Positions 1 to 64,000 of a stretch of 64,000 nucleotides of DNA are shown one piece after another. The notes beneath the pieces were generated by a model. That model saw only the letters and a program-made list of their open reading frames with translations. It searched no databases and was not told the DNA's origin. Each line of letters begins with the position of its first letter. Position 1 is the stretch's first letter. A program made the position numbers and the translations under genes. The DNA is from Pseudomonadales bacterium (GTDB lineage Bacteria; Pseudomonadota; Gammaproteobacteria; Pseudomonadales; Azotimanducaceae). Location of the stretch: assembly GCA_965208745.1 (NCBI GenBank), contig CBDBPN010000004.1:2815937-2879936 (forward strand), written 5' to 3'.

Positions 1-148
1 CGAAACGGCCGTCCATGATGGTCAGCGTGACGCCGAGGACGGTCGCCCCGACCATGAGCAGGGTGGTAATCGTGGTGATGAACTGGTGCTTCATCCTACG
101 TGCCGAGCTGCGTGCCGAGCTGCGTGCCGAGTCGGGTTGGAGGGCCAT
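1..148 (-). CDS. Partial gene (first 49 codons, open at window edge) for a paralogue of the 469..909 membrane-anchored coiled-coil protein
   Basis: Minus-strand ATG at 146-148 with GAGG about 7 nt upstream. Translation MALQPDSARSSARSSARRMKHQFITTITTLLMVGATVLGVTLTIMDGRF matches the start of 469..909, apart from an in-frame 24-nt (2 x 12 nt) tandem expansion. Absent from the ORF track because it runs off the window. Confidence 0.5.
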   Translation of the reverse strand, partial: MALQPDSARSSARSSARRMKHQFITTITTLLMVGATVLGVTLTIMDGRF

Positions 149-320
149 GCTCGCACCTCGTCGCAGGTTTGTATGCAGGAAGAAGACGCCTGCTTTCCGG
201 GCGGATTTCCCACATGGTGGATGGAGAGAGTCTGTGCCCGCGCGGAGGTTCGAGTCAACGACACCATCGTAAGCCGTTTTGCCCGCCATGGAACCCGCAA
301 CGCCCAGGCGCAGGATCGGC
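1..320. repeat. Direct repeat copy A (partner 785..1083): duplicated 5' coding part plus ~170-bp upstream region of the coiled-coil gene
   Basis: Positions 1-250 align base for base with 785-1010 at roughly 90% identity by eye. Copy A has an extra 24 nt at ~101-124. Similarity decays to ~75% towards 320/1083. Confidence 0.8.
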
Positions 321-468
321 AACGTCCAACCGTCAAGCGGCGACTCGTCCGGAGGCGAGCAGTTGACGGCTCGAACTTGCAGGCCGAAACGTCGAGCCAT
401 GGGCCGAAGCGGACCCGTCCCCTGGGTCTGGCTACGGGCGGGGCGAAGCCACGGCAGCGTCCGCCGCC

Positions 469-909
469 TTATGCCGGGGCGTGGCGCTCGCGCTGGTCGT
501 CCCTCTCGTCGGAGCGTTGCGCCTCGCTGCGCGGTGGTCCGTGGACGCCCTGGATCAGTCCCTCCAGCCGACCGATGGCGGTCGCCATCGCGCGGAACTG
601 GTCGCGCATGTCGCGGAACTGGTCGTTCATCTCCCGGAACTGATCGTCCATCCGCGCTTCCATCCGCTCCACGCGGTCCTCGAGCCGGTCGATGCGTCCT
701 TCGACCCGCTCGAAACGCGTGTCCACTTGCGTGGCCATCTGCTCGAAGCGCGCGTCGACCTGCTCGAGACGCGCGTCGACTTGCTCGAAACGGCCGTCCA
801 TGATGGTCAGCGTGACGCCGAGGACGGTCGCCCCGACCATGAGCAGGGTGGTGATCGTGGTGATGAACTGGTGCTTCATCCTGCGTGCCGAGTCAGGTTG
901 GAGGGCCAT
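469..909 (-). CDS. Small membrane-anchored coiled-coil protein (146 aa), function unknown
   Basis: ATG at 907-909 with GAGG 7 nt upstream. One TM helix (ITTITTLLMVGATVLGVTLTI) followed by ~90 aa of heptad-like repeats (EQVDARL, EQVDARF, ERVEGRI, DDQFREM, NDQFRDM, RDQFRAM). The ORF-track start at 1050 adds an unsupported N-terminus. Confidence 0.55.
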   Translation of the reverse strand: MALQPDSARRMKHQFITTITTLLMVGATVLGVTLTIMDGRFEQVDARLEQVDARFEQMATQVDTRFERVEGRIDRLEDRVERMEARMDDQFREMNDQFRDMRDQFRAMATAIGRLEGLIQGVHGPPRSEAQRSDERDDQRERHAPA

Positions 910-1083
910 GCTCGCACCTCTTCGCAGGTCTGTATGCAGGAAGAAGACGCCTGCTTTCCCGGCGGATTTCCCACATGTCGGATGGAGAGAGTCTGTGCCC
1001 GCGCGGAGGCTCGAGTCAACGAGACCCTTCGTGAACCGCTCTTCTGCCATGGAATCCGCAACGCCTTGAAGGGCAGGATCGGC
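785..1083. repeat. Direct repeat copy B (partner 1..320)
   Basis: See copy A. It covers the first ~40 codons of 469..909 plus its upstream region. Confidence 0.8.
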
Positions 1084-1232
1084 TGCGCTCTAACATCAAG
1101 GCCCCACTCGCTCGCAGGCGAGCGGTTGACAGCTCAGATTCACATGCCGAATCATCCAGCGGTGGGCTCAAGCTTGGCTACGGACGAACCGTCCTTCCGG
1201 CAACATGAGCCAGAGGAGCCCGAGCCTCACCC

Positions 1233-2512
1233 GTGACTTCCGTTCTCACGAAGGACATTGGCGACATCGGCATCGATGATGTCCAGGCGCTGATCGACTC
1301 CCAGGTTCGCGAAGGTCAGGAGATCGAGTTCAAGGAGGGATCTCTCGACGAAGAAGCGCTCGTCCGATGCTTGGGGGAAAATCGACTTGGGGATGCTGCG
1401 AAGCAGACCGTCCTCAAGCAGGTGACCGCGTTCGCGAACGCATACGGCGGTGCCCTCCTGCTGGGGATCGCGGAGTCGGAGACGAAACCGAGAGTCGCGG
1501 AGCGGGTGTCACCGATTCCACGTTGCGCGGACTTGGCCGAGCGGCTCAAGGTGGTGGTGCGTGACGGTGTGGAGCCGCAAATCCCGACGGTAGAGGTAGC
1601 CGCCGTTGCGCTGCGGGACGACGAAGGCGTGGTCGTCCTGCGCGTTGGTGCCTCGCGCTTGGCCCCGCACCGGGTGAAGAGTACTCGCGTCTGCGCCGTG
1701 CGTAGGGACGACCGGACCGAGGAATTGACAATGCGCGAGATTCAGGACATGACCCTGAACGTGGCGCGGGGAATGGACCGGCTCGAGCGGCGGTTCAGTG
1801 ATCGCGCTGACCGATTCAACCGGGAGTTCACCCGGCTCCGTGTTCCGAGTGAGGCGTGGGGAGTCCGCGTCACGGCGGTCCCAGTCGGTCACGGCTTCAA
1901 GATAGAACGCCTCCATGGGAGGGACGGAGTGGACACGCGGTTCGTAGCGCCATGGCGGGGAGTGTCGCGTGGCAATACTGGGACGCGAGTCCCGCCTTAC
2001 GCCGTCCGAGACCCCCAATCACTGGAGACCGGTTCTGCGCGGAGCCCGGGCGACGTACTACTCGGACTTCGAGCAAGACCCACACTATGACTACTACCGC
2101 GAGATTCGATGCGACGGATTGGTAGAAGCGGGATTGGTGCACTGCGGCCTGGCATCTGAAGACGGAAGGCTGGACCTGTCAGAAGGTCTCCTGCTCGTTT
2201 TCCTCGCCAACGCGTTGACACAGGCGCACCGCGTCAGGGCGGAAGCTGGGGCGCCGACGGCGGAGTACGGGATCGATGTGCATTGGCTCGACTCAGGTGA
2301 GAGTTGTCAGCGGCGAAGACCGGGTGTTTGGGAGGAGCAAGACTCTGGGCGTGGACCGCGAACACCTCCCCCGTTACTCCCTTGGATCGGCAGACGAGAT
2401 TCCGTTCCTCCTCGGCGCGTGCTACCAGGACCTCTGGGACAGCCTCGGCGTGGCCGTGGACGCGGAGCAGTTCTCGATTCCAGGCTGGTCTCCAGGTGAA
2501 AACCGCCCGTAA
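1233..2512 (+). pseudogene. AlbA_2/Schlafen-like (divergent AAA, putative DNA-binding) protein gene disrupted by two apparent frameshifts
   Basis: GTG start at 1233. The N-terminus (EIEFKEGS ... VTAFANAYGGALLLGIAE) carries the AlbA_2-domain signature. Protein-like sequence continues in the next frame (ORF 1969..2499, RPVLRGARATYYSDFEQDPHYDYYREIRCDGLVEAG...). It then continues in the third frame (ORF 2276..2512, VVSGEDRVFGRSKTLGVDREHLPRYSLGSADEIPFLLGACYQDLW). The switches lie near ~1950-2040 and ~2290-2305. Confidence 0.5.
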
Positions 2513-2553
2513 CCCGCCCGCACTACGTCAACAGTCTTCCGGGTCTTGCGTGC

Positions 2554-2580
2554 TTGGCATGCGCCACGGTCGGCTATGAT
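2554..2580 (+). promoter_or_regulatory. Candidate sigma70 promoter for the defence operon (TTGGCA - 15 nt - TATGAT)
   Basis: -35-like TTGGCA at 2554-2559 and -10-like TATGAT at 2575-2580, 24 nt upstream of the ATG at 2604. The 15-nt spacer is shorter than optimal. Confidence 0.25.
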
Positions 2581-2603
2581 CGCGTCTCGAACGAACGCTT
2601 CCC

Positions 2604-5600
2604 ATGACAGCACCACTCATCTACAGCGCCTGCCGCCCCCGCCCCGACGTCCTCGCCGGCGCCATCGCCGAGGCTGACTTCGCGGCGGATCTGGCCGACG
2701 TCATCCGGGGCCGCGCAAACCCGGAGTACTCCGACCCCGCCCGTTTCTTCGCCAACACGTACCCCACCGAGGGTCTGAAGAACCTCCTCGCCAACGTCGC
2801 GGCCCGGCTGAGTGGCTCCGGAGGCTCTGCGGCAGCGATCTTCCGGCTGGATACCTCGTACGGAGGCGGCAAGACTCATGGCCTGATCGCCCTGGCCCAT
2901 GCCGCGCGTGGCTTGTCCGAGGTTTCGAACGTGGCCGAGTTCATCGACCCGGACCTCCTTCCCGACGGCCCGGTACGCGTCGCGGCGTTCGACGGCGAGA
3001 ACGCCGATCCCGCGAACGGTCGTGCCATGGGCGAAGGGAGCGACTCCATCCTCGCCTTCACACCCTGGGGCGAGATCGCATTCGCCTTGGCGGGCCCGGA
3101 GGGCTATGAGCGGGTCCGCAACAGCGACGAGAACCGTGTCTCTCCCGGTGCGGACACCTTGCGCGAACTCTTCGGCGGCGAGCCCACGCTGATCCTGCTC
3201 GACGAGTTGTCGGTGTACCTCCGCAAGGTCCGCCACCTCCAGGATGCGGGAAGCCAGTTGACGGCCTTCCTCACGAGCCTCTTCAAGGCCGTCGAGGGCA
3301 CACCCAACGCGGCCCTGGTCTACACGCTGGCGATCGGGCGCGACGGACTCGCGACGGACGCGTACTCGGAGGAGAACCAGTTCATCGCCGAGCGCATGGC
3401 GGAGGCGGAGAGCGTCTCGGCGCGCAAGGCCACCCTGCTGAATCCGACCGACGAAGACGAGTATCCACAGGTACTCCTCAGGCGCCTTTTCGAGCACGTC
3501 GACGAGGCGGGAGCCAACGCAGCCATAGAGACTTACCGCGGCCTTTGGCAGGCGAGCGGCCAGGCCATTGACGCGGACGCCCAACGCTCAGACACGGTGA
3601 CGAGATTTCGGTCGACGTACCCGTTCCACCCGGAAGTGCTCGATACGCTCACAGAAAAGGCGTTCACGCTCAGCGGGTTCCAGCGCATCCGCGGCATGCT
3701 CCGCCTGCTCGGCCGCACGGTCGCGCACCTCTGGTCGGAACGCCCGGGTGATGCCGCTGCCATCCACTTGCACCATGTCGACCTGGGGCAGGAGTCCATC
3801 CGCCAGGAAATCGTGACGCGCCTGGGGCAGTCCGCCTACGTCCCCGCCATCTCGAACGACATCGCGGGCGCTGCCGGCAACCCCGCCCTGGCCGAACGAC
3901 TGGACGGTGAACTGCACAAGGGCTTGCCTCCGTACGTGGGATACGTGGCCCGCACGGTGTTCATGCACACCCTGGCGTTCAACGAGCCCCTCAAGGGTGT
4001 GGTCCCTGAACGGCTACGTTACTCGCTGGTCGGGCCGGCGATGGACCTGTCCTTCATCGAAGAAGCGCGAAAGACGTTCGTCACAGAGTCTGCGTTCCTC
4101 GACGACCGGCCGGGTTCCCCGATGCGCTTCCTCGCGGAACCGAACCTCACCAAGCTCATCCAGACCGAAGAACAGAACGTCGACGTAGCGGATGCCCGCG
4201 CGTACCTCGACGACCGTATCCGCGAGATCTTCGTCGGGCCGACCTTCGACGCGGTTCGGTTTCCGGGCGGTCCGTTCGACGTGCCCGACGAGGTGGCGGA
4301 CGGCAAGCCAAAGCTCGTCGTGCTCGCGTACGACGGTGTCGCGATCGGTGGACTCGTGGACTCCGTTCCCGAACTCGTCGAGCGCATCTACGAGCGTAAG
4401 GGTTCCGAGGGCTCGGCGCTAAGGACGTTGCGGAACAACCTCGCGTTCGTGGCGGCGGACGAGACCCGCAAGGAAGACATGCGGCGAGCCACGCGACGTC
4501 GTCTTGCGCTACGCGAACTGAGGAAGCCGGAGCGTCTCGGCGAGTTGGCGGAGCACCAACAGGACAAGGTCCGCGAGCTTGAGCAGGGTTCCGAACACGC
4601 CCTCGCGGTAACCATCCAGCAGTGCTACCGCCACGTGTTCTACCCCTCGCGCAACCGCCTGCCGGAGAGTCGGGTCGATCTCGCCCACACGGTCATCGAC
4701 ATCCCTTCATCGTCGGACAAGCCGGGCGCGGGGCAGCAACAGGTCGTGCGCGTCCTGCAGGAACTCAGCAAGCTACGCCTGCCGGAAGACGAGCCGGATT
4801 CGCCGACCTACGTGCGCGACCGCACCCCGCTGCGCAAGGGCCAAATGACGACCCTCGAGTTGCGCGCCGAGTTCCGCCGCGATCCGGCGCTGCCCATGCT
4901 GGTCGGCGACGATGTCTTTATCCGCGGGATCCGAAACGGCGTCGAGGCCGGCGAGTACGTGTATCAGCGCGACACACTCCTCTATGGCCCTGGCGATCCG
5001 GGTGTCTCCATAGTCATTGACGCCCAGGCCCTCGTCCTGACCATGGCGTTCGCCCGCAACAACCGCGTCTGGCCACGTACGCCGGAGGTGCGGGAAGGGG
5101 GCGTGCCCCCCGAGACAAAGCCGACAGGGCCGACTCGCCCGTCCGGTCCGGATACGGGACGACCGACCGCGACGTCTGACGGTGCGTTTTCGGCGGAGGG
5201 AGTGCTCAAAGAAGCGTTGACCAAACTGTGGGAGGAGGCCCAGGGCCGCGGCGTCGAGGCGATCGGTCGCCTGCACATCCGCCTCTTCGAACCACGGGAC
5301 GCATTCCGGTTGCTCGGGGCGGTTGGCTCGGTGGCAGGAGCGACCAAGGCAGTCGCGTTCACCGGCGGTTACGAGACTCCCGACGGCGGATCGTTCGAGT
5401 TGGAGTTCCGGGGACCGGTCCCTGATGCCCAGCCCGTCAGGGAGTTCCTCGAGCCGCAGTTCCTGGCGGCGAGCGAGCGGAACCTCGATGCGGAGTTGGA
5501 GCTGACCTTCGCGAACGGGCTTCCCTTGGCTGGGGACGAGCCGCGAAAGCTCGCGGAGCGTCTGTCGCGCTTCGCCAGCGAGGCGGTGCACGTGACGGCT

Positions 5601-5615
5601 GAGGCGCTCGAGTGA
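2604..5615 (+). CDS. DUF499/COG1483-type P-loop ATPase (1003 aa), first gene of the RM-like defence operon
   Basis: The N-terminal motif FRLDTSYGGGKTHGLIALAH (P-loop GGGKTH) and the ~1000-aa size are typical of DUF499 proteins. It is followed in the operon by DUF1156 methylase and PLD-helicase genes. Confidence 0.75.
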   Translation: MTAPLIYSACRPRPDVLAGAIAEADFAADLADVIRGRANPEYSDPARFFANTYPTEGLKNLLANVAARLSGSGGSAAAIFRLDTSYGGGKTHGLIALAHAARGLSEVSNVAEFIDPDLLPDGPVRVAAFDGENADPANGRAMGEGSDSILAFTPWGEIAFALAGPEGYERVRNSDENRVSPGADTLRELFGGEPTLILLDELSVYLRKVRHLQDAGSQLTAFLTSLFKAVEGTPNAALVYTLAIGRDGLATDAYSEENQFIAERMAEAESVSARKATLLNPTDEDEYPQVLLRRLFEHVDEAGANAAIETYRGLWQASGQAIDADAQRSDTVTRFRSTYPFHPEVLDTLTEKAFTLSGFQRIRGMLRLLGRTVAHLWSERPGDAAAIHLHHVDLGQESIRQEIVTRLGQSAYVPAISNDIAGAAGNPALAERLDGELHKGLPPYVGYVARTVFMHTLAFNEPLKGVVPERLRYSLVGPAMDLSFIEEARKTFVTESAFLDDRPGSPMRFLAEPNLTKLIQTEEQNVDVADARAYLDDRIREIFVGPTFDAVRFPGGPFDVPDEVADGKPKLVVLAYDGVAIGGLVDSVPELVERIYERKGSEGSALRTLRNNLAFVAADETRKEDMRRATRRRLALRELRKPERLGELAEHQQDKVRELEQGSEHALAVTIQQCYRHVFYPSRNRLPESRVDLAHTVIDIPSSSDKPGAGQQQVVRVLQELSKLRLPEDEPDSPTYVRDRTPLRKGQMTTLELRAEFRRDPALPMLVGDDVFIRGIRNGVEAGEYVYQRDTLLYGPGDPGVSIVIDAQALVLTMAFARNNRVWPRTPEVREGGVPPETKPTGPTRPSGPDTGRPTATSDGAFSAEGVLKEALTKLWEEAQGRGVEAIGRLHIRLFEPRDAFRLLGAVGSVAGATKAVAFTGGYETPDGGSFELEFRGPVPDAQPVREFLEPQFLAASERNLDAELELTFANGLPLAGDEPRKLAERLSRFASEAVHVTAEALE

Positions 5616-6103
5616 TGGCGAGTTCGGAGCGGGTGGTGGACATCGAGGCCCCACAGTCCGCCCCGGAGTTCGAGTTGCGCGTGCGCGCCCATGGATTGGC
5701 GGGGCTGGAGTTCGAGGTCTGGCAGTTGCCGAGCAGAGCGACCCCGCATGTCATGCAGCCGGCGCGTGTCGCAGGGCTCAAGGGCCGCAACCTGCAACTC
5801 GTGGAGCATCGCGTCCTCAAACGCCTCGCCGCCGCGGGCATCGTGCCGAGCGCACGCGCCGACGGCGGCAAGCAAGGCTACAGATTGTCTGAAGACTTGG
5901 CGCTCAGCCTCGGGCTCCTGTTCCGGGTGCTAGCTCCCATGCGCAGCCGCGAGAACATGCGTGCCGTCGCCGAAGGCGTGGAAGCCATGGGGCGGGAAGA
6001 GGCGGCCTATTGGCTGGGGATGGCTATGCATCGGAAGAACCCGCGGCGTGTGTTGACGGCCCTGCGGGTGTTGTTGACGATGCCGAAACGGAAGCCGGCA
6101 TGA
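5615..6103 (+). CDS. Small protein (162 aa) in the position occupied by DUF3780 in DUF499/DUF1156 operons; function unknown
   Basis: The ATG at 5615 overlaps the upstream TGA (TGATG); a GTG at 5612 is an alternative start. Protein-like composition. The family assignment rests on operon position only, not on a recognised motif. Confidence 0.45.
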   Translation: MASSERVVDIEAPQSAPEFELRVRAHGLAGLEFEVWQLPSRATPHVMQPARVAGLKGRNLQLVEHRVLKRLAAAGIVPSARADGGKQGYRLSEDLALSLGLLFRVLAPMRSRENMRAVAEGVEAMGREEAAYWLGMAMHRKNPRRVLTALRVLLTMPKRKPA

Positions 6104-7320
6104 AGCTCGAGTCAGTCGAGATTCGGAGCTATAGGGGCATCGAGCACCTCACCCTCCCTCTGGATCCTCGGTTGACGGTGTTGCACGGGGCCAACGGGTG
6201 CGGCAAAACGAGCGTGCTGACCGCCACTGCCATGGCGCTGGGCGCCGCCCCAGACACCGATTACCGGCGGCTGGAGCTGGATCGTCGGGTCGGCAGCGCG
6301 GACCGGCCCGCGATTGCGGTGAAGGAAGCCTCTGAGAATGGGAAGCCGACAGGGACGCTATCCCTGTACATTCCCGAGTTCCGGATGCCGGCGGACATCG
6401 ACGGGCCCGTGAGGGTGCCCAAACCAAACCTGGGTCCGTGGGAGCGGGAGCTGTCGGACATGGCGTTGCCGCGCTGCCGGTTCTACGACATCGACAGGGC
6501 CGCGGCTTCCAGCTTGATCGGTCGGTCGGTAGGTTCCATCCCGGATTACGAGCAGTTGTTCGAGTGGTTCCACGCAAAGGAGTACGAGGAGCTCCGCCTG
6601 CAGCGGGAACAGGGGGCGGACGCGAGGCTTGGCTCGCTCGCCGCGGTCCGCGCCGCGATCTGCGGGATGCTTCACGATGTGTCGGACCCGCGCGTCGGCA
6701 TGTCCGACCCGCCACGGCTGGTCGTGTCCCGGCCAGACGAGCCGGTTATCGCCTTCGAGCAACTCAGCGACGGCTATCGCGGGGTACTCGCCCTCGCGGC
6801 CGACATCGGCCGGTACTTGGTGGAGGCGGACCTGGCTGGCGATTCCCCGAAGCCCCTTGAACGGGAGATCGTGGTTCTCATCGACGAGATCGAGCTGCAC
6901 CTCCACCCCGCGTGGCAGCAGCGCATTCTTGCGGACCTGATACGCACCTTCCCGAACGCGCAGTTCGTGCTGTCGACCCACAGTCCGCAAGTCCTGACCA
7001 CGGTGCATCCGAAACACATAGTCGAGCTTGCGGTGGAGGAAGGCCGCGTCGTTGCAGGCCCGCCGTCGGCACCGACATACGGTGCCGAGGCGGGGGCGGT
7101 CCTCGCAGGAGTGATGGGAGTAGAAAAACGGCCCCCCAACGAGTTTAGCGAGGGGTTGCGGCGTTACATGCGCCTCGTCAGCGATGACCAAGGGGAGACG
7201 CAGGAGGCGCGGAAGCTCCGAGACAGGCTGGACGAACTGTCGTATCACGACCCGGCCCTGCAGCGGGCCGATATGGAGATCAGGCGACGCAAGATGCTGC
7301 GAGACATGGACGAGTCGTGA
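6100..7320 (+). CDS. ABC/AAA_21-type ATPase, Septu PtuA-like (406 aa)
   Basis: The ATG at 6100 overlaps the upstream stop (ATGA). N-terminus MKLESVEIRSYRGIEHLTL. Walker A LHGANGCGKTSVLTA, Walker B and HLHP in VVLIDEIELHLHPAWQ, H-loop LSTHSPQVL. The ORF-track start at 6010 is rejected because it would overlap the previous gene by 94 nt. Confidence 0.75.
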   Translation: MKLESVEIRSYRGIEHLTLPLDPRLTVLHGANGCGKTSVLTATAMALGAAPDTDYRRLELDRRVGSADRPAIAVKEASENGKPTGTLSLYIPEFRMPADIDGPVRVPKPNLGPWERELSDMALPRCRFYDIDRAAASSLIGRSVGSIPDYEQLFEWFHAKEYEELRLQREQGADARLGSLAAVRAAICGMLHDVSDPRVGMSDPPRLVVSRPDEPVIAFEQLSDGYRGVLALAADIGRYLVEADLAGDSPKPLEREIVVLIDEIELHLHPAWQQRILADLIRTFPNAQFVLSTHSPQVLTTVHPKHIVELAVEEGRVVAGPPSAPTYGAEAGAVLAGVMGVEKRPPNEFSEGLRRYMRLVSDDQGETQEARKLRDRLDELSYHDPALQRADMEIRRRKMLRDMDES

Positions 7321-8090
7321 AGCGGATCCGAGCGTTGGAGGAGCCGACGCCGGGTCTTTCCGAGTACAGAGAGCTGGAGCAGGACTCTGCGACGTGGGAG
7401 GGATTCGGTTCGCACCGTGGGTCGTCGGATGCCAAACGGGAGTTGACCGACGCCCTTGCCGACATCCAGCACGGGCTGTGCGGCTACTGCGAGATCACTC
7501 TGCACCCGAGGGACCGCGAGATCGAACACGTCATTCCGCGGTCCGACACGGCGCGAAGCGGAGCCCGGAAAGCGCTCGACTACACAAACATGATCGCTAG
7601 CTGCAGGGGGAACGCGGGGATGCTGCGTCATCCAGACGTTAGTGGGGACACCTCCCGCTTTCGGTTCCCTATCAGAGCGCACCGGAGTTGCGGTCATGCG
7701 AAGGGCGACACGTCCGACGCGGTCTTTCTGGACCCGAGGGAGGTGCCGGACTCGCCGTCGCTGTTTCGAGTGGCGATTGACGGGGAGATCACAGCAGACG
7801 TCGATGCGTGCCGGTTGCAGCGCGTAGAGCCCGCCCGCGTCGAGCGCACCATCGAGATCCTAGGCCTTAATGTTCTGCGGCTCCGCGAAGCTCGAGCGGC
7901 ACGCTGGCAAGACCTGCAGGCGGAATGGGACCTGTACGAGGACGACTGGCGCAAGATTCGGGCTGCCGCCATTCGCGAGTTGCTGCCCGACGGAACTGAC
8001 AAGTTGCCACGGTTCTTCACCACGACGCGCAGCTTCTTCGGTGCGTTGGCCGAGGCCGTCCTCGACAAGGCGCATAGGTCATGGGTCTGA
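7317..8090 (+). CDS. HNH endonuclease of the TIGR02646 type, Septu PtuB-like (257 aa)
   Basis: The GTG at 7317 overlaps the upstream stop (GTGA). Motifs LCGYCE ... EIEHVIPRS ... YTNMIASC ... SCGHAKGD match the Cys-pair/HNH pattern of ATPase-associated HNH nucleases. Confidence 0.7.
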   Translation: MKRIRALEEPTPGLSEYRELEQDSATWEGFGSHRGSSDAKRELTDALADIQHGLCGYCEITLHPRDREIEHVIPRSDTARSGARKALDYTNMIASCRGNAGMLRHPDVSGDTSRFRFPIRAHRSCGHAKGDTSDAVFLDPREVPDSPSLFRVAIDGEITADVDACRLQRVEPARVERTIEILGLNVLRLREARAARWQDLQAEWDLYEDDWRKIRAAAIRELLPDGTDKLPRFFTTTRSFFGALAEAVLDKAHRSWV

Positions 8091-8108
8091 AGGACGGGGC
8101 GACGTAGC

Positions 8109-11029
8109 GTGAGCGATACCCGCCTGATCGAACGCTGGATGCCGATTTCGGCACTCGGTGAGGAGAGCGTCCGAGAACGCCGTTCCATGACGGCGTTGCC
8201 TCCGATCTACTACCTGCACGTCTGGTGGGCGAGGCGACCGCTGGTCGCGTCGCGTGCGGCGGTACTGGCTTCGATCCTTCCGGCGGATGCAGATCGCGAT
8301 CGATTTCTCCACGCTATCGGGATTCATGGTGATCCTGTGGCGACACGTCGGAAAATTGACGAGGCACGGTTGAAGGGCGAACGGTTCGAAGGGCAGGCGT
8401 ATTCGTACCCTCGGGCGTTCACTTACTGCCCCGACATGGATGAGAAGGCATGGGCAGTCTCCGGACCCCTTCGCATCCTTGATCCGACAGCGGGCGGCGG
8501 GAGCATTCCCTTCGAGGCTTCTCGTTTGGGGTTGGCCAGCTTTGCCAACGACCTGAATCCCGTGGCGGCATTCATTCTCGCCGCCACGGTCGAATGGCCT
8601 GCCCGGTTCGGCATGGCTCTCGGGACGAGCTACGCGGCTCTCGCGGAACGATACCTCGCAGAGCGTGAGCGCAAGCTGTCGCCTTACTACCCGAAGGAGC
8701 CGTCTGACACGGCGGTCGCCACCAACTGGGTGTGGGCGCGAACTATCCGTTGCCCGTACTGCGATGGACTGGTGCCACTCTCGCCGAACTGGCGGCTTGC
8801 CGGCGACGGCACCGGCGTCCGCCTTGTGCCGCACCTTGGCGATGGTCCTGGTTCGCCGAATCGGCGTTGCTCCTTCGAGATCGTCCGTTCGCAGGCCCGG
8901 CAGTCCGGCGGTACGGTTTCGCGTGGCTCCGGTACGTGCCCCTACAGCGACTGCGGTCGCGTGATCGACGGGGACGAAATCAAGGCACAAGCACAGATTG
9001 GTGGGATGGGTGACCAACTCTACGCTATCGTGTTCAAGGAGCGTGTCGAGTACGAGACTAAGACGGGCAAGAAGCGCACGAAGTGGGTACGCGGGTACAG
9101 GGCGCCGACGAACGCCGACGACAACGCTGCGGAAATTGCCGCGCGACTCCACGAGAAGCTGCAGGAGTGGGAAGCGTTCGACTACGTGCCAAGCGAGCGA
9201 TTTCCGGAAATCAGCAACGACGATCGCCCCATCCAGTACGGCATGCCGCGATGGCGAGACCTGTTCTCGCCCCGCCAGTTGCTGTCCCACGGCACCAGCG
9301 TCGAAGTGTTTCGGGAGATGCTGGATGCCGACCGGGAAGCGGGACGCCTTGACGACTTGAGGAAGGCTGCTTACGGCTACCTGGCGCTGACGCTGGACAA
9401 GTTGCTGAACTACAACTCCCGCATGTCCGTCTGGATGCCCACTCGGCAGGTTGTCGCCAATACCTTCAACCGGCACGACTTCGCCATGTGTTGGTCACAT
9501 GCGGAGATGTCGCCGCTGGTTACTGGTGTCGGCTACGACTGGGCGATCAAGCAGACTGCCAAGTGCATCGACGAACTCGTCGCGCTTGTTCGTCCGGGAG
9601 CGGCAGAGGGCGACTTGGTCTCCCAGCCTGACGCGCCTCCTTCCGTAACGATTACCTGCAAGCCAGGCGACAGCCTCGATCACGTGGAGGACGATTCCAT
9701 CGACGTCGTCGTAATGGACCCACCGTACTACGACAACGTCATGTACGCGGAACTCTCGGACTTCTTCTACGTTTGGCTGAAGCGCACAGCCGGACAGGTT
9801 TTCCCGGAACTCTTCCGCCGACAACTCACGGACAAAGAGAACGAGGCCGTCGCGAATCCCGCGAAGTTCCAGGGCGAGAAGAGCGCCAGGGCGCTCGCGG
9901 GCAGGGACTACCAGGAGCGGATGGCCTCGATCTTCGCCGAGTGCCGGCGCGTGCTGAAGCCGAACGGCGTGATGACCTTGATGTTCACGCACAAGGCGAC
10001 GGGTGCGTGGGATGCGCTGACGACTGGGCTCATCGAAGCAGGCTTCTCGATCACCGCGTCTTGGCCGGTGAACACGGAGGCCGAAGGTAGCCTTCACATC
10101 AAGGACAAGGCAGCGGCGAACAGCACGATCTTCTTGGTCTGTCGTCCGCGAGAAACGCCGGATGCCCTTGAGCTTCGCGACGCTGCGCCGGTCTACTGGG
10201 AGGATGTCGAGCCCCGTGTCACGCAGGCCGTACGGGCGCGGATGCGCGAGTTCGAGGAGGCGGGGATCTCGGGTGTCGACCTGTTTCTCGCGGCCTTCGG
10301 TCCCGCGTTGGGCGAGTTCTCGCGGCACTGGCCCTGCAGCGCGGAACGCCTCGGGAGAAGCCGCTGGAGCGGCGAAGACGGCGGCAATCGGAGTTGTTCG
10401 AGGACGAGTGGGATCCCTACGCGGCGACGCCGGAGGACGCGTTGCACGCTGCCCGCCGTGAGGTGCAGCGCTACCGACTGGAGCGCATCGCGCATCCGAG
10501 CGCTAACGCGGACCTGGATCCTCCGACAGCCTTCGTGGTCTTCGCTTGGGACGCTTTCAAGGCGCCCGTGTTCGCCTACGACGAAGCGTTGCACTTGGCG
10601 CGTAGCGTGGGCATCGATCTGGATGGTGTGGTTGTCGGGCGTTTGGCGGAGAAGAAGGGCAGCAACCTTCGGCTGTGGGACAGCGCGTACCGGGCGGCGA
10701 AAGGCGCTCTTGGTGCGACCGATGGATCGGGTGGGATGATCGACGCCATCCACCACGCGGCGAACATGGCCCGTCGGCGATCGTTGGCTACTGCTCGCGA
10801 CTTCCTGCGCGACTCCGGAATAGACCGTGAACCCGGTTTTTTCGTGGCGCTCGAGGCGCTCCTTGAGGTGCTGCCGCCGTCTTCCAAGTTCACCGGCACG
10901 GAACGCCAAGGAGATGTCGCGGGCGCCGCCAGCGATTTCGAGGCGCTCTACGACCTGTATCGGCTGGCGTACACGGAGCAGATCGACGAGCCTGAGCAAC
11001 TCGCCTTCTGGCGCGAAGAGGCGGACTAG
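8109..11029 (+). pseudogene. DUF1156/COG1743 Zn-ribbon amino-DNA methyltransferase (N6-A or N4-C class) interrupted by one frameshift near 10331-10336
   Basis: DUF1156 N-terminus (RWMPISALGEESVRERRSMTALPPIYYLHVWWARRPL). SAM motif I ILDPTAGGGSIPFEA. Zn ribbons CPYCDG ... CPYSDCG. Motif IV VVMDPPYYDNV. After EFSRHWP the 8109 frame becomes R/S/C-rich junk. Protein-like sequence resumes in the frame of ORF 10394..11029 (ALQRGTPREKPLERRRRQSELFEDEWDPYAATPEDAL...). One extra nt after TGG CCC would restore a single ~973-aa ORF. Confidence 0.8.
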
Positions 11030-11061
11030 GCGCGGCGGCCGTCGAGTCGTTTCCCATCATC

Positions 11062-14000
11062 ATGCTCCGCGACCACCACTGGAAGCTGAAGTACACGCCG
11101 GATGACGGGGACCTCGTGTCGGAGTTCTACATCCCCGCACTTGAGGACGCCGAGCGCTACGACCGGCTGACGGGTTACTTCAACGCCGGCGCGCTCGCCC
11201 TCGCCGCGCGCGGCATTGAAGGGCTGGTACGCAACGGCGGCACGATGCGTCTCGTAGTCGGTTGCACTCTCGCCCCCCCGGAAGTCGATGCGATAGAGCG
11301 TGGCGAAGAGCTTCGCGCGCACGTCGAGCGTCACCTCACGGAGCTTCCCCTGGTGGCTTCGGACTCCGATGTGAGCGAGGCTCTGGAGCTCCTTGCCTGG
11401 ATGGTGACGCACGGTCACCTTGAGGTGAAGGTTGCGGTGCCCTGCGATGCGCAAGGCGTTCCCGTTCCGGACGGCGGGCTGTTCCATGAGAAGTCGGGGA
11501 TCATCGAGGATCGCACGGGACAGAAGCTTGCTTGGACGGGCAGCCTCAACGAGACCGCCGCCGGCTGGCGCACGAACTGGGAGACCATCAACGTCTCGAC
11601 GGGTTGGGAGCACCCCGAGCGCGTCCGCCTCGAGGAGGGCAATTTCGAGCGCATGTGGTCTGGGCCCCGTGGTCGCTGGATCGTTCTGGACGTGCCCCAG
11701 GCGGTGCGGCGTGACCTGCTGCGTTTTCTGCCCAAGGACGATAAGAAGCCGGCTCGCCTACTCGATGGCGAGCAGGCAGGCGATGACACCGAGGAAGGGC
11801 AGGTACCGGTACCGGTGCCGGCCGAGGAGGAGTCGGAAGAGGACGCCAGACGACGGGCCGAGGTCTGGGAGTTCATCCGCAAGGCGCCGACACTGCCAGA
11901 CGGGGGCTCGCGCGTTGGCGAAGCGACCTCCGCGGTCACGCCGTGGCCGCACCAGGTGCGTGCCTTCGAACGGATGTACGAGAACTGGCCGCCACGCCTC
12001 CTGATCGCCGACGAGGTGGGGCTCGGCAAGACGATCCAGGCGGGGATGCTAATCCGGCAAGCCTGGATCGCCGAGCGCGCGAAGCGCGTGCTGATCCTCG
12101 CGCCGAAGGCTGTCCTGCGGCAATGGCAGATTGAACTGCGGGAGAAGTTCAACCTCAACTGGCCCATCTACGACCAAGGCAAGCTCACCTGGTATCCCTC
12201 GCCGGCGATGGTGGGACGCGATGTGCGAGAGGTTGCACCGAATGCCTGGCATCACGAAGATGCGGTGATCGTCTCCAGCCAACTCATGCGCAGGCACGAG
12301 AGGGCTGCGGAACTGCTTTCCGCAGAACGTTGGGACCTAGTGGTGCTCGACGAAGCGCACCATGCACGTCGGCGCGGTGCGGGCTCGGCGCGTGAGGAAG
12401 ATCGCCCCAACGCGCTGCTTAGCCTGATGCGCGAGTTGCGCGATCGGACGGAGGGGTTGCTTCTTCTCACGGCGACGCCGATGCAGGTGCATCAGATCGA
12501 GGTCTGGGACCTTTTGGACCTTCTGGCGATGCCCTCGGAGTGGACCGGTCAGGCGTTCGTCGACTTCTTCGAGAACGTCGTGAGGCCAGATCCTTCGACT
12601 GCCGCGATGGAGCGCATGGCGATGCTCTTCCGGGCGGCGGAAGATGCGTACGGGCCGGTGGATGAGGCCCGGGCGCAACGCGTCACCGATCTATCGGCGC
12701 TGAGAGCGCGGAAGGTAATGCGCGCGTTGCGCGACAGCGCAAGCATCCCGAGACGACGACTGGCGTCGCAGGAGAGGTCGGCCGCTCTCGCGATCATGCG
12801 TTCCCACACGCCGATCAGGCACTTGGTCTCTCGCCACACGCGGGATCTGCTTCGGCGGTACTTTGAGGCCGGGTTGCTGAAGACGCCGATTGCGGGAAGG
12901 GATGTCGAGGACCGCTTCATCGAGATGTCAGCGCCCGAGAGGGCTGTCTACGACGCTCTTGAGGACTACATCCGGACCACCTACAACCAGGCCGACGAAA
13001 GCGTTCGTAACGCGGTCGGTTTCATCATGACGGTCTATCGACGACGCCTCGCAAGCAGCTTCGCCGCGCTTGGGGCGACCCTTCGTAAGCGGTTTGATGC
13101 CGTCGGGAGCGGTGCGGACCTGTTGGCCAACGCCGAAGAAGATATCCCAGACGATGAAGCTGCGGAGGAAGCGCTCGATGTCGACGAGGTTGGCGACCTC
13201 TCTCGACAGGCGCTCTTGGCGGAGGAGCACTCGGACATTGGCGAGCTGCTGGCGAGCGTGGAGGCGTTGGCGCCCGACACCAAGCTCAGTGCGCTTATCC
13301 GGACGCTCGATCGCCTCCGTGACGACGGCTATCGCCAGGTGATGGTGTTTACGCAGTACACCGACACGATGGACTTCCTCCGGGAACGCTTGTCCGCCCA
13401 CGATGGGACGCGGCTGATGTGCTACTCGGGCCGTGGCGGCGAAACTCCCGTAGGCGGGGCGCCGAACCTCTGGCGGTCAATTTCGCGCGACGACGCTAAG
13501 CGCCGCTTCCGGGAAGGAGAAGCGGACGTGCTCCTGTGCACGGACGCTGCTGCCGAAGGTCTCAACTTCCAGTTCTGCGGCGCTTTGGTGAACTACGACA
13601 TGCCTTGGAACCCGATGCGGGTCGAGCAGCGAATCGGAAGGATCGACCGGCTTGGGCAAACGCACGAGCGCATACGGATCATCAATCTACACTACGACGA
13701 CACGGTTGAGACGGATGTCTATCGGGCGTTACGTGGGCGAATTCTCTTGTTTGAGTCTGTCGTAGGGAGACTACAGCCGATACTGGCGCGCTTGTCTGGA
13801 GCGATTGGGCAGGCTGTGCTGCATGGAGGCAAGCAGGGGCTTCCAGATGCTGTTGTAAGTGAAGTCAATGAAGCCGATGCGGGAGGCTTCGACATAGACG
13901 TGGCGTTAGACGACGAGGAGTCGATGCCGGACCGACCGGAGCCGCCTCTGACGATGCAATGGCTGGATGAGGTCATCTCATCTTTCCCGCTGATGCCTCC

Positions 14001-14193
14001 GCAGATCCAAGTGCGTCTGCTACAGGGTCGAGAGTATGCACTAAGGTGGGCAAATGTTCCCGAGGAGCTTAGGGTGACTACAGACAGCGAATACTACGAG
14101 GCCCATGCGGACAGCGTAGAACTTTGGTCACCAGCGGGAGTGGCTTTTGTCGGCCCGCAAGACGAAGGCCAGGACACAGCGTGCGAGGATTGA
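11062..14193 (+). CDS. PLD-family nuclease domain fused to SNF2/DEAD-like helicase (1043 aa)
   Basis: N-terminal single HKD-type motif (GLFHEKSGIIEDRTG ... GSLNET). SNF2 motifs I LLIADEVGLGKTIQAG, II VVLDEAHHARR and III LLLTATPMQ. C-terminal helicase motifs LLCTDAAAEGLNFQ and NYDMPWNPMRVEQRIGRIDRLGQ. Confidence 0.85.
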   Translation: MLRDHHWKLKYTPDDGDLVSEFYIPALEDAERYDRLTGYFNAGALALAARGIEGLVRNGGTMRLVVGCTLAPPEVDAIERGEELRAHVERHLTELPLVASDSDVSEALELLAWMVTHGHLEVKVAVPCDAQGVPVPDGGLFHEKSGIIEDRTGQKLAWTGSLNETAAGWRTNWETINVSTGWEHPERVRLEEGNFERMWSGPRGRWIVLDVPQAVRRDLLRFLPKDDKKPARLLDGEQAGDDTEEGQVPVPVPAEEESEEDARRRAEVWEFIRKAPTLPDGGSRVGEATSAVTPWPHQVRAFERMYENWPPRLLIADEVGLGKTIQAGMLIRQAWIAERAKRVLILAPKAVLRQWQIELREKFNLNWPIYDQGKLTWYPSPAMVGRDVREVAPNAWHHEDAVIVSSQLMRRHERAAELLSAERWDLVVLDEAHHARRRGAGSAREEDRPNALLSLMRELRDRTEGLLLLTATPMQVHQIEVWDLLDLLAMPSEWTGQAFVDFFENVVRPDPSTAAMERMAMLFRAAEDAYGPVDEARAQRVTDLSALRARKVMRALRDSASIPRRRLASQERSAALAIMRSHTPIRHLVSRHTRDLLRRYFEAGLLKTPIAGRDVEDRFIEMSAPERAVYDALEDYIRTTYNQADESVRNAVGFIMTVYRRRLASSFAALGATLRKRFDAVGSGADLLANAEEDIPDDEAAEEALDVDEVGDLSRQALLAEEHSDIGELLASVEALAPDTKLSALIRTLDRLRDDGYRQVMVFTQYTDTMDFLRERLSAHDGTRLMCYSGRGGETPVGGAPNLWRSISRDDAKRRFREGEADVLLCTDAAAEGLNFQFCGALVNYDMPWNPMRVEQRIGRIDRLGQTHERIRIINLHYDDTVETDVYRALRGRILLFESVVGRLQPILARLSGAIGQAVLHGGKQGLPDAVVSEVNEADAGGFDIDVALDDEESMPDRPEPPLTMQWLDEVISSFPLMPPQIQVRLLQGREYALRWANVPEELRVTTDSEYYEAHADSVELWSPAGVAFVGPQDEGQDTACED

Positions 14194-14196
14194 GGC

Positions 14197-14718
14197 ATGG
14201 GAATCTACCAAGGCAACCTGGACGGTCTGTGCGGCCAGTATGCCATCGCAAACGCGTTCGGATTGTGCGGCTTCGATGAAGAGGACTGTTTCCAGAGTGC
14301 CTGCCGTGGCCTGGCGCATCGCCGATGGCCGATGGCGTTGTGGGAAGGGACGACGCTAGGCGACATGAAACGAATGATTGCCCGTTGTCGGCGGGAGCTT
14401 GATGTCTTAGGCGAGGTCACTGTTCACTATCCCCTCCTTCTAGATGAACCAAAAGCGGACAAGTCGTACTGGAGACGATTCGATGCGATCTTCGAGAACA
14501 TGGAGGTTCGTTGTGGCATCATGGGACTGACACGACCAACGGCACATTGGATCGTCGTACAACGCTCGGGCAGGTCCTTGGAGTTCGTGGATTCGAATCC
14601 CGAGAGCCTGCAAGTCAGGAAGTATCGAAAGTCCATACATGCCGGTAAGCGGCCTCGATCCAAGAACCAATGGCTAGTTGACCGCAAGGAGCTAATCACA
14701 TTTACCGTGGTGACTTAG
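14197..14718 (+). CDS. Stand-alone papain-fold / peptidase C39-like cysteine peptidase domain protein (173 aa)
   Basis: Starts 3 nt after the helicase stop. YQGNLDGLCGQYAIANAF has Gln 7 residues before the candidate nucleophile Cys, followed by CG, as in C39 domains. TAHWIVVQRSGRSLEFVDSNP resembles the C39 His ... Asp-Pro block. No signal peptide or ABC-transporter fusion. Confidence 0.5.
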   Translation: MGIYQGNLDGLCGQYAIANAFGLCGFDEEDCFQSACRGLAHRRWPMALWEGTTLGDMKRMIARCRRELDVLGEVTVHYPLLLDEPKADKSYWRRFDAIFENMEVRCGIMGLTRPTAHWIVVQRSGRSLEFVDSNPESLQVRKYRKSIHAGKRPRSKNQWLVDRKELITFTVVT

Positions 14719-14945
14719 CAGCAGACTATGGGTTTCCGAGGTCTAACGCCCCCATGTACCTTGGAGCAGTGGTCGACGGGATTTGAAGGCATTGCGCAAG
14801 GATCAGATCTGGTCGCTGGCCCGCTCCGTTTCTGTGCCTGAACGAAGGCTCAACAAATCTAGGGTGGGCGGCTGTCCGGTCGACCACGGCGAAGCACCGT
14901 GTTATCGATCACGCGTGAAGTGCAAAAAGAATGGAGGAGTTGATC

Positions 14946-16106
14946 ATGGCTAACTCGATTGCTGGCGCGTCTCCAGTGGAGGTCGACGAGAATTGGGGAG
15001 TACGTTTCGGTATCGGCTGTTGGGACATCGGCCTGAGAAGGTCGGGCTCCTTCAACATCAGCGGTCGAGAGTACGTGGCAGCACTCACGGACGCCCTTGA
15101 AGCCATCGAGTCGTTGGACCATCTCAGAATCGTACTGGACCCGGTGGTAGACCTTGTCGAGCCAATTGACGAAGGCGCACTCACGGAGGTAGATGGCGGC
15201 CGCGCGATTATGGGCTTCGGCCTGCTGTCCGAGGTCAGTTTTGACTTGAACATCCCGTTTCGGCGACAGAACGAGTTAGGTGCACCGTGGTCGAGCGAGC
15301 AAACGAAAACCCGTACGTTCAGGGTACATATGCGCTACCCGTTTTACAGCCCAGTGGCCTTTGTCGAACTCGTGGGCGACAGGCCTGGCGGAATGGGCGC
15401 GAGCGGCGTAAAAGTTGTGCGGGAGTATTTGGAGGTCCAGTTGGCCGAGACGGGAGATGCTCTCGCATATGAGTCTGTCGGACCGTCGCCTTTCCATGCT
15501 GATCTAGAGATCAGGATTGGCAAGGACGCGGGGGCTGATGGTCCGCGCTTCAAATGGGAAAGGTTGGAGGCGTACGGATACGATTCGATAGTGTTCTGGT
15601 GGGGAGATACGTCGATACCGACGTCGGAGATTAGCGGACGGCTCTTCAAGGAACTGGAAGAAGAGCTTGATGTATTCTACTTGATTGCGTCGAACAATCT
15701 GAAAAAGCACTCGAGTTGGGCTCGGCTGGAGGAACTGGCCGGAGACGTCGTTGCACGTCTAAAGGAATCAGGCGTGTGGAAGAGAACGATTGGGATGCGA
15801 AAGCAGAGCCGGGATCTCGCTGCCCTATATTGCGATCTCGTCGAGTTTAGATCGCGGGAGATCGCCTTCGATCAGGAGGAGCGGTCAGCGGTGAGAACAC
15901 TATACGATAGATCATCGGAGGTTGTGTTTCGGAACGCGATTGACGCGGCAATGAAGGGGCGCAGGGTTTACTCTTGGGAACAGCTAAGAGACCTGTCAGT
16001 GTTCATGGAGGGACGAAGGTCGAAGTCGGTCGAGATGACATTGATCTTCATGTCGGCATTGGCAGGGGCGGTCGTTGGGTCGTCGATTACGTTGCTGTCG
16101 ACGTGA
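14946..16106 (+). CDS. Hypothetical protein (386 aa) with a single C-terminal TM helix; no recognisable domain
   Basis: GGAGG at 14933-14937 lies 8 nt before the ATG at 14946, which is preferred over the ATG at 14931. Protein-like composition in a lower-GC block. C-terminal hydrophobic segment MTLIFMSALAGAVVGSSITLL. Confidence 0.6.
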   Translation: MANSIAGASPVEVDENWGVRFGIGCWDIGLRRSGSFNISGREYVAALTDALEAIESLDHLRIVLDPVVDLVEPIDEGALTEVDGGRAIMGFGLLSEVSFDLNIPFRRQNELGAPWSSEQTKTRTFRVHMRYPFYSPVAFVELVGDRPGGMGASGVKVVREYLEVQLAETGDALAYESVGPSPFHADLEIRIGKDAGADGPRFKWERLEAYGYDSIVFWWGDTSIPTSEISGRLFKELEEELDVFYLIASNNLKKHSSWARLEELAGDVVARLKESGVWKRTIGMRKQSRDLAALYCDLVEFRSREIAFDQEERSAVRTLYDRSSEVVFRNAIDAAMKGRRVYSWEQLRDLSVFMEGRRSKSVEMTLIFMSALAGAVVGSSITLLST

Positions 16107-16492
16107 AGTGACATGGATGAAGTCAGAGGGGTTTGCGGTCAGTGTGTGTTGAGCCTCAGTCACACCGGAGATTGGGACGAGGCAAGTGGCCCGGTCTCGT
16201 AGGGCTTGGCTCCGAAGGAGCTATTCCGCAAGAGGAACGCCGGCCGGCCGCCGTTCCTCGAGGGGTGGCGAGCAGTCGGGAATATGGAGCAGCGTCGCGG
16301 CGGTTTTGTTGGGGCCCACGAGGCTCGAAGGCACCGAGGGGCAAGCTGGCGGGCAGTTCCTTTGCCGATGCGGCACGCGGTGGACGGAGGAGGAGGGCGC
16401 CGGGTCCCTACGACGGGGCGATTGGGTCGATTGCGGGGGAGGTGGAGAAGTCGGCTATGGGAGGCTCCCATGCATGGAGGCCGGGCAATGTG

Positions 16493-16522
16493 TTGCTGCC
16501 GAGGGCCCGCATCTCGTAGAAT
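16493..16522 (+). promoter_or_regulatory. Candidate sigma70 promoter of carAB (TTGCTG - 18 nt - TAGAAT)
   Basis: -35-like element at 16493-16498 and -10-like element at 16517-16522. The predicted start would fall just 5' of the hairpin at 16531. Confidence 0.3.
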
Positions 16523-16530
16523 CCCCCGTC

Positions 16531-16560
16531 AGCCGTCGAGTCGTGGCCGACGGCTTTTTT
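16531..16560 (+). terminator. Intrinsic-terminator-like hairpin plus T6 in the carA leader (possible attenuator)
   Basis: 8-bp stem AGCCGTCG (16531-16538) / CGACGGCT (16548-16555), 9-nt loop, and a T run at 16555-16560. It ends 15 nt before the carA TTG start. Confidence 0.55.
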
Positions 16561-16575
16561 GTACAGGAACGCTGA

Positions 16576-17710
16576 TTGACCGCGATACTCGCGCTGGAGG
16601 ACGGTAGCGTCTTTCGCGGCAGCTCCATCGGCACGCCGGGAGCCGCCGTCGGGGAGGTCGTTTTCAACACGGCCATGACCGGCTACCAGGAGATCCTCAC
16701 CGATCCCTCCTACGCTCGCCAGATCGTCACGCTCACCTATCCGCACATCGGCAACACCGGCGCGAATCCGGAGGATGTCGAGTCGGACTCGGTGTGGGCC
16801 GAGGGGCTCGTGATCCGTGATCTGCCCCTGCGCACGAGCAGTTGGCGGGCGGCCCAGACCCTGCCGGAATTCCTGCGGGAGCGGGGCGTCGTGGCGATCG
16901 CCGATATCGATACGCGCCGCCTGACGCGGCGCATCCGGGAGCAGGGCGCGCTTGCCGGCTGCATCATGGCCGGTTCGGACGCCTCCGAGGCGACCGCGAT
17001 CGAGAATGCGCGCGCCTTCCCCGGTCTCGCGGGCATGGACCTGGCCCAGGTGGTGAGCCGGCAGGACAGCACGGTCTGGTCCGAAGGCGGCTGGCGCGAC
17101 GACGAGGGCTACGTGGACCCGCCCGCGGCGATGTACGACGTGGTGGCCTACGATTTCGGTGTGAAACGCAACATCCTGCGGCTCCTCGTGGATCGGGGTT
17201 GCCGCGTCACGCTCGTCCCTGCGCGCACGCCGGCGCGGGACGTGCTGGCGCGGGGACCGGATGGGGTTTTCCTGTCGAACGGCCCCGGGGACCCGGATCC
17301 GTGCGACTACGCCATCGCGGCCATCCGCGACCTCGTCGAGGCGGACCTGCCCGTGTTCGGCATCTGCCTGGGTCACCAGTTGCTCGGGCTCGCGAGCGGC
17401 GCCCGAACGGTCAAGATGCCGCACGGCCACCACGGCGCGAACCACCCCGTGCGGGACCTGCGCACGGGCCAGGTCGTCATCACGAGCCAGAACCACGGGT
17501 TCGCGGTGGACGAGACGACCCTGCCGGACCACGTCGAAGCCACGCACGTCTCCCTGTTCGACGGCACGCTGCAGGGGATCCGGCGTACCGACCGCCCGGC
17601 GTTCGGCTTCCAGGGACACCCGGAGGCGAGTCCGGGCCCGCAGGACTGCCGGTACCTGTTCGACGCGTTCGTCACTTTCATGGATCAGAGACAGCGGGCA
17701 CGGGGCGATC

Positions 17711-17724
<14 letters not shown>
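16576..17724 (+). CDS. carA: Carbamoyl-phosphate synthase small (glutaminase) subunit
   Basis: TTG start with AGGAA 7 nt upstream. N-terminus [18 protein letters not shown] resembles E. coli CarA. Contains GICLGHQLL (catalytic Cys). Confidence 0.95.
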
Positions 17725-20946
<3,222 letters not shown>

Positions 20947-20950
<4 letters not shown>

Positions 20951-21420
20951 CGACGCCGATGACCCTGGAGGGCGAGCGCCAGTTGCGCGAGGAACTGGCG
21001 GAACTCAAGAACGTGGCGCGGCCGAACATCGTGCGCGAAATCGCCGCGGCCCGCGGCCACGGGGACCTGCGGGAGAACGCGGAGTACCACGCGGCGAAAG
21101 AACTGCAGGGCTTCATCGAGGGACGCATCGGCGAGATCGAGGGCAAGCTCGCCGACGCGCAGGTCATCGACGTCACGCGCATCGGCCGCACGGGCCGCGT
21201 GGTGTTCGGCACGACGGTGACGCTCGAGGACTGCGACAGCGGCGAGACCGTGCGCTACCGGATCGTCGGCGAGGACGAGGCCGACCTCGGGGTCGGCAAG
21301 ATCTCCTTCCTGTCGCCCATCGGCCGGGCCATGATCGGCAAGTCGGAAGAGGACGCGGTGGTGGTGACGACGCCCAACGGAGAGCGGGAGTACGTCATCG
21401 ACCGGGTCGAGCACCTGTAG
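20947..21420 (+). CDS. greA: Transcription elongation factor GreA
   Basis: The ATG at 20947 overlaps the carB stop (ATGA). [48 protein letters not shown]. Confidence 0.95.
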
Positions 21421-21436
21421 CGCCCGGCCCGGGACG

Positions 21437-21730
21437 TTACAGGTAACGTGCGACGTTCGACAGCGCGGGCCTGGCCTCGGGGTTGGCGCGATACAGCACG
21501 ACGACCTTGCCGATCCGTTGCACCAGGGTCGCCCCGGAGCGCTCGCGGAGGTCCTCGATGACGGCCCGGCGCGCGCCGCGGTCATCCACGTGCAGGCGCA
21601 CCTTCACGAGTTCGTGGTCGGCGAGCGCGCGGTCGATCTCCCGGACCGCGTTGTCGGTGGCGCCGTTCTCGCCGATGGCGACGATGGGGTCGAGGTGGTG
21701 CGCCATGCCGCGCAGCGTTCGGATGTCCAT
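21437..21730 (-). CDS. yhbY: YhbY/CRS1-type RNA-binding protein
   Basis: 97 aa, LRGMAHHLDPIVAIGENG ... LVKVRL. Conserved position opposite rlmE-ftsH. Confidence 0.85.
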   Translation of the reverse strand: MDIRTLRGMAHHLDPIVAIGENGATDNAVREIDRALADHELVKVRLHVDDRGARRAVIEDLRERSGATLVQRIGKVVVLYRANPEARPALSNVARYL

Positions 21731-21822
21731 GGAGCGGGGTGTCGGGTTGGTGTCGGGTGGACGGCTACGCTGGCGATGTTACACGCGCCGGCAGGTGGAC
21801 GTGGGCGCGGTGACCTGACCCG

Positions 21823-22434
21823 ATGACTCGGCGGTCCAAGTCCAGTGCGGCGTGGCTCGCTCGCCAGCGCCGAGACCCGTACACCGGGCGAGCCGTCTCT
21901 CGTGCCTACTTCAAACTCGAGCAACTCGACGCCAGGTTCCGGCTCACGGCGCCGGACAAGACCGTGCTGGAACTCGGCGCCGCTCCGGGCGGGTGGACGC
22001 AGTACCTCGGCACGCGCTGCCGCCTGGTGGTTGCCTGCGACCTCCTGCCGCTGGCCACCGTCCCGACCGGGGTTCGCGCCGTCGTGGGCGACGCCCGGGA
22101 GCCGTCCGTGCGGCAGCGCATTCTCGCAACGGCGAGTGCGGCCGAGGACCGACCGTTCGACGTTGTATTGTCCGACATGGCCCCCAATATGAGTGGCAAC
22201 AGGGTGCGCGATCAGGCAGTGGCTCTGGAACTCGTGGAGTGCACGCTCGAACTCGCCGAACGGTGGCTCAGGCCCCGTGGCCGGGTGGTCGTGAAAGCCT
22301 TCCACGGCGCGGGGTTCGAGGATCTGGTCCGCAACATGCGGGGTCGTTTCGAAGACGTGGTCGTGGCGAAACCCCGGGCCTCCCGAGGCGGGTCCCGGGA
22401 GGTCTATGCGACCGGACGATATGGAGTAGAATGA
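21823..22434 (+). CDS. rlmE: 23S rRNA U2552 2'-O-methyltransferase
   Basis: SSAAWLARQRRDPY ... RSRAYFKL-type N-terminus, LELGAAPGGW SAM motif, and position upstream of ftsH. Confidence 0.9.
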   Translation: MTRRSKSSAAWLARQRRDPYTGRAVSRAYFKLEQLDARFRLTAPDKTVLELGAAPGGWTQYLGTRCRLVVACDLLPLATVPTGVRAVVGDAREPSVRQRILATASAAEDRPFDVVLSDMAPNMSGNRVRDQAVALELVECTLELAERWLRPRGRVVVKAFHGAGFEDLVRNMRGRFEDVVVAKPRASRGGSREVYATGRYGVE

Positions 22435-22479
22435 GCGATTCCTGCTGACCCGCACCTAGAGGGTAAGCGATTGAACGAT

Positions 22480-24363
22480 ATGGGAAAAAACCTCCTGCTT
22501 TGGCTCATCGTCGCGGCCGTGCTGCTGACGGTCTTCCAGAACTTCAACGTCAAGAAGGAGCCGACGGAGATCAGCTACTCCGAGTTCCTCGAAGACGTGC
22601 GCATGGACGACGTCGACTCCGTGGTCATGGAGCGCACGCGCATCTTCGGTACCAGGAAGGGTGGCGAGGAGTTCATGGTGATCCGTCCGCCCATGTCCGA
22701 CCCGAAACTCGCCGATGACCTCTACAACCACGGCGTGACGATCACCGGCAAGGAAGAGGAAGAGCCGAGCATCTGGTGGCAGTTGCTGGTCGCCAGCTTC
22801 CCCATCCTCATCATCATCGCCGTCTTCATGCTGTTCATGCGGCAGATGCAGGGTGGCGCCGGAGGCCGGGGCGGGCCGATGGCGTTCGCCAAGAGCAAGG
22901 CGCGCCTCCTGTCGGAGGACCAGATCAAGACGACGTTCGCCGACGTGGCGGGGGTCGACGAGGCCAAGGAAGACGTCAGCGAACTCGTGGAGTTCCTGCG
23001 CGACCCGAGCAAGTTCCAGCGCCTCGGGGGACGCATCCCGCGCGGCATCCTGATGGTCGGCTCCCCCGGGACGGGCAAGACGCTGCTGGCCAAGGCCATC
23101 GCCGGCGAGGCGAAGGTGCCGTTCTTCTCGATCTCGGGCTCGGACTTCGTCGAGATGTTCGTCGGCGTCGGGGCATCGCGCGTCCGTGACATGTTCGAAC
23201 AGGCCAAGAAGCAGGCGCCCTGCATCATCTTCATCGACGAGATCGATGCGGTGGGCCGGCACCGCGGGGCCGGCCTCGGGGGCGGTCACGACGAGCGCGA
23301 ACAGACCCTGAACCAGTTGCTCGTCGAGATGGACGGCTTCGAGGCGAACGACGGCATCATCGTCATCGCGGCGACCAACCGGCCCGACGTGCTCGACAAG
23401 GCGCTGCTGCGGCCGGGACGGTTCGACCGGCAGGTCGTCGTGCCGCTGCCCGACATCCGCGGCCGCGAGCAGATCCTCATGGTGCACATGCGCCGCGTCC
23501 CCCTCTCGGACGACGTCGACCCGGGCATCATCGCGCGCGGCACGCCCGGTTTCTCCGGCGCGGACCTCGAGAACATCGTCAACGAGGCCGCCCTCTTCGC
23601 GGCCCGGGCCGGCAAGCGGCTCGTCATGATGGACGAGTTCGAGAAGGCCAAGGACAAGATCATGATGGGCACCGAGCGCAAGACCATGGTCATGTCCGAG
23701 AAGGAGAAGCGCAACACCGCCTACCACGAGTCCGGCCACGCCATCGTGGGCCGCTCCCTGCCCGAGCACGACATGCTCTACAAGGTCACCATCGTGCCGC
23801 GCGGCCGGGCGCTCGGCGTGACCATGTTCCTGCCGGAGGAGGACCGTTACAGCCTTAGCCGCCAGATGGTGCTCTCCCAGATCACCAGCCTGTTCGGCGG
23901 GCGCATCGCCGAAGAGCTGATCAACGGCAAGGACGGCGTGACGACGGGCGCCGCGAACGACATCGAGCGGGCGACGCAACTCGCGCGCAACATGGTGACG
24001 AAGTGGGGGCTGTCCGAGGAACTCGGCCCCATCATGTACGACGAGGACGACGGCGAGGTGTTCCTCGGCATGTCGGCCGGCATGAAGCCCAAGCCCATCT
24101 CCGGCGCCACGGCGAAGGCCATCGACGCGGAAGTGCGGCGCATCGTCGACCAGTGCTACGAACGCGCGAAGGCGATCCTGGTCGAGCACGAGGACAAGCT
24201 GCACAGCATGGCGAGTGCCCTCATCGAGTACGAGACCCTCACGCCGGACCAGATCGACGACATCATGGCCGGCGCGAAACCGCGGGCGCCGAAAGTCGCG
24301 CCGCCGCCTCCGAAGGAAACCGAGGAGCCGAGCCCGATCGGCGATCCGGCGCAGGAGACCTGA
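22480..24363 (+). CDS. ftsH: ATP-dependent zinc metalloprotease FtsH
   Basis: [16 protein letters not shown] resembles the E. coli N-terminus. Walker [14 protein letters not shown], zinc motif HESGHA. The ATG at 22480 is preferred to the TTG at 22471. Confidence 0.95.
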
Positions 24364-24432
24364 CCCATCTCCGGGCAGCGGCGCGAGCTGCTCTGCGGCA
24401 CGCGCCGGCTCGATCTCCGGCAACCGCGCGTC

Positions 24433-25245
24433 ATGGGGATCCTCAATGTCACCCCGGACTCGTTCTCGGACGGAGGACGTTTCCCGAGCGTGGATGCAGC
24501 CGTCGACGCGGCGGGGCGCATGGTCGAGGCGGGAGCGGCGGTGCTCGACGTCGGGGGCGAGAGCACACGTCCCGGCGCGTCCGCGGTCTCGGCTGCCGAG
24601 GAGATGGACCGCGTCCTGCCGGTTATCGAAGGCATCCGCCGGTTCGATGCCGTCGTCAGCGTGGACACGAGCAAGGCGGCGGTGGCCGAGGCCGCCATCG
24701 CCGCGGGCGCCGGCATGGTCAACGACGTGCTTGCGGCGCGCGCTCCGGGGATGCTCGACGTGCTCGCCCGCTCGCGTGTCGCCGTCTGCCTGATGCACAT
24801 GCGGGGCGAGCCGCGCACCATGCAGGTCCGGCCCGAGTACGAGGACGTGGTGCGGGAGGTCGCCGCGTTCCTCGCAGCGCGTGCTTCCGCGTGCCGGGCC
24901 GCTGAGGTGGCGCGGGAGCGACTGATCCTGGATCCCGGGATCGGCTTCGGCAAGACGGTGTCCCACAACCTCGAGCTGTTGCGAAACCTGCCGGCGCTCT
25001 CGAGCGACGGCCTGCCTGTCCTCGTGGGCGCGTCGCGCAAGAGCACGATCGGTCAGTTGACGGGCAAGCCTCCGGCGGGCCGTTTGGCGGGTAGTATTGG
25101 CGCCGCGGTGTTCGCGGTCACGAGAGGTGCGGTCATGGTGCGGGTGCACGATGTCGAGGAGACGGTGGATGCCCTGGAGGTCGTGCGGGCGATCGAGTCA
25201 GGCAGCCAGTGGCGCCCGGGAGGCGCGGGATGCGGGGGGGCCTGA
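24433..25245 (+). CDS. folP: Dihydropteroate synthase
   Basis: [15 protein letters not shown] ... [10 protein letters not shown] motifs. Confidence 0.95.
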
Positions 25246-25291
25246 GGCCCGGGTCGGGACGCTGCGCCCGTCCTGGCGGGAGGGTAGTCCA

Positions 25292-26650
25292 TTGAACAAC
25301 AACGGTCGCAAGTACTTCGGGACGGACGGGATCCGCGGGCGCGTGGGCGAGCATCCCATTACGGCGGAGTTCTGCCTGCGCCTCGGCTGGGCGGTCGGCA
25401 AGATCTTCGCCTCCGAGGGGTCGCGCCTCGTACTCATCGGCAAGGACACGCGCATCTCCGGGTACATGATCGAGTCCGTCCTCGAAGCCGGCCTGGTATC
25501 GGCCGGCGTGGACGTGCGGCTCCTGACACCGATTCCCACGCCGGCCGTCGCCTACCTGACACGGACCTTCCGCGCGGATGCCGGCATCGTCATCAGCGCC
25601 TCCCACAACCGCTACGACGACAACGGCATCAAGTTCTTCGACTCGCGCGGCAACAAGCTGCCCGACGAGATGGAACTCGCCATCGAGCAGCAGATGGAGG
25701 CGCCCCTCGTGACCGTGCGGTCGAGCGAGCTGGGCAAGGTGGAACGCCTCGAGGACGCACGGGGCCGTTACATCGAGTTCTGCAAGGGAACGGTGGACCG
25801 GCGGTTCCGCCTGCGCGGCCTCAAGGTCGTGGTCGACTGTGCGAACGGCTCGACCTACGCCGTGGCCCCGCGGGTGTTCTCCGAGCTGGGCGCCGACGTG
25901 ACCGTCATAGGCGCCGAGCCGAACGGGATGAACATCAACGATGGCTGTGGTTCCACGCAACCGGAGGCGATGGCGGAGGCGGTGGTCGAGGCGGGGGCCG
26001 ATGTCGGTATCGCTCTCGACGGGGACGGGGACCGGGTCATCATGGCCGACGGCGACGGCCGGATCGTGGACGGGGACGAACTGCTCTACATCATCGCGAG
26101 TCACTGGTCGCGTACGGGACGCCTGAGCGGAGGCGTCGTCGGCACGGTCATGACCAACCTGGGTCTGGAACGCGCCCTGGGCCGGGCGCGCATTCCGTTC
26201 GCGCGGGCCGACGTCGGCGACCGCTACGTCCTCGAGGCGATGCGCCACCGGAACTGGCCGCTGGGCGGGGAGTCGTCGGGACACATCGTGTGCTCGAACC
26301 TCACAACGACGGGGGACGGCATTGTCTCGGCGCTGCAGGCGCTCGTGCCGATGGTCGAGACCGGCAAGCCCCTGGCCGACCTCAAGACGGGCATGACGAA
26401 GCTCCCCCAGTCCATCGTCAGCGTGGCGGCCGAAGACCCCGATACGGTCAGTGGATGCGGCGCGGTGGCGCGCGCCCTTGGCGACGTCGAAGCCCAGCTC
26501 GACGGCCAAGGCCGGGTCCTGATTCGCCCGTCGGGGACGGAGCCGGTCGTTAGGGTTATGGTCGAGGGCGAGGATCCCGACCTCGTCGCCGGTCACGCCC
26601 ACGCACTGGCCGACGTCGTGCGTTCCTCGGGGCAGTCCGCATCGCCCTAG
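25292..26650 (+). CDS. glmM: Phosphoglucosamine mutase
   Basis: TTG start with GGGAGGG upstream. [11 protein letters not shown], active-site ISASHN, GGESSGH. Confidence 0.9.
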
Positions 26651-26755
26651 GCAGGCCGCCGCCCGTGGGCGCGCCCTGTGGGCGCGCAAGCACAGCGCTT
26701 GCAACTGGCCGATACGCCTATACCATTGCGCCTCCCGCCAGCCGGTGAAGAGGGC

Positions 26756-27475
26756 ATGCGCCGATCGATCGCCGCCGGAAACTGGAAGATGCACGGTTCG
26801 CGGGCGCTGCTCGAGGCGTTTGCGGCGCAGGCCTTCCCGGGCGCGATCGAGACGCTGGTGTTTCCGCCGGCGGTCTACGTCGCCGAAGCGGCGAAGCGGC
26901 TGTCCGGCATCGGAGTCGGCATCCAGGATGTGCACCCCGAGGCCGCCGGAGCCTTTACCGGCGAGGTGGCGGCCGAGATGGCGGCGGAACTCGGCGCAAG
27001 TCATGCCCTGGTGGGCCACTCGGAACGCCGGCACCTGTTCGGAGAGGACAATGGAACGGTCGCGCGGAAGTATGCGGCGGCGCGCCGCGCAGGGCTGGTG
27101 CCGATACTCTGCGTCGGCGAGACCCTCGAGGAGCGCCGCGCGGGACGCCAGGAGGCAGTGGTGCTGAGCCAGCTCGATGCGGTCTTCGGGACCGCTTCCG
27201 CACGGAATGCGGTGGTTGCGTACGAGCCCGTATGGGCCATCGGGACCGGAGAGACGGCCACGCCCGGGCAGGCGCAGGCCATGCACGCGGTCATCCGGGA
27301 GGCGCTCCGCGAGCCGTCGTTGCGCGTCCTCTATGGAGGCAGCGTCAAGCCGGAGAACGCGGCGGCGCTGTTTGGCGAAGAAGACGTGGACGGCGGGCTC
27401 GTTGGCGGTGCGTCGCTTTCGCCTGCCGCGTTCATGGCGATCGCCGAGGCGGCTGTTTGTGAGGACAAGGCATAG
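26756..27475 (+). CDS. tpiA: Triose-phosphate isomerase
   Basis: [33 protein letters not shown]. Confidence 0.95.
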
Positions 27476-27856
27476 ATGGGTACCTTCGAGACGATCCTGC
27501 TGATTCTCCTGGTGGCGGACGCGATCGCCCTCGGCGCGCTCATCCTGCTGCAGCAGGGCAAGGGCGCCGACATCGGCGCGGCGTTCGGCTCCGGCGGAGC
27601 GAACACCGTGTTCGGCGCGACCGGCGGCGCGTCGTTCCTGATGAAGCTCACCGTCTGGCTGTCGATCGGCTTTTTCGTCATCGCCTTCGGGCTCGCCTAC
27701 GCGGCGAAGGAGCGCGCGGCGGGTCTGCGGGGCGATGGCGTTCCGTCCCTGCCCCTCGTTCAGGAGGAGGTGCCAACGGCCACCGTTGACGAGACCGACG
27801 CACCGCAGTTGACAGAGGACGAGGAACCGGTAGATTCCGACATCCCCGAGGTCTGA
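27476..27856 (+). CDS. secG: Preprotein translocase subunit SecG
   Basis: LLQQGKGADIGAAFGSGGANTVFG motif. The ATG abuts the tpiA stop. Confidence 0.9.
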   Translation: MGTFETILLILLVADAIALGALILLQQGKGADIGAAFGSGGANTVFGATGGASFLMKLTVWLSIGFFVIAFGLAYAAKERAAGLRGDGVPSLPLVQEEVPTATVDETDAPQLTEDEEPVDSDIPEV

Positions 27857-27897
27857 GCCGGCGGTCTGGCCGGAGCGGACCCCGACACGACGAACGC

Positions 27898-27984
27898 GCC
27901 GAAGTGGTGAAATTGGTAGACACGCTACCTTGAGGGGGTAGTGGGCGGACGCCCGTGGAGGTTCGAGTCCTCTCTTCGGCACCA
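27898..27984 (+). tRNA. tRNA-Leu (anticodon GAG), type II with long variable arm
   Basis: Acceptor stem GCCGAAG/CTTCGGC. Anticodon stem CTACC/GGTAG with loop TTGAGGG. T arm GGAGG-TTCGAGT-CCTCT. 3' ACCA encoded. Confidence 0.9.
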
Positions 27985-28071
27985 GATCCGACCTCCGCGC
28001 GAGTGCCGTCCGGCCTCGCGCGGCTTTCCCCCGGCGCATCGATTCGACCGCCTTCGGCCGCATCGCCCCGA

Positions 28072-28099
28072 TTGCGCTGGGGGACTGGTGGGCTATAAT
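28072..28099 (+). promoter_or_regulatory. Candidate sigma70 promoter of the metY-rimP-nusA-infB operon (TTGCGC - 16 nt - TATAAT)
   Basis: A perfect -10 TATAAT at 28094-28099 lies 14 nt before the tRNA 5' end. -35-like TTGCGC at 28072-28077. Confidence 0.5.
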
Positions 28100-28113
28100 T
28101 CCGCGCTTACTGA

Positions 28114-28190
<77 letters not shown>

Positions 28191-28201
28191 AGGTGAAAGA
28201 G

Positions 28202-28234
28202 AAGGCCCCCGAACGATAGGGAGGGGGCCTTTTC
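28202..28234 (+). terminator. Intrinsic terminator t1 after metY
   Basis: Stem AAGGCCCCC (28202-28210) / GGGGGCCTT (28223-28231), followed by TTTT. Confidence 0.7.
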
Positions 28235-28350
28235 GTAACATCGGGCATGCCGGCCGCGCACTCGGCGGCAGGCGGGCTGCAGGCGCCGCGTCAGTGGACG
28301 ATGGGCCTGCCCGCCCGTCAGCGGCTCGGGATGCCGGCGGAGGCATCGGG

Positions 28351-28374
28351 AATGGGCGGGATCGCCCATTTTTT
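28351..28374 (+). terminator. Second intrinsic terminator (t2) in the metY-rimP leader
   Basis: Stem AATGGGCG / CGCCCATT with loop GGAT, followed by TTTTTT. Confidence 0.65.
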
Positions 28375-28387
28375 GTATGTGGCCGGT

Positions 28388-28494
28388 GGGTGCCGAAAGG
28401 CGGGTGCCGAAGATTGGGTGCCGAAGATTGGGTGCCGAAGGATGGGTGCCGAGGATTAGGTGCCGAAGAGAAGAGAAGATAGGTGCCGGGTGTG
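28388..28494. repeat. Tandem array of a 14-bp unit (consensus GGGTGCCGAAGATT), six contiguous copies plus one degenerate copy
   Basis: Units start at 28388, 28402, 28416, 28430, 28444 and 28458. A degenerate unit lies at 28481 after a GA-rich 9-mer. A 14-bp period is not a multiple of 3, and there are no spacers. Confidence 0.85.
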
Positions 28495-28514
28495 TCCCGA
28501 AAGAGAGGCGACCG

Positions 28515-28973
28515 GTGAACAGGAGAGAGCGGGAGCTGGAACAGTTGCTCGGACCGACCGTACGCGGACTCGGCTGTGAGATGTGGGGCATCGAGTACTT
28601 CCCCGCCGGCCGTCCGCCCATGCTGCGCGTGTACATCGACGCCCCCGATGGCGTGACGGTGGACGACTGCGAGCGCGTCAGTCACCAGCTCAGCGGCGTA
28701 CTCGACGTGGAAGAGCCGATCCGCAACGACTTCACGCTCGAGGTTTCGTCGCCGGGACTCGACCGGGTGCTCTTCAAACCGGAACAGTATGAAGCGTACG
28801 TCGGCGAGGACGTCGATGTGCGGCTGAAGTTCCCGCTCGAGGGGCTGCGGAAGGTCGTGGGCCGGCTGGCCGGGGCCACGGCGAGCGAGGTCTTCGTCGA
28901 GGCGGACGGGGCGACGCTCGCGGTGCCGGTGGAACAGGTGCGGCGGACGCGGATCGTGCCGCGCTTCGACTAG
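28515..28973 (+). CDS. rimP: Ribosome maturation factor RimP
   Basis: GTG start with AAGAGAGG upstream. LEQLLGPTVRGLGCEMWGIEY ... LRVYID ... EVSSPGLDR. Confidence 0.85.
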   Translation: MNRRERELEQLLGPTVRGLGCEMWGIEYFPAGRPPMLRVYIDAPDGVTVDDCERVSHQLSGVLDVEEPIRNDFTLEVSSPGLDRVLFKPEQYEAYVGEDVDVRLKFPLEGLRKVVGRLAGATASEVFVEADGATLAVPVEQVRRTRIVPRFD

Positions 28974-29024
28974 CGGTTCGGGACTATTCGGCGCTAAGCG
29001 GCGCAGTCGGGGCAAGAGCAGGCA

Positions 29025-30701
29025 ATGAGCAAGGAAATCCTCATAGTCGTCGAGTCGCTCTCGCACGAGAAGGGCGTGCCGAAGGAGGTCATCTTCGATG
29101 CGCTGGAATCGGCACTGGCCACCGCGACCAAGAAGCGGTACCAGGAGGACGCCGAGTTCCGGGTCGCCATCGACCGCGAGAGCGGCAGCTACGAGACCTT
29201 CCGGCGCTGGGAGGTCATCGATCCGGACCGCGAGCTCGAAGAGGACGAAATGCCGAACCCGGACGCGGAGCTGACCCCGGAGGAGGCCGGGGAGCGGAAT
29301 CCGGCGCTCGGCATCGGTGACTTCCACGAGATTCCCGTCGAGTCCGTCGAGTTTGGCCGCATCGCGGCGCAGGCCGCGCGGCAGGTGCTTACGCAGAAGG
29401 TCCGCGAGGCGGAGCGGGCCCAGGTGCTCGAGAAGTACCTGCCCAGGGTGCACCAGCTCGTCAGCGGTACCGTCAAGAAGGTGACGCGCGACGCCGTCAT
29501 CGTGGACCTCGGCGGCAACGCGGAGGCGATTCTCATGCGCGGCAGCATGATTCCGCGCGAAACGTTCCGCATGGGCGACCGCCTGCGTGCCCTGCTCGTG
29601 GACGTACGTCCCGAGGCCCGGGGGCCGCAGCTCATCCTCAGTCGCATCACGTCGGAGATGCTGATCGAGCTCTTCAAGGTGGAGGTCCCGGAGATCGCCG
29701 AGGACGTGATCGAGATCCGGGCCGCCGCCCGCAACCCCGGGTCCCGGGCGAAGATCGCCGTGTACACGAACGACGGACGGATAGACCCGGTGGGCGCCTG
29801 CGTCGGCATGCGTGGCTCGCGCGTCCAGGCAGTCTCGGGTGAGTTGGCGGGGGAGCGCGTGGACATCGTGCCGTGGAACGAGAACCCGGCGCAACTGGCC
29901 ATCAACGCGATGCAGCCGGCGGAGGTGGCCAGCATCGTCCTCGACGAGGACACGCACGCGATGGACATCGCCGTGGCCGAGGACAACCTGGCGCAGGCCA
30001 TCGGTCAGAGAGGAGAGAACGTCCGCCTCGCCAGCCAGCTCACGGGCTGGGAACTGAACATCATGACCGAGGAGGACGCGGCGCAGCAGCAGGAGGAGGA
30101 GGCGCTCTCGGTCATGGAAGAGTTCATGGAGGCCCTGTCGGTCGACGAGAACGTGGCGGCCGTGCTGGCGGAGGAGGGGTTCACGACCATCGAGGAGGTC
30201 GCCTACGTTCCCATCGAGGAACTGCGCACGATCGAGGGTTTCGACGAGGAGATCGTCGAGGAGCTCCGCCAACGTGCGAAGGACGCGCTGCTGACCAAGG
30301 CGATCGCCTCCGGCGGTCTGCTGGCGGAAGGCGAGCCGGCCCCGGACCTGCTGAACATGGAAGGCATGGACCGTGACCTCGCCTACACGCTGGCCGGCAA
30401 CGGCGTGGTGACCATGGAGGACCTGGCCGAGCTCGCGACGCCGGACCTGCTCGACATCGACGAGAGCGTCGGCGAGGAGCGCGCCAGCGAACTCATCATG
30501 ACGGCCCGCGCACCGTGGTTCGAAGACGAGGCCGAGGAAGAAGGCGCCGAAGCGGTCGCCGAAGCGGCGGGCGAGGTGGCCCAGGCCCCGGGGGCCGGGC
30601 CGGAAGAAGGGACCCTCGCGACCGCGCCTGCCGGCACGGACGCCCCGGCGGCCGAGGCGGTGCCGGCGGTCGGAGGAGGCCAGGGGACGCGCTCCGCATG
30701 A
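29025..30701 (+). CDS. nusA: Transcription termination/antitermination factor NusA (long acidic C-terminal tail)
   Basis: [19 protein letters not shown]1 and KH regions ([31 protein letters not shown]). Confidence 0.95.
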
Positions 30702-33259
30702 GTGAGGTAACGGTCAAGCAGCTTGCCGCGGCGGTCGGAGCGTCGGCCGACCGGTTGCTGCGGCAGATGCGCGAGGCTGGCCTGCCGCAGGAGGCGGAGG
30801 ACGAGCCGGTCACGGACCAGGAGCGTCAGCGCCTGCTCGAGTTCCTGAACCTCCGCCAGGAAGCGCAGGGACGCGCGCCCAGCCGCATCACGCTGAAGCG
30901 GACGTCCGTGACCACGCTGAAGACGGGCCAGGGTCGCGGCGGCCGGACCATCCAGGTTCAGAGCAAACGTCGACGTACCTACGTCAAGGCGACGCCGCGG
31001 GCCGAAGCGGAGACGGACACCCCGACTGCGGCGCCGAGGCAGCCGGGTCAGGTCGAGCTGGAGGCGGAGCGTATCCGCCGGCAGGAACTTGCGCGCAAGA
31101 GCGCGGAAGAGGACGTTCGTCGTCTGGCCGCGCGCCGGGCGGAGGAGCAGGCGGAGCAAGAGCGGGAGCGCGCCCGGGAGGAAGAGGCCGAGGCCAGGCG
31201 CCGCGAGGACGAGCTGCGGAAACAGGCGGAGGCTGCGCAGCGCGCCGAGCAGGAGAAGACCCAGGAGCAGTCCGTGACCGAGGCTGCGGCACGCGCCCAG
31301 GCCGAGGCACAGGCGCAGGAGCGCGGCGGCAAGCGCGCCAAGGACAGGACGAAGGAGCGCGAGCGTACGAAGGAGCCGGGGTTCGGCGCGCGCCGGCGGG
31401 GCGAACTGTCCATGAAACGCCGGTCGCCGCGCATGCGGCGTCGGGGGCCGTCGCGCATTTCGGTCGAGACTCGCGGCGGCGAGTTCGAGCGGCCACAGGA
31501 CGCCGTTCAGCGCGAGGTCGAACTCGGCGAGGCCATCCAGGTCGGTGAACTCGCACGGCGCATGAGCGTGAAGGCCGGCGAGGTCATCAAGACTCTCATG
31601 GACATGGGCGTGATGGCCACCATCAACCAGACGCTGGACCAGGACACGGCCTCGCTCCTCGTGGAGGAGATGGGTCACAAGGTGAAGCTCGTGGTCGCCG
31701 ACGAGGTCGAACACGAGCACGAGGAGTCGCTCAGGATCGAGGGCAACGTGGAGCCGCGGTCTCCCGTCGTGACCGTGATGGGACACGTGGACCACGGCAA
31801 GACATCGCTGCTCGACTACATCCGCAACTCGCGGATCGTCGCCGGAGAGGCCGGCGGCATCACACAGCACATCGGCGCCTACCGGGTATCGACGGAGCAC
31901 GGGGACATCAGCTTCCTCGATACCCCGGGTCACGCCGCGTTCACCGCGATGCGGGCTCGGGGCGCCAGGTCCACGGACATCGTCATCCTCGTCGTGGCCG
32001 GCGACGACGGCGTCATGCCGCAGACCGTGGAGGCGGTGCAGCACGCCAAGGCGGCGGGCGTACCCATCATCGTGGCCATCAACAAGATGGACCTCGAGGG
32101 CGTCGACCCGGCGCGCGTCAAGAACGAACTGGTCGCGGTCGACGTGATTCCGGAGGACCTCGGAGGCGATACGCAGTTCATCGAGGTCTCCGCGCAGACG
32201 GGACAGGGTGTCGACAACCTCCTCGAGAGCATCAACCTGCAGGCGGAACTGCTCGAACTGGGCGCCGCCCGCGACGTCCCGGGACGCGGCATCGTCGTCG
32301 AGTCGCGTCTCGACCGGGGCCGCGGTCCCGTCGCCACCATACTGGTGCAGAACGGGGTGCTGCGGCGCGGGGACGTGGTCATCGCGGGGGAGCGCTTCGG
32401 GCGCGTGCGGCTGATGCTCAACGAACGGGGCGATCCGGTGGGCGAAGCCGGCCCGTCGGTGCCGGTCGAGGTGCTCGGGCTGAACGGAACTCCGGAAGCG
32501 GGCGACGACTTCTCGGTCGTCGCCGACGAGCGGCGCGCCCGGGAACTCGCGGAACTGCGCGCCACCAGGAGCCAGGAGCAGCGGCTCGCCAAGCAGCAGG
32601 CCGCGAAGATCGAGAACCTCTTCGCGAACCTGGGCGACGGCGAGAAGCGGGTACTGAAGCTGGTGCTCAAGGCGGATGTCCGCGGTTCCCTCGAGGCGAT
32701 CACCCAGGCCTGCGCGGACCTCGGCAACGACGAGGTGGCGGTCAACCTGCTCGGCACCGGGGTCGGCGGCATCACGGAGTCGGACGCGACCCTCGCCATG
32801 ACGTACGGCGCCGCGATCTTCGGATTCAACGTGCGCGCGGACACGAATGCCAAGTCGGTCATCGAGCGTGAGGGCATCGACCTGCGCTACTACAGCGTGA
32901 TCTACGAGCTGCTCGACGACATCAGGATGATCCTGCAGGACATGCTCGCACCGGAGGTGCGCGAAGAGATCGTCGGCACGGCGGAGGTGCGGGACGTGTT
33001 CCGGTCGCCGCGCTTCGGTCAGGTCGCCGGGTGCATGGTGGTCGACGGCTCCGTCGCCCGGAACAAGAAGATCCGGGTGCTGCGCGACAATGTGGTCATC
33101 TTCGAGGGTGAGCTCGAATCGCTGCGCCGGTTCAAGGACGACGTGGGCGAAGTCCGCAATGGCCTCGAGTGCGGCATCGGCGTACGCAACTACAACGACG
33201 TTCGCGTGGGCGACCGGATCGAGGTCTTCGAGTCCCGGGAAGTGGCGCGGGCCCTGTAG
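30698..33259 (+). CDS. infB: Translation initiation factor IF-2
   Basis: The ATG at 30698 overlaps the nusA stop (ATGA). [11 protein letters not shown] domain [16 protein letters not shown] ... DTPGH ... NKMD. Confidence 0.95.
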
Positions 33260-33291
33260 CGAGTCGGAAGCGAATCAGCAGCGATCTGACC

Positions 33292-33714
33292 ATGCGATCC
33301 CTCGTCCGCAACGCCGAACGCGACCTCCGGCTGGCCGACTTCATCCGGGACGAACTCGGACGTGCCCTGCTATCCGACGTGCGGGATCCGCGAATAGGCA
33401 TGACCAGCGTAACGGACGTCCGCGTGAATCGCGACATGAGTCGGGCGGACGTGTACGTCAGCTCGCTGTCGGCCCGGTCCGAGAGCGAGCGCGAGGCGTT
33501 GGTCGCGGCGCTCGACCACGCGGCCGGCTTCCTCCGTACGAAGGTGGCGCAGCGCGGCAACCTGCGCACGACCCCCCGCCTGCGATTCCACTACGACGAT
33601 CTCGTGGAGTCCGGCCCGCGCATGGAGGCCCTCATCGATCGCGCCGTGGAAAGCGGTGCGGGAGGGGATGCGCGGCGCGGCGCGGCGGGACCGCGGACGC
33701 CGGCGCGAAGCTGA
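33292..33714 (+). CDS. rbfA: Ribosome-binding factor A
   Basis: RLADFIRDELGRALLSDVRDPRIGMTSVTDVRVNRDMSRADVYVS. Confidence 0.9.
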   Translation: MRSLVRNAERDLRLADFIRDELGRALLSDVRDPRIGMTSVTDVRVNRDMSRADVYVSSLSARSESEREALVAALDHAAGFLRTKVAQRGNLRTTPRLRFHYDDLVESGPRMEALIDRAVESGAGGDARRGAAGPRTPARS

Positions 33715-34709
33715 TGGCACGCAGGCGGGCAGCTCGAGGCAGGGACGTGTCGGGGGTGGTGGCGCTCGACAAGCCGAAGGGCATGAGCTCGAGCGCGGCC
33801 GTCCAGGACGCCAAGCGCCTGTTCCGCGCGCGCAAGGTGGGTCACACGGGGAGCCTCGATCCGCTCGCCACCGGGGTGCTGCCGTTGTGCTTCGGCAACG
33901 CGACGCGCTTCTCGCAGTTCCTGCTGGATTCGGACAAGCGCTACGTGGCCGAGGTCAGGCTTGGCGTCAGCACGGACAGCGGCGATGCGGACGGCAGCGT
34001 CCTCGAGGAGCGCCCGGTGGGGCGGCTCGCGCGGCGCGCGGTCGAACGGGCGCTCGGGTCCTTCAGGGGTGAGATCGAGCAGGTGCCGTCGATGTTCTCG
34101 GCCATCAAGCACCACGGCCAGCCGCTCTACAAGCTCGCGCGCCAAGGCGTAGAGGTGGAGCGCAAGGCCCGGCCGATCACCGTGTACTCCAACGAGATCG
34201 TGGCCTTCGAGGACGACAGGCTTACCCTGGACGTGCACTGCAGCAAGGGCACGTACGTGCGCTGCATCGTGCACGAACTCGGCGAGATGCTCGGTTGCGG
34301 GGCCCACGTGACGGACCTTCGGCGCACGATGGCGGGACCGTTCGGGGAAGACGACCTCGTCACCTTCGAGGCGTTGCGGGAAGCCGACGCGGAGCACCGG
34401 CTGGACGCGTTGCTGCAGCCGGTGTCGAGCACGGTGCGGCAGTGGCCGGCGGTGACCCTGACCGACCACACGGCGTACTATCTGCGGCAGGGCCAGCCCG
34501 TCATCGTTCCGCATGCCCCGACGGCGGGTTGGGTGCGCCTCTGCGAAGCGTCGGCGCGGCGGCAGTCGAGCGACGCGGACGGCGAGAACGGCCAGAACGG
34601 CGAGCGCCGCGACGAGGGGACGTCCGGCAGCGGACGTTTCCTGGGGGTCGGGGAAATACTCGACGACGGACGGGTCGCACCGAGGCGGTTGATACCGGAT
34701 CGGTCGTGA
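33714..34709 (+). CDS. truB: tRNA pseudouridine-55 synthase
   Basis: The ATG overlaps the rbfA stop (TGATG). [13 protein letters not shown] ... [18 protein letters not shown]. Confidence 0.95.
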
Positions 34710-34791
34710 ACTCGCGGTACGGCAGGCAGGGGGTTGCCCCTTTTGGGCAAAACGGAACACAGGCACAGCGATCGGATATGGAGAAGGAAGC

Positions 34792-35061
34792 ATGGCGCTG
34801 ACGGCCGAAGCGAAACGGGCGATCGTCGAGGAGCATCGACGTAGCGAAAACGACACCGGTTCGCCTGAAGTGCAGGTGGCGCTGCTCACGCACAACATCA
34901 ACTCGTTGCAGCAGCACTTCCGGGACCACGGCAAGGACCATCACTCGCGCCGGGGCCTGATCCGCATGGTGGGTCAGCGTCGCAAGCTGCTCAACTACCT
35001 GCGCGGCAAGGACGACGGCCGCTACCGGGCGCTGATACAGAGGCTGGGCCTCCGGCGCTAG
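34792..35061 (+). CDS. rpsO: 30S ribosomal protein S15
   Basis: 89 aa, [23 protein letters not shown] ... KDHHSRRGL. Confidence 0.97.
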
Positions 35062-35086
35062 CGTTGGTCCAGTGCGAATTCATTGA

Positions 35087-35107
35087 CGAAGCGGGGAGAC
35101 CGCTTCG
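35087..35107 (+). promoter_or_regulatory. Hairpin between rpsO and pnp (possible attenuator / RNase III-type processing site)
   Basis: Stem CGAAGCGG / CCGCTTCG with loop GGAGA and no T run. E. coli has a regulatory hairpin in the pnp leader at the equivalent place. Confidence 0.3.
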
Positions 35108-35172
35108 AGCGGCGCCGTTGCTGCGGGCCGCTATAGCAAAGTGAGCGGACGTCCGCTCCACAGGAGAAGAAG

Positions 35173-37272
35173 TTGAATCCAGTCAGAACGGAATTTGAGT
35201 ATGGCGACCACCAGGTCGTCCTCGAGGCCAACCGGGTAGCCAGGCAGGCCACCGGGAGCGTGTTGGCGTCCATGGGAGACACGGTCGTGCTCTGCACGGC
35301 GGTGGTCGTCCCGGAAGCGCGGCCAGACCAGGCGTTCTTCCCCCTTACGGTCAACTATGAGGAGAAGATGTATGCCGCCGGCAAGATCCCCGGCGGTTTC
35401 CCGCGGCGGGAAGGACGGCCGACGGAGAAGGAGACGCTGACCTGCCGGCTCATCGACCGGCCCATCCGCCCGCTGTTCCCCAAGGGGTTCATGAACGAAG
35501 TGCAGGTGATCTGCACGGTCATGTCGGCGGGGCGCGACATGGACCCCGACATCGTCGCGATGCTCGGCGCCTCCGCCGCGCTGTCCCTCTCCGGGGCGCC
35601 GTTCGGGGGACCGATCGGGGCGGCGCGCGTGGGTTACCACGAGGGTGCGTATCTGCTGAATCCGGGCGTGGAGGCGCTCACCACGTCGGCGCTCAACATG
35701 GTGGTCGCGGGGACCGCGTCCGCCGTGCTGATGGTCGAATCCGAAGCGGACGAACTGACCGAGGACCAGATGCTCGGCGGCGTCCTGTACGCGCACCAGG
35801 AGATGCAGGTCGCGATCCGGGCCATCGAGCAACTGACCGCGGAGGCCGGCAAGCCGAAGTGGCGCTGGGAGCCGCCGACGCCCGACGCGGGCCTCGTGGA
35901 GCGCGTGGCGGCCTCCGTGGGCGACGCCGTGGGCGACGCCTATCGCATCACCGACAAGCAGGACCGCCAGAGCCGCGTGAGCGCATTGCGCGAACAGGCG
36001 GTCAGCGAACTGGCGCGCGGGGGCGCGGACGATCTGGAGGCCGGGGAGGTGCTCGACGAGTTCGCTCGCCTGGAGAAGCGCGTCGTGCGAGAGCGCGTGC
36101 TGGCCGGCGAGCCGCGCATCGACGGACGCGACCGGACGACCGTGCGGCCGATATCGGTCGATGTGGGGCTGCTGCCGCGTGCGCACGGGTCGGCGATGTT
36201 CACCCGCGGGGAAACCCAGGCGATCGTGACGGCGACCCTGGGCACGCTCCGCGACGCGGCGCTGGTCGAGACCCTGCACGGGACCTACAAGGACCAGTTC
36301 ATGCTGCACTACAACTTCCCGCCGTACAGCGTCGGGGAGGCCGGCTTCCTGGGCGCGCCCAAGCGGCGCGAGATCGGTCACGGACGCCTGGCGCGGCGCG
36401 GCATCTCGGCGGTGCTCCCGGACCAGGACACGTTCCCCTATACGCTGCGGGTGGTGTCCGAGATCACCGAGAGCAACGGCTCCAGTTCGATGGCGAGCGT
36501 ATGCGGCGCATCGCTTGCGCTGATGGACGCCGGCATACCCGTGCGCGCGGCGGTGGCCGGGGTCGCCATGGGCCTCGTCAAGGACGGCGAACGTTTCGCC
36601 GTGCTGACCGACATCCTCGGGGACGAGGACCACCTGGGCGACATGGACTTCAAGGTCGCCGGGACCGCGGACGGCGTGACCGCGCTGCAGATGGACATCA
36701 AGATCGACGGGGTCACCGAGGAGATCATGGAGGTCGCCCTCGAGCAGGCGCTCGCGGCCCGCCTCCACATCCTGGGCGAGATGAACCAGGTCATCGCGGC
36801 GCCGCGGGAGAGCCTCGCGGAGAACGCGCCGTCCCTGGTCGTGCTCAAGATCAATCCGGACAAGATCCGGGACATCATCGGCAAGGGCGGTGCGACCATC
36901 CGCTCGATCGTCGACGAGACCGGCGCGGAAGTGGACGTCGAGGACGACGGTACGGTGCGGATCTACGGGGAGGACCAGGCGTCCAGGGACGCCGCCGTGG
37001 CCCGCGTGCAGGAGATCACGGCGGAAGCCGAGGTCGGCAGGATCTACAACGGCAAGGTCGCGCGCATCGTGGACTACGGCGCCTTCGTCAACATCCTGCC
37101 GGGCAAGGACGGACTGCTGCACATCTCCGAAGTCGCCAAGGAGCGCGTCGAGAAGGTGAGCGACTACCTCGAGGAGGGCCAGGACGTGGACGTGGTCGTA
37201 CTCGATGTGGACCAGCGCGGCCGGATCAAGCTCTCCATCAAGGAGGTGCCGAACTACGCCGCTTCCGCGTAG
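35173..37272 (+). CDS. pnp: Polynucleotide phosphorylase
   Basis: TTG start. Two RNase PH domains, a KH domain ([11 protein letters not shown]) and an S1 domain ([13 protein letters not shown]). Confidence 0.95.
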
Positions 37273-37281
37273 AGGACAGCC

Positions 37282-39222
37282 CTACGGCGCGCCGGCGCGG
37301 TTCGCGACCAGGTCGTCGACTACGGACGGCTCCGCCAGCGTGGTCGTGTCGCCCAGGTCGTCCAGTTCGTTGGCGGCGATCTTGCGCAGGATGCGGCGCA
37401 TGATCTTGCCGGACCGCGTCTTCGGCAGTCCGGGCGCGAACTGGATGACGTCCGGGCGCGCGAACGGCCCGATCTCCGCGCGTACGAGCCGGATCAGTTC
37501 GCCGTGCAGGCCCTCCGGAGGCTCCTCCGCGCTCGCCATCAGGGTCACGTAGGCGTAGATGCCCTCGCCCTTGATCTCGTGCGGGAAGCCGACCACGGCG
37601 GCCTCGGCCACGAGTTCGTGCTCGACGAGGGCGGACTCCACCTCGGCGGTCCCGAGACGGTGCCCGGACACGTTCATGACATCGTCGGTGCGCCCGGTGA
37701 TCCAGTAGTAGCCGTCCGCGTCGCGGCGGGCGGCGTCGCCGGTGAGGTAGTAGCCGGGGAACGCGGCGTAGTACGTGTCGACCACGCGCTGGTGGTTCCC
37801 GTACACCGTGCGGATCTGGCCCGGCCAGGACGACGTGATCACGAGGCTCCCCGAGGCTTCCATCTCCTCGATGACGCGGCCGTCGGCATCCAGCAACGCG
37901 GGCTGCACGCCCGGAAACGGCAGGGTCGCGGAGCCGGGTTTCAGGTCCGTGGCGCCGGGCAGGGGCGAGATCATGATCCCGCCCGTCTCGGTCTGCCACC
38001 ACGTGTCCACGATCGGGCAGCGTCGCTCTCCCACCACGCCGTGGTACCACTCCCAGGCTTCCGGATTGATGGGCTCGCCGACGCTGCCGAGGACGCGCAA
38101 CGTCGCGCGCGAGGTCGCGTGCACGTACTCGTCGCCCTGTCCCATCAACTGGCGGATGGCGGTGGGGGCCGTGTAGAAGATGTTGACGCCGTGCTTGTCC
38201 ACGACCTGCCAGGCGCGCGAGGCGTCCGGATAGGTCGGCACGCCCTCGAACATCAACGTCGTCGCGCCGTTCGCGAGCGGGCCGTAGACGATGTACGAAT
38301 GCCCCGTGATCCACCCCACGTCCGCCGTGCACCAGTAGATGTCGCCGTCGTGGTGGTCGAAGACGAGCTGGTGGGTCATCGCGGCGTGCAGCAGGTAGCC
38401 CCCGGTGCCGTGCTGGACGCCCTTCGGCTTGCCGGTGCTGCCGGACGTGTACAGGATGAACAGCGGGTCCTCGGCGTCCATCGGCTCGGGCGCGCAGGTC
38501 GCGGGCTGTCCGGGGACGAGGTCGTGGTACCAGACGTCTCGGCCTTCGGCCCAGTCGATGTCGCCGCCGGTACGGCGCACGACCAGCACCGTCGTGACGT
38601 TCGGACAATCGGCCAGCGCTGCGTCGGTGTTGCGCTTGAGCGGGACGATGCGGCCGCCGCGGACGCCCTCGTCGGCGGTGATCACCGTGCGGCAGTCCGA
38701 GTCGAGGATGCGGTCCTTGAGCGACTGCGGGGAGAAGCCCCCGAACACCACCGAATGGGTCGCGCCGATGCGGGCGCACGCGAGCATCGCGTAGGCGGCC
38801 TCCGGGATCATCGGCATGTAGATGCACACGCGGTCGCCCTTGCGTACGCCGCGGCTCCTGAGCGCGTTGGCGAGCCGGCAGACGGCGTCGTGCAGTTCGC
38901 GGTACGTGACCGTGCTGTCGTCCGCCGGATCGTCCCCTTCCCAGACGATGGCCGCCTGGTCGGCCCGCGCGGGAAGGTGCCGGTCGACGCAGTTGGCGCA
39001 GGCGTTCAGTCGTCCCCCGAGGAACCAGGCGATCCTGCCCGTCGGCAGGTCCCACTCCGACACCGTGTTCCACTCGGCGATCCAGTCGAGGCGCCGCCGC
39101 GCCTCCTCCGCCCAGAACGCGTCGGGGTCCTCGATCGACCGGCGGTAAAGCTCCCGGTAGGCCTCCTGGTCGAGGTGTGCCCGCTCCCTGGCGGACTCCG
39201 GGACAGGATAGACGGTCGCCAT
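37282..39222 (-). CDS. acs: Acetyl-CoA synthetase
   Basis: ATG at 39220-39222 (MATVYPVPE...). [14 protein letters not shown]-binding motif and C-terminal SGKIMRR. The track ORF start at 39441 adds a non-homologous N-terminus. Confidence 0.9.
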
Positions 39223-39314
39223 GCGTGTGCCTCTCGCGGGATACGGGACAAGCTTTGCCGAAACGGGGTTGCGCGGCAACTCTCGCTGCCCTGACGGGCC
39301 TCCGGGACGGGCCC

Positions 39315-40901
39315 TCAGGACGTGCTCTTGCGCACCTCGGCGACCAGGCCTGTCGTGGCAACGTCGAGACCGGCCGCGGAGCCGCCGCCGAGTGCGCCGA
39401 ACACGTCCCGGGCCAGTTGCTTGCCGAGCTCCACGCCCCACTGGTCGAAGGGGTTGATGCCCCAGACGGTCGCCTGCGTGAAGACCTTGTGCTCATAGAG
39501 CGCGAGGAGAGCGCCAAGGCTGGCCGGCGTCAGCGCGTCGACGAGGACCGTCGTCGTCGCCCGGTTGCCGGGCACCGCCAGGTGTGGGGCGAGCCCGTTC
39601 GCCGGCGCGTCACGCCCCCGCAGCAGTGCACTGCCCTGGCCCAGGCAGTTCGCCAGCAACCACCGGTGCCGTTCGGGGAGGTCATGGCCGGGTGCGGCGA
39701 CGGCGACGAGGTCCGCGCTGAACGAACGGGTCCCCTGGTGGAGCAACTGGTGAAACGCGTGCTGCCCGTTGGTCTCTTCGCCCCCCCAGACCACGGGCGC
39801 GGTGTGGGTCTGCGAGCGCTCGCCGTCGATGCGCACGGACTTGCCGTTGCTTTCCATCTCCAGTTGCTGCAGGTAGCCGGGGAGCCCGGCCAGGCGGCGG
39901 TCGTAGGGCAGGACGGCGTGCGTGCCGGCGCCGAGAAAGTTGCTGTTCCAGATGCCGAAGAGGCCGAGCAGCGCGGGCGCGTTTCTGTCGAGTCGCGTGC
40001 CGCGGAAGTGACGGTCCATGGCATTGGCGCCGGCGAGCAGTTCCTCGAAACGCGCCCCACCGACGGCGATGGCGACGGACAGACCGACGCTCGACCATAG
40101 AGAGAAACGGCCGCCTACCCAGTCCTGCATGGGCAGCTGGTTGCCGGGCGGGATGCCGAGGTCGGAGGCCGCTCCCGGGTTGCCCGTCACCGCGACGAAG
40201 TGCCGGTCCATGGCGTCTGCGCGGCCGGTTCGTTCGAGGAACCAGGCCCGCGCGTGTCGGGCGTTGGTCAGGGTCTCCAGCGTGTCGAAGGACTTGGAGA
40301 CGACGATGACCAGCGTCCGTTCCGGGTCGAGTCCCCGGAACGTGTCGACGGCGGCGCCACCGTCCACGTTCGCCAGGAAGCGGAAGTCGATGCGGCTCGA
40401 GGCAGGCGGGTCGGCGAGCGCGTGCACGGCCAGTTCCGGCCCGAGGTGGGAGCCCCCGATGCCGATGTGCACGACGTGGCGAATGGGCAGGCCCGATACG
40501 CCCAGCCACCGTCCGCGTCGCACGCGCTCCGCGATGTCCAGCATGCGTCCGCGCGCCGTTTCGATCTCGGTGGCGACGCGTTTCGGTCGTTCGTCGAAAG
40601 GGGCGCGGACGGCCGTGTGCAGCGCGGGGCGCCCTTCCGTGCGGTTGGCCTCACCGCCGTCGAACAGCCCCTCGGTCGCCTCTTCGAGCCGCGATTCCCG
40701 CGCCAGGGCGACCAGCGCGGACACGACTTCGGCGTTCGCGCGCTGCCGGGAGAAGTCGATGAGGAGGGGCCCCACCCTCAGGCTCATCGTCGCAAAGCGC
40801 GCGGGGTCGTTGCCGATGTCGCGCAGATGCGTCCGGACGGTCTCCGTCGCGAGAGCGCCCAGGCGTTTCCAGGACCCCCGGGCGTCCGGCCGGCCGCTCA
40901 C
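39315..40901 (-). CDS. pgi: Glucose-6-phosphate isomerase
   Basis: The GTG start overlaps the panC stop (GTGA). GIGGSHLGP, and [14 protein letters not shown]-type C-terminus ([18 protein letters not shown]). Confidence 0.9.
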
Positions 40902-41746
40902 CGGGACACCAGCGCGAGGTTGTCGATCAGCCGCGCCCGACCGAGCCGCGCCGCGGCCAGGACCCGTAGTGCGCGCCCTTCGTCGCGCGGTTCCGCCAGC
41001 GTCTCGGCATCGCGGACGGCGACGTAGTCCACCTCGAACCCGGCGGTCGCGAGCGCCGCGTGGCCGCGGTCTTCGAGCAGGGCGAAATCCCGTTCACCGC
41101 TGGCCACCGCCTCGCGGATGTCGATGAGCGTGCGGTGCAGTTTGGCAGCGACCCGGCGTTCGCCTTGCGACAGGTACTGGTTGCGGCTCGACAGCGCGAG
41201 CCCGTCCGCGGCGCGCACGGTGGGGACGCCGACGATCTGCGCGCGCAGGTTGAGCCCGCGCGCCATCGCCCGGATCAGCGCGAGCTGTTGCCAGTCCTTC
41301 TCGCCGAAGTAGGCGCGGTCGGGACCCACCATGTTGAGCAGCTTGGTAACGACCGTGGCGACGCCGTCGAAATGGCCGGGGCGGTTCGCCCCGCAGAGGA
41401 GTCGCGAGAGGCCCGGTACCGCGACCACGACGGTGTCCGTGCGGCCGTCGGGATAGACCTCGTCGACACCGGGCGCGAACAGGATGTCGACCCCGTGGGT
41501 TTCGAGCTGCGCGGCGTCGGCGTCGAACGTGCGCGGATAGTCCTCGAAGTCCTCGCCGGCGCCGAACTGGAGCGGGTTGACAAAGATGGAAGCGACGGTG
41601 GTACGGCACTCGTCGGTGGCGGCCGTGACGAGGGCCAGGTGGCCGTCGTGGAGATTCCCCATGGTCGGAACCAGCCCGACCCGCCCCGTGCTTCGCCTGG
41701 TGGCGAGCGCCGAGCGGAGGGCGTGGATCGTGCGTGCGACGAGCAT
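40898..41746 (-). CDS. panC: Pantoate-beta-alanine ligase
   Basis: VGLVPTMGNLHDGHLALV, GEKDWQQL. Confidence 0.95.
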   Translation of the reverse strand: MLVARTIHALRSALATRRSTGRVGLVPTMGNLHDGHLALVTAATDECRTTVASIFVNPLQFGAGEDFEDYPRTFDADAAQLETHGVDILFAPGVDEVYPDGRTDTVVVAVPGLSRLLCGANRPGHFDGVATVVTKLLNMVGPDRAYFGEKDWQQLALIRAMARGLNLRAQIVGVPTVRAADGLALSSRNQYLSQGERRVAAKLHRTLIDIREAVASGERDFALLEDRGHAALATAGFEVDYVAVRDAETLAEPRDEGRALRVLAAARLGRARLIDNLALVSR

Positions 41747-41774
41747 GGGAAGGCGTACGGTCCTCGACGCGCTT

Positions 41775-42596
41775 TCAGTTGAAGCAGTGCTCCGGAGCCG
41801 GGAAGCGGCCTTCCTTCACCGCCGACGCGTAGGCTGCGAACGCGCCGGGTATCCCGGACGTGCTCTCCGGCAGGAAGTTCTTGACGAACTTGGGCGGCTT
41901 GATGAACGAGGGCGTGAGCCCGAGCATGTCGTGCATCACCATGATCTGGCCATCTGTGTGGGGGCCGGCGCCGATGCCGATCACCGGAACCTCCACGCGC
42001 TCGGCGATGGTCCTCCCGAGTTCGACGGGCACGCACTCGAGCAACAGGATGGAAGCGCCGGACTCCTCGAGGATCATCGCCTCCTCGATGATGGCGTTCG
42101 CCTTCTCGGTATTGCGCCCCTGGACGCGGTAGCCGCCGAGGCGGTTGATGGACTGGGGGGTGAGTCCCATGTGCGCGCAGACGGGGATGCCGCGCTCGGT
42201 CAGCAGCCTGGTCGACTCCGCGAGCCAGGCGCCGCCCTCGAGCTTGACCATGTGGGCGCCCGCCCGCATCAGCGCCGCGGCGCTCTCCAGGGACTGCGAC
42301 TCGGAGGCGTACGTCATGAAGGGGAGGTCGGCCATGATCAGGCTGCCCCGATTGCCCGTCTTCACGCACTCCATGTGGTAGATCACGTCCTCGAGCGTGA
42401 CGGGCAGCGTGCTGTCGTGTCCCTGCAGCACCATCCCGAGCGAATCCCCCACCAGGAGCACGTCGACGCCGGCGCTGCTGATCAGCTCGGCGAACATCGC
42501 GTCGTAGGCGGTCAGCGCGGCGAACTTCTCGCCCCGGCGCTTCATGGCGTTCAGGGTCGGAATGGACACGGGCCTCGGACGGGCCTGGGTGCTCAT
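41775..42596 (-). CDS. panB: 3-methyl-2-oxobutanoate hydroxymethyltransferase
   Basis: [35 protein letters not shown]. Confidence 0.95.
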
Positions 42597-42677
42597 GACA
42601 GGGACGCTCCCTTCCTGCTAGTCCGTCACGTGGGAATACTACGCGCATCCGCGTGCGGCCGTGCGGGCGGCCGGCTG

Positions 42678-43358
42678 TTACAGCAGCGTGGGGTTGGGGT
42701 TGAAGTACTTGCGGATTCCGTCGAACTCCTGGAGTTGCGCGAGCAGCGCCTCGAAGTGGCGGTCCTCGTGGGCGAAGTCGATCTCGGCGGCGTTGACGAT
42801 CAGGAGCGGAGCATCGCGGTAGTCGTGGAAGAAACGCGTGTATGCCGCGCACAGGTTGGTGAGGTACTCGTCGCCGATGTGCTGTTCGAACCCGACGCCA
42901 CGGCGGCGGATGCGCTTGACGAGCACCGGCGGCGGGGCCTGCAGGTAGATGACCAGGTCCGGCGCCGGCGGACGAATGTCGAGGCTGCGCCAGATCTGCT
43001 CGTAGATGGCGAGTTCGTCGGGGTCGAGATTGATCTCCGCGAACAGGCGGTCCTTCTCGATCAGGAAGTCCGCGACCACGAGGGAGCCGACGAGGTCGTC
43101 GTCCAGGGCGGCGACCTGCCGGGCGCGGTGGAGGAGGAAGAAGAGCTGCGTCGGCAGTGCGTGCCGGCGGCCTTCGCGATAGAACCGGTCGAGGAAAGGA
43201 TTCTCGGTGGTCGGCTCGAGGAGCAACGGGTAGCGGAGCGCCTGCGACAGGCGGGTCGCCAACGTCGTCTTGCCGACGCCGATGGGCCCTTCGACGGCGA
43301 TATGGCTGGGCAGGTCGTTCCGGGTGGCGGCGGCGCTTGGCGCGCGGACGGCAGTCAC
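42678..43358 (-). CDS. Deoxynucleoside kinase family protein
   Basis: P-loop IAVEGPIGVGKTTLA, then ENPFLDRFY and a DRL/ERS-like region typical of the dNK/dCK family. The start codon is uncertain. Confidence 0.7.
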   Translation of the reverse strand: MTAVRAPSAAATRNDLPSHIAVEGPIGVGKTTLATRLSQALRYPLLLEPTTENPFLDRFYREGRRHALPTQLFFLLHRARQVAALDDDLVGSLVVADFLIEKDRLFAEINLDPDELAIYEQIWRSLDIRPPAPDLVIYLQAPPPVLVKRIRRRGVGFEQHIGDEYLTNLCAAYTRFFHDYRDAPLLIVNAAEIDFAHEDRHFEALLAQLQEFDGIRKYFNPNPTLL

Positions 43359-43396
43359 GGAGGCGCGCCTGCCGGGACGCTATCGGCCACGGATGC

Positions 43397-44674
43397 TCAC
43401 GTGGCCGGCTCGGGGTTCGGCCGGCCGCGGCCGCGCCGGCGCCGACGCCGACGCCCGGTGGGCCGCAGGGCGTTGGTCGTCGATCCGCGTTCTTCCGCCG
43501 GTGCCTCCTGTGCCTCCGTCCACCAGCGGGCGAGCTCGGGGTCCGCCTCGCCCGTCTCGGCCCGCAGCGCGAGAAAGTCATAGGCGGCGCGGAAGCGCGG
43601 ATGGCCGAGCGTACGCTTGAGACTTCGGGGCGGACGCCGTTCCAGGCTGCTCTGCAGCCGCCACACGTCCCGGATGAACAGGGACAGCCGGCGGGGAAAC
43701 GCGATGGTCAGTTGCTGCTCGCCGATGACGCTGTGCGCGGCCTTCAGCCGTTCGTCGGCCGCGTTGTTCGCGGTGGCGGACAACGCCGTCCGCCGCTGGA
43801 ACTCGGGCCAGCACATGGCGGCCAGGAGGAAACCGGGGGTGACGGGCTTCTCGTCGGCGATGCGCGCGTCGGTGCTCTGCAACGCGGCGCGTACGATGCG
43901 GTCGTCCTCTTCGGAAAGCGGGAACAGGATCTCGGGCAGCCCGAACTCCCACATCAGCGACCAGGCGGCGACGGCATGGCCGTTCATGAAGAGCTTGTTG
44001 AACTCGTCGAACAGCCGCGCCGGCGGTATCGCCGTCAGGAGCTCGGACATCGGCGCAATGGCGTGGCGCGTCTCCGGGTCGAGATCGAACCCGAGCTTCG
44101 CGGCGAATCGCATGGCCCGCAGGATGCGCACGGGGTCCTCCCGCAGGCGTTCCTCCGGTTCTCCAATGATGCGCAGCGTCCTCGTCTCGATGTCCTCGAG
44201 GCCGGTGGTGTAGTCGAGGACGGTGTCTTCGAGGGGATCGTAGTAGAGCGCGTTGACGGTGAAGTCCCGGCGAAAGGCGTCCTCGTCCAGGGTGCCGTAG
44301 ACGTTGTCGCTCAGCAGGACGCCGTCCGCCGAGAGATGATTGGCGTCGGCCTCGTCGTCGTCGTCCTCGTTGCGGCGCCGGAAGGTCGACACCTCGATGA
44401 ACTCCCGCCGGAAGCGGACGTGGGCGATGCGGAAGCGGCGACCGATCAGCCGGGCCCGGGGGAAGACCGTCTTGACCTCCTGCGGGGTGGCGTCGGTCGC
44501 GACGTCGAAGTCCTTGGGGGTGCCTCCGAGCAGGAGGTCCCGCACGCATCCACCCACCAGGTAGGCCTGGTAACCGGCGTTCCGCAGCGTCTCGACGACG
44601 GTGACGGCATTCGCCGAAACCGTCGCCTCACCGAGATCGGGATGTGCGACCCGGACGGGTTTGTCTTCCGTCAA
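43397..44674 (-). CDS. pcnB: Poly(A) polymerase I
   Basis: TTG start. YLVGGCVRDLLLG ... DFDVAT nucleotidyltransferase motif and an R-rich C-terminus. Confidence 0.9.
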   Translation of the reverse strand: MTEDKPVRVAHPDLGEATVSANAVTVVETLRNAGYQAYLVGGCVRDLLLGGTPKDFDVATDATPQEVKTVFPRARLIGRRFRIAHVRFRREFIEVSTFRRRNEDDDDEADANHLSADGVLLSDNVYGTLDEDAFRRDFTVNALYYDPLEDTVLDYTTGLEDIETRTLRIIGEPEERLREDPVRILRAMRFAAKLGFDLDPETRHAIAPMSELLTAIPPARLFDEFNKLFMNGHAVAAWSLMWEFGLPEILFPLSEEDDRIVRAALQSTDARIADEKPVTPGFLLAAMCWPEFQRRTALSATANNAADERLKAAHSVIGEQQLTIAFPRRLSLFIRDVWRLQSSLERRPPRSLKRTLGHPRFRAAYDFLALRAETGEADPELARWWTEAQEAPAEERGSTTNALRPTGRRRRRRRGRGRPNPEPAT

Positions 44675-44924
44675 CTGCTTCTTGGTCCGCGGTTCATGTT
44701 CGCAGTCGGATCGACCCTCAAGGCCCTTTGCGGCTTGGGTGGGTTTGGGTGCCTTCTGCTGGGTAGCACCCCCGCTCGCTGTGCCTGGCCGTGCCGCGGT
44801 CGAGACGGCGTCGTTCTCAAGGACGCGAGACGGGTAGCGATCTTAGGATGCCGGGGAGGAAAAGACAAAGCGGCAGGCGAGGGCGCCTCCGAAGTCGGCG
44901 GTGAGGACGGTCGGACGGCATCGC

Positions 44925-46316
44925 TCAACCAGGATCGTGGCGCGGGCCGCGCTTGCGCGTGCGGCGGCGGGGAATCCCGTGCCGCTTGCGCCGCTCCCAC
45001 AGGTTCTTCCGGCTGATGCCGAGCCTGGATGCGAGCTCCGTTTCCGTGTACTGGTCCTGGTACTCGGTGACGAAACGGACGAAGTACTCCTCGAGCGAGA
45101 CGGCATCTTCCCCGTCCACCGGCAGCGCGCCGGCGTCGGGCTCGCGCGGGGAGGCGTCTATGGCGAGGAGCGCGGCGTGGATCTCGCCGGCGTCGGCGAG
45201 GATGGCCGCACGCTCGACGGCGTTCTCCAGTTCGCGGACGTTGCCGGGCCATTGGTACGCTTCGATAGCGGCGACGGCGTCGCTGGAAAACCGGGGTTCG
45301 GCCTTGCTCATCCGCGCCGCCGCGCGCCGGGCGAGGACCCGCGCGAGGAAGACGATGTCGCCCCCCCGCTCGCGTAGCGGCGGGACGTTCAGGGTGACGC
45401 TGCCGAGGCGCTCGAGGAGATCCGGGCGAAACTGGCCGTGTTCGACGAGCATTTCCAGGTTCCGCTGCGTGGCCGCGATCACGCGTACGTCGGGCGGGGA
45501 GCCCTCAGCCGGGGAGCGCGAGGGGCCTGCCCCTCGCGAGAAAGAACCCGCCCCCCCGGGCGGCGATGATCCGTCTTGCCGTAGCACGTCCAGGAGACGC
45601 TCCTGCACGGTGGCCGGGAGTTCGCCGACTTCGTTCAGGAAGAGCGTCCCGCCGCCGGCGGCCGCGACCAGTCCCGCCGCCGGGGCAATCCCGGCGTCGA
45701 CCCGCCCGTGGCCGAACAGTTCCGACTCGACGAGCGCCTCCGGAATGGCGGCGCAGTTGAGCGTGATCATGGGGGCCTGGCGTCGAGGCCCGCGGGCGTG
45801 GAGCGCACGCGCCACGAGTTCCTTCCCCGTTCCGGATTCCCCTTTCACCAGTACCGGAACATCCATGCGCGCGGCGGCCCGGATGCGCTCGAAGAGGTCG
45901 AGCATCGCGGGACAGGACCCCAGGATGGGCCAGTCGCCACTCCCGTCCCCGAACGTCCCGGTATCGTCGGCGCGGGGCGTGGCGGCGCGTCTGACGGACG
46001 CCGCGAGGTCGTCGGCGGACGCCGGCCAGGCGAGGTAGTCCGCCGCGCCTTCGCGCACCGCGGACACGGCCGCGACGATGTTCGCGTCCTCGGAGAAGAG
46101 GATCACCGGCGTCGGGCGCGCTAGTGGCACCAGGGCGATGCCGCCCCCCGCGGGCAACCGCGCGTGGGCCACGATCACGGCGATCCCAACGGCGTCGAGG
46201 CCCTGCGCAAGGTTCCGACCGTCGGCCTCGACGACACCGAAGCCGTGGCGCTCAAGATCGCTGCGCAGCCCGGCTCGGCGCTGTGCGTCGGGATCGACAA
46301 CCAGGATGTTCGTCAT
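44925..46316 (-). CDS. NtrC/CbrB-family AAA+ regulator with degenerate receiver and degenerate GAFTGA loop (orphan)
   Basis: Walker A LVKGESGTGKELVARALH, Walker B GGTLFLNEVG, WPGNVRELEN, and a C-terminal Fis-type HTH (ETELASRLGISRKNLWERRKRHG). The receiver has H at the phospho-Asp position (IVAHARLP) and W at the conserved Lys (DYLAWP). ELFGHGRVDAGIA replaces ELFGHEKGAFTGA. Confidence 0.8.
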   Translation of the reverse strand: MTNILVVDPDAQRRAGLRSDLERHGFGVVEADGRNLAQGLDAVGIAVIVAHARLPAGGGIALVPLARPTPVILFSEDANIVAAVSAVREGAADYLAWPASADDLAASVRRAATPRADDTGTFGDGSGDWPILGSCPAMLDLFERIRAAARMDVPVLVKGESGTGKELVARALHARGPRRQAPMITLNCAAIPEALVESELFGHGRVDAGIAPAAGLVAAAGGGTLFLNEVGELPATVQERLLDVLRQDGSSPPGGAGSFSRGAGPSRSPAEGSPPDVRVIAATQRNLEMLVEHGQFRPDLLERLGSVTLNVPPLRERGGDIVFLARVLARRAAARMSKAEPRFSSDAVAAIEAYQWPGNVRELENAVERAAILADAGEIHAALLAIDASPREPDAGALPVDGEDAVSLEEYFVRFVTEYQDQYTETELASRLGISRKNLWERRKRHGIPRRRTRKRGPRHDPG

Positions 46317-46385
46317 GGTCGGCGCGATGTTAGCAGCGCCCCGGAGCGTGGGACATGCGGCCGCGCCGCCCCCGGGCCGGCCCCC

Positions 46386-47279
46386 CTAAAGACTTGTCCA
46401 CGTGGCCAGCGTGGTGCCCCGCGGAAGGCGTTCGGCGTTCCAGCGCGGCACGGCCCAGGCGAGCAGTTCTTCCGGCGTGGCGCGCTCGGGCGGCTCGAGT
46501 CCGAGCAGCTCGAGACTCCATTGCAGGTTTTGTTCCGGATGCGCGGACTCGATCGTCGATGCGGCGGTGCGTTTCGAGAGCTTCGCTCCGCTGCGGTCCG
46601 CGATGACGGGCAGGTGCAGGTAACGCGGGGTCTCGAAACCGAGCCGCTCCGCGAGGAAGAGTTGTCGCGGCGTGCTGTCGAGGAGGTCGGCGCCGCGGAC
46701 GACGTCCGTCACGCGCATAGCGGCGTCGTCCGCCACGACCGCGAGCTGATATGCCGTCAGCCCGTCTCGGCGGGCTATGACGAAGTCGCCGGTCGCCCGG
46801 GCGAGACACTCCGCGCATCGCCCCTGCAGCCGATCCTCGAAGACGTACTCGGCGTCGGGCACGCGGATGCGTACCGCGGCCTCCCGCCCCGGCGGGACGT
46901 CGCGCGTTCGGCACGTCCCGGGATAGACGCGGTGCCCGCGGAGGTCCTTGCGCGAGCAGGTGCAGCGGAAGCTCAGGCCCTGCCTCGACAGCTCCGCGAG
47001 GGCCGCGCGGTAGTCCGCGACGTGGTCGCTCTGGAAGGCCACGGGTCCGTCCCAGTGGAGCGCGTGTTCGGCCAGTGTCCGCAGGATGCTGTCGTTCGCT
47101 CCCGGGACCTTTCGCGGAGTGTCGAGGTCGTCGATGCGCAGCCGCCACGTTCCCGTGTGGGCACGAGCGTCCAGGAAGCTCGCTACGGCGGTGAGGAGGG
47201 AGCCGAAGTGCAGGGGCCCCGAAGGCGTGGGCGCGAAGCGGCCGACGTAAGGCCGGGAGCGGTCGTCGGCAGGCGTCAC
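46386..47279 (-). CDS. gluQ: Glutamyl-Q tRNA(Asp) synthetase
   Basis: GRFAPTPSGPLHFGSLLTAVASFLDAR and KLSKR motifs. Adjacent to dksA, as in many gammaproteobacteria. Confidence 0.9.
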   Translation of the reverse strand: MTPADDRSRPYVGRFAPTPSGPLHFGSLLTAVASFLDARAHTGTWRLRIDDLDTPRKVPGANDSILRTLAEHALHWDGPVAFQSDHVADYRAALAELSRQGLSFRCTCSRKDLRGHRVYPGTCRTRDVPPGREAAVRIRVPDAEYVFEDRLQGRCAECLARATGDFVIARRDGLTAYQLAVVADDAAMRVTDVVRGADLLDSTPRQLFLAERLGFETPRYLHLPVIADRSGAKLSKRTAASTIESAHPEQNLQWSLELLGLEPPERATPEELLAWAVPRWNAERLPRGTTLATWTSL

Positions 47280-47318
47280 CGCGCGAGCCCTGTTGGGCGC
47301 AAGGCGGCGGACCGGGGG

Positions 47319-47828
47319 TCAAGCGTGGAGCTGCTTCTCGCGCAGTTCCGCCAGCGCCTTGCAGTCCACGCATTGCGACGCCGTCGGCCTCGCCTCGAGG
47401 CGCCGCAGACCGATCTCCACGCCGCACGTGTCACAGTAGCCGTAGTCTTCCTGGTCGATGCGCTCGAGCGTGTCCGCGATCTTCTTGATGAGCTTCCGCT
47501 CCCGGTCGCGGGTCTTGAGCTCGATGCTGAACTCCTCCTCCTGCGTCGCCCGGTCCGCGGGATCGGGGAAGTTGGCCGCCTCGTCCTGCATGTGGTTGAC
47601 CGTTCGGTCGACCTCTTCCATGAGCTGGTGGCGCCATTTCAGCAGGATGTCGCGGAAGTGCTCGAGCTGCGCCGGCCCCATGTAGGGCTCGTCGTCGACC
47701 GGTTCGTAGGGTTTGAAGCTACGGAAGGGAGAGTCCCCGTCGGACACGGCTCCGACCGAGGTGCGAGCCCGGGACGCGTTGCCCGGTTCGCTCGACGAAG
47801 ACCTGGTGGGGGTGTCGTCTGCCGCCAT
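47319..47828 (-). CDS. dksA: RNA polymerase-binding transcription factor DksA
   Basis: ATG at 47826-47828. DPADRATQEEEFSIELKTRDRERKLIKKI coiled coil with DxxDxA tip, and a C4 zinc finger CDTCGVEI ... CVDC. Confidence 0.9.
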   Translation of the reverse strand: MAADDTPTRSSSSEPGNASRARTSVGAVSDGDSPFRSFKPYEPVDDEPYMGPAQLEHFRDILLKWRHQLMEEVDRTVNHMQDEAANFPDPADRATQEEEFSIELKTRDRERKLIKKIADTLERIDQEDYGYCDTCGVEIGLRRLEARPTASQCVDCKALAELREKQLHA

Positions 47829-48052
47829 GTTGCCTCGGGTCTGCAAGCTGTGCGCAAGCTGCGCCTTCGCGAGGGCGCGTAACCTACCAAAAGCGGATTC
47901 GATTGACCATGCCGACCCGAGGCCGCCCGTGGGAGTTTCCCGAGCCGCGGAAAAGGGGCGTTCCGGCGTCGACAAGCACGTCTGTTGTGGCGCGCCCGAG
48001 GGACGCTAGAATCCGCTGCGGGAACCTGAAAACGAACTCGGAGATCCTGGCG

Positions 48053-48538
48053 ATGCCGTGGTGGGCGTGGGTGGTCATCGGCTGTGTCTTCGCGGGCATT
48101 GAGCTCGCGGGAGCCGACCTCGCCTTCTACTTCATCTTTCTCGGAGTCGCGGCCCTCGTGGTGGGACTCGTGCAACTCGGCGGCGGCGAACTGGCATTGT
48201 GGGAACAGTGGCTACTGTTCGCGGGCCTGGCGATGGCGTCCATGGTGCTGTTCCGGAAGCGTCTCTACGTCCGGTTGCGCGCGCGGATGCCGGGCTTCGA
48301 CAACACTCCGGCGGGTGAGGTGGTACGGGTAGGCCGGGCGCTGGCGGTTGGGGAACGGACGCGCGTCGAACTGCGCGGCTCGCGGTGGACAGCGACCAAC
48401 GTCGGCGCGGGGCCCATCGCCGCCGGTTCGCCGGCGCGCGTCGTCGGAACGCGCGGAGCGGGCCTGACCATCGAGGCGGTGGGGCCGAACGAAGTCGGGG
48501 GTGAGACCTCGCCCGGCGGGGAACGCACCGAAGACTGA
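48053..48538 (+). CDS. NfeD-family membrane protein
   Basis: N-terminal TM helices and a C-terminal OB-like region (GERTRVELRGSRWTATN). Lies upstream of an SPFH gene, the classic pairing. Confidence 0.8.
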   Translation: MPWWAWVVIGCVFAGIELAGADLAFYFIFLGVAALVVGLVQLGGGELALWEQWLLFAGLAMASMVLFRKRLYVRLRARMPGFDNTPAGEVVRVGRALAVGERTRVELRGSRWTATNVGAGPIAAGSPARVVGTRGAGLTIEAVGPNEVGGETSPGGERTED

Positions 48539-48560
48539 GCGGGCGACACGGAGGCGACGC

Positions 48561-49502
48561 ATGGAAACCCTGATTGCCGCGGGTGTGATCGGTATCCTCG
48601 CGATCATCGTCATCGTGAAGACCGCGGTCGTGGTGCCCCAGCAGAGCGCGTACGTCGTCGAGACGCTGGGGCGTTACTCGCGCACGCTGGCCGCGGGATT
48701 CCATCTGCTCATCCCCTTCATGGACCGCGTCGCCTACAAGCACACGCTCAAGGAGCAGGCGATCGACGTCCCCGAGCAGTTGTGCATCACGTCCGACAAC
48801 GTCCAGGTGGGGGTCGACGGCGTCCTCTATCTGCAGGTCATCGACGCGCACTCTGCATCCTACGGTATCGCGGACTACCTCTTCGCCATCGCCCAACTCG
48901 CCCAGACCACGTTGCGGAGCGAACTGGGGAAGCTGGAACTGGACAAGACGTTCGAGGAACGCAGCCACATCAATCTGCGCGTCGTGGAGGAGCTGGACCG
49001 GGCCTCGGACCCGTGGGGCGTCAAGGTACTGCGGTACGAGATACAGAACATCAATCCGCCCGCGGACGTCGTTTCCGCGATGGAGAAGCAGATGCGCGCG
49101 GAGCGGGAGAAGCGGGCGACCGTCCTCCAGTCGGAGGGCGAACGCGACGCCAGGATCAACGAGGCGGAAGGCGAGAAGCAGCAGGTCATCAAGCAGTCGG
49201 AAGCGGCGAAGGAACAGCAGATCAACGAGGCCGAGGGCGAGGCGGCGGCGATCCTCGCGGTGGCGGAAGCGACCGCTGAGGGTCTGAAGAAAGTGGCCGA
49301 CGCGCTGAACGCCGAGGGCGGCGACAAGGCCATGCAACTGCGCGTCGCCGAGAACTACCTGGAGCGTTTCGGCAACCTCGCCAAGGAAGGCAACACGCTG
49401 ATCGTCCCGGCCAACCTGAGCGACATGACGTCCATGATCGGCGCCGCCACCCGGGTGCTGCAGGCCACTCGACCCGTTGGCGCGCAACCGAGCGGCGAGT
49501 AG
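48561..49502 (+). CDS. SPFH/band-7 (stomatin/QmcA-like) protein
   Basis: N-terminal TM helix, VVPQQSAYVVETLGRYSRTL, and a charged coiled-coil C-terminus. Confidence 0.9.
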   Translation: METLIAAGVIGILAIIVIVKTAVVVPQQSAYVVETLGRYSRTLAAGFHLLIPFMDRVAYKHTLKEQAIDVPEQLCITSDNVQVGVDGVLYLQVIDAHSASYGIADYLFAIAQLAQTTLRSELGKLELDKTFEERSHINLRVVEELDRASDPWGVKVLRYEIQNINPPADVVSAMEKQMRAEREKRATVLQSEGERDARINEAEGEKQQVIKQSEAAKEQQINEAEGEAAAILAVAEATAEGLKKVADALNAEGGDKAMQLRVAENYLERFGNLAKEGNTLIVPANLSDMTSMIGAATRVLQATRPVGAQPSGE

Positions 49503-49655
49503 CCCCTTCGCAGCGCGCGCGACGTCGGCCGTTGCCGGTTTCAGGCCGGTCGGGAGTGGCGGATGGCGGGCTTCCCGACCGGTGGGCGCGGTGGCGTCAG
49601 GCCGGACACCCTGCTACGTTAGCGGTTTGTTTCGCACTCACGCTTGGGAGGATTC

Positions 49656-51311
49656 ATGGCCACGGTTGATGGCGCGACCCTGATGGCGCGCAGCCTGAAA
49701 GCGCAGGGCGTCGATTTCATGTTCGGCATCGTGGGCTTTCCCGTGCAGGGCGTTGCGGCCGCGGCGCAGAAGGAAGGCATCACGTTCATCGGCATGCGCA
49801 ACGAGCAGTCGGCAAGCTACGCCGCGCAGGCGGCGAGCTACCTGACCGGGCGCACCCAGGCGTGCCTCGTGGTCTCGGGTCCGGGCGTCATCCACGCGTT
49901 CGCCGGGCTCGCCAACGCGCGTGAGAACTGCTGGCCGATGATCCTGATCGGCGGGGCCTCCCCGACCTACCAGAACGGCATGGGGGCATTCCAGGAAGAG
50001 CGGCAGACGGAACTCGCGGCGCCTTACTGCAAGTACGCCCACGGGATCGACCGGGTGGAGCGCATCCCGTACTACGTCGAGCAGGCGATTCGCACGGCGC
50101 AGAACGGGCGCCCCGGACCCGTGTACCTCGACTTCCCGGACGACATCATCCGCGCCGAGGCGGAGGACGAGAAGGTGGCGCCGGCGGCGCCGCCTGCTCC
50201 GCTGGCTCGGCCACAGGCGGATCCGGAGAGTGTCGAACGCGCCCTCGACGCGCTCGAGTCGGCGGAGCGTCCGCTCGTCATCCTGGGCAAGGGCATGGCC
50301 TGGTCGCGTGCGGAGGACGAGGTGCGCGAGTTCATCGAGCGAACGCAGCTCCCGTTCCTGGCGTCGCCGATGGGCAAGGGCGTCATGCCGGACACGGACC
50401 CGCTCTCGGTCGGGGCCGCGCGCAGCACGGCACTGCGCGAGGCCGACGTCGTGTTCCTGATGGGCGCGCGGCTCAACTGGATCATGCATTTCGGTCTTCC
50501 GCCCCGCTTCAAGCCTGGTGTGCGCATCATCCAGCTCGACATCGAGCAGGAGGAGATCGGCCGCAACGTGCCCGCGGAAGTCGCGCTGGTGGGGGACGGG
50601 AAGGCCGTGGTCGGCCAGCTCAACACCTCGCTGTCGAACCGCCAGTGGTTCTACCCCGCGGAGACTGAGTGGCGCGGCGTGCTCAAGGAGAAGGCCGACG
50701 CGAACGCGGAGTCGATTCGCCCGATGATCGAGGACGAGTCGTCGCCGATCAATTACTACCGCGCCTACCGCGACATCGTCGACTGGCTGCCGGAGGACGC
50801 CATCATCATTGGCGAGGGTGCGAACACCATGGACATCGGCAGGACCCAGATGCCGAACCACGCACCCCGGCACCGGCTCGACGCCGGCACCTACGGCACC
50901 ATGGGCATCGGTCTCGGCTTCGCGGTCGCGGCGGCCGTGGCGAACCCGGACAAGCCGATCGTCTCTGTGCAGGGCGACAGCGCGTTCGGATTCTCGGGCA
51001 TGGAGATCGAGACGATGGTCCGCTACAAGCTGCCCGTGAAGCTGATCGTGCTCAACAACGGCGGCATCGGCGGCGGTATCGGTCCGCTGGAGGAGGGGCA
51101 GACGCCGCCGCCGTTCTACCTCACCTACGGGGCGCACTACGAGGGCATGATGGAGGCCCTCGGCGGCAAGGGCCTGTACGTCGAGGACACGGCGGATCTG
51201 CGCGGCGCGCTCGACGAGGCGATGGCGTTCGACGGGCCGGCCCTGATCAACGTACCCCTCGATCCGAGGGCTGGCCGCAAGCCCCAGCAGTTCGGCTGGT
51301 TGACGACCTGA
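49656..51311 (+). CDS. Thiamine-diphosphate enzyme of the oxalyl-CoA decarboxylase / 2-hydroxyacyl-CoA lyase family
   Basis: GGAGG lies before the ATG at 49656. GVDFMFGIVGFPV ... MRNEQSASYAAQAASYLTG ... GDSAFGFSGMEIET ... LNNGG TPP motif. Confidence 0.8.
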   Translation: MATVDGATLMARSLKAQGVDFMFGIVGFPVQGVAAAAQKEGITFIGMRNEQSASYAAQAASYLTGRTQACLVVSGPGVIHAFAGLANARENCWPMILIGGASPTYQNGMGAFQEERQTELAAPYCKYAHGIDRVERIPYYVEQAIRTAQNGRPGPVYLDFPDDIIRAEAEDEKVAPAAPPAPLARPQADPESVERALDALESAERPLVILGKGMAWSRAEDEVREFIERTQLPFLASPMGKGVMPDTDPLSVGAARSTALREADVVFLMGARLNWIMHFGLPPRFKPGVRIIQLDIEQEEIGRNVPAEVALVGDGKAVVGQLNTSLSNRQWFYPAETEWRGVLKEKADANAESIRPMIEDESSPINYYRAYRDIVDWLPEDAIIIGEGANTMDIGRTQMPNHAPRHRLDAGTYGTMGIGLGFAVAAAVANPDKPIVSVQGDSAFGFSGMEIETMVRYKLPVKLIVLNNGGIGGGIGPLEEGQTPPPFYLTYGAHYEGMMEALGGKGLYVEDTADLRGALDEAMAFDGPALINVPLDPRAGRKPQQFGWLTT

Positions 51312-51442
51312 CCGGAGGGTCGGGAGCCCCCGGCGTCCCCGTCGGCTGCCGCCGAAAAGAGCGGCGGAAGCGGTTGACATCGCGTGATGTCCCGGCTCCC
51401 ATAGGCGGGGTCGGACGCTTGGTCCGGCATCTCGGAGGGGTC

Positions 51443-51835
51443 ATGACCCTGGAAGAGAAAGCCATAGAGTTGCTGCTGCGCTCGCCGCGGCTGGAAGCCG
51501 GCACGATCCTCGATCTGCTCGACGTCGGCGACCGCGAGTTCCGCGAGATGGCCCGCCGGAACCGGACCATCGCGAAGCTGCTCGAGGCGCGGCGGGCCGG
51601 CGAACTCAAGCCTCCGAAATCGGAGCCCGTACAGTGTCCGGTCTGCTCGGAGTGGTTCGTCCCGTACGGGTCGTCGCGTTTCTGCTCGGACACCTGCAGG
51701 ACGGCGGGACGTATTCGTGGCGAGGGCCGGAGCCGTCATCGGCGGCGTGCGTGCGCTCCGGAGGACATGAACGAAACCCTCGGCGGGATCGACACGGAGC
51801 ACCGGCGGACGCTGTCGAGGAGGCACAAGGAGTAA
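51443..51835 (+). CDS. Small hypothetical protein (130 aa) with a CxxC...CxxxC zinc-ribbon-like motif
   Basis: The ATG at 51443 lies inside a longer track ORF. CPVCSEWFVPYGSSRFCSDTC, with a basic C-terminus. Its stop is 2 nt before the DUF3604 start. Confidence 0.4.
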   Translation: MTLEEKAIELLLRSPRLEAGTILDLLDVGDREFREMARRNRTIAKLLEARRAGELKPPKSEPVQCPVCSEWFVPYGSSRFCSDTCRTAGRIRGEGRSRHRRRACAPEDMNETLGGIDTEHRRTLSRRHKE

Positions 51836-51837
51836 TC

Positions 51838-53619
51838 ATGCAAAAGGTCGCGATGGTCGTCGCGCTGGTGTGCGCGGCGGCGGGCTCGGGCGCCGAGCGG
51901 CAGGTGTACTTTGGCGACCTGCACATCCACACGCGGTACTCGTTCGATGCGTTCCTGTTCGGAACGCGTACGGACCCTGACGACGCCTACGCGTTCGCCC
52001 GCGGCGCACCGTTGCGGCACCCGTCCGGTTTCGAGATGCAGCTCTCGCGTCCACTCGACTTCTACGCCGTGACGGATCACGGGTTCTACCTCGGGATGTG
52101 GTCGGCGATGACGGACCCGGCGCATCCGCTCCACGGCGACCCCGATGCGCGCACGTACCTGGACGCGAAGACCACCCCCGAACGATCCCGGGCATTTCGC
52201 ACCGCCGGCCAGTTCCTGACGGAGAACTTCAGCGAAGCGGACGTGAGGAGCGCCTGGGCCGAAATCGTCGCTTCGGCCAACCGCAATTACACCCCGGGCG
52301 AACTCACGACCTTCATCGCCTACGAATACACGTCGTCGTACCCTACCGACCGCGGCAACCTGCACCGGAACGTCGTGTTCCGCGGCGACGCGGCCCCGAT
52401 CATGCCGTACTCCCGGCTCGACTCGCTGAACCCGGAAGACCTCTGGGCGTGGATGGACCTGCAGCGGCAACGCGGCATGGACGCCATATCGATTCCCCAC
52501 AACTCCAACGGCTCGAACGGCCACATGTTCGAGCTCACGCAGACCGACGGCACTCCGATCGACGCCGCGTACGCGGCGCGGCGCATGCGCAACGAGCCGT
52601 TGATCGAGAACACCCAGATCAAGGGCACTTCGGACACGCACCCGTTCCTTTCGCCGAACGACGAGTGGGCGGACTTCGAGATCATGCCCCACCGGGTCGC
52701 CACGCTCCTGCGGAGCCGTCCGCAGGGCAGCTATGCCAGGGAGGCATGGCGGAACGGCCTGGTGATGCAGGAGCGCGACGGCGTGAACCCGTATCGCTTC
52801 GGGGTGATCGGGTCGAGCGACACCCACAACAGCGGCGAGGTCTTCGACGAGGACCGCTTCGTGAGCAAGGTGGGCACTATCGACAGCGACCCGGTCGGCC
52901 GGGGCTCCGTGCCGGTGAACCCGGGGGAGGAAATCCCCGGCTACCGCGAGGGGTCCAACATCTACTTCGGCGCATCGGGCCTCGCGGCGGCTTGGGCCGA
53001 CGAGAACAGCCGCGGCGCCGTCTTCGACGCGTTCCGCCGCAGGGAGACCTACTCGACCACGGGGACCTGGATCCGCCTGCGTTTCTTCGGCGGCTACGGC
53101 CTCTCGGAGGACATGCTGGACGCGGGCAGGATTGCCCAGGCGTACGAAACGGGCGTCCCCATGGGCGGGGACCTCGTGCGCCAGGAGTCCGCCGCGCCGG
53201 GGTTCCTCGTCTGGGCGGCCCAGGACCCGCAGGCGGCGAAACTGCAGAGACTGCAGATCGTGAAGGGATGGGTCGCGAACGATCGTTCGCACGAGCAGGT
53301 GTTTGACGTCGCCTGCTCGGACGGCCTCGCCGTCGACCCGGCCACCCACCGCTGTCCGGACAATGGCGCCGTCGTGGACATCTCGGACTGCAGCATCACC
53401 GAAGGAGTGGGGGCGAGCGAGCTCTCGACCCTGTGGCACGATCCCTACTTCGATCCCGACCAGCGCGCCTTCTACTATGTGCGCGCGCTCGAGAACCCGA
53501 CTTGCCGCTGGTCCACGTGGGACGCGGTCCGCGCCGGCACGACGCCGCGGGGGAGCATCGCGGCGACCATCCAGGAACGCGCGTTCTCCTCGCCGATCTG
53601 GTACGACCCGGCCGGGTAA
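51838..53619 (+). CDS. DUF3604-family (PHP-like metal-dependent) protein with signal peptide
   Basis: MQKVAMVVALVCAAAGSGA signal, followed by VYFGDLHIHTRYSFDAF, characteristic of DUF3604. Confidence 0.75.
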   Translation: MQKVAMVVALVCAAAGSGAERQVYFGDLHIHTRYSFDAFLFGTRTDPDDAYAFARGAPLRHPSGFEMQLSRPLDFYAVTDHGFYLGMWSAMTDPAHPLHGDPDARTYLDAKTTPERSRAFRTAGQFLTENFSEADVRSAWAEIVASANRNYTPGELTTFIAYEYTSSYPTDRGNLHRNVVFRGDAAPIMPYSRLDSLNPEDLWAWMDLQRQRGMDAISIPHNSNGSNGHMFELTQTDGTPIDAAYAARRMRNEPLIENTQIKGTSDTHPFLSPNDEWADFEIMPHRVATLLRSRPQGSYAREAWRNGLVMQERDGVNPYRFGVIGSSDTHNSGEVFDEDRFVSKVGTIDSDPVGRGSVPVNPGEEIPGYREGSNIYFGASGLAAAWADENSRGAVFDAFRRRETYSTTGTWIRLRFFGGYGLSEDMLDAGRIAQAYETGVPMGGDLVRQESAAPGFLVWAAQDPQAAKLQRLQIVKGWVANDRSHEQVFDVACSDGLAVDPATHRCPDNGAVVDISDCSITEGVGASELSTLWHDPYFDPDQRAFYYVRALENPTCRWSTWDAVRAGTTPRGSIAATIQERAFSSPIWYDPAG

Positions 53620-53652
53620 CGCCGGCCGCGAGTCGGTAGTCGACGCCTCCGC

Positions 53653-54735
53653 TCAGGCGGGAGGACCCAACAAGCTCACGCCGAGGCCGGGCGTGTCCGG
53701 GATCGCCATGCGGCCGGCTTCGAAGCGCTCGGGAGGCTCGACCACGTCCGGCCGCCAGGGAACCTCTCCCCACTGCAGTTCAAGGCTCTCGATCCCCGGC
53801 GCGACGGCGCAGAGCTGCAGCGCCGCGGCTGTCGATACGGGCCCGCAAGCGTTGTGCGGCGAGACGGCGATATCCGCGTCGGCGGCAGCGTCGGCGATGG
53901 CCAGTCCCTCGGCAAGCCCGCCACAGTGCATCGTGTCGGGCATGATGACGTCGACCGCACGTTCGTCGACGAGCGGCGCGAATCCCTCCACGCCGAACCC
54001 GCGTTCGCCGCCGGCGAGCCGCTGGGCGACGGCGTCGCGGATACGGCGGGTCGCCGCGACCCCTGTCGCGGGTACGGGTTCCTCGTACCAGTCGAGATCG
54101 ACGGGTTCCAGGCGGTTGGCGATCTCGATGGCTTCCGCCTCCGTGAAGTGGCTGTGGCAGTCCACCTTCAGGGCGATGCCCGGTCCGACGGCGGCACGGA
54201 TCGATTCGAGGCAGCGGATGCCGAGATCGATCGCCTCGCGTATGGCTGCCGGGTCCGCGCGCGGCGGAAAACCGTCGAACGGTGCGGCCTTGAGGGCGCG
54301 GAAGCCCGCCTCGACCGCCTTCTCCGCGCTCGCGGCGAAGCCGTCGGGCGTGCGTTCGGTCGTCATCCGGTTGATGTTCCCGTAGAGGAGAACACCGTCT
54401 CGAGCCTGGCTGCCGAGGAGCGCATGCGCGGGCACGCCCTCGGCCTTGCCCGCAAGGTCCCAGAGCGCATGCTCGATGGCGCTGAAGGCGGTCGCGGCGC
54501 GCAACCCGTCACGCGCCGCCATCGATCTGCCGCGGCGGCGGTAGGTTTCCACGTCCGGGATCGGCCGATCCCTGACCAGTGCGAAGAACCGTTCGAGTTC
54601 GGGCAGCTCCCGGCGGTTGCCCAGGGACGCCTCCGCGACGCCGGTCAGCCCGAGGTTGGTATGCAGCAGGATGTGGAGCCAGGTGGTGCGCGCGCTGACC
54701 TGCACCGGGACGATCTCGAACCTGTCGATGTGCAT
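53653..54735 (-). CDS. Enolase-superfamily (mandelate racemase/muconate lactonising enzyme-like) protein
   Basis: ATG at 54733-54735 (MHIDRFEIVPVQ...). Metal-ligand blocks KVDCH, YEEP and MPDTMHCGG. Confidence 0.8.
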   Translation of the reverse strand: MHIDRFEIVPVQVSARTTWLHILLHTNLGLTGVAEASLGNRRELPELERFFALVRDRPIPDVETYRRRGRSMAARDGLRAATAFSAIEHALWDLAGKAEGVPAHALLGSQARDGVLLYGNINRMTTERTPDGFAASAEKAVEAGFRALKAAPFDGFPPRADPAAIREAIDLGIRCLESIRAAVGPGIALKVDCHSHFTEAEAIEIANRLEPVDLDWYEEPVPATGVAATRRIRDAVAQRLAGGERGFGVEGFAPLVDERAVDVIMPDTMHCGGLAEGLAIADAAADADIAVSPHNACGPVSTAAALQLCAVAPGIESLELQWGEVPWRPDVVEPPERFEAGRMAIPDTPGLGVSLLGPPA

Positions 54736-54850
54736 GGGGCGCTCGCGCTGGGGGGCGAGGCAGCATAGCAGGCGTCGGCCCGGGACCTTGGCATCGGTCC
54801 GCGAGAGGCGGTGGCTATAATCGTCCCGTGGACCGGAGCGACAAAGGCGC

Positions 54851-55495
54851 GTGAACAAGGCCGGGCGCCAGGAGATCTACGAGCGGCTTCGGGAGGCGAA
54901 CCCGGCGCCCACCACCGAGCTGGTGCATCGGAGTCCGTTCGAACTCCTCGTCTCCGTGATCCTGTCCGCACAGGCCACCGATGTCAGCGTCAACCTCGCC
55001 ACCCGAACGCTCTTCGCCGAGGCCAGCACGCCGGAAGCGATGCTGGTCCTCGGCCTCGACCGACTGAAGGAACACATCAAGTCCATCGGGCTCTTCAACA
55101 CCAAGGCGGAGAACATTCTCAAGACCTGCGCCATGCTGGTCGAGTCGCACGGCAGCGAAGTGCCCCGTGACCGAGCGGCGCTCGAGGCCCTCCCCGGCGT
55201 CGGCCGCAAGACCGCCAACGTCGTCCTGAACACCGCCTTCGGCGAGCCGACCATCGCCGTCGACACGCACATCTTCCGGGTGGCCAACCGCACGCGGCTC
55301 GCGCCGGGCAAGACGCCGCGCCAGGTGGAGGACAAGCTGCTCCGTTTCACCCCCGAGGAGTTCTTGGGCGACGCCCACCACTGGCTGATCCTGCACGGCC
55401 GCTACGTATGCATCGCCCGCAAGCCACGCTGCGGCTCGTGCGTCATCGAGGACCTTTGCGAGTACAAGGCGAAGACGGACCCGGAGCCCGGGTGA
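54851..55495 (+). CDS. nth: Endonuclease III
   Basis: GTG start. ELLVSVILSAQATD, HhH LPGVGRKTANVVL, and Fe-S cluster C..C..C..C at the C-terminus. Confidence 0.95.
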   Translation: MNKAGRQEIYERLREANPAPTTELVHRSPFELLVSVILSAQATDVSVNLATRTLFAEASTPEAMLVLGLDRLKEHIKSIGLFNTKAENILKTCAMLVESHGSEVPRDRAALEALPGVGRKTANVVLNTAFGEPTIAVDTHIFRVANRTRLAPGKTPRQVEDKLLRFTPEEFLGDAHHWLILHGRYVCIARKPRCGSCVIEDLCEYKAKTDPEPG

Positions 55496-55560
55496 AGCGG
55501 AGTTGACCCTCGCGCGGCGCCCGTCTACCGTGCGCCGCCCACTCCCGTACGGTTCGTGCC

Positions 55561-56217
55561 ATGTCCCGCATCCACCTGAGCCCGCACGAGGCGCGCGTCA
55601 TCGGCTGCCTCATGGAGAAGGCCGTGCTGACGCCGGACCAGTGTCCGCTGACGCTGAACGCGCTCACGACGGCCTGCAACCAGAAGTCGAGCCGGGAGCC
55701 GGTGTTGACGCTGGACCGCACCACGGTCGAACGGGTGGCGCGCGACCTGGACGAAAAGTCGCTGGTCACCCGCGACGAGAACTTCAGGAGCGGCGTCGTG
55801 AAGTACCGGCAGCGCATGTGCAACACGATGTTCAGCGACCTGAGCCTGGCGGAAGACGAATACGCCGTGGTCTGCCTGCTGCTCCTGCGCGGTCCCCAGA
55901 CGCCGGGCGAACCGCGGGCGCGGAGCGGACGCCTGCATGCGTTCGCGGACAACGACGCCGTCGTCGAGACGCTGGGACAGCTGATGGACGCGGAAAGGAA
56001 CGGCGGTGCGGTAGTCGCCAGGCTTGCGCGCGCTCCCGGGCGCCGGGACCATCAGTATGCGCACCTGCTGTCGGGCGCGATCGAGTCCGTGCCGCAGGAC
56101 GAGGTGCCGGCCCGGGCCGAGCCACGGGCCGGGCGGCTCGCGGAGCTTGAGCAACGCGTGGCCGCGCTGGAACTCGAAGTCGCGGAGCTCAAGGGTCGGT
56201 TGCCGACGGCCCGCTAG
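55561..56217 (+). CDS. YceH/DUF480-family protein
   Basis: LSPHEARVIGCLMEKAVLTPDQCPLTLNALTTACNQKSSREPV is the conserved DUF480 N-terminus. Confidence 0.8.
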   Translation: MSRIHLSPHEARVIGCLMEKAVLTPDQCPLTLNALTTACNQKSSREPVLTLDRTTVERVARDLDEKSLVTRDENFRSGVVKYRQRMCNTMFSDLSLAEDEYAVVCLLLLRGPQTPGEPRARSGRLHAFADNDAVVETLGQLMDAERNGGAVVARLARAPGRRDHQYAHLLSGAIESVPQDEVPARAEPRAGRLAELEQRVAALELEVAELKGRLPTAR

Positions 56218-56376
56218 GAGCGGCCCCATGGCGGGCCCTGGGCCTCGCTCACGCTCCCGTTGCCGCCTGTTCCGTGTGAAGCGCGATGTTATGATCGCGC
56301 TCGCGCGATCTCCGGGGAGAACGGTACCGTCGACGCCGGATGCGGCAGCGGCCGCGGGGACGCGCAAAGGGGGAAG

Positions 56377-57624
56377 ATGGACAGCGGACTGAACTACCGG
56401 GACGATCTGATGATCGTTTCCAACTGGTCGGATGCCTCCTTCGCGCTCGACACCGCTCACCACGTAGGACAGGAACCCCAAGTCTCCGACGTCATCTCCC
56501 TGAAGACGTTCGCGAACACGGAGTTCTGTCCCCGCTTCATCAACGATGCGAGCGATCTCCAGCGTATCGGCAGCCACCTCGAGGGCAAGCGCGTCTACCT
56601 CATCTCCACCTCCTCCCCGCAGCACACGCGGTCGGAACTGGCGATGCGCAACCTCCTGATCGCCTCCGCCGCCAAGGAGAACGGAGCGGCGCGCGTAGTG
56701 CTGGTCGAACCCGACCTGTTCTTCTCCGCTCAGGATCGGGGGCCCCACTCGACCGACCATCCCCAGATGAAGGGGCCGGAGTCGTACAAGAAGTTCGATG
56801 GGCAGCCGGCGTCAGCGCAGCTATACGCCCAGATGCTCCGCCGAGCGGGCGTCGACCAGGTGGTGGCGGTGCACAATCACAAACCCGAAGTGCTGAGCCG
56901 GATCTACAACGACGTGTTCGGCACGAACGGCGGAACCCCCCCGTTCGTTAACCTGGACATCGCCTACCTGGTTGCGCATTACATCCTGCAGGTGGCCAGG
57001 CCGCAGGGGCTCGGGGAGAACGTGGGGCTCGTCGCGCCGGACCAGGGTGCGGAAGAGTTCGTGCGCAGCGTGCGGCGGTTCACCGGCCTGCGGGAGGCGG
57101 AGGTCGTCGTACTCGAGAAGCAGCGTCACGGCCAGCGCAACGTGGAGATGACGCTGCCGGCCAACGCACACCGCCTGAAGGACCGCGAGGTGTTCATTCT
57201 CGACGACATGGTCCGCACGGGGGGCACGATCGCCACGGCCGCGAGCCTCCTGCACGAGAACGAAGAGACGCGCCCGCGGCGCATCTACTTTTACTGCACG
57301 CACACCTACATCTCCCCGGAGGCCCGGGAGAATCTGCACGCCGGTGCCCTGACGGAGTTCGCCACCACGAACACGCTGCCGAACGTGCTGAATCGGGACG
57401 ACCAGGGGCGGCTGCGCCAGAAGATTGTCGTGCTCAAGATCGAGGCGTTCCTGGCGGACGCGATCCTGCACTGCCTGGAGGGACGGGAGGACCCTGAGGA
57501 ACGGTATCACCCGCGCCGCCTGCAACAGGCCGGGAGCTACTACCAGCTCGACTTCTCGAGCCGCAACGAGTTGCGCGGCGCCAACGGCGGGCGCCGCGAC
57601 AACCAGCTTCGACTGCGCTTGTAG
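56377..57624 (+). CDS. Divergent ribose-phosphate diphosphokinase (Prs)-like protein, 415 aa with C-terminal extension
   Basis: FSAQDR (compare YARQDR in Prs) and the PRPP-binding loop VFILDDMVRTGGTI. It is ~100 aa longer than canonical Prs. Confidence 0.6.
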   Translation: MDSGLNYRDDLMIVSNWSDASFALDTAHHVGQEPQVSDVISLKTFANTEFCPRFINDASDLQRIGSHLEGKRVYLISTSSPQHTRSELAMRNLLIASAAKENGAARVVLVEPDLFFSAQDRGPHSTDHPQMKGPESYKKFDGQPASAQLYAQMLRRAGVDQVVAVHNHKPEVLSRIYNDVFGTNGGTPPFVNLDIAYLVAHYILQVARPQGLGENVGLVAPDQGAEEFVRSVRRFTGLREAEVVVLEKQRHGQRNVEMTLPANAHRLKDREVFILDDMVRTGGTIATAASLLHENEETRPRRIYFYCTHTYISPEARENLHAGALTEFATTNTLPNVLNRDDQGRLRQKIVVLKIEAFLADAILHCLEGREDPEERYHPRRLQQAGSYYQLDFSSRNELRGANGGRRDNQLRLRL

Positions 57625-57718
57625 GGGCCGCCCTCGTGGCGGCCCGAGCCAGAGTCGTGCAAGCTCCCAGCACGGGCGGGGACGAGCCCGTCGAGACGGG
57701 AGGGGACAAGCCCCTCCC

Positions 57719-58930
<1,212 letters not shown>

Positions 58931-59099
58931 TCCGTGCCCCCGGAGAAAAAACGCGTAATGGTACAGCAGGCGTTCGCGCGCGCAGGCGGCGAGGGCGGGA
59001 CTTGGGAACGGGGGAGCGGAAGGGGTTGCCGGGCGTGTTAACTTAGTCAGTCCACAAGACCGAGACGACGCATCGGCCGGGGGGACACGAGGGGGCGCG

Positions 59100-59726
59100 A
59101 TGAGTCAGATGAAAGCCCGTTTTCGCGGCTTTGCCCCGGTCGTGGTCGATCTGGAGACGGGTGGATTCGACAGGGAAGTCCATGCCGTCCTGCAGATCGC
59201 GGCCGTGAGTCTCGCCTGGACGGAAGGCCTGCTCGGCATCGAGACGCTGCGGACCTGGAACGTGGAGCCGCATCCGGACACCCGCGTCGAAGCCGCCTCG
59301 TTGCAGTTGACGGGCATCGAACTCGGCGATGCGGAGCGCGGTGCAGTCCCCGAGGCGGAAGCGATGCGGGAGATGTTCCGCTTCGTGCGCGGGGTGGTGA
59401 AACGCAGCGGCTGTCAGCGGGCCGTGCTGACCGCGCACAACGCCCACTTCGACCATGGGTTCGTGATGGAGGCGGCCGCGCGCAACCGCATCGGACGTAA
59501 TCCCTTCCACCCGTTCACGGTGCTGGACACCGCTTCCCTGGCGGCGCTCGCGTACGGGCATACCGTGCTCAGCGAGGCGTGTACGCGCGCCGGCCTTGGT
59601 TTCGAGGACAAGCGCGCACATAGCGCGGGCTACGACGCGGAGACGACGGCGCGGCTGTTCTGCTCGATCGTCAACACCTGGGACGCGTTCGCCCCGGCGG
59701 GGCTGATCCCGGACGCCAGCCTCTAG
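59100..59726 (+). CDS. rnt: Ribonuclease T
   Basis: [17 protein letters not shown] (DEDD exonuclease motif I) and HNAHFDHGF. Its TAG shares the palindrome CTAG with the convergent grxD stop. Confidence 0.9.
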
Positions 59727-60058
59727 CTTTCTTCGGCCCGCGCGGCCGCTTCCTTGATGAGCGGCTCGAGTTCGCCGGACTGGTACATCTCCGTCACGAT
59801 GTCGCAGCCCCCGACCAGTTCCCCCTCGACGTAGAGCTGCGGGAAGGTCGGCCAGTTGGCGTACTGCGGGAGCGTCGCGCGGATCGCGGGATGGCTCAGG
59901 ATGTCGACGTAGGCGAACCGTTCGCCACAGGCCATGAGGCACTGCACCGTCTGCGCGGAGAAACCGCACTGCGGCGCCTGGGGCGAGCCCTTCATGTAGA
60001 GGAGGATGGGGTTGGCGTCGATCTGTTCGCGGATCGTGTCCAAGACTTCCTGGCTCAT
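59723..60058 (-). CDS. grxD: Monothiol glutaredoxin (Grx4 family)
   Basis: PILLYMKGSPQAPQCGFS active site and WPTFPQLYV. Confidence 0.95.
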   Translation of the reverse strand: MSQEVLDTIREQIDANPILLYMKGSPQAPQCGFSAQTVQCLMACGERFAYVDILSHPAIRATLPQYANWPTFPQLYVEGELVGGCDIVTEMYQSGELEPLIKEAAARAEES

Positions 60059-60249
60059 GTGCGCGCGCCCTCGAAGCGGTCGTGGCCGAAAGAGTATTGT
60101 AGAACGGTTGCTGGATGCCGGGCCAGCGGCCGCCGCGGAACCTGCGCCAGGGTTTCCGGCCGGGGGGCGTACGCGGGTCGGATAGAATCCGCCGTCGGCC
60201 GAACGGGCCGTGGCGTGTTCGCCGCGGCCGCTTTGGTGATCCGCACCCC

Positions 60250-62118
60250 ATGCTGCAACTCATCGACGTCATTCTCAAACGCGGGGACCGGGCCGTTTTC
60301 GACGGCGCCAGCCTGACCGTCCACGCGGGACACACGGCCGGCGTGGTCGGGCGCAACGGCGTCGGCAAGACGACGCTCGTGGAGCTGATCTGCGGACGGC
60401 TCCTGCCCGAAGAAGGGGAAGTCCTGCGTCCGCGGGGATGGCGGCTGGCGTGGCTGGACCAGGCGGTGGAACCGAGCGCGCGTTCCGCCCTCGACTTCGC
60501 GCTGGACGGGGATCGCCCGCTGCGCAGGGTGCAGGCGGAGATCGCCGCCGCGGAGCGCGCGGGCAACGACGACGCGCTCGCCCACCTGCACGTCCAGTTG
60601 GAGGACGTCGGCGGATACGACGCGGAGGCCCGGGCGGGTGAGGTCCTGCACGGCCTCGGCTTCGGTGGCCGTGACTTCGGCAAGCCGCATCGGGATTTCT
60701 CCGGCGGTTGGCGGATCCGGCTCAACCTGGCCCGGACGCTGATGTCCCCGTCGGACCTGCTGCTGCTCGACGAACCCACGAACCACCTCGATCTCGATGC
60801 GGCGCTATGGCTCGAGACCTGGCTCGCCCGGTACGAGGGCACGGTCCTCGTCATCGCCCACGACCGGGATTTCCTCGACGCCGTGTGCGACGAGATCGTC
60901 CACGTCGCGGACGGCAGGACCGCCCTGTACACGGGGGGCTACACCGCGTTCGAGCGCCAGCGTGCGGAAGCGCTGCGCGTGCAGGCCGCGCACCACGCGC
61001 GGCAGCAGGGCGAGATACGGCGTATCCAGGCATTCGTCGACCGTTTCCGGGCCAAGGCCTCCAAGGCGCGGCAGGCGCAGAGCCGGCTGAAGGCGCTGGA
61101 GCGTATGGAGCGCGTGGCGCCGGTGCGTGCGCGTTCTCCCTACCGGTTCGAGTTTCCGAATCCGAAGGAGGTCTCCAACCCGACGCTGTCCCTGGACGAG
61201 GCGCGCCTCGGATACGGGGAAGCGGCAGTGCTGTGGGACCTGACGCTGCGCATCTATCCGGGCGACCGCATCGGCGTGCTCGGCGTCAACGGCGCCGGCA
61301 AGAGCACGCTCCTGAAGACCCTCGCGGGGGAGCTCGAGCCGGTCGGCGGCGAATTGACCCGAGGCCGGCACAGTGAGGTCGGGTACTTCGCCCAGCACCA
61401 GATGGAGGCCCTCCGGCTCGACCGGACAGCCCTGCAGGCGCTGGACGCGGGACCGGGGGAGCGGCTCACGGAACAGCACGCGAGGGACTATCTCGGTGGC
61501 TGGGGTTTCGGGGGCGAGATGGTCGAACGACGGGTGTCGACGTTCTCGGGAGGCGAGAAGGCGCGGCTCGTGCTTGCGCTCATCGCCCGCGAGGCCCCCG
61601 CGCTCCTGCTGCTCGACGAGCCGACCAACCACCTGGACATCGAGATGCGGGAGGCGCTCGCCCTGGCGCTGCAGGGGTACGACGGCGCGCTGGTGCTGGT
61701 CTCCCACGACCGGCATCTGCTCCGCGAGTGCGCGGACACGCTCTGGCTCGTGGCGGACGGTGGCGTCGAGCCGTTCCCCGCGGGCCTCGACGGCTACGCG
61801 GAGATCCGCCAGGACCGGCAGGGACGCGCAACGCGACACGAGCACCGGGACCGGAGGCGCCAGGCGGCGGAGCGCCGGGAGTCCATCCGGCCGCTGACGA
61901 AGGAGCGCACGCGGTTGGAGCGGGACATCGACGCGTTCACGGAGGAACTCGCGGAACTCTCGACAGTGCTCTCGAACAGCGCCACCTTCGAACACGCCAC
62001 CAAGGAGCAGATCGGGGAGATGCTCACCCGCCAGGGCCGGGTACGAAAGCGCCTTGCCCGCACCGAGGCGCAGTGGATCGAGCTGCAGGAGCGGATCGAG
62101 GAACTGGAAGCGCGTTGA
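60250..62118 (+). CDS. ABC-F family ATPase (two ABC domains, no TM domain)
   Basis: ATG at 60250. Two Walker A sites (GRNGVGKTT, GVNGAGKST), two signatures (FSGGWRIRL, FSGGEKARL), and a coiled-coil C-terminus. Confidence 0.9.
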   Translation: MLQLIDVILKRGDRAVFDGASLTVHAGHTAGVVGRNGVGKTTLVELICGRLLPEEGEVLRPRGWRLAWLDQAVEPSARSALDFALDGDRPLRRVQAEIAAAERAGNDDALAHLHVQLEDVGGYDAEARAGEVLHGLGFGGRDFGKPHRDFSGGWRIRLNLARTLMSPSDLLLLDEPTNHLDLDAALWLETWLARYEGTVLVIAHDRDFLDAVCDEIVHVADGRTALYTGGYTAFERQRAEALRVQAAHHARQQGEIRRIQAFVDRFRAKASKARQAQSRLKALERMERVAPVRARSPYRFEFPNPKEVSNPTLSLDEARLGYGEAAVLWDLTLRIYPGDRIGVLGVNGAGKSTLLKTLAGELEPVGGELTRGRHSEVGYFAQHQMEALRLDRTALQALDAGPGERLTEQHARDYLGGWGFGGEMVERRVSTFSGGEKARLVLALIAREAPALLLLDEPTNHLDIEMREALALALQGYDGALVLVSHDRHLLRECADTLWLVADGGVEPFPAGLDGYAEIRQDRQGRATRHEHRDRRRQAAERRESIRPLTKERTRLERDIDAFTEELAELSTVLSNSATFEHATKEQIGEMLTRQGRVRKRLARTEAQWIELQERIEELEAR

Positions 62119-62174
62119 CAACCCGGAACGATCGTTCACAGTAGCCCAGGAGACGCGGCAAGGAGGACCCACAG

Positions 62175-62678
62175 ATGATCGAGTTCACCCTGAACGGGCA
62201 GACCGTCCGCACGGAGGACGAGCCGGACACGCCGCTCCTGTGGGTGGTGCGGGACACGTTCAAGCTCAAGGGGACGAAGTTCGGCTGCGGCGCGGCCCTC
62301 TGCGGGGCCTGCACGGTGCATCTCGACGGGGCAGCCGTCCGCTCGTGCACGCTGCCGGTCAGCGCCGCCGCGGGGAAGCGGGTGACAACGATCGAGGGTC
62401 TCGGCACGCCGGACGAGCCGCATCCCCTGCAGGAGAGATGGGTCACCCTCAGCGTTCCCCAATGCGGTTACTGCCAGCCGGGACAGATCATGTCGGCGGC
62501 GGCGCTGCTGTCCGCCAATCCGCGGCCCACGGAGGTCGAAGTCGAGTCCGCCATGGCAGGCAACATCTGCCGGTGCGGGTGCTATCCCCGGATCAAGAAC
62601 GCGATCCTCGCGGTGGCGGAAGAACCGGCCGGGCAGGTCCTGGCCGGGCAGGTCCTGGCGGAGGAGGTACGGACATGA
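62175..62678 (+). CDS. (2Fe-2S)-binding small subunit of an IorAB/aldehyde-oxidase-type molybdoenzyme
   Basis: GCGAALCGACTV and QCGYCQPGQIM ... CRCGCY cluster motifs. Confidence 0.9.
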   Translation: MIEFTLNGQTVRTEDEPDTPLLWVVRDTFKLKGTKFGCGAALCGACTVHLDGAAVRSCTLPVSAAAGKRVTTIEGLGTPDEPHPLQERWVTLSVPQCGYCQPGQIMSAAALLSANPRPTEVEVESAMAGNICRCGCYPRIKNAILAVAEEPAGQVLAGQVLAEEVRT

Positions 62679-64000
62679 AGGCCTCCCGGCGCAACTTCTT
62701 GATCGGTGCGGGCGTCGTCGGGGGCGGCCTCGTGGTCGGCTTCTCGATGCGCGGCGGACCCGGGGCGCCACCACTCAAGGCGATGGACGGAGCGTACGCG
62801 CCGAACGCGTTCCTGCAGATCGGCCCGGACAACGTCATGCGTTTCTACTGCGCGCGCGACGAAATGGGGCAGGGCGTGACGACGGGCCTCGCGACCCTCG
62901 TCGGCGAGGAACTCGACGTGGATCCGGCCAGGTTCGTCGTCGAACTCGCGGGTGTGCATCCCGCCTACGCCAATCCGGCCATGGGCGGCGTGCAGGCGAC
63001 GGGGGGCAGCAACTCCATCATGGGGCACTACCTCCCGCTCCGGCAGGTGGGCGCGGACACCAGGCAGGCCATCGTGCTCGCCGCGGCCAGGCAGTTGGAC
63101 GTGGACGCCGGGGAGATGGAAACGGATGACGGCCATGTCCTCGTGCGTGGCGAGCGACATCCGTATGGCGCTTTCGTCGAGACGGCGCGAACCCTGCCGA
63201 TGCCCGAGAACACTCCGCTCAAGCCCGCGTCGGAGTTCCGCTACATCGGCAAGGAGATGCCGCGCATCGACAGCACCGGCAAGGCGGCGGGAACCGCGGT
63301 GTTCGGCATCGACGTGGACGTGCCCGACATGCATCACGCCGCGGTGGTGCGGTCCCCGGTCGCCGGCGGCGCGGTGGCGTCGTTCGACGCATCGCGCGCC
63401 CAGGAAATGCCCGGGGTCGTCGGCGTCGTACCGGTCGCGACCGGCGTCGCGGTCGTCGCGGCGAAGTACTGGCAGGCGAAGAAGGCGGCTGAGTCGGTCG
63501 AGGTCGAGTGGAAGCTGCCGGCGCTCGCGCAGGTCAGCTCGCGGCAGATCGAGGCCGACTACCGGGACGGCCTTGCCGAGGAGGGGGAGTCCGCGGAGAG
63601 CGAGGGCGACGTGGATGCGGCCTTCGCGGGAACGCGTACCGTGGAGGCGGACTACTGGGCGCCCTACCTGGCGCACGCGCCGATGGAACCGATGAACGCG
63701 GTCGTGCGCATCGGGGACGGCGAAGCCGAGGTGTGGACGGGCACGCAGGGGCTGGGTCTCGCCCAGGGACTGGTCGCGCGCGTGACGGGCCTCGATACGG
63801 AACGGGTCACTGCGCACAACGCCTACCTCGGCGGTGGTTTCGGTCGGCGGGCGACGATGAGCCATGTCGTCGAAGCGGCGGAGGCCGCACTCGCGACCGG
63901 CAAGCCGGTGCAGGTGCTCTGGTCCCGCGAGGACGACATTCGCTCGGGCGTCTTTCGTCCAGCCTCGCTGATGCGCATCGAGGCGGGGATCGACACGGAC
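62675..64000 (+). CDS. Molybdopterin-binding large subunit (IorB/aldehyde-oxidase beta-like), 5' part, open at window end
   Basis: My own translation from the ATG at 62675, which overlaps the upstream stop (ATGA), gives MKASRRNFLIGAGVVGGGLVVGFS (Tat-like signal). It continues with ARDEMGQGVTTGLATLVGEELDVD. Not in the ORF track because there is no stop before 64000. Confidence 0.85.
   Translation, partial: MKASRRNFLIGAGVVGGGLVVGFSMRGGPGAPPLKAMDGAYAPNAFLQIGPDNVMRFYCARDEMGQGVTTGLATLVGEELDVDPARFVVELAGVHPAYANPAMGGVQATGGSNSIMGHYLPLRQVGADTRQAIVLAAARQLDVDAGEMETDDGHVLVRGERHPYGAFVETARTLPMPENTPLKPASEFRYIGKEMPRIDSTGKAAGTAVFGIDVDVPDMHHAAVVRSPVAGGAVASFDASRAQEMPGVVGVVPVATGVAVVAAKYWQAKKAAESVEVEWKLPALAQVSSRQIEADYRDGLAEEGESAESEGDVDAAFAGTRTVEADYWAPYLAHAPMEPMNAVVRIGDGEAEVWTGTQGLGLAQGLVARVTGLDTERVTAHNAYLGGGFGRRATMSHVVEAAEAALATGKPVQVLWSREDDIRSGVFRPASLMRIEAGIDTD

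Follow-up and report, generated by a model that had tools for sequence, protein, structure and literature searches.

A probable type I Septu pair nested in a variable slot of an Hma defence operon

It was an association with Septu that led to the discovery of the Hma defence system (Payne et al. 2021, PMC8565338), and Septu within Hma is the case on which ‘guilt-by-embedding’ was founded (Payne et al. 2021, PMC8565338; Payne et al. 2024, bioRxiv 10.1101/2024.01.29.577857). The ‘embedded’ architecture, named in the latter study, is that of a complete known defence system located between the genes of another multi-gene system and in the same orientation. Two papers after those of Payne et al. 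describe the same Septu-in-Hma arrangement. In Halomonas meridiana, Septu is embedded in Hma in the order hmaA-ptuA-ptuB-hmaB, and hmaA alone protects against T4 as well as hmaA-ptuAB does (PMC11232893). Dyads of OLD-ABC and HNH proteins have been considered ‘backup effectors’ of BR systems (PMC12839542), and mutation of the Walker A/B or H-N-H motifs abolishes Septu defence (PMC13096335). Nesting of Septu in Hma is already published, and the locus examined here is an ordinary example of it. The original prediction made for this locus, in which Septu was said to occur normally as a stand-alone pair or with retrons, omitted the association that led to Hma.

The locus lies in a 64,000-nucleotide stretch of DNA from a Pseudomonadales bacterium (hereafter, the window), and its genes are on the forward strand. 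The first gene of the host operon, hmaC (2604-5615), encodes a DUF499 AAA+ ATPase (PADLOC HmaC, E=3.7e-95; Pfam DUF499, E=3.8e-38). It is followed by a gene for a 163-aa protein (5612-6103; Pfam DUF7680, E=5.5e-45), by the two genes under study (6100-8090), by hmaB (8109-11029), which encodes a DUF1156 N6-adenine methyltransferase (PADLOC HmaB, E=7.4e-77; Pfam DUF1156, E=3.6e-14), and by hmaA (11062-14193). The product of hmaA is a PLD(HKD)-SNF2 helicase-nuclease with PLDc_2, SNF2-rel_dom and Helicase_C Pfam domains (PADLOC PLD_Helicase, E=1.3e-73; HmaA, E=3.5e-62), in which the N-terminal PLDc_2 match (E=2.4e-5) is under the Pfam cut-off; this protein is predicted to be the primary effector of the host Hma system. 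The locus contains the Hma core, made of a co-oriented DUF499 ATPase, DUF1156 methyltransferase and SF2 helicase; systems of this type are also termed DUF499-centred ‘BREX-related’ systems. The pair, on the same strand between the DUF7680 gene and hmaB, has the embedded arrangement as defined by Payne et al. (2024). One of the two options offered by the original prediction, a nested hybrid of two defence systems, describes this PtuAB pair inside a DUF499-DUF1156 (Hma) operon well.

Published combinations of Hma and Septu share with the window HmaA, HmaB and HmaC on one strand, and a co-oriented PtuAB between them. However, Septu lies between hmaA and hmaB in Halomonas, while the window has it between the DUF7680 gene and hmaB; the nuclease of the Halomonas helicase is C-terminal, while the helicase of the window has an N-terminal PLD domain; and hmaB is frameshifted in the window. 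The systems termed ‘Type-2 BREX-related’ (PMC12839542) have the same DUF499 ATPase, DUF1156 methylase and HKD(PLD)-helicase, as well as a small alpha+beta gene and an ABC-ATPase/HNH dyad inside the core locus. The small gene is, however, DUF7680 in the window and not DUF3780. The pair does lie, as predicted, between the gene in the DUF3780 position and the methylase. An AF2 model of the DUF7680 protein has four strands and five helices, and matches the description of DUF3780 in PMC12839542, a likeness by description only. Comparison of the model with PDB folds did not yield any match (best E=0.73) and thus gave no functional clue.

The hmaB gene of the window deserves separate mention. Comparison with the HmaB protein of another Hma operon (L085) by tblastn, together with aligned DNA, revealed a 1-nt deletion near 10333-10340 that splits the reading frame: the frame of 8109 covers residues 1-750, and the final 231 amino acids are read in that of an ORF at 10394-11029. 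As the displaced 231 codons are still 92% identical to those of L085 and contain no stops, the frameshift either arose very recently or is an assembly error. Every other hma gene is intact. Real or not, the frameshift means that the core genes of Hma are not all intact in this sequence, and the Hma part may not function in the genome of the window.

Several searches support the identity of the pair at a level far above chance. The first gene, ptuA (6100-7320, ATG at 6100), encodes a 406-aa Septu-type ABC ATPase, and the second, ptuB (7317-8090, GTG at 7317), encodes an HNH nuclease of 257 aa that belongs to the TIGR02646 family. ptuA and ptuB lie next to each other on one strand, in this order. 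Coordinates, lengths and the three sequence motifs given in the original prediction are all present: GANGCGKTS at residues 30-38 of PtuA, DEIELHLHP at 262-270 and LSTHSP at 291-296. They provide an intact ABC/OLD-type ATPase, with Walker A at G30-S38 (K36), a signature-like LSDG at 222-225, Walker B at D262-E263 and the H-loop at H294; in 34 homologues the three motifs are conserved, including K36, D262-E263 and H294. PtuB retains the His and Asn residues of HNH enzymes and the Zn-binding cysteines, and its conserved positions in a homologue map are C55, C58, E69-H71, N91, C96 and C125-G126-H127. Comparison with PtuA and PtuB HMMs, one of the checks proposed beforehand, gave E=3.4e-87 for the PADLOC PtuA profile (PDLC00311) and E=3.8e-55 for that of PtuB (PDLC00349), the latter over the entire protein length. 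PtuB also passes the cut-off of NCBIfam TIGR02646 (67.1 bits versus 52.15) and matches Pfam HNH (E=6.6e-5). Sequence searches of the PDB retrieved the Septu structures 8ee4_A for PtuA (E=2.8e-34) and 8ee7_C for PtuB (E=3e-9), and when an AF2 model of PtuA (pLDDT 85) was submitted to Foldseek, 50 of the top 50 PDB matches were PtuA chains (best, 8eea_C, E=2e-26). Profile, solved-structure and fold searches all rank PtuA/PtuB first, ahead of unrelated ATPase/HNH families, and the proposed Septu-like identity is upheld.

Among characterized systems, Septu of E. coli ATCC 25922 (PDB 8EE4/8EE7/8EEA) and Septu Ec-B88 show the same overlapping two-gene ptuA-ptuB unit, and the same ABC ATPase motifs and TIGR02646 HNH partner; type I Septu is the best match in profile, sequence and fold searches. 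In contrast with E. coli Septu, the pair of the window is nested and has no intergenic promoter region of its own, and its PtuA is only about 24-25% identical to E. coli PtuA in the fold alignment, is shorter (406 versus 465 aa) and carries another hypervariable insert. Residues 41-120 are hypervariable, and the insert at 41-145 is unlike that of E. coli PtuA; the PADLOC and PDB alignments are broken into two, and the AF2 model has pLDDT below 50 at 99-107 and 133-148. A tentative interpretation of these traits is that the oligomer architecture and the trigger may differ from those of the E. coli system. The C-terminal region (261-400) is conserved and aligns to 8ee4.

Junctions within the operon are tight. 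The TGA of the DUF7680 gene and the ATG of ptuA share 4 nt (ATGA, 6100-6103), the TGA of ptuA and the GTG of ptuB share another 4 nt (GTGA), and an 18-nt spacer separates the end of ptuB from the start of hmaB at 8109. Both start codons, which had been predicted to overlap the preceding stop codons, are backed by homologues and by profiles that align from residue 1. The overlaps leave no room for a separate intergenic promoter. Hence, the view that the pair is not a self-contained cassette with its own promoter holds as far as intergenic space is concerned, and an internal promoter inside the DUF7680 gene may still exist. Neither a sigma-70-like promoter nor an intrinsic-terminator-like site was found within the operon with a crude sigma-70 consensus that may not suit a high-GC host; this null scan, with which such an internal promoter is compatible, is uninformative and cannot be taken as proof of co-transcription. 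Direct and inverted repeats around 6100-8090 were limited to short matches at chance level, and no GC discontinuity was found at the borders of the pair. Insertion of the transposon or integrase type was rejected because flanking repeats and a GC step are missing, and homologous exchange is favored.

The frequency of the pair at this position in other genomes was examined in the 80 HmaC-DUF7680 loci that, among at least 517, resemble the query most; almost all of these 80 come from metagenome-assembled genomes (MAGs), and the nearest Hma operons are found in MAGs labelled Pseudomonadales or Gammaproteobacteria. Because greedy ORF calling gave spurious antisense or extended ORFs in high-GC loci, raw ORF lists were not used, and cargo was counted as clusters of co-oriented ORFs with profile support. 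Among these best 80 of at least 517 loci, the distance between the DUF7680 gene and hmaB is -8 nt at its shortest and exceeds 9.8 kb at its longest. PtuAB occupies the junction in 24 of the 80, and is the sole cargo in 8; 17 of the 24 show the same 4-nt ATGA overlap with the DUF7680 stop codon, and the spacer between ptuB and hmaB measures -1 to 11 nt in 11 loci. Other loci in this set of 80 carry unrelated cargo at the junction: a three-gene MBL cassette (13/80), an AAA_16/TPR STAND NTPase (11/80), Menshen NsnABC (9/80) or ImmA/IrrE with DUF4411 (5/80), and further occupants are TIR with SLOG, type II methylases and a GHKL ATPase. Five of the 80 loci do not have any cargo. The DUF7680|hmaB junction is a slot for variable cargo, bordered on the left by the DUF7680 gene and on the right by hmaB. 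The DUF7680 gene itself adjoins hmaC in all 80 surveyed loci (again, the best 80 of at least 517), including the cargo-free loci L018, L027 and L069; it belongs to the core accessory genes of this Hma subtype and lies outside the Septu cassette. The survey provides a map of the other occupants of the slot in the DUF7680 subtype.

Comparison of L085 with another operon of the set, L084, revealed that the cargo can change while the scaffold does not. Amino acid identity between the two loci is 98% for HmaC, 99% for HmaA and 94% for HmaB, but only 58% for PtuA and 54% for PtuB. Nucleotide identity drops from about 97% to 33-79% in a segment that runs from the start of ptuA to about 150 nt beyond ptuB, and dS rises from 0.13 (HmaC) and 0.08 (HmaA) to 1.44 (PtuA) and 2.47 (PtuB). 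Divergent PtuAB alleles in near-identical Hma operons indicate that the cassette has been replaced. This is sequence-level proof of replacement of a whole PtuAB allele between Hma scaffolds that are 98-99% identical, with breakpoints located at the borders of the cassette or slightly within them.

Loss of the scaffold was also detected. The closest relatives of PtuA are found in L081 (67% identity) and L082 (66%), two metagenome-assembled chromosomes in which a stand-alone pair lies directly upstream of carA and whose flanks are 80-86% identical to the flank of the window at 16506-25918. Between L081 and L082, dN/dS is 0.20 for PtuA and 0.28 for PtuB, with dS similar to that of housekeeping genes: these stand-alone pairs are under purifying selection. 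Remnants of hma genes were not detected beside them at E<1e-3; L083 is the only locus with remnants, its PtuAB being flanked by HmaC residues 1-48 and HmaB residues 6-55. After loss of the Hma core from this chromosomal site, the same lineage of PtuAB is maintained there by purifying selection. On the other hand, the tree of PtuA broadly agrees with that of HmaC (Spearman 0.75, 26 loci). Congruence, together with conservation of the junction, indicates that the association is old and could reflect some functional dependence. PtuAB is exchangeable, yet it has also resided in this Hma lineage for a long time. A sporadic independent insertion, the scenario set against the original prediction, is thus borne out in exchangeability and contradicted by long-term residence.

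The possibility that the pair is not Septu at all had to be considered, as the best NCBIfam match of PtuA is the retron Ec78 PtuA model (E=8.3e-68), PADLOC retron profiles also match the pair (ATPase_I-A, E=1.6e-70; HNH_I-A, E=8.7e-30), and retron PtuA chains in the PDB score nearly as well as PtuA of E. coli Septu. The ATPase and HNH proteins of type I-A retrons (Ec78/Eco7, Ec83; Septu type II) are indeed homologous to those of the window. However, the window PtuA reaches 229.6 bits with the NCBIfam retron equivalog, far under its 500-bit cut-off, and, unlike the 542-551-aa PtuA of retrons, is not extended at its N and C termini. Reverse transcriptase domains were absent from all ORFs of the operon and from neighboring ORFs, and Rfam detected two tRNAs and no other RNA across the 64-kb window; retron components are thus missing. 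AriA, OLD and GajA match PtuA weakly in the PDB search (E=1e-5 to 1e-3), in Walker and signature segments only. Assignment to a type I-A retron pair, an RloA/PrrC-like anticodon-nuclease partner or an OLD/PARIS/Gabija-like module is extremely improbable. A different proposal is that PtuAB is an obligate, integrated effector that depends on the sensing or modification machinery of Hma, or on which Hma depends; functional coupling of this kind had been suggested for the locus. The start/stop overlaps and the short downstream spacer, their recurrence in other loci, the correlation of PtuA and HmaC distances (rho 0.75) and the discovery of Hma through its co-occurrence with Septu (PMC8565338) are all consistent with it. 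Nevertheless, core Hma operons also exist in which the slot lacks the pair or is taken by unrelated cargo, the PLD-helicase already supplies a primary nuclease, alleles have been exchanged between nearly identical scaffolds, stand-alone descendants are maintained by selection, Septu alone works in E. coli, and in Halomonas the addition of ptuAB to hmaA does not improve defence against T4 (PMC11232893). We consider obligate coupling very unlikely.

There is a small but real chance that Hma is decaying in this genome and that PtuAB is its only functional defence module, in a step toward the stand-alone state of L081-L083. Disruption of hmaB by the 1-nt deletion, the existence of a related genome with PtuAB alone at the same carA-proximal site, and the PtuAB pair of L083, confined between stubs of HmaC and HmaB, point in this direction, while the preserved 3′ part of hmaB suggests a recent event or an assembly error and the remaining hma genes are intact. 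Decay is, however, compatible with the explanation that we favor. Altogether, we find it very probable that the pair is a canonical type I Septu system housed in a variable slot of an Hma operon (putatively a ‘Type-2 BREX-related’ one), co-expressed with Hma and acting on its own. PtuAB is best regarded as a second layer of defence, autonomous and exchangeable, and not as an obligate Hma effector; the comparative data favor autonomy and layered defence over obligate coupling.

The hma promoter probably drives transcription of the pair, whose translation would be coupled to that of the DUF7680 gene, with co-regulation with Hma as a consequence; the products of the pair would nevertheless act alone, as those of stand-alone Septu do. 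By analogy with E. coli Septu, PtuA oligomers may hold PtuB until infection, sensed as a phage trigger and/or a drop in ATP, causes the complex to release HNH activity, which might then nick DNA and/or cleave tRNA-Tyr and lead to abortive infection. PtuAB could thereby provide a second, mechanistically different layer against phages that evade the methylation-based Hma system or inhibit it. Cassettes might travel between Hma loci by homologous recombination, with arms supplied on one side by the conserved 3′ end of the DUF7680 gene and on the other by the 5′ end of hmaB. A further speculation, to which we grant a slim chance, is that the junction is a dedicated exchange site where whole modules are swapped in frame, with the ATGA preserved and Hma serving as expression platform, and that HmaC/DUF7680 might license the effector or sense on its behalf. 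Co-phylogeny of PtuA and HmaC, together with recurrent translational coupling, might be compatible with such licensing of an embedded effector. In this regard, L084 and L085 make up a natural allele-swap pair that can be used to probe the interaction between cargo and scaffold.

The pair ptuA-ptuB lies within a tightly packed operon on the + strand (2604-14193) that encodes the methylation-based defence system Hma. The operon begins with hmaC (2604-5615; a 1003-aa DUF499 ATPase, PADLOC HmaC E=3.7e-95), followed by a gene for a 163-aa DUF7680 protein (5612-6103; Pfam E=5.5e-45), ptuA (6100-7320; a 406-aa ABC ATPase), ptuB (7317-8090; a 257-aa HNH protein), hmaB (8109-11029; a DUF1156 N6-methyltransferase, PADLOC HmaB E=7.4e-77) and hmaA (11062-14193; a PLD-SNF2 helicase, PADLOC PLD_Helicase E=1.3e-73, HmaA E=3.5e-62). 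As the original prediction had it, both start codons of the pair overlap the preceding stop codons: the ptuA ATG at 6100 overlaps the upstream TGA as ATGA, and the ptuB GTG at 7317 overlaps the ptuA TGA as GTGA. The end of ptuB is 18 nt from the hmaB start, and the three motifs attributed to the ATPase were all found in the window sequence. A generic consensus scan, weak evidence in a high-GC organism, detected neither a sigma-70-like promoter nor an intrinsic terminator inside the operon. No GC step was detected at the borders of the pair, nor were flanking repeats found. Expression of the pair would be driven by the hma promoter, with translation coupled to that of the DUF7680 gene.

The pair had been described as Septu-like, and comparison with PtuA and PtuB HMMs upheld this view. 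The best PADLOC model for PtuA was Septu PtuA (PDLC00311, E=3.4e-87), and the closest solved structure was E. coli Septu PtuA (8ee4_A, E=2.8e-34). When an AlphaFold2 model (pLDDT 85.2) was compared with the PDB, the best 50 fold matches were all PtuA chains, headed by 8eea_C from the E. coli Septu PtuAB complex (E=2e-26). PtuB matched the PADLOC PtuB model over its full length (E=3.8e-55), exceeded the TIGR02646 cut-off (67.1 bits; cut-off 52.15) and matched PtuB 8ee7_C in the PDB (E=3e-9). A retron effector can be ruled out: the retron I-A ATPase model from PADLOC does match PtuA, if more weakly (E=1.6e-70), but the score with the NCBIfam retron-Ec78 PtuA equivalog (229.6 bits) is below the 500-bit cut-off, no reverse transcriptase domain is present in the operon or its neighbours, and Rfam detected two tRNAs and nothing else over the window. 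Another ABC/HNH family is likewise ruled out, as AriA, OLD and GajA were far weaker matches among solved structures (E=1e-5 to 1e-3 at best). With PtuA and PtuB matching best and neither a reverse transcriptase nor any Rfam RNA other than tRNAs, the pair is therefore a type I Septu.

The idea of a nested hybrid of two defence systems is right as regards operon nesting, yet Septu-in-Hma nesting is already known. Septu embedded in Hma was described by Payne et al. (PMC8565338; bioRxiv 10.1101/2024.01.29.577857), who reported embedded genes in 62.7% of 1,485 Hma systems (bioRxiv 10.1101/2024.01.29.577857). A survey from 2026, which gave these loci the new name of DUF499-centred BREX-related systems, counted OLD-ABC + HNH dyads among the 'backup effectors' embedded in core loci; its Type-2 form has an HKD-helicase and a small DUF3780 gene (PMC12839542), whereas the small gene in the window is DUF7680 by Pfam. 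In Halomonas, Septu is inserted between hmaA and hmaB, in contrast with its position between the DUF7680 gene and hmaB in the window, and hmaA alone equalled hmaA-ptuA-ptuB in protection against T4 (PMC11232893).

For a census of this junction, DUF7680 homologues were aligned and a profile scan was run with each species represented by one genome. DUF7680 relatives are encoded at 517 loci at least; the best 80, mostly from MAGs, were taken with 10-kb flanks and searched by tblastn with the window proteins. Among these best 80 of at least 517 loci, HmaC and DUF7680 are adjacent in 80/80, and 63 have hmaB downstream in the same orientation; the gap between the DUF7680 gene and hmaB ranges from -8 nt to ~9.85 kb (median 2.8 kb), is 100 nt or shorter in five loci, and measures merely 4-8 nt in L018, L027 and L069. 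The constant adjacency and the near-zero gaps indicate that DUF7680 is a core gene of this Hma subtype, outside the Septu cassette. The original prediction had raised the question of how frequent the pair is at this position: PtuA and PtuB occupy the slot in 24 of the same best 80 loci, and in 17 the DUF7680 stop and the PtuA start share 4 nt in the ATGA manner of the window. The PtuB end lies from 1 nt inside hmaB to 11 nt short of its start in 11 loci, and PtuAB is the sole cargo in 8. The remaining cargo was grouped by clustering and profile scans, ORF calling in high-GC cargo being crude. Menshen NsnABC is present in 9 loci, a ~1000-1240-aa STAND NTPase of the AAA_16/TPR type in 11, a cassette of three genes, one of them for a protein with a metallo-beta-lactamase fold, in 13, and ImmA/IrrE + DUF4411 in 5; TIR + SLOG, a GHKL ATPase and type II methylases also occur. 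Given this variety, the junction is a general cargo slot, and Septu is among its most frequent occupants.

The three-gene cassette (~230, 200 and 370 aa) is a candidate uncharacterised embedded defence system. Each of its protein families was found in 13 of 16 listed loci (L005, L006, L014, L019, L022, L024, L029, L030, L034, L045, L047, L052, L068, L071, L073 and L074). In profile scans the first two proteins had no family match, and the third alone gave a weak metallo-beta-lactamase / LmuA-like match. DUF7680 is ~65-83% identical across Acidobacteriota, Binatia, Alpha- and Gammaproteobacteria and Latescibacterota (L001-L080). In most loci it is about on a par with HmaC and HmaB or slightly better conserved, and PtuA is conserved far less. 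Its AF2 model (4 strands, 5 helices, pLDDT 84) had no fold match in the PDB. Several genomes carry 2-4 HmaC-DUF7680 loci; CAXXVU020000002.1, for instance, holds L044, L059, L063 and L079.

At large scale the pair appears partly tied to its scaffold: the pairwise distances of PtuA correlate with those of HmaC (Spearman 0.75, 26 loci), and in the tree the PtuA clade of the window mirrors the HmaC clade of L001-L004, L038, L084 and L085. At fine scale, the comparison of loci L084 and L085 shows that it is untied. HmaC (98%), HmaA (99%), HmaB (94%) and DUF7680 (91%) are nearly identical there, against 58% for PtuA and 54% for PtuB. Nucleotide identity falls from ~97% to 33-79% and returns to 96-97%, with one breakpoint where PtuA begins and the other ~150 nt beyond the PtuB stop, close to the start of hmaB (L084 8001-10143 and L085 8001-~10150). 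Faster protein evolution in place is ruled out by dS, which is 1.44 for PtuA and 2.47 for PtuB compared with 0.13 for HmaC and 0.08 for HmaA; the PtuAB cassette was replaced, in a clean natural cassette swap. A like pattern is seen between L002 and L004 (HmaC 95%, PtuA 59%), and the window PtuA is only 58-59% identical to that of the closest scaffolds, whose core proteins reach 78-86%. Exchangeable alleles, other cargo and stand-alone relatives do not support the functional coupling of an integrated component that had been proposed. A sporadic independent insertion agrees with exchangeability but not with the above correlation: the pair does have an old association with this Hma lineage.

None of the nearest three PtuA relatives (67%, 66% and 63% identity) has an intact hma gene as a neighbour. 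The comparison loci L081 and L082 are plain PtuAB pairs immediately upstream of carA, and the window flank from carA through carB, greA, ftsJ and ftsH onward (16506-25918, corresponding to L081 12126-21236) is 80-86% nt-identical to theirs. Two lineages thus fill one and the same chromosomal site differently, the first with Hma + Septu, the second with Septu alone. Between L081 and L082, dN/dS is 0.20 for PtuA and 0.28 for PtuB, and dS is 0.33 and 0.29, respectively, compared with 0.23 for CarB and DnaK; the stand-alone pair is vertically inherited and kept by selection without Hma. In the PtuA tree, stand-alone pairs are nested within the embedded clade. In L083 (9828-12201), PtuAB lies between two N-terminal stubs: an ORF of 58 codons that matches the HmaC N-terminus over its first 48 residues (60% identity), and a stub matching HmaB residues 6-55. 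L083 is a decayed Hma locus that retained its embedded Septu cargo.

In L084 and L085 the full operon follows dapB-tauD (stretch compared, 1-4300), which is also upstream of the stand-alone PtuAB in L081 and L082. The interval from dapB-tauD to carA in related genomes looks like a defence-island hotspot. It contains Hma + Septu in L084 and L085, and PIN-FitA, a Pyr_excise gene and Septu alone in L081 and L082. The window island ends at carA, and for its upstream end no match to dapB was established.

In an alignment of 34 homologues, PtuA conserves Walker A (G30-S38), LSDG (222-225), Walker B (D262-E263) and H294, and PtuB conserves C55, C58, H71, N91, C96 and C125-H127; mutation in these residue classes abolishes Septu defence (PMC13096335; PMC12819146). 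Residues 41-120 of PtuA are hypervariable in the same alignment (9-33% identity to the window sequence), and this insert is, speculatively, a candidate trigger-recognition surface. The family of the pair, its intact motifs and its nesting in the operon are seen directly, as are exchangeability and the autonomy of relatives; a mode of action can be proposed by analogy with characterised Septu, in which HNH activity causes nicks in DNA in vitro and, in some systems, leads to cleavage of the tRNA-Tyr variable loop (PMC12819146; PMC13096335). PtuA oligomers would sequester PtuB until infection, via a phage protein trigger and/or falling ATP, frees the HNH activity; DNA nicks or, as in some systems, tRNA-Tyr variable loop cleavage would then lead to abortive infection. 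The pair would then act as a second layer behind methylation-based Hma, as the embedding papers propose (bioRxiv 10.1101/2024.01.29.577857; PMC12839542).

A 1-nt deletion was detected in hmaB at 10325-10345 (TGGCCCTGCAG in the window, TGGCCGCTGCAA in L085). The frame of 8109 encodes residues 1-750, and the last 231 are in that of ORF 10394-11029, without stops and 92% identical to L085. The split admits two explanations: either the methylase became a pseudogene very recently, or the assembly is in error.

Between hmaA and carA, two ORFs (14197-14718, 173 aa; 14931-16106, 391 aa) gave no Pfam, PADLOC or NCBIfam match; their region has a GC content of 0.56-0.58 compared with 0.65-0.70 around, and they may be further island cargo of different origin. 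A ~770-nt direct duplication is found at 1-1173, where segment 1-107 recurs at 786-892 (98% identity), 120-265 at 881-1026 (95%) and 310-410 at 1073-1173 (71%); the duplication overlaps a - strand ORF (469-1050) that is coiled-coil-like. A 285-aa ORF (1233-2090) a short way before the Hma operon encodes a Schlafen/AlbA_2 domain (Pfam E=1e-11), which is frequent in defence islands.
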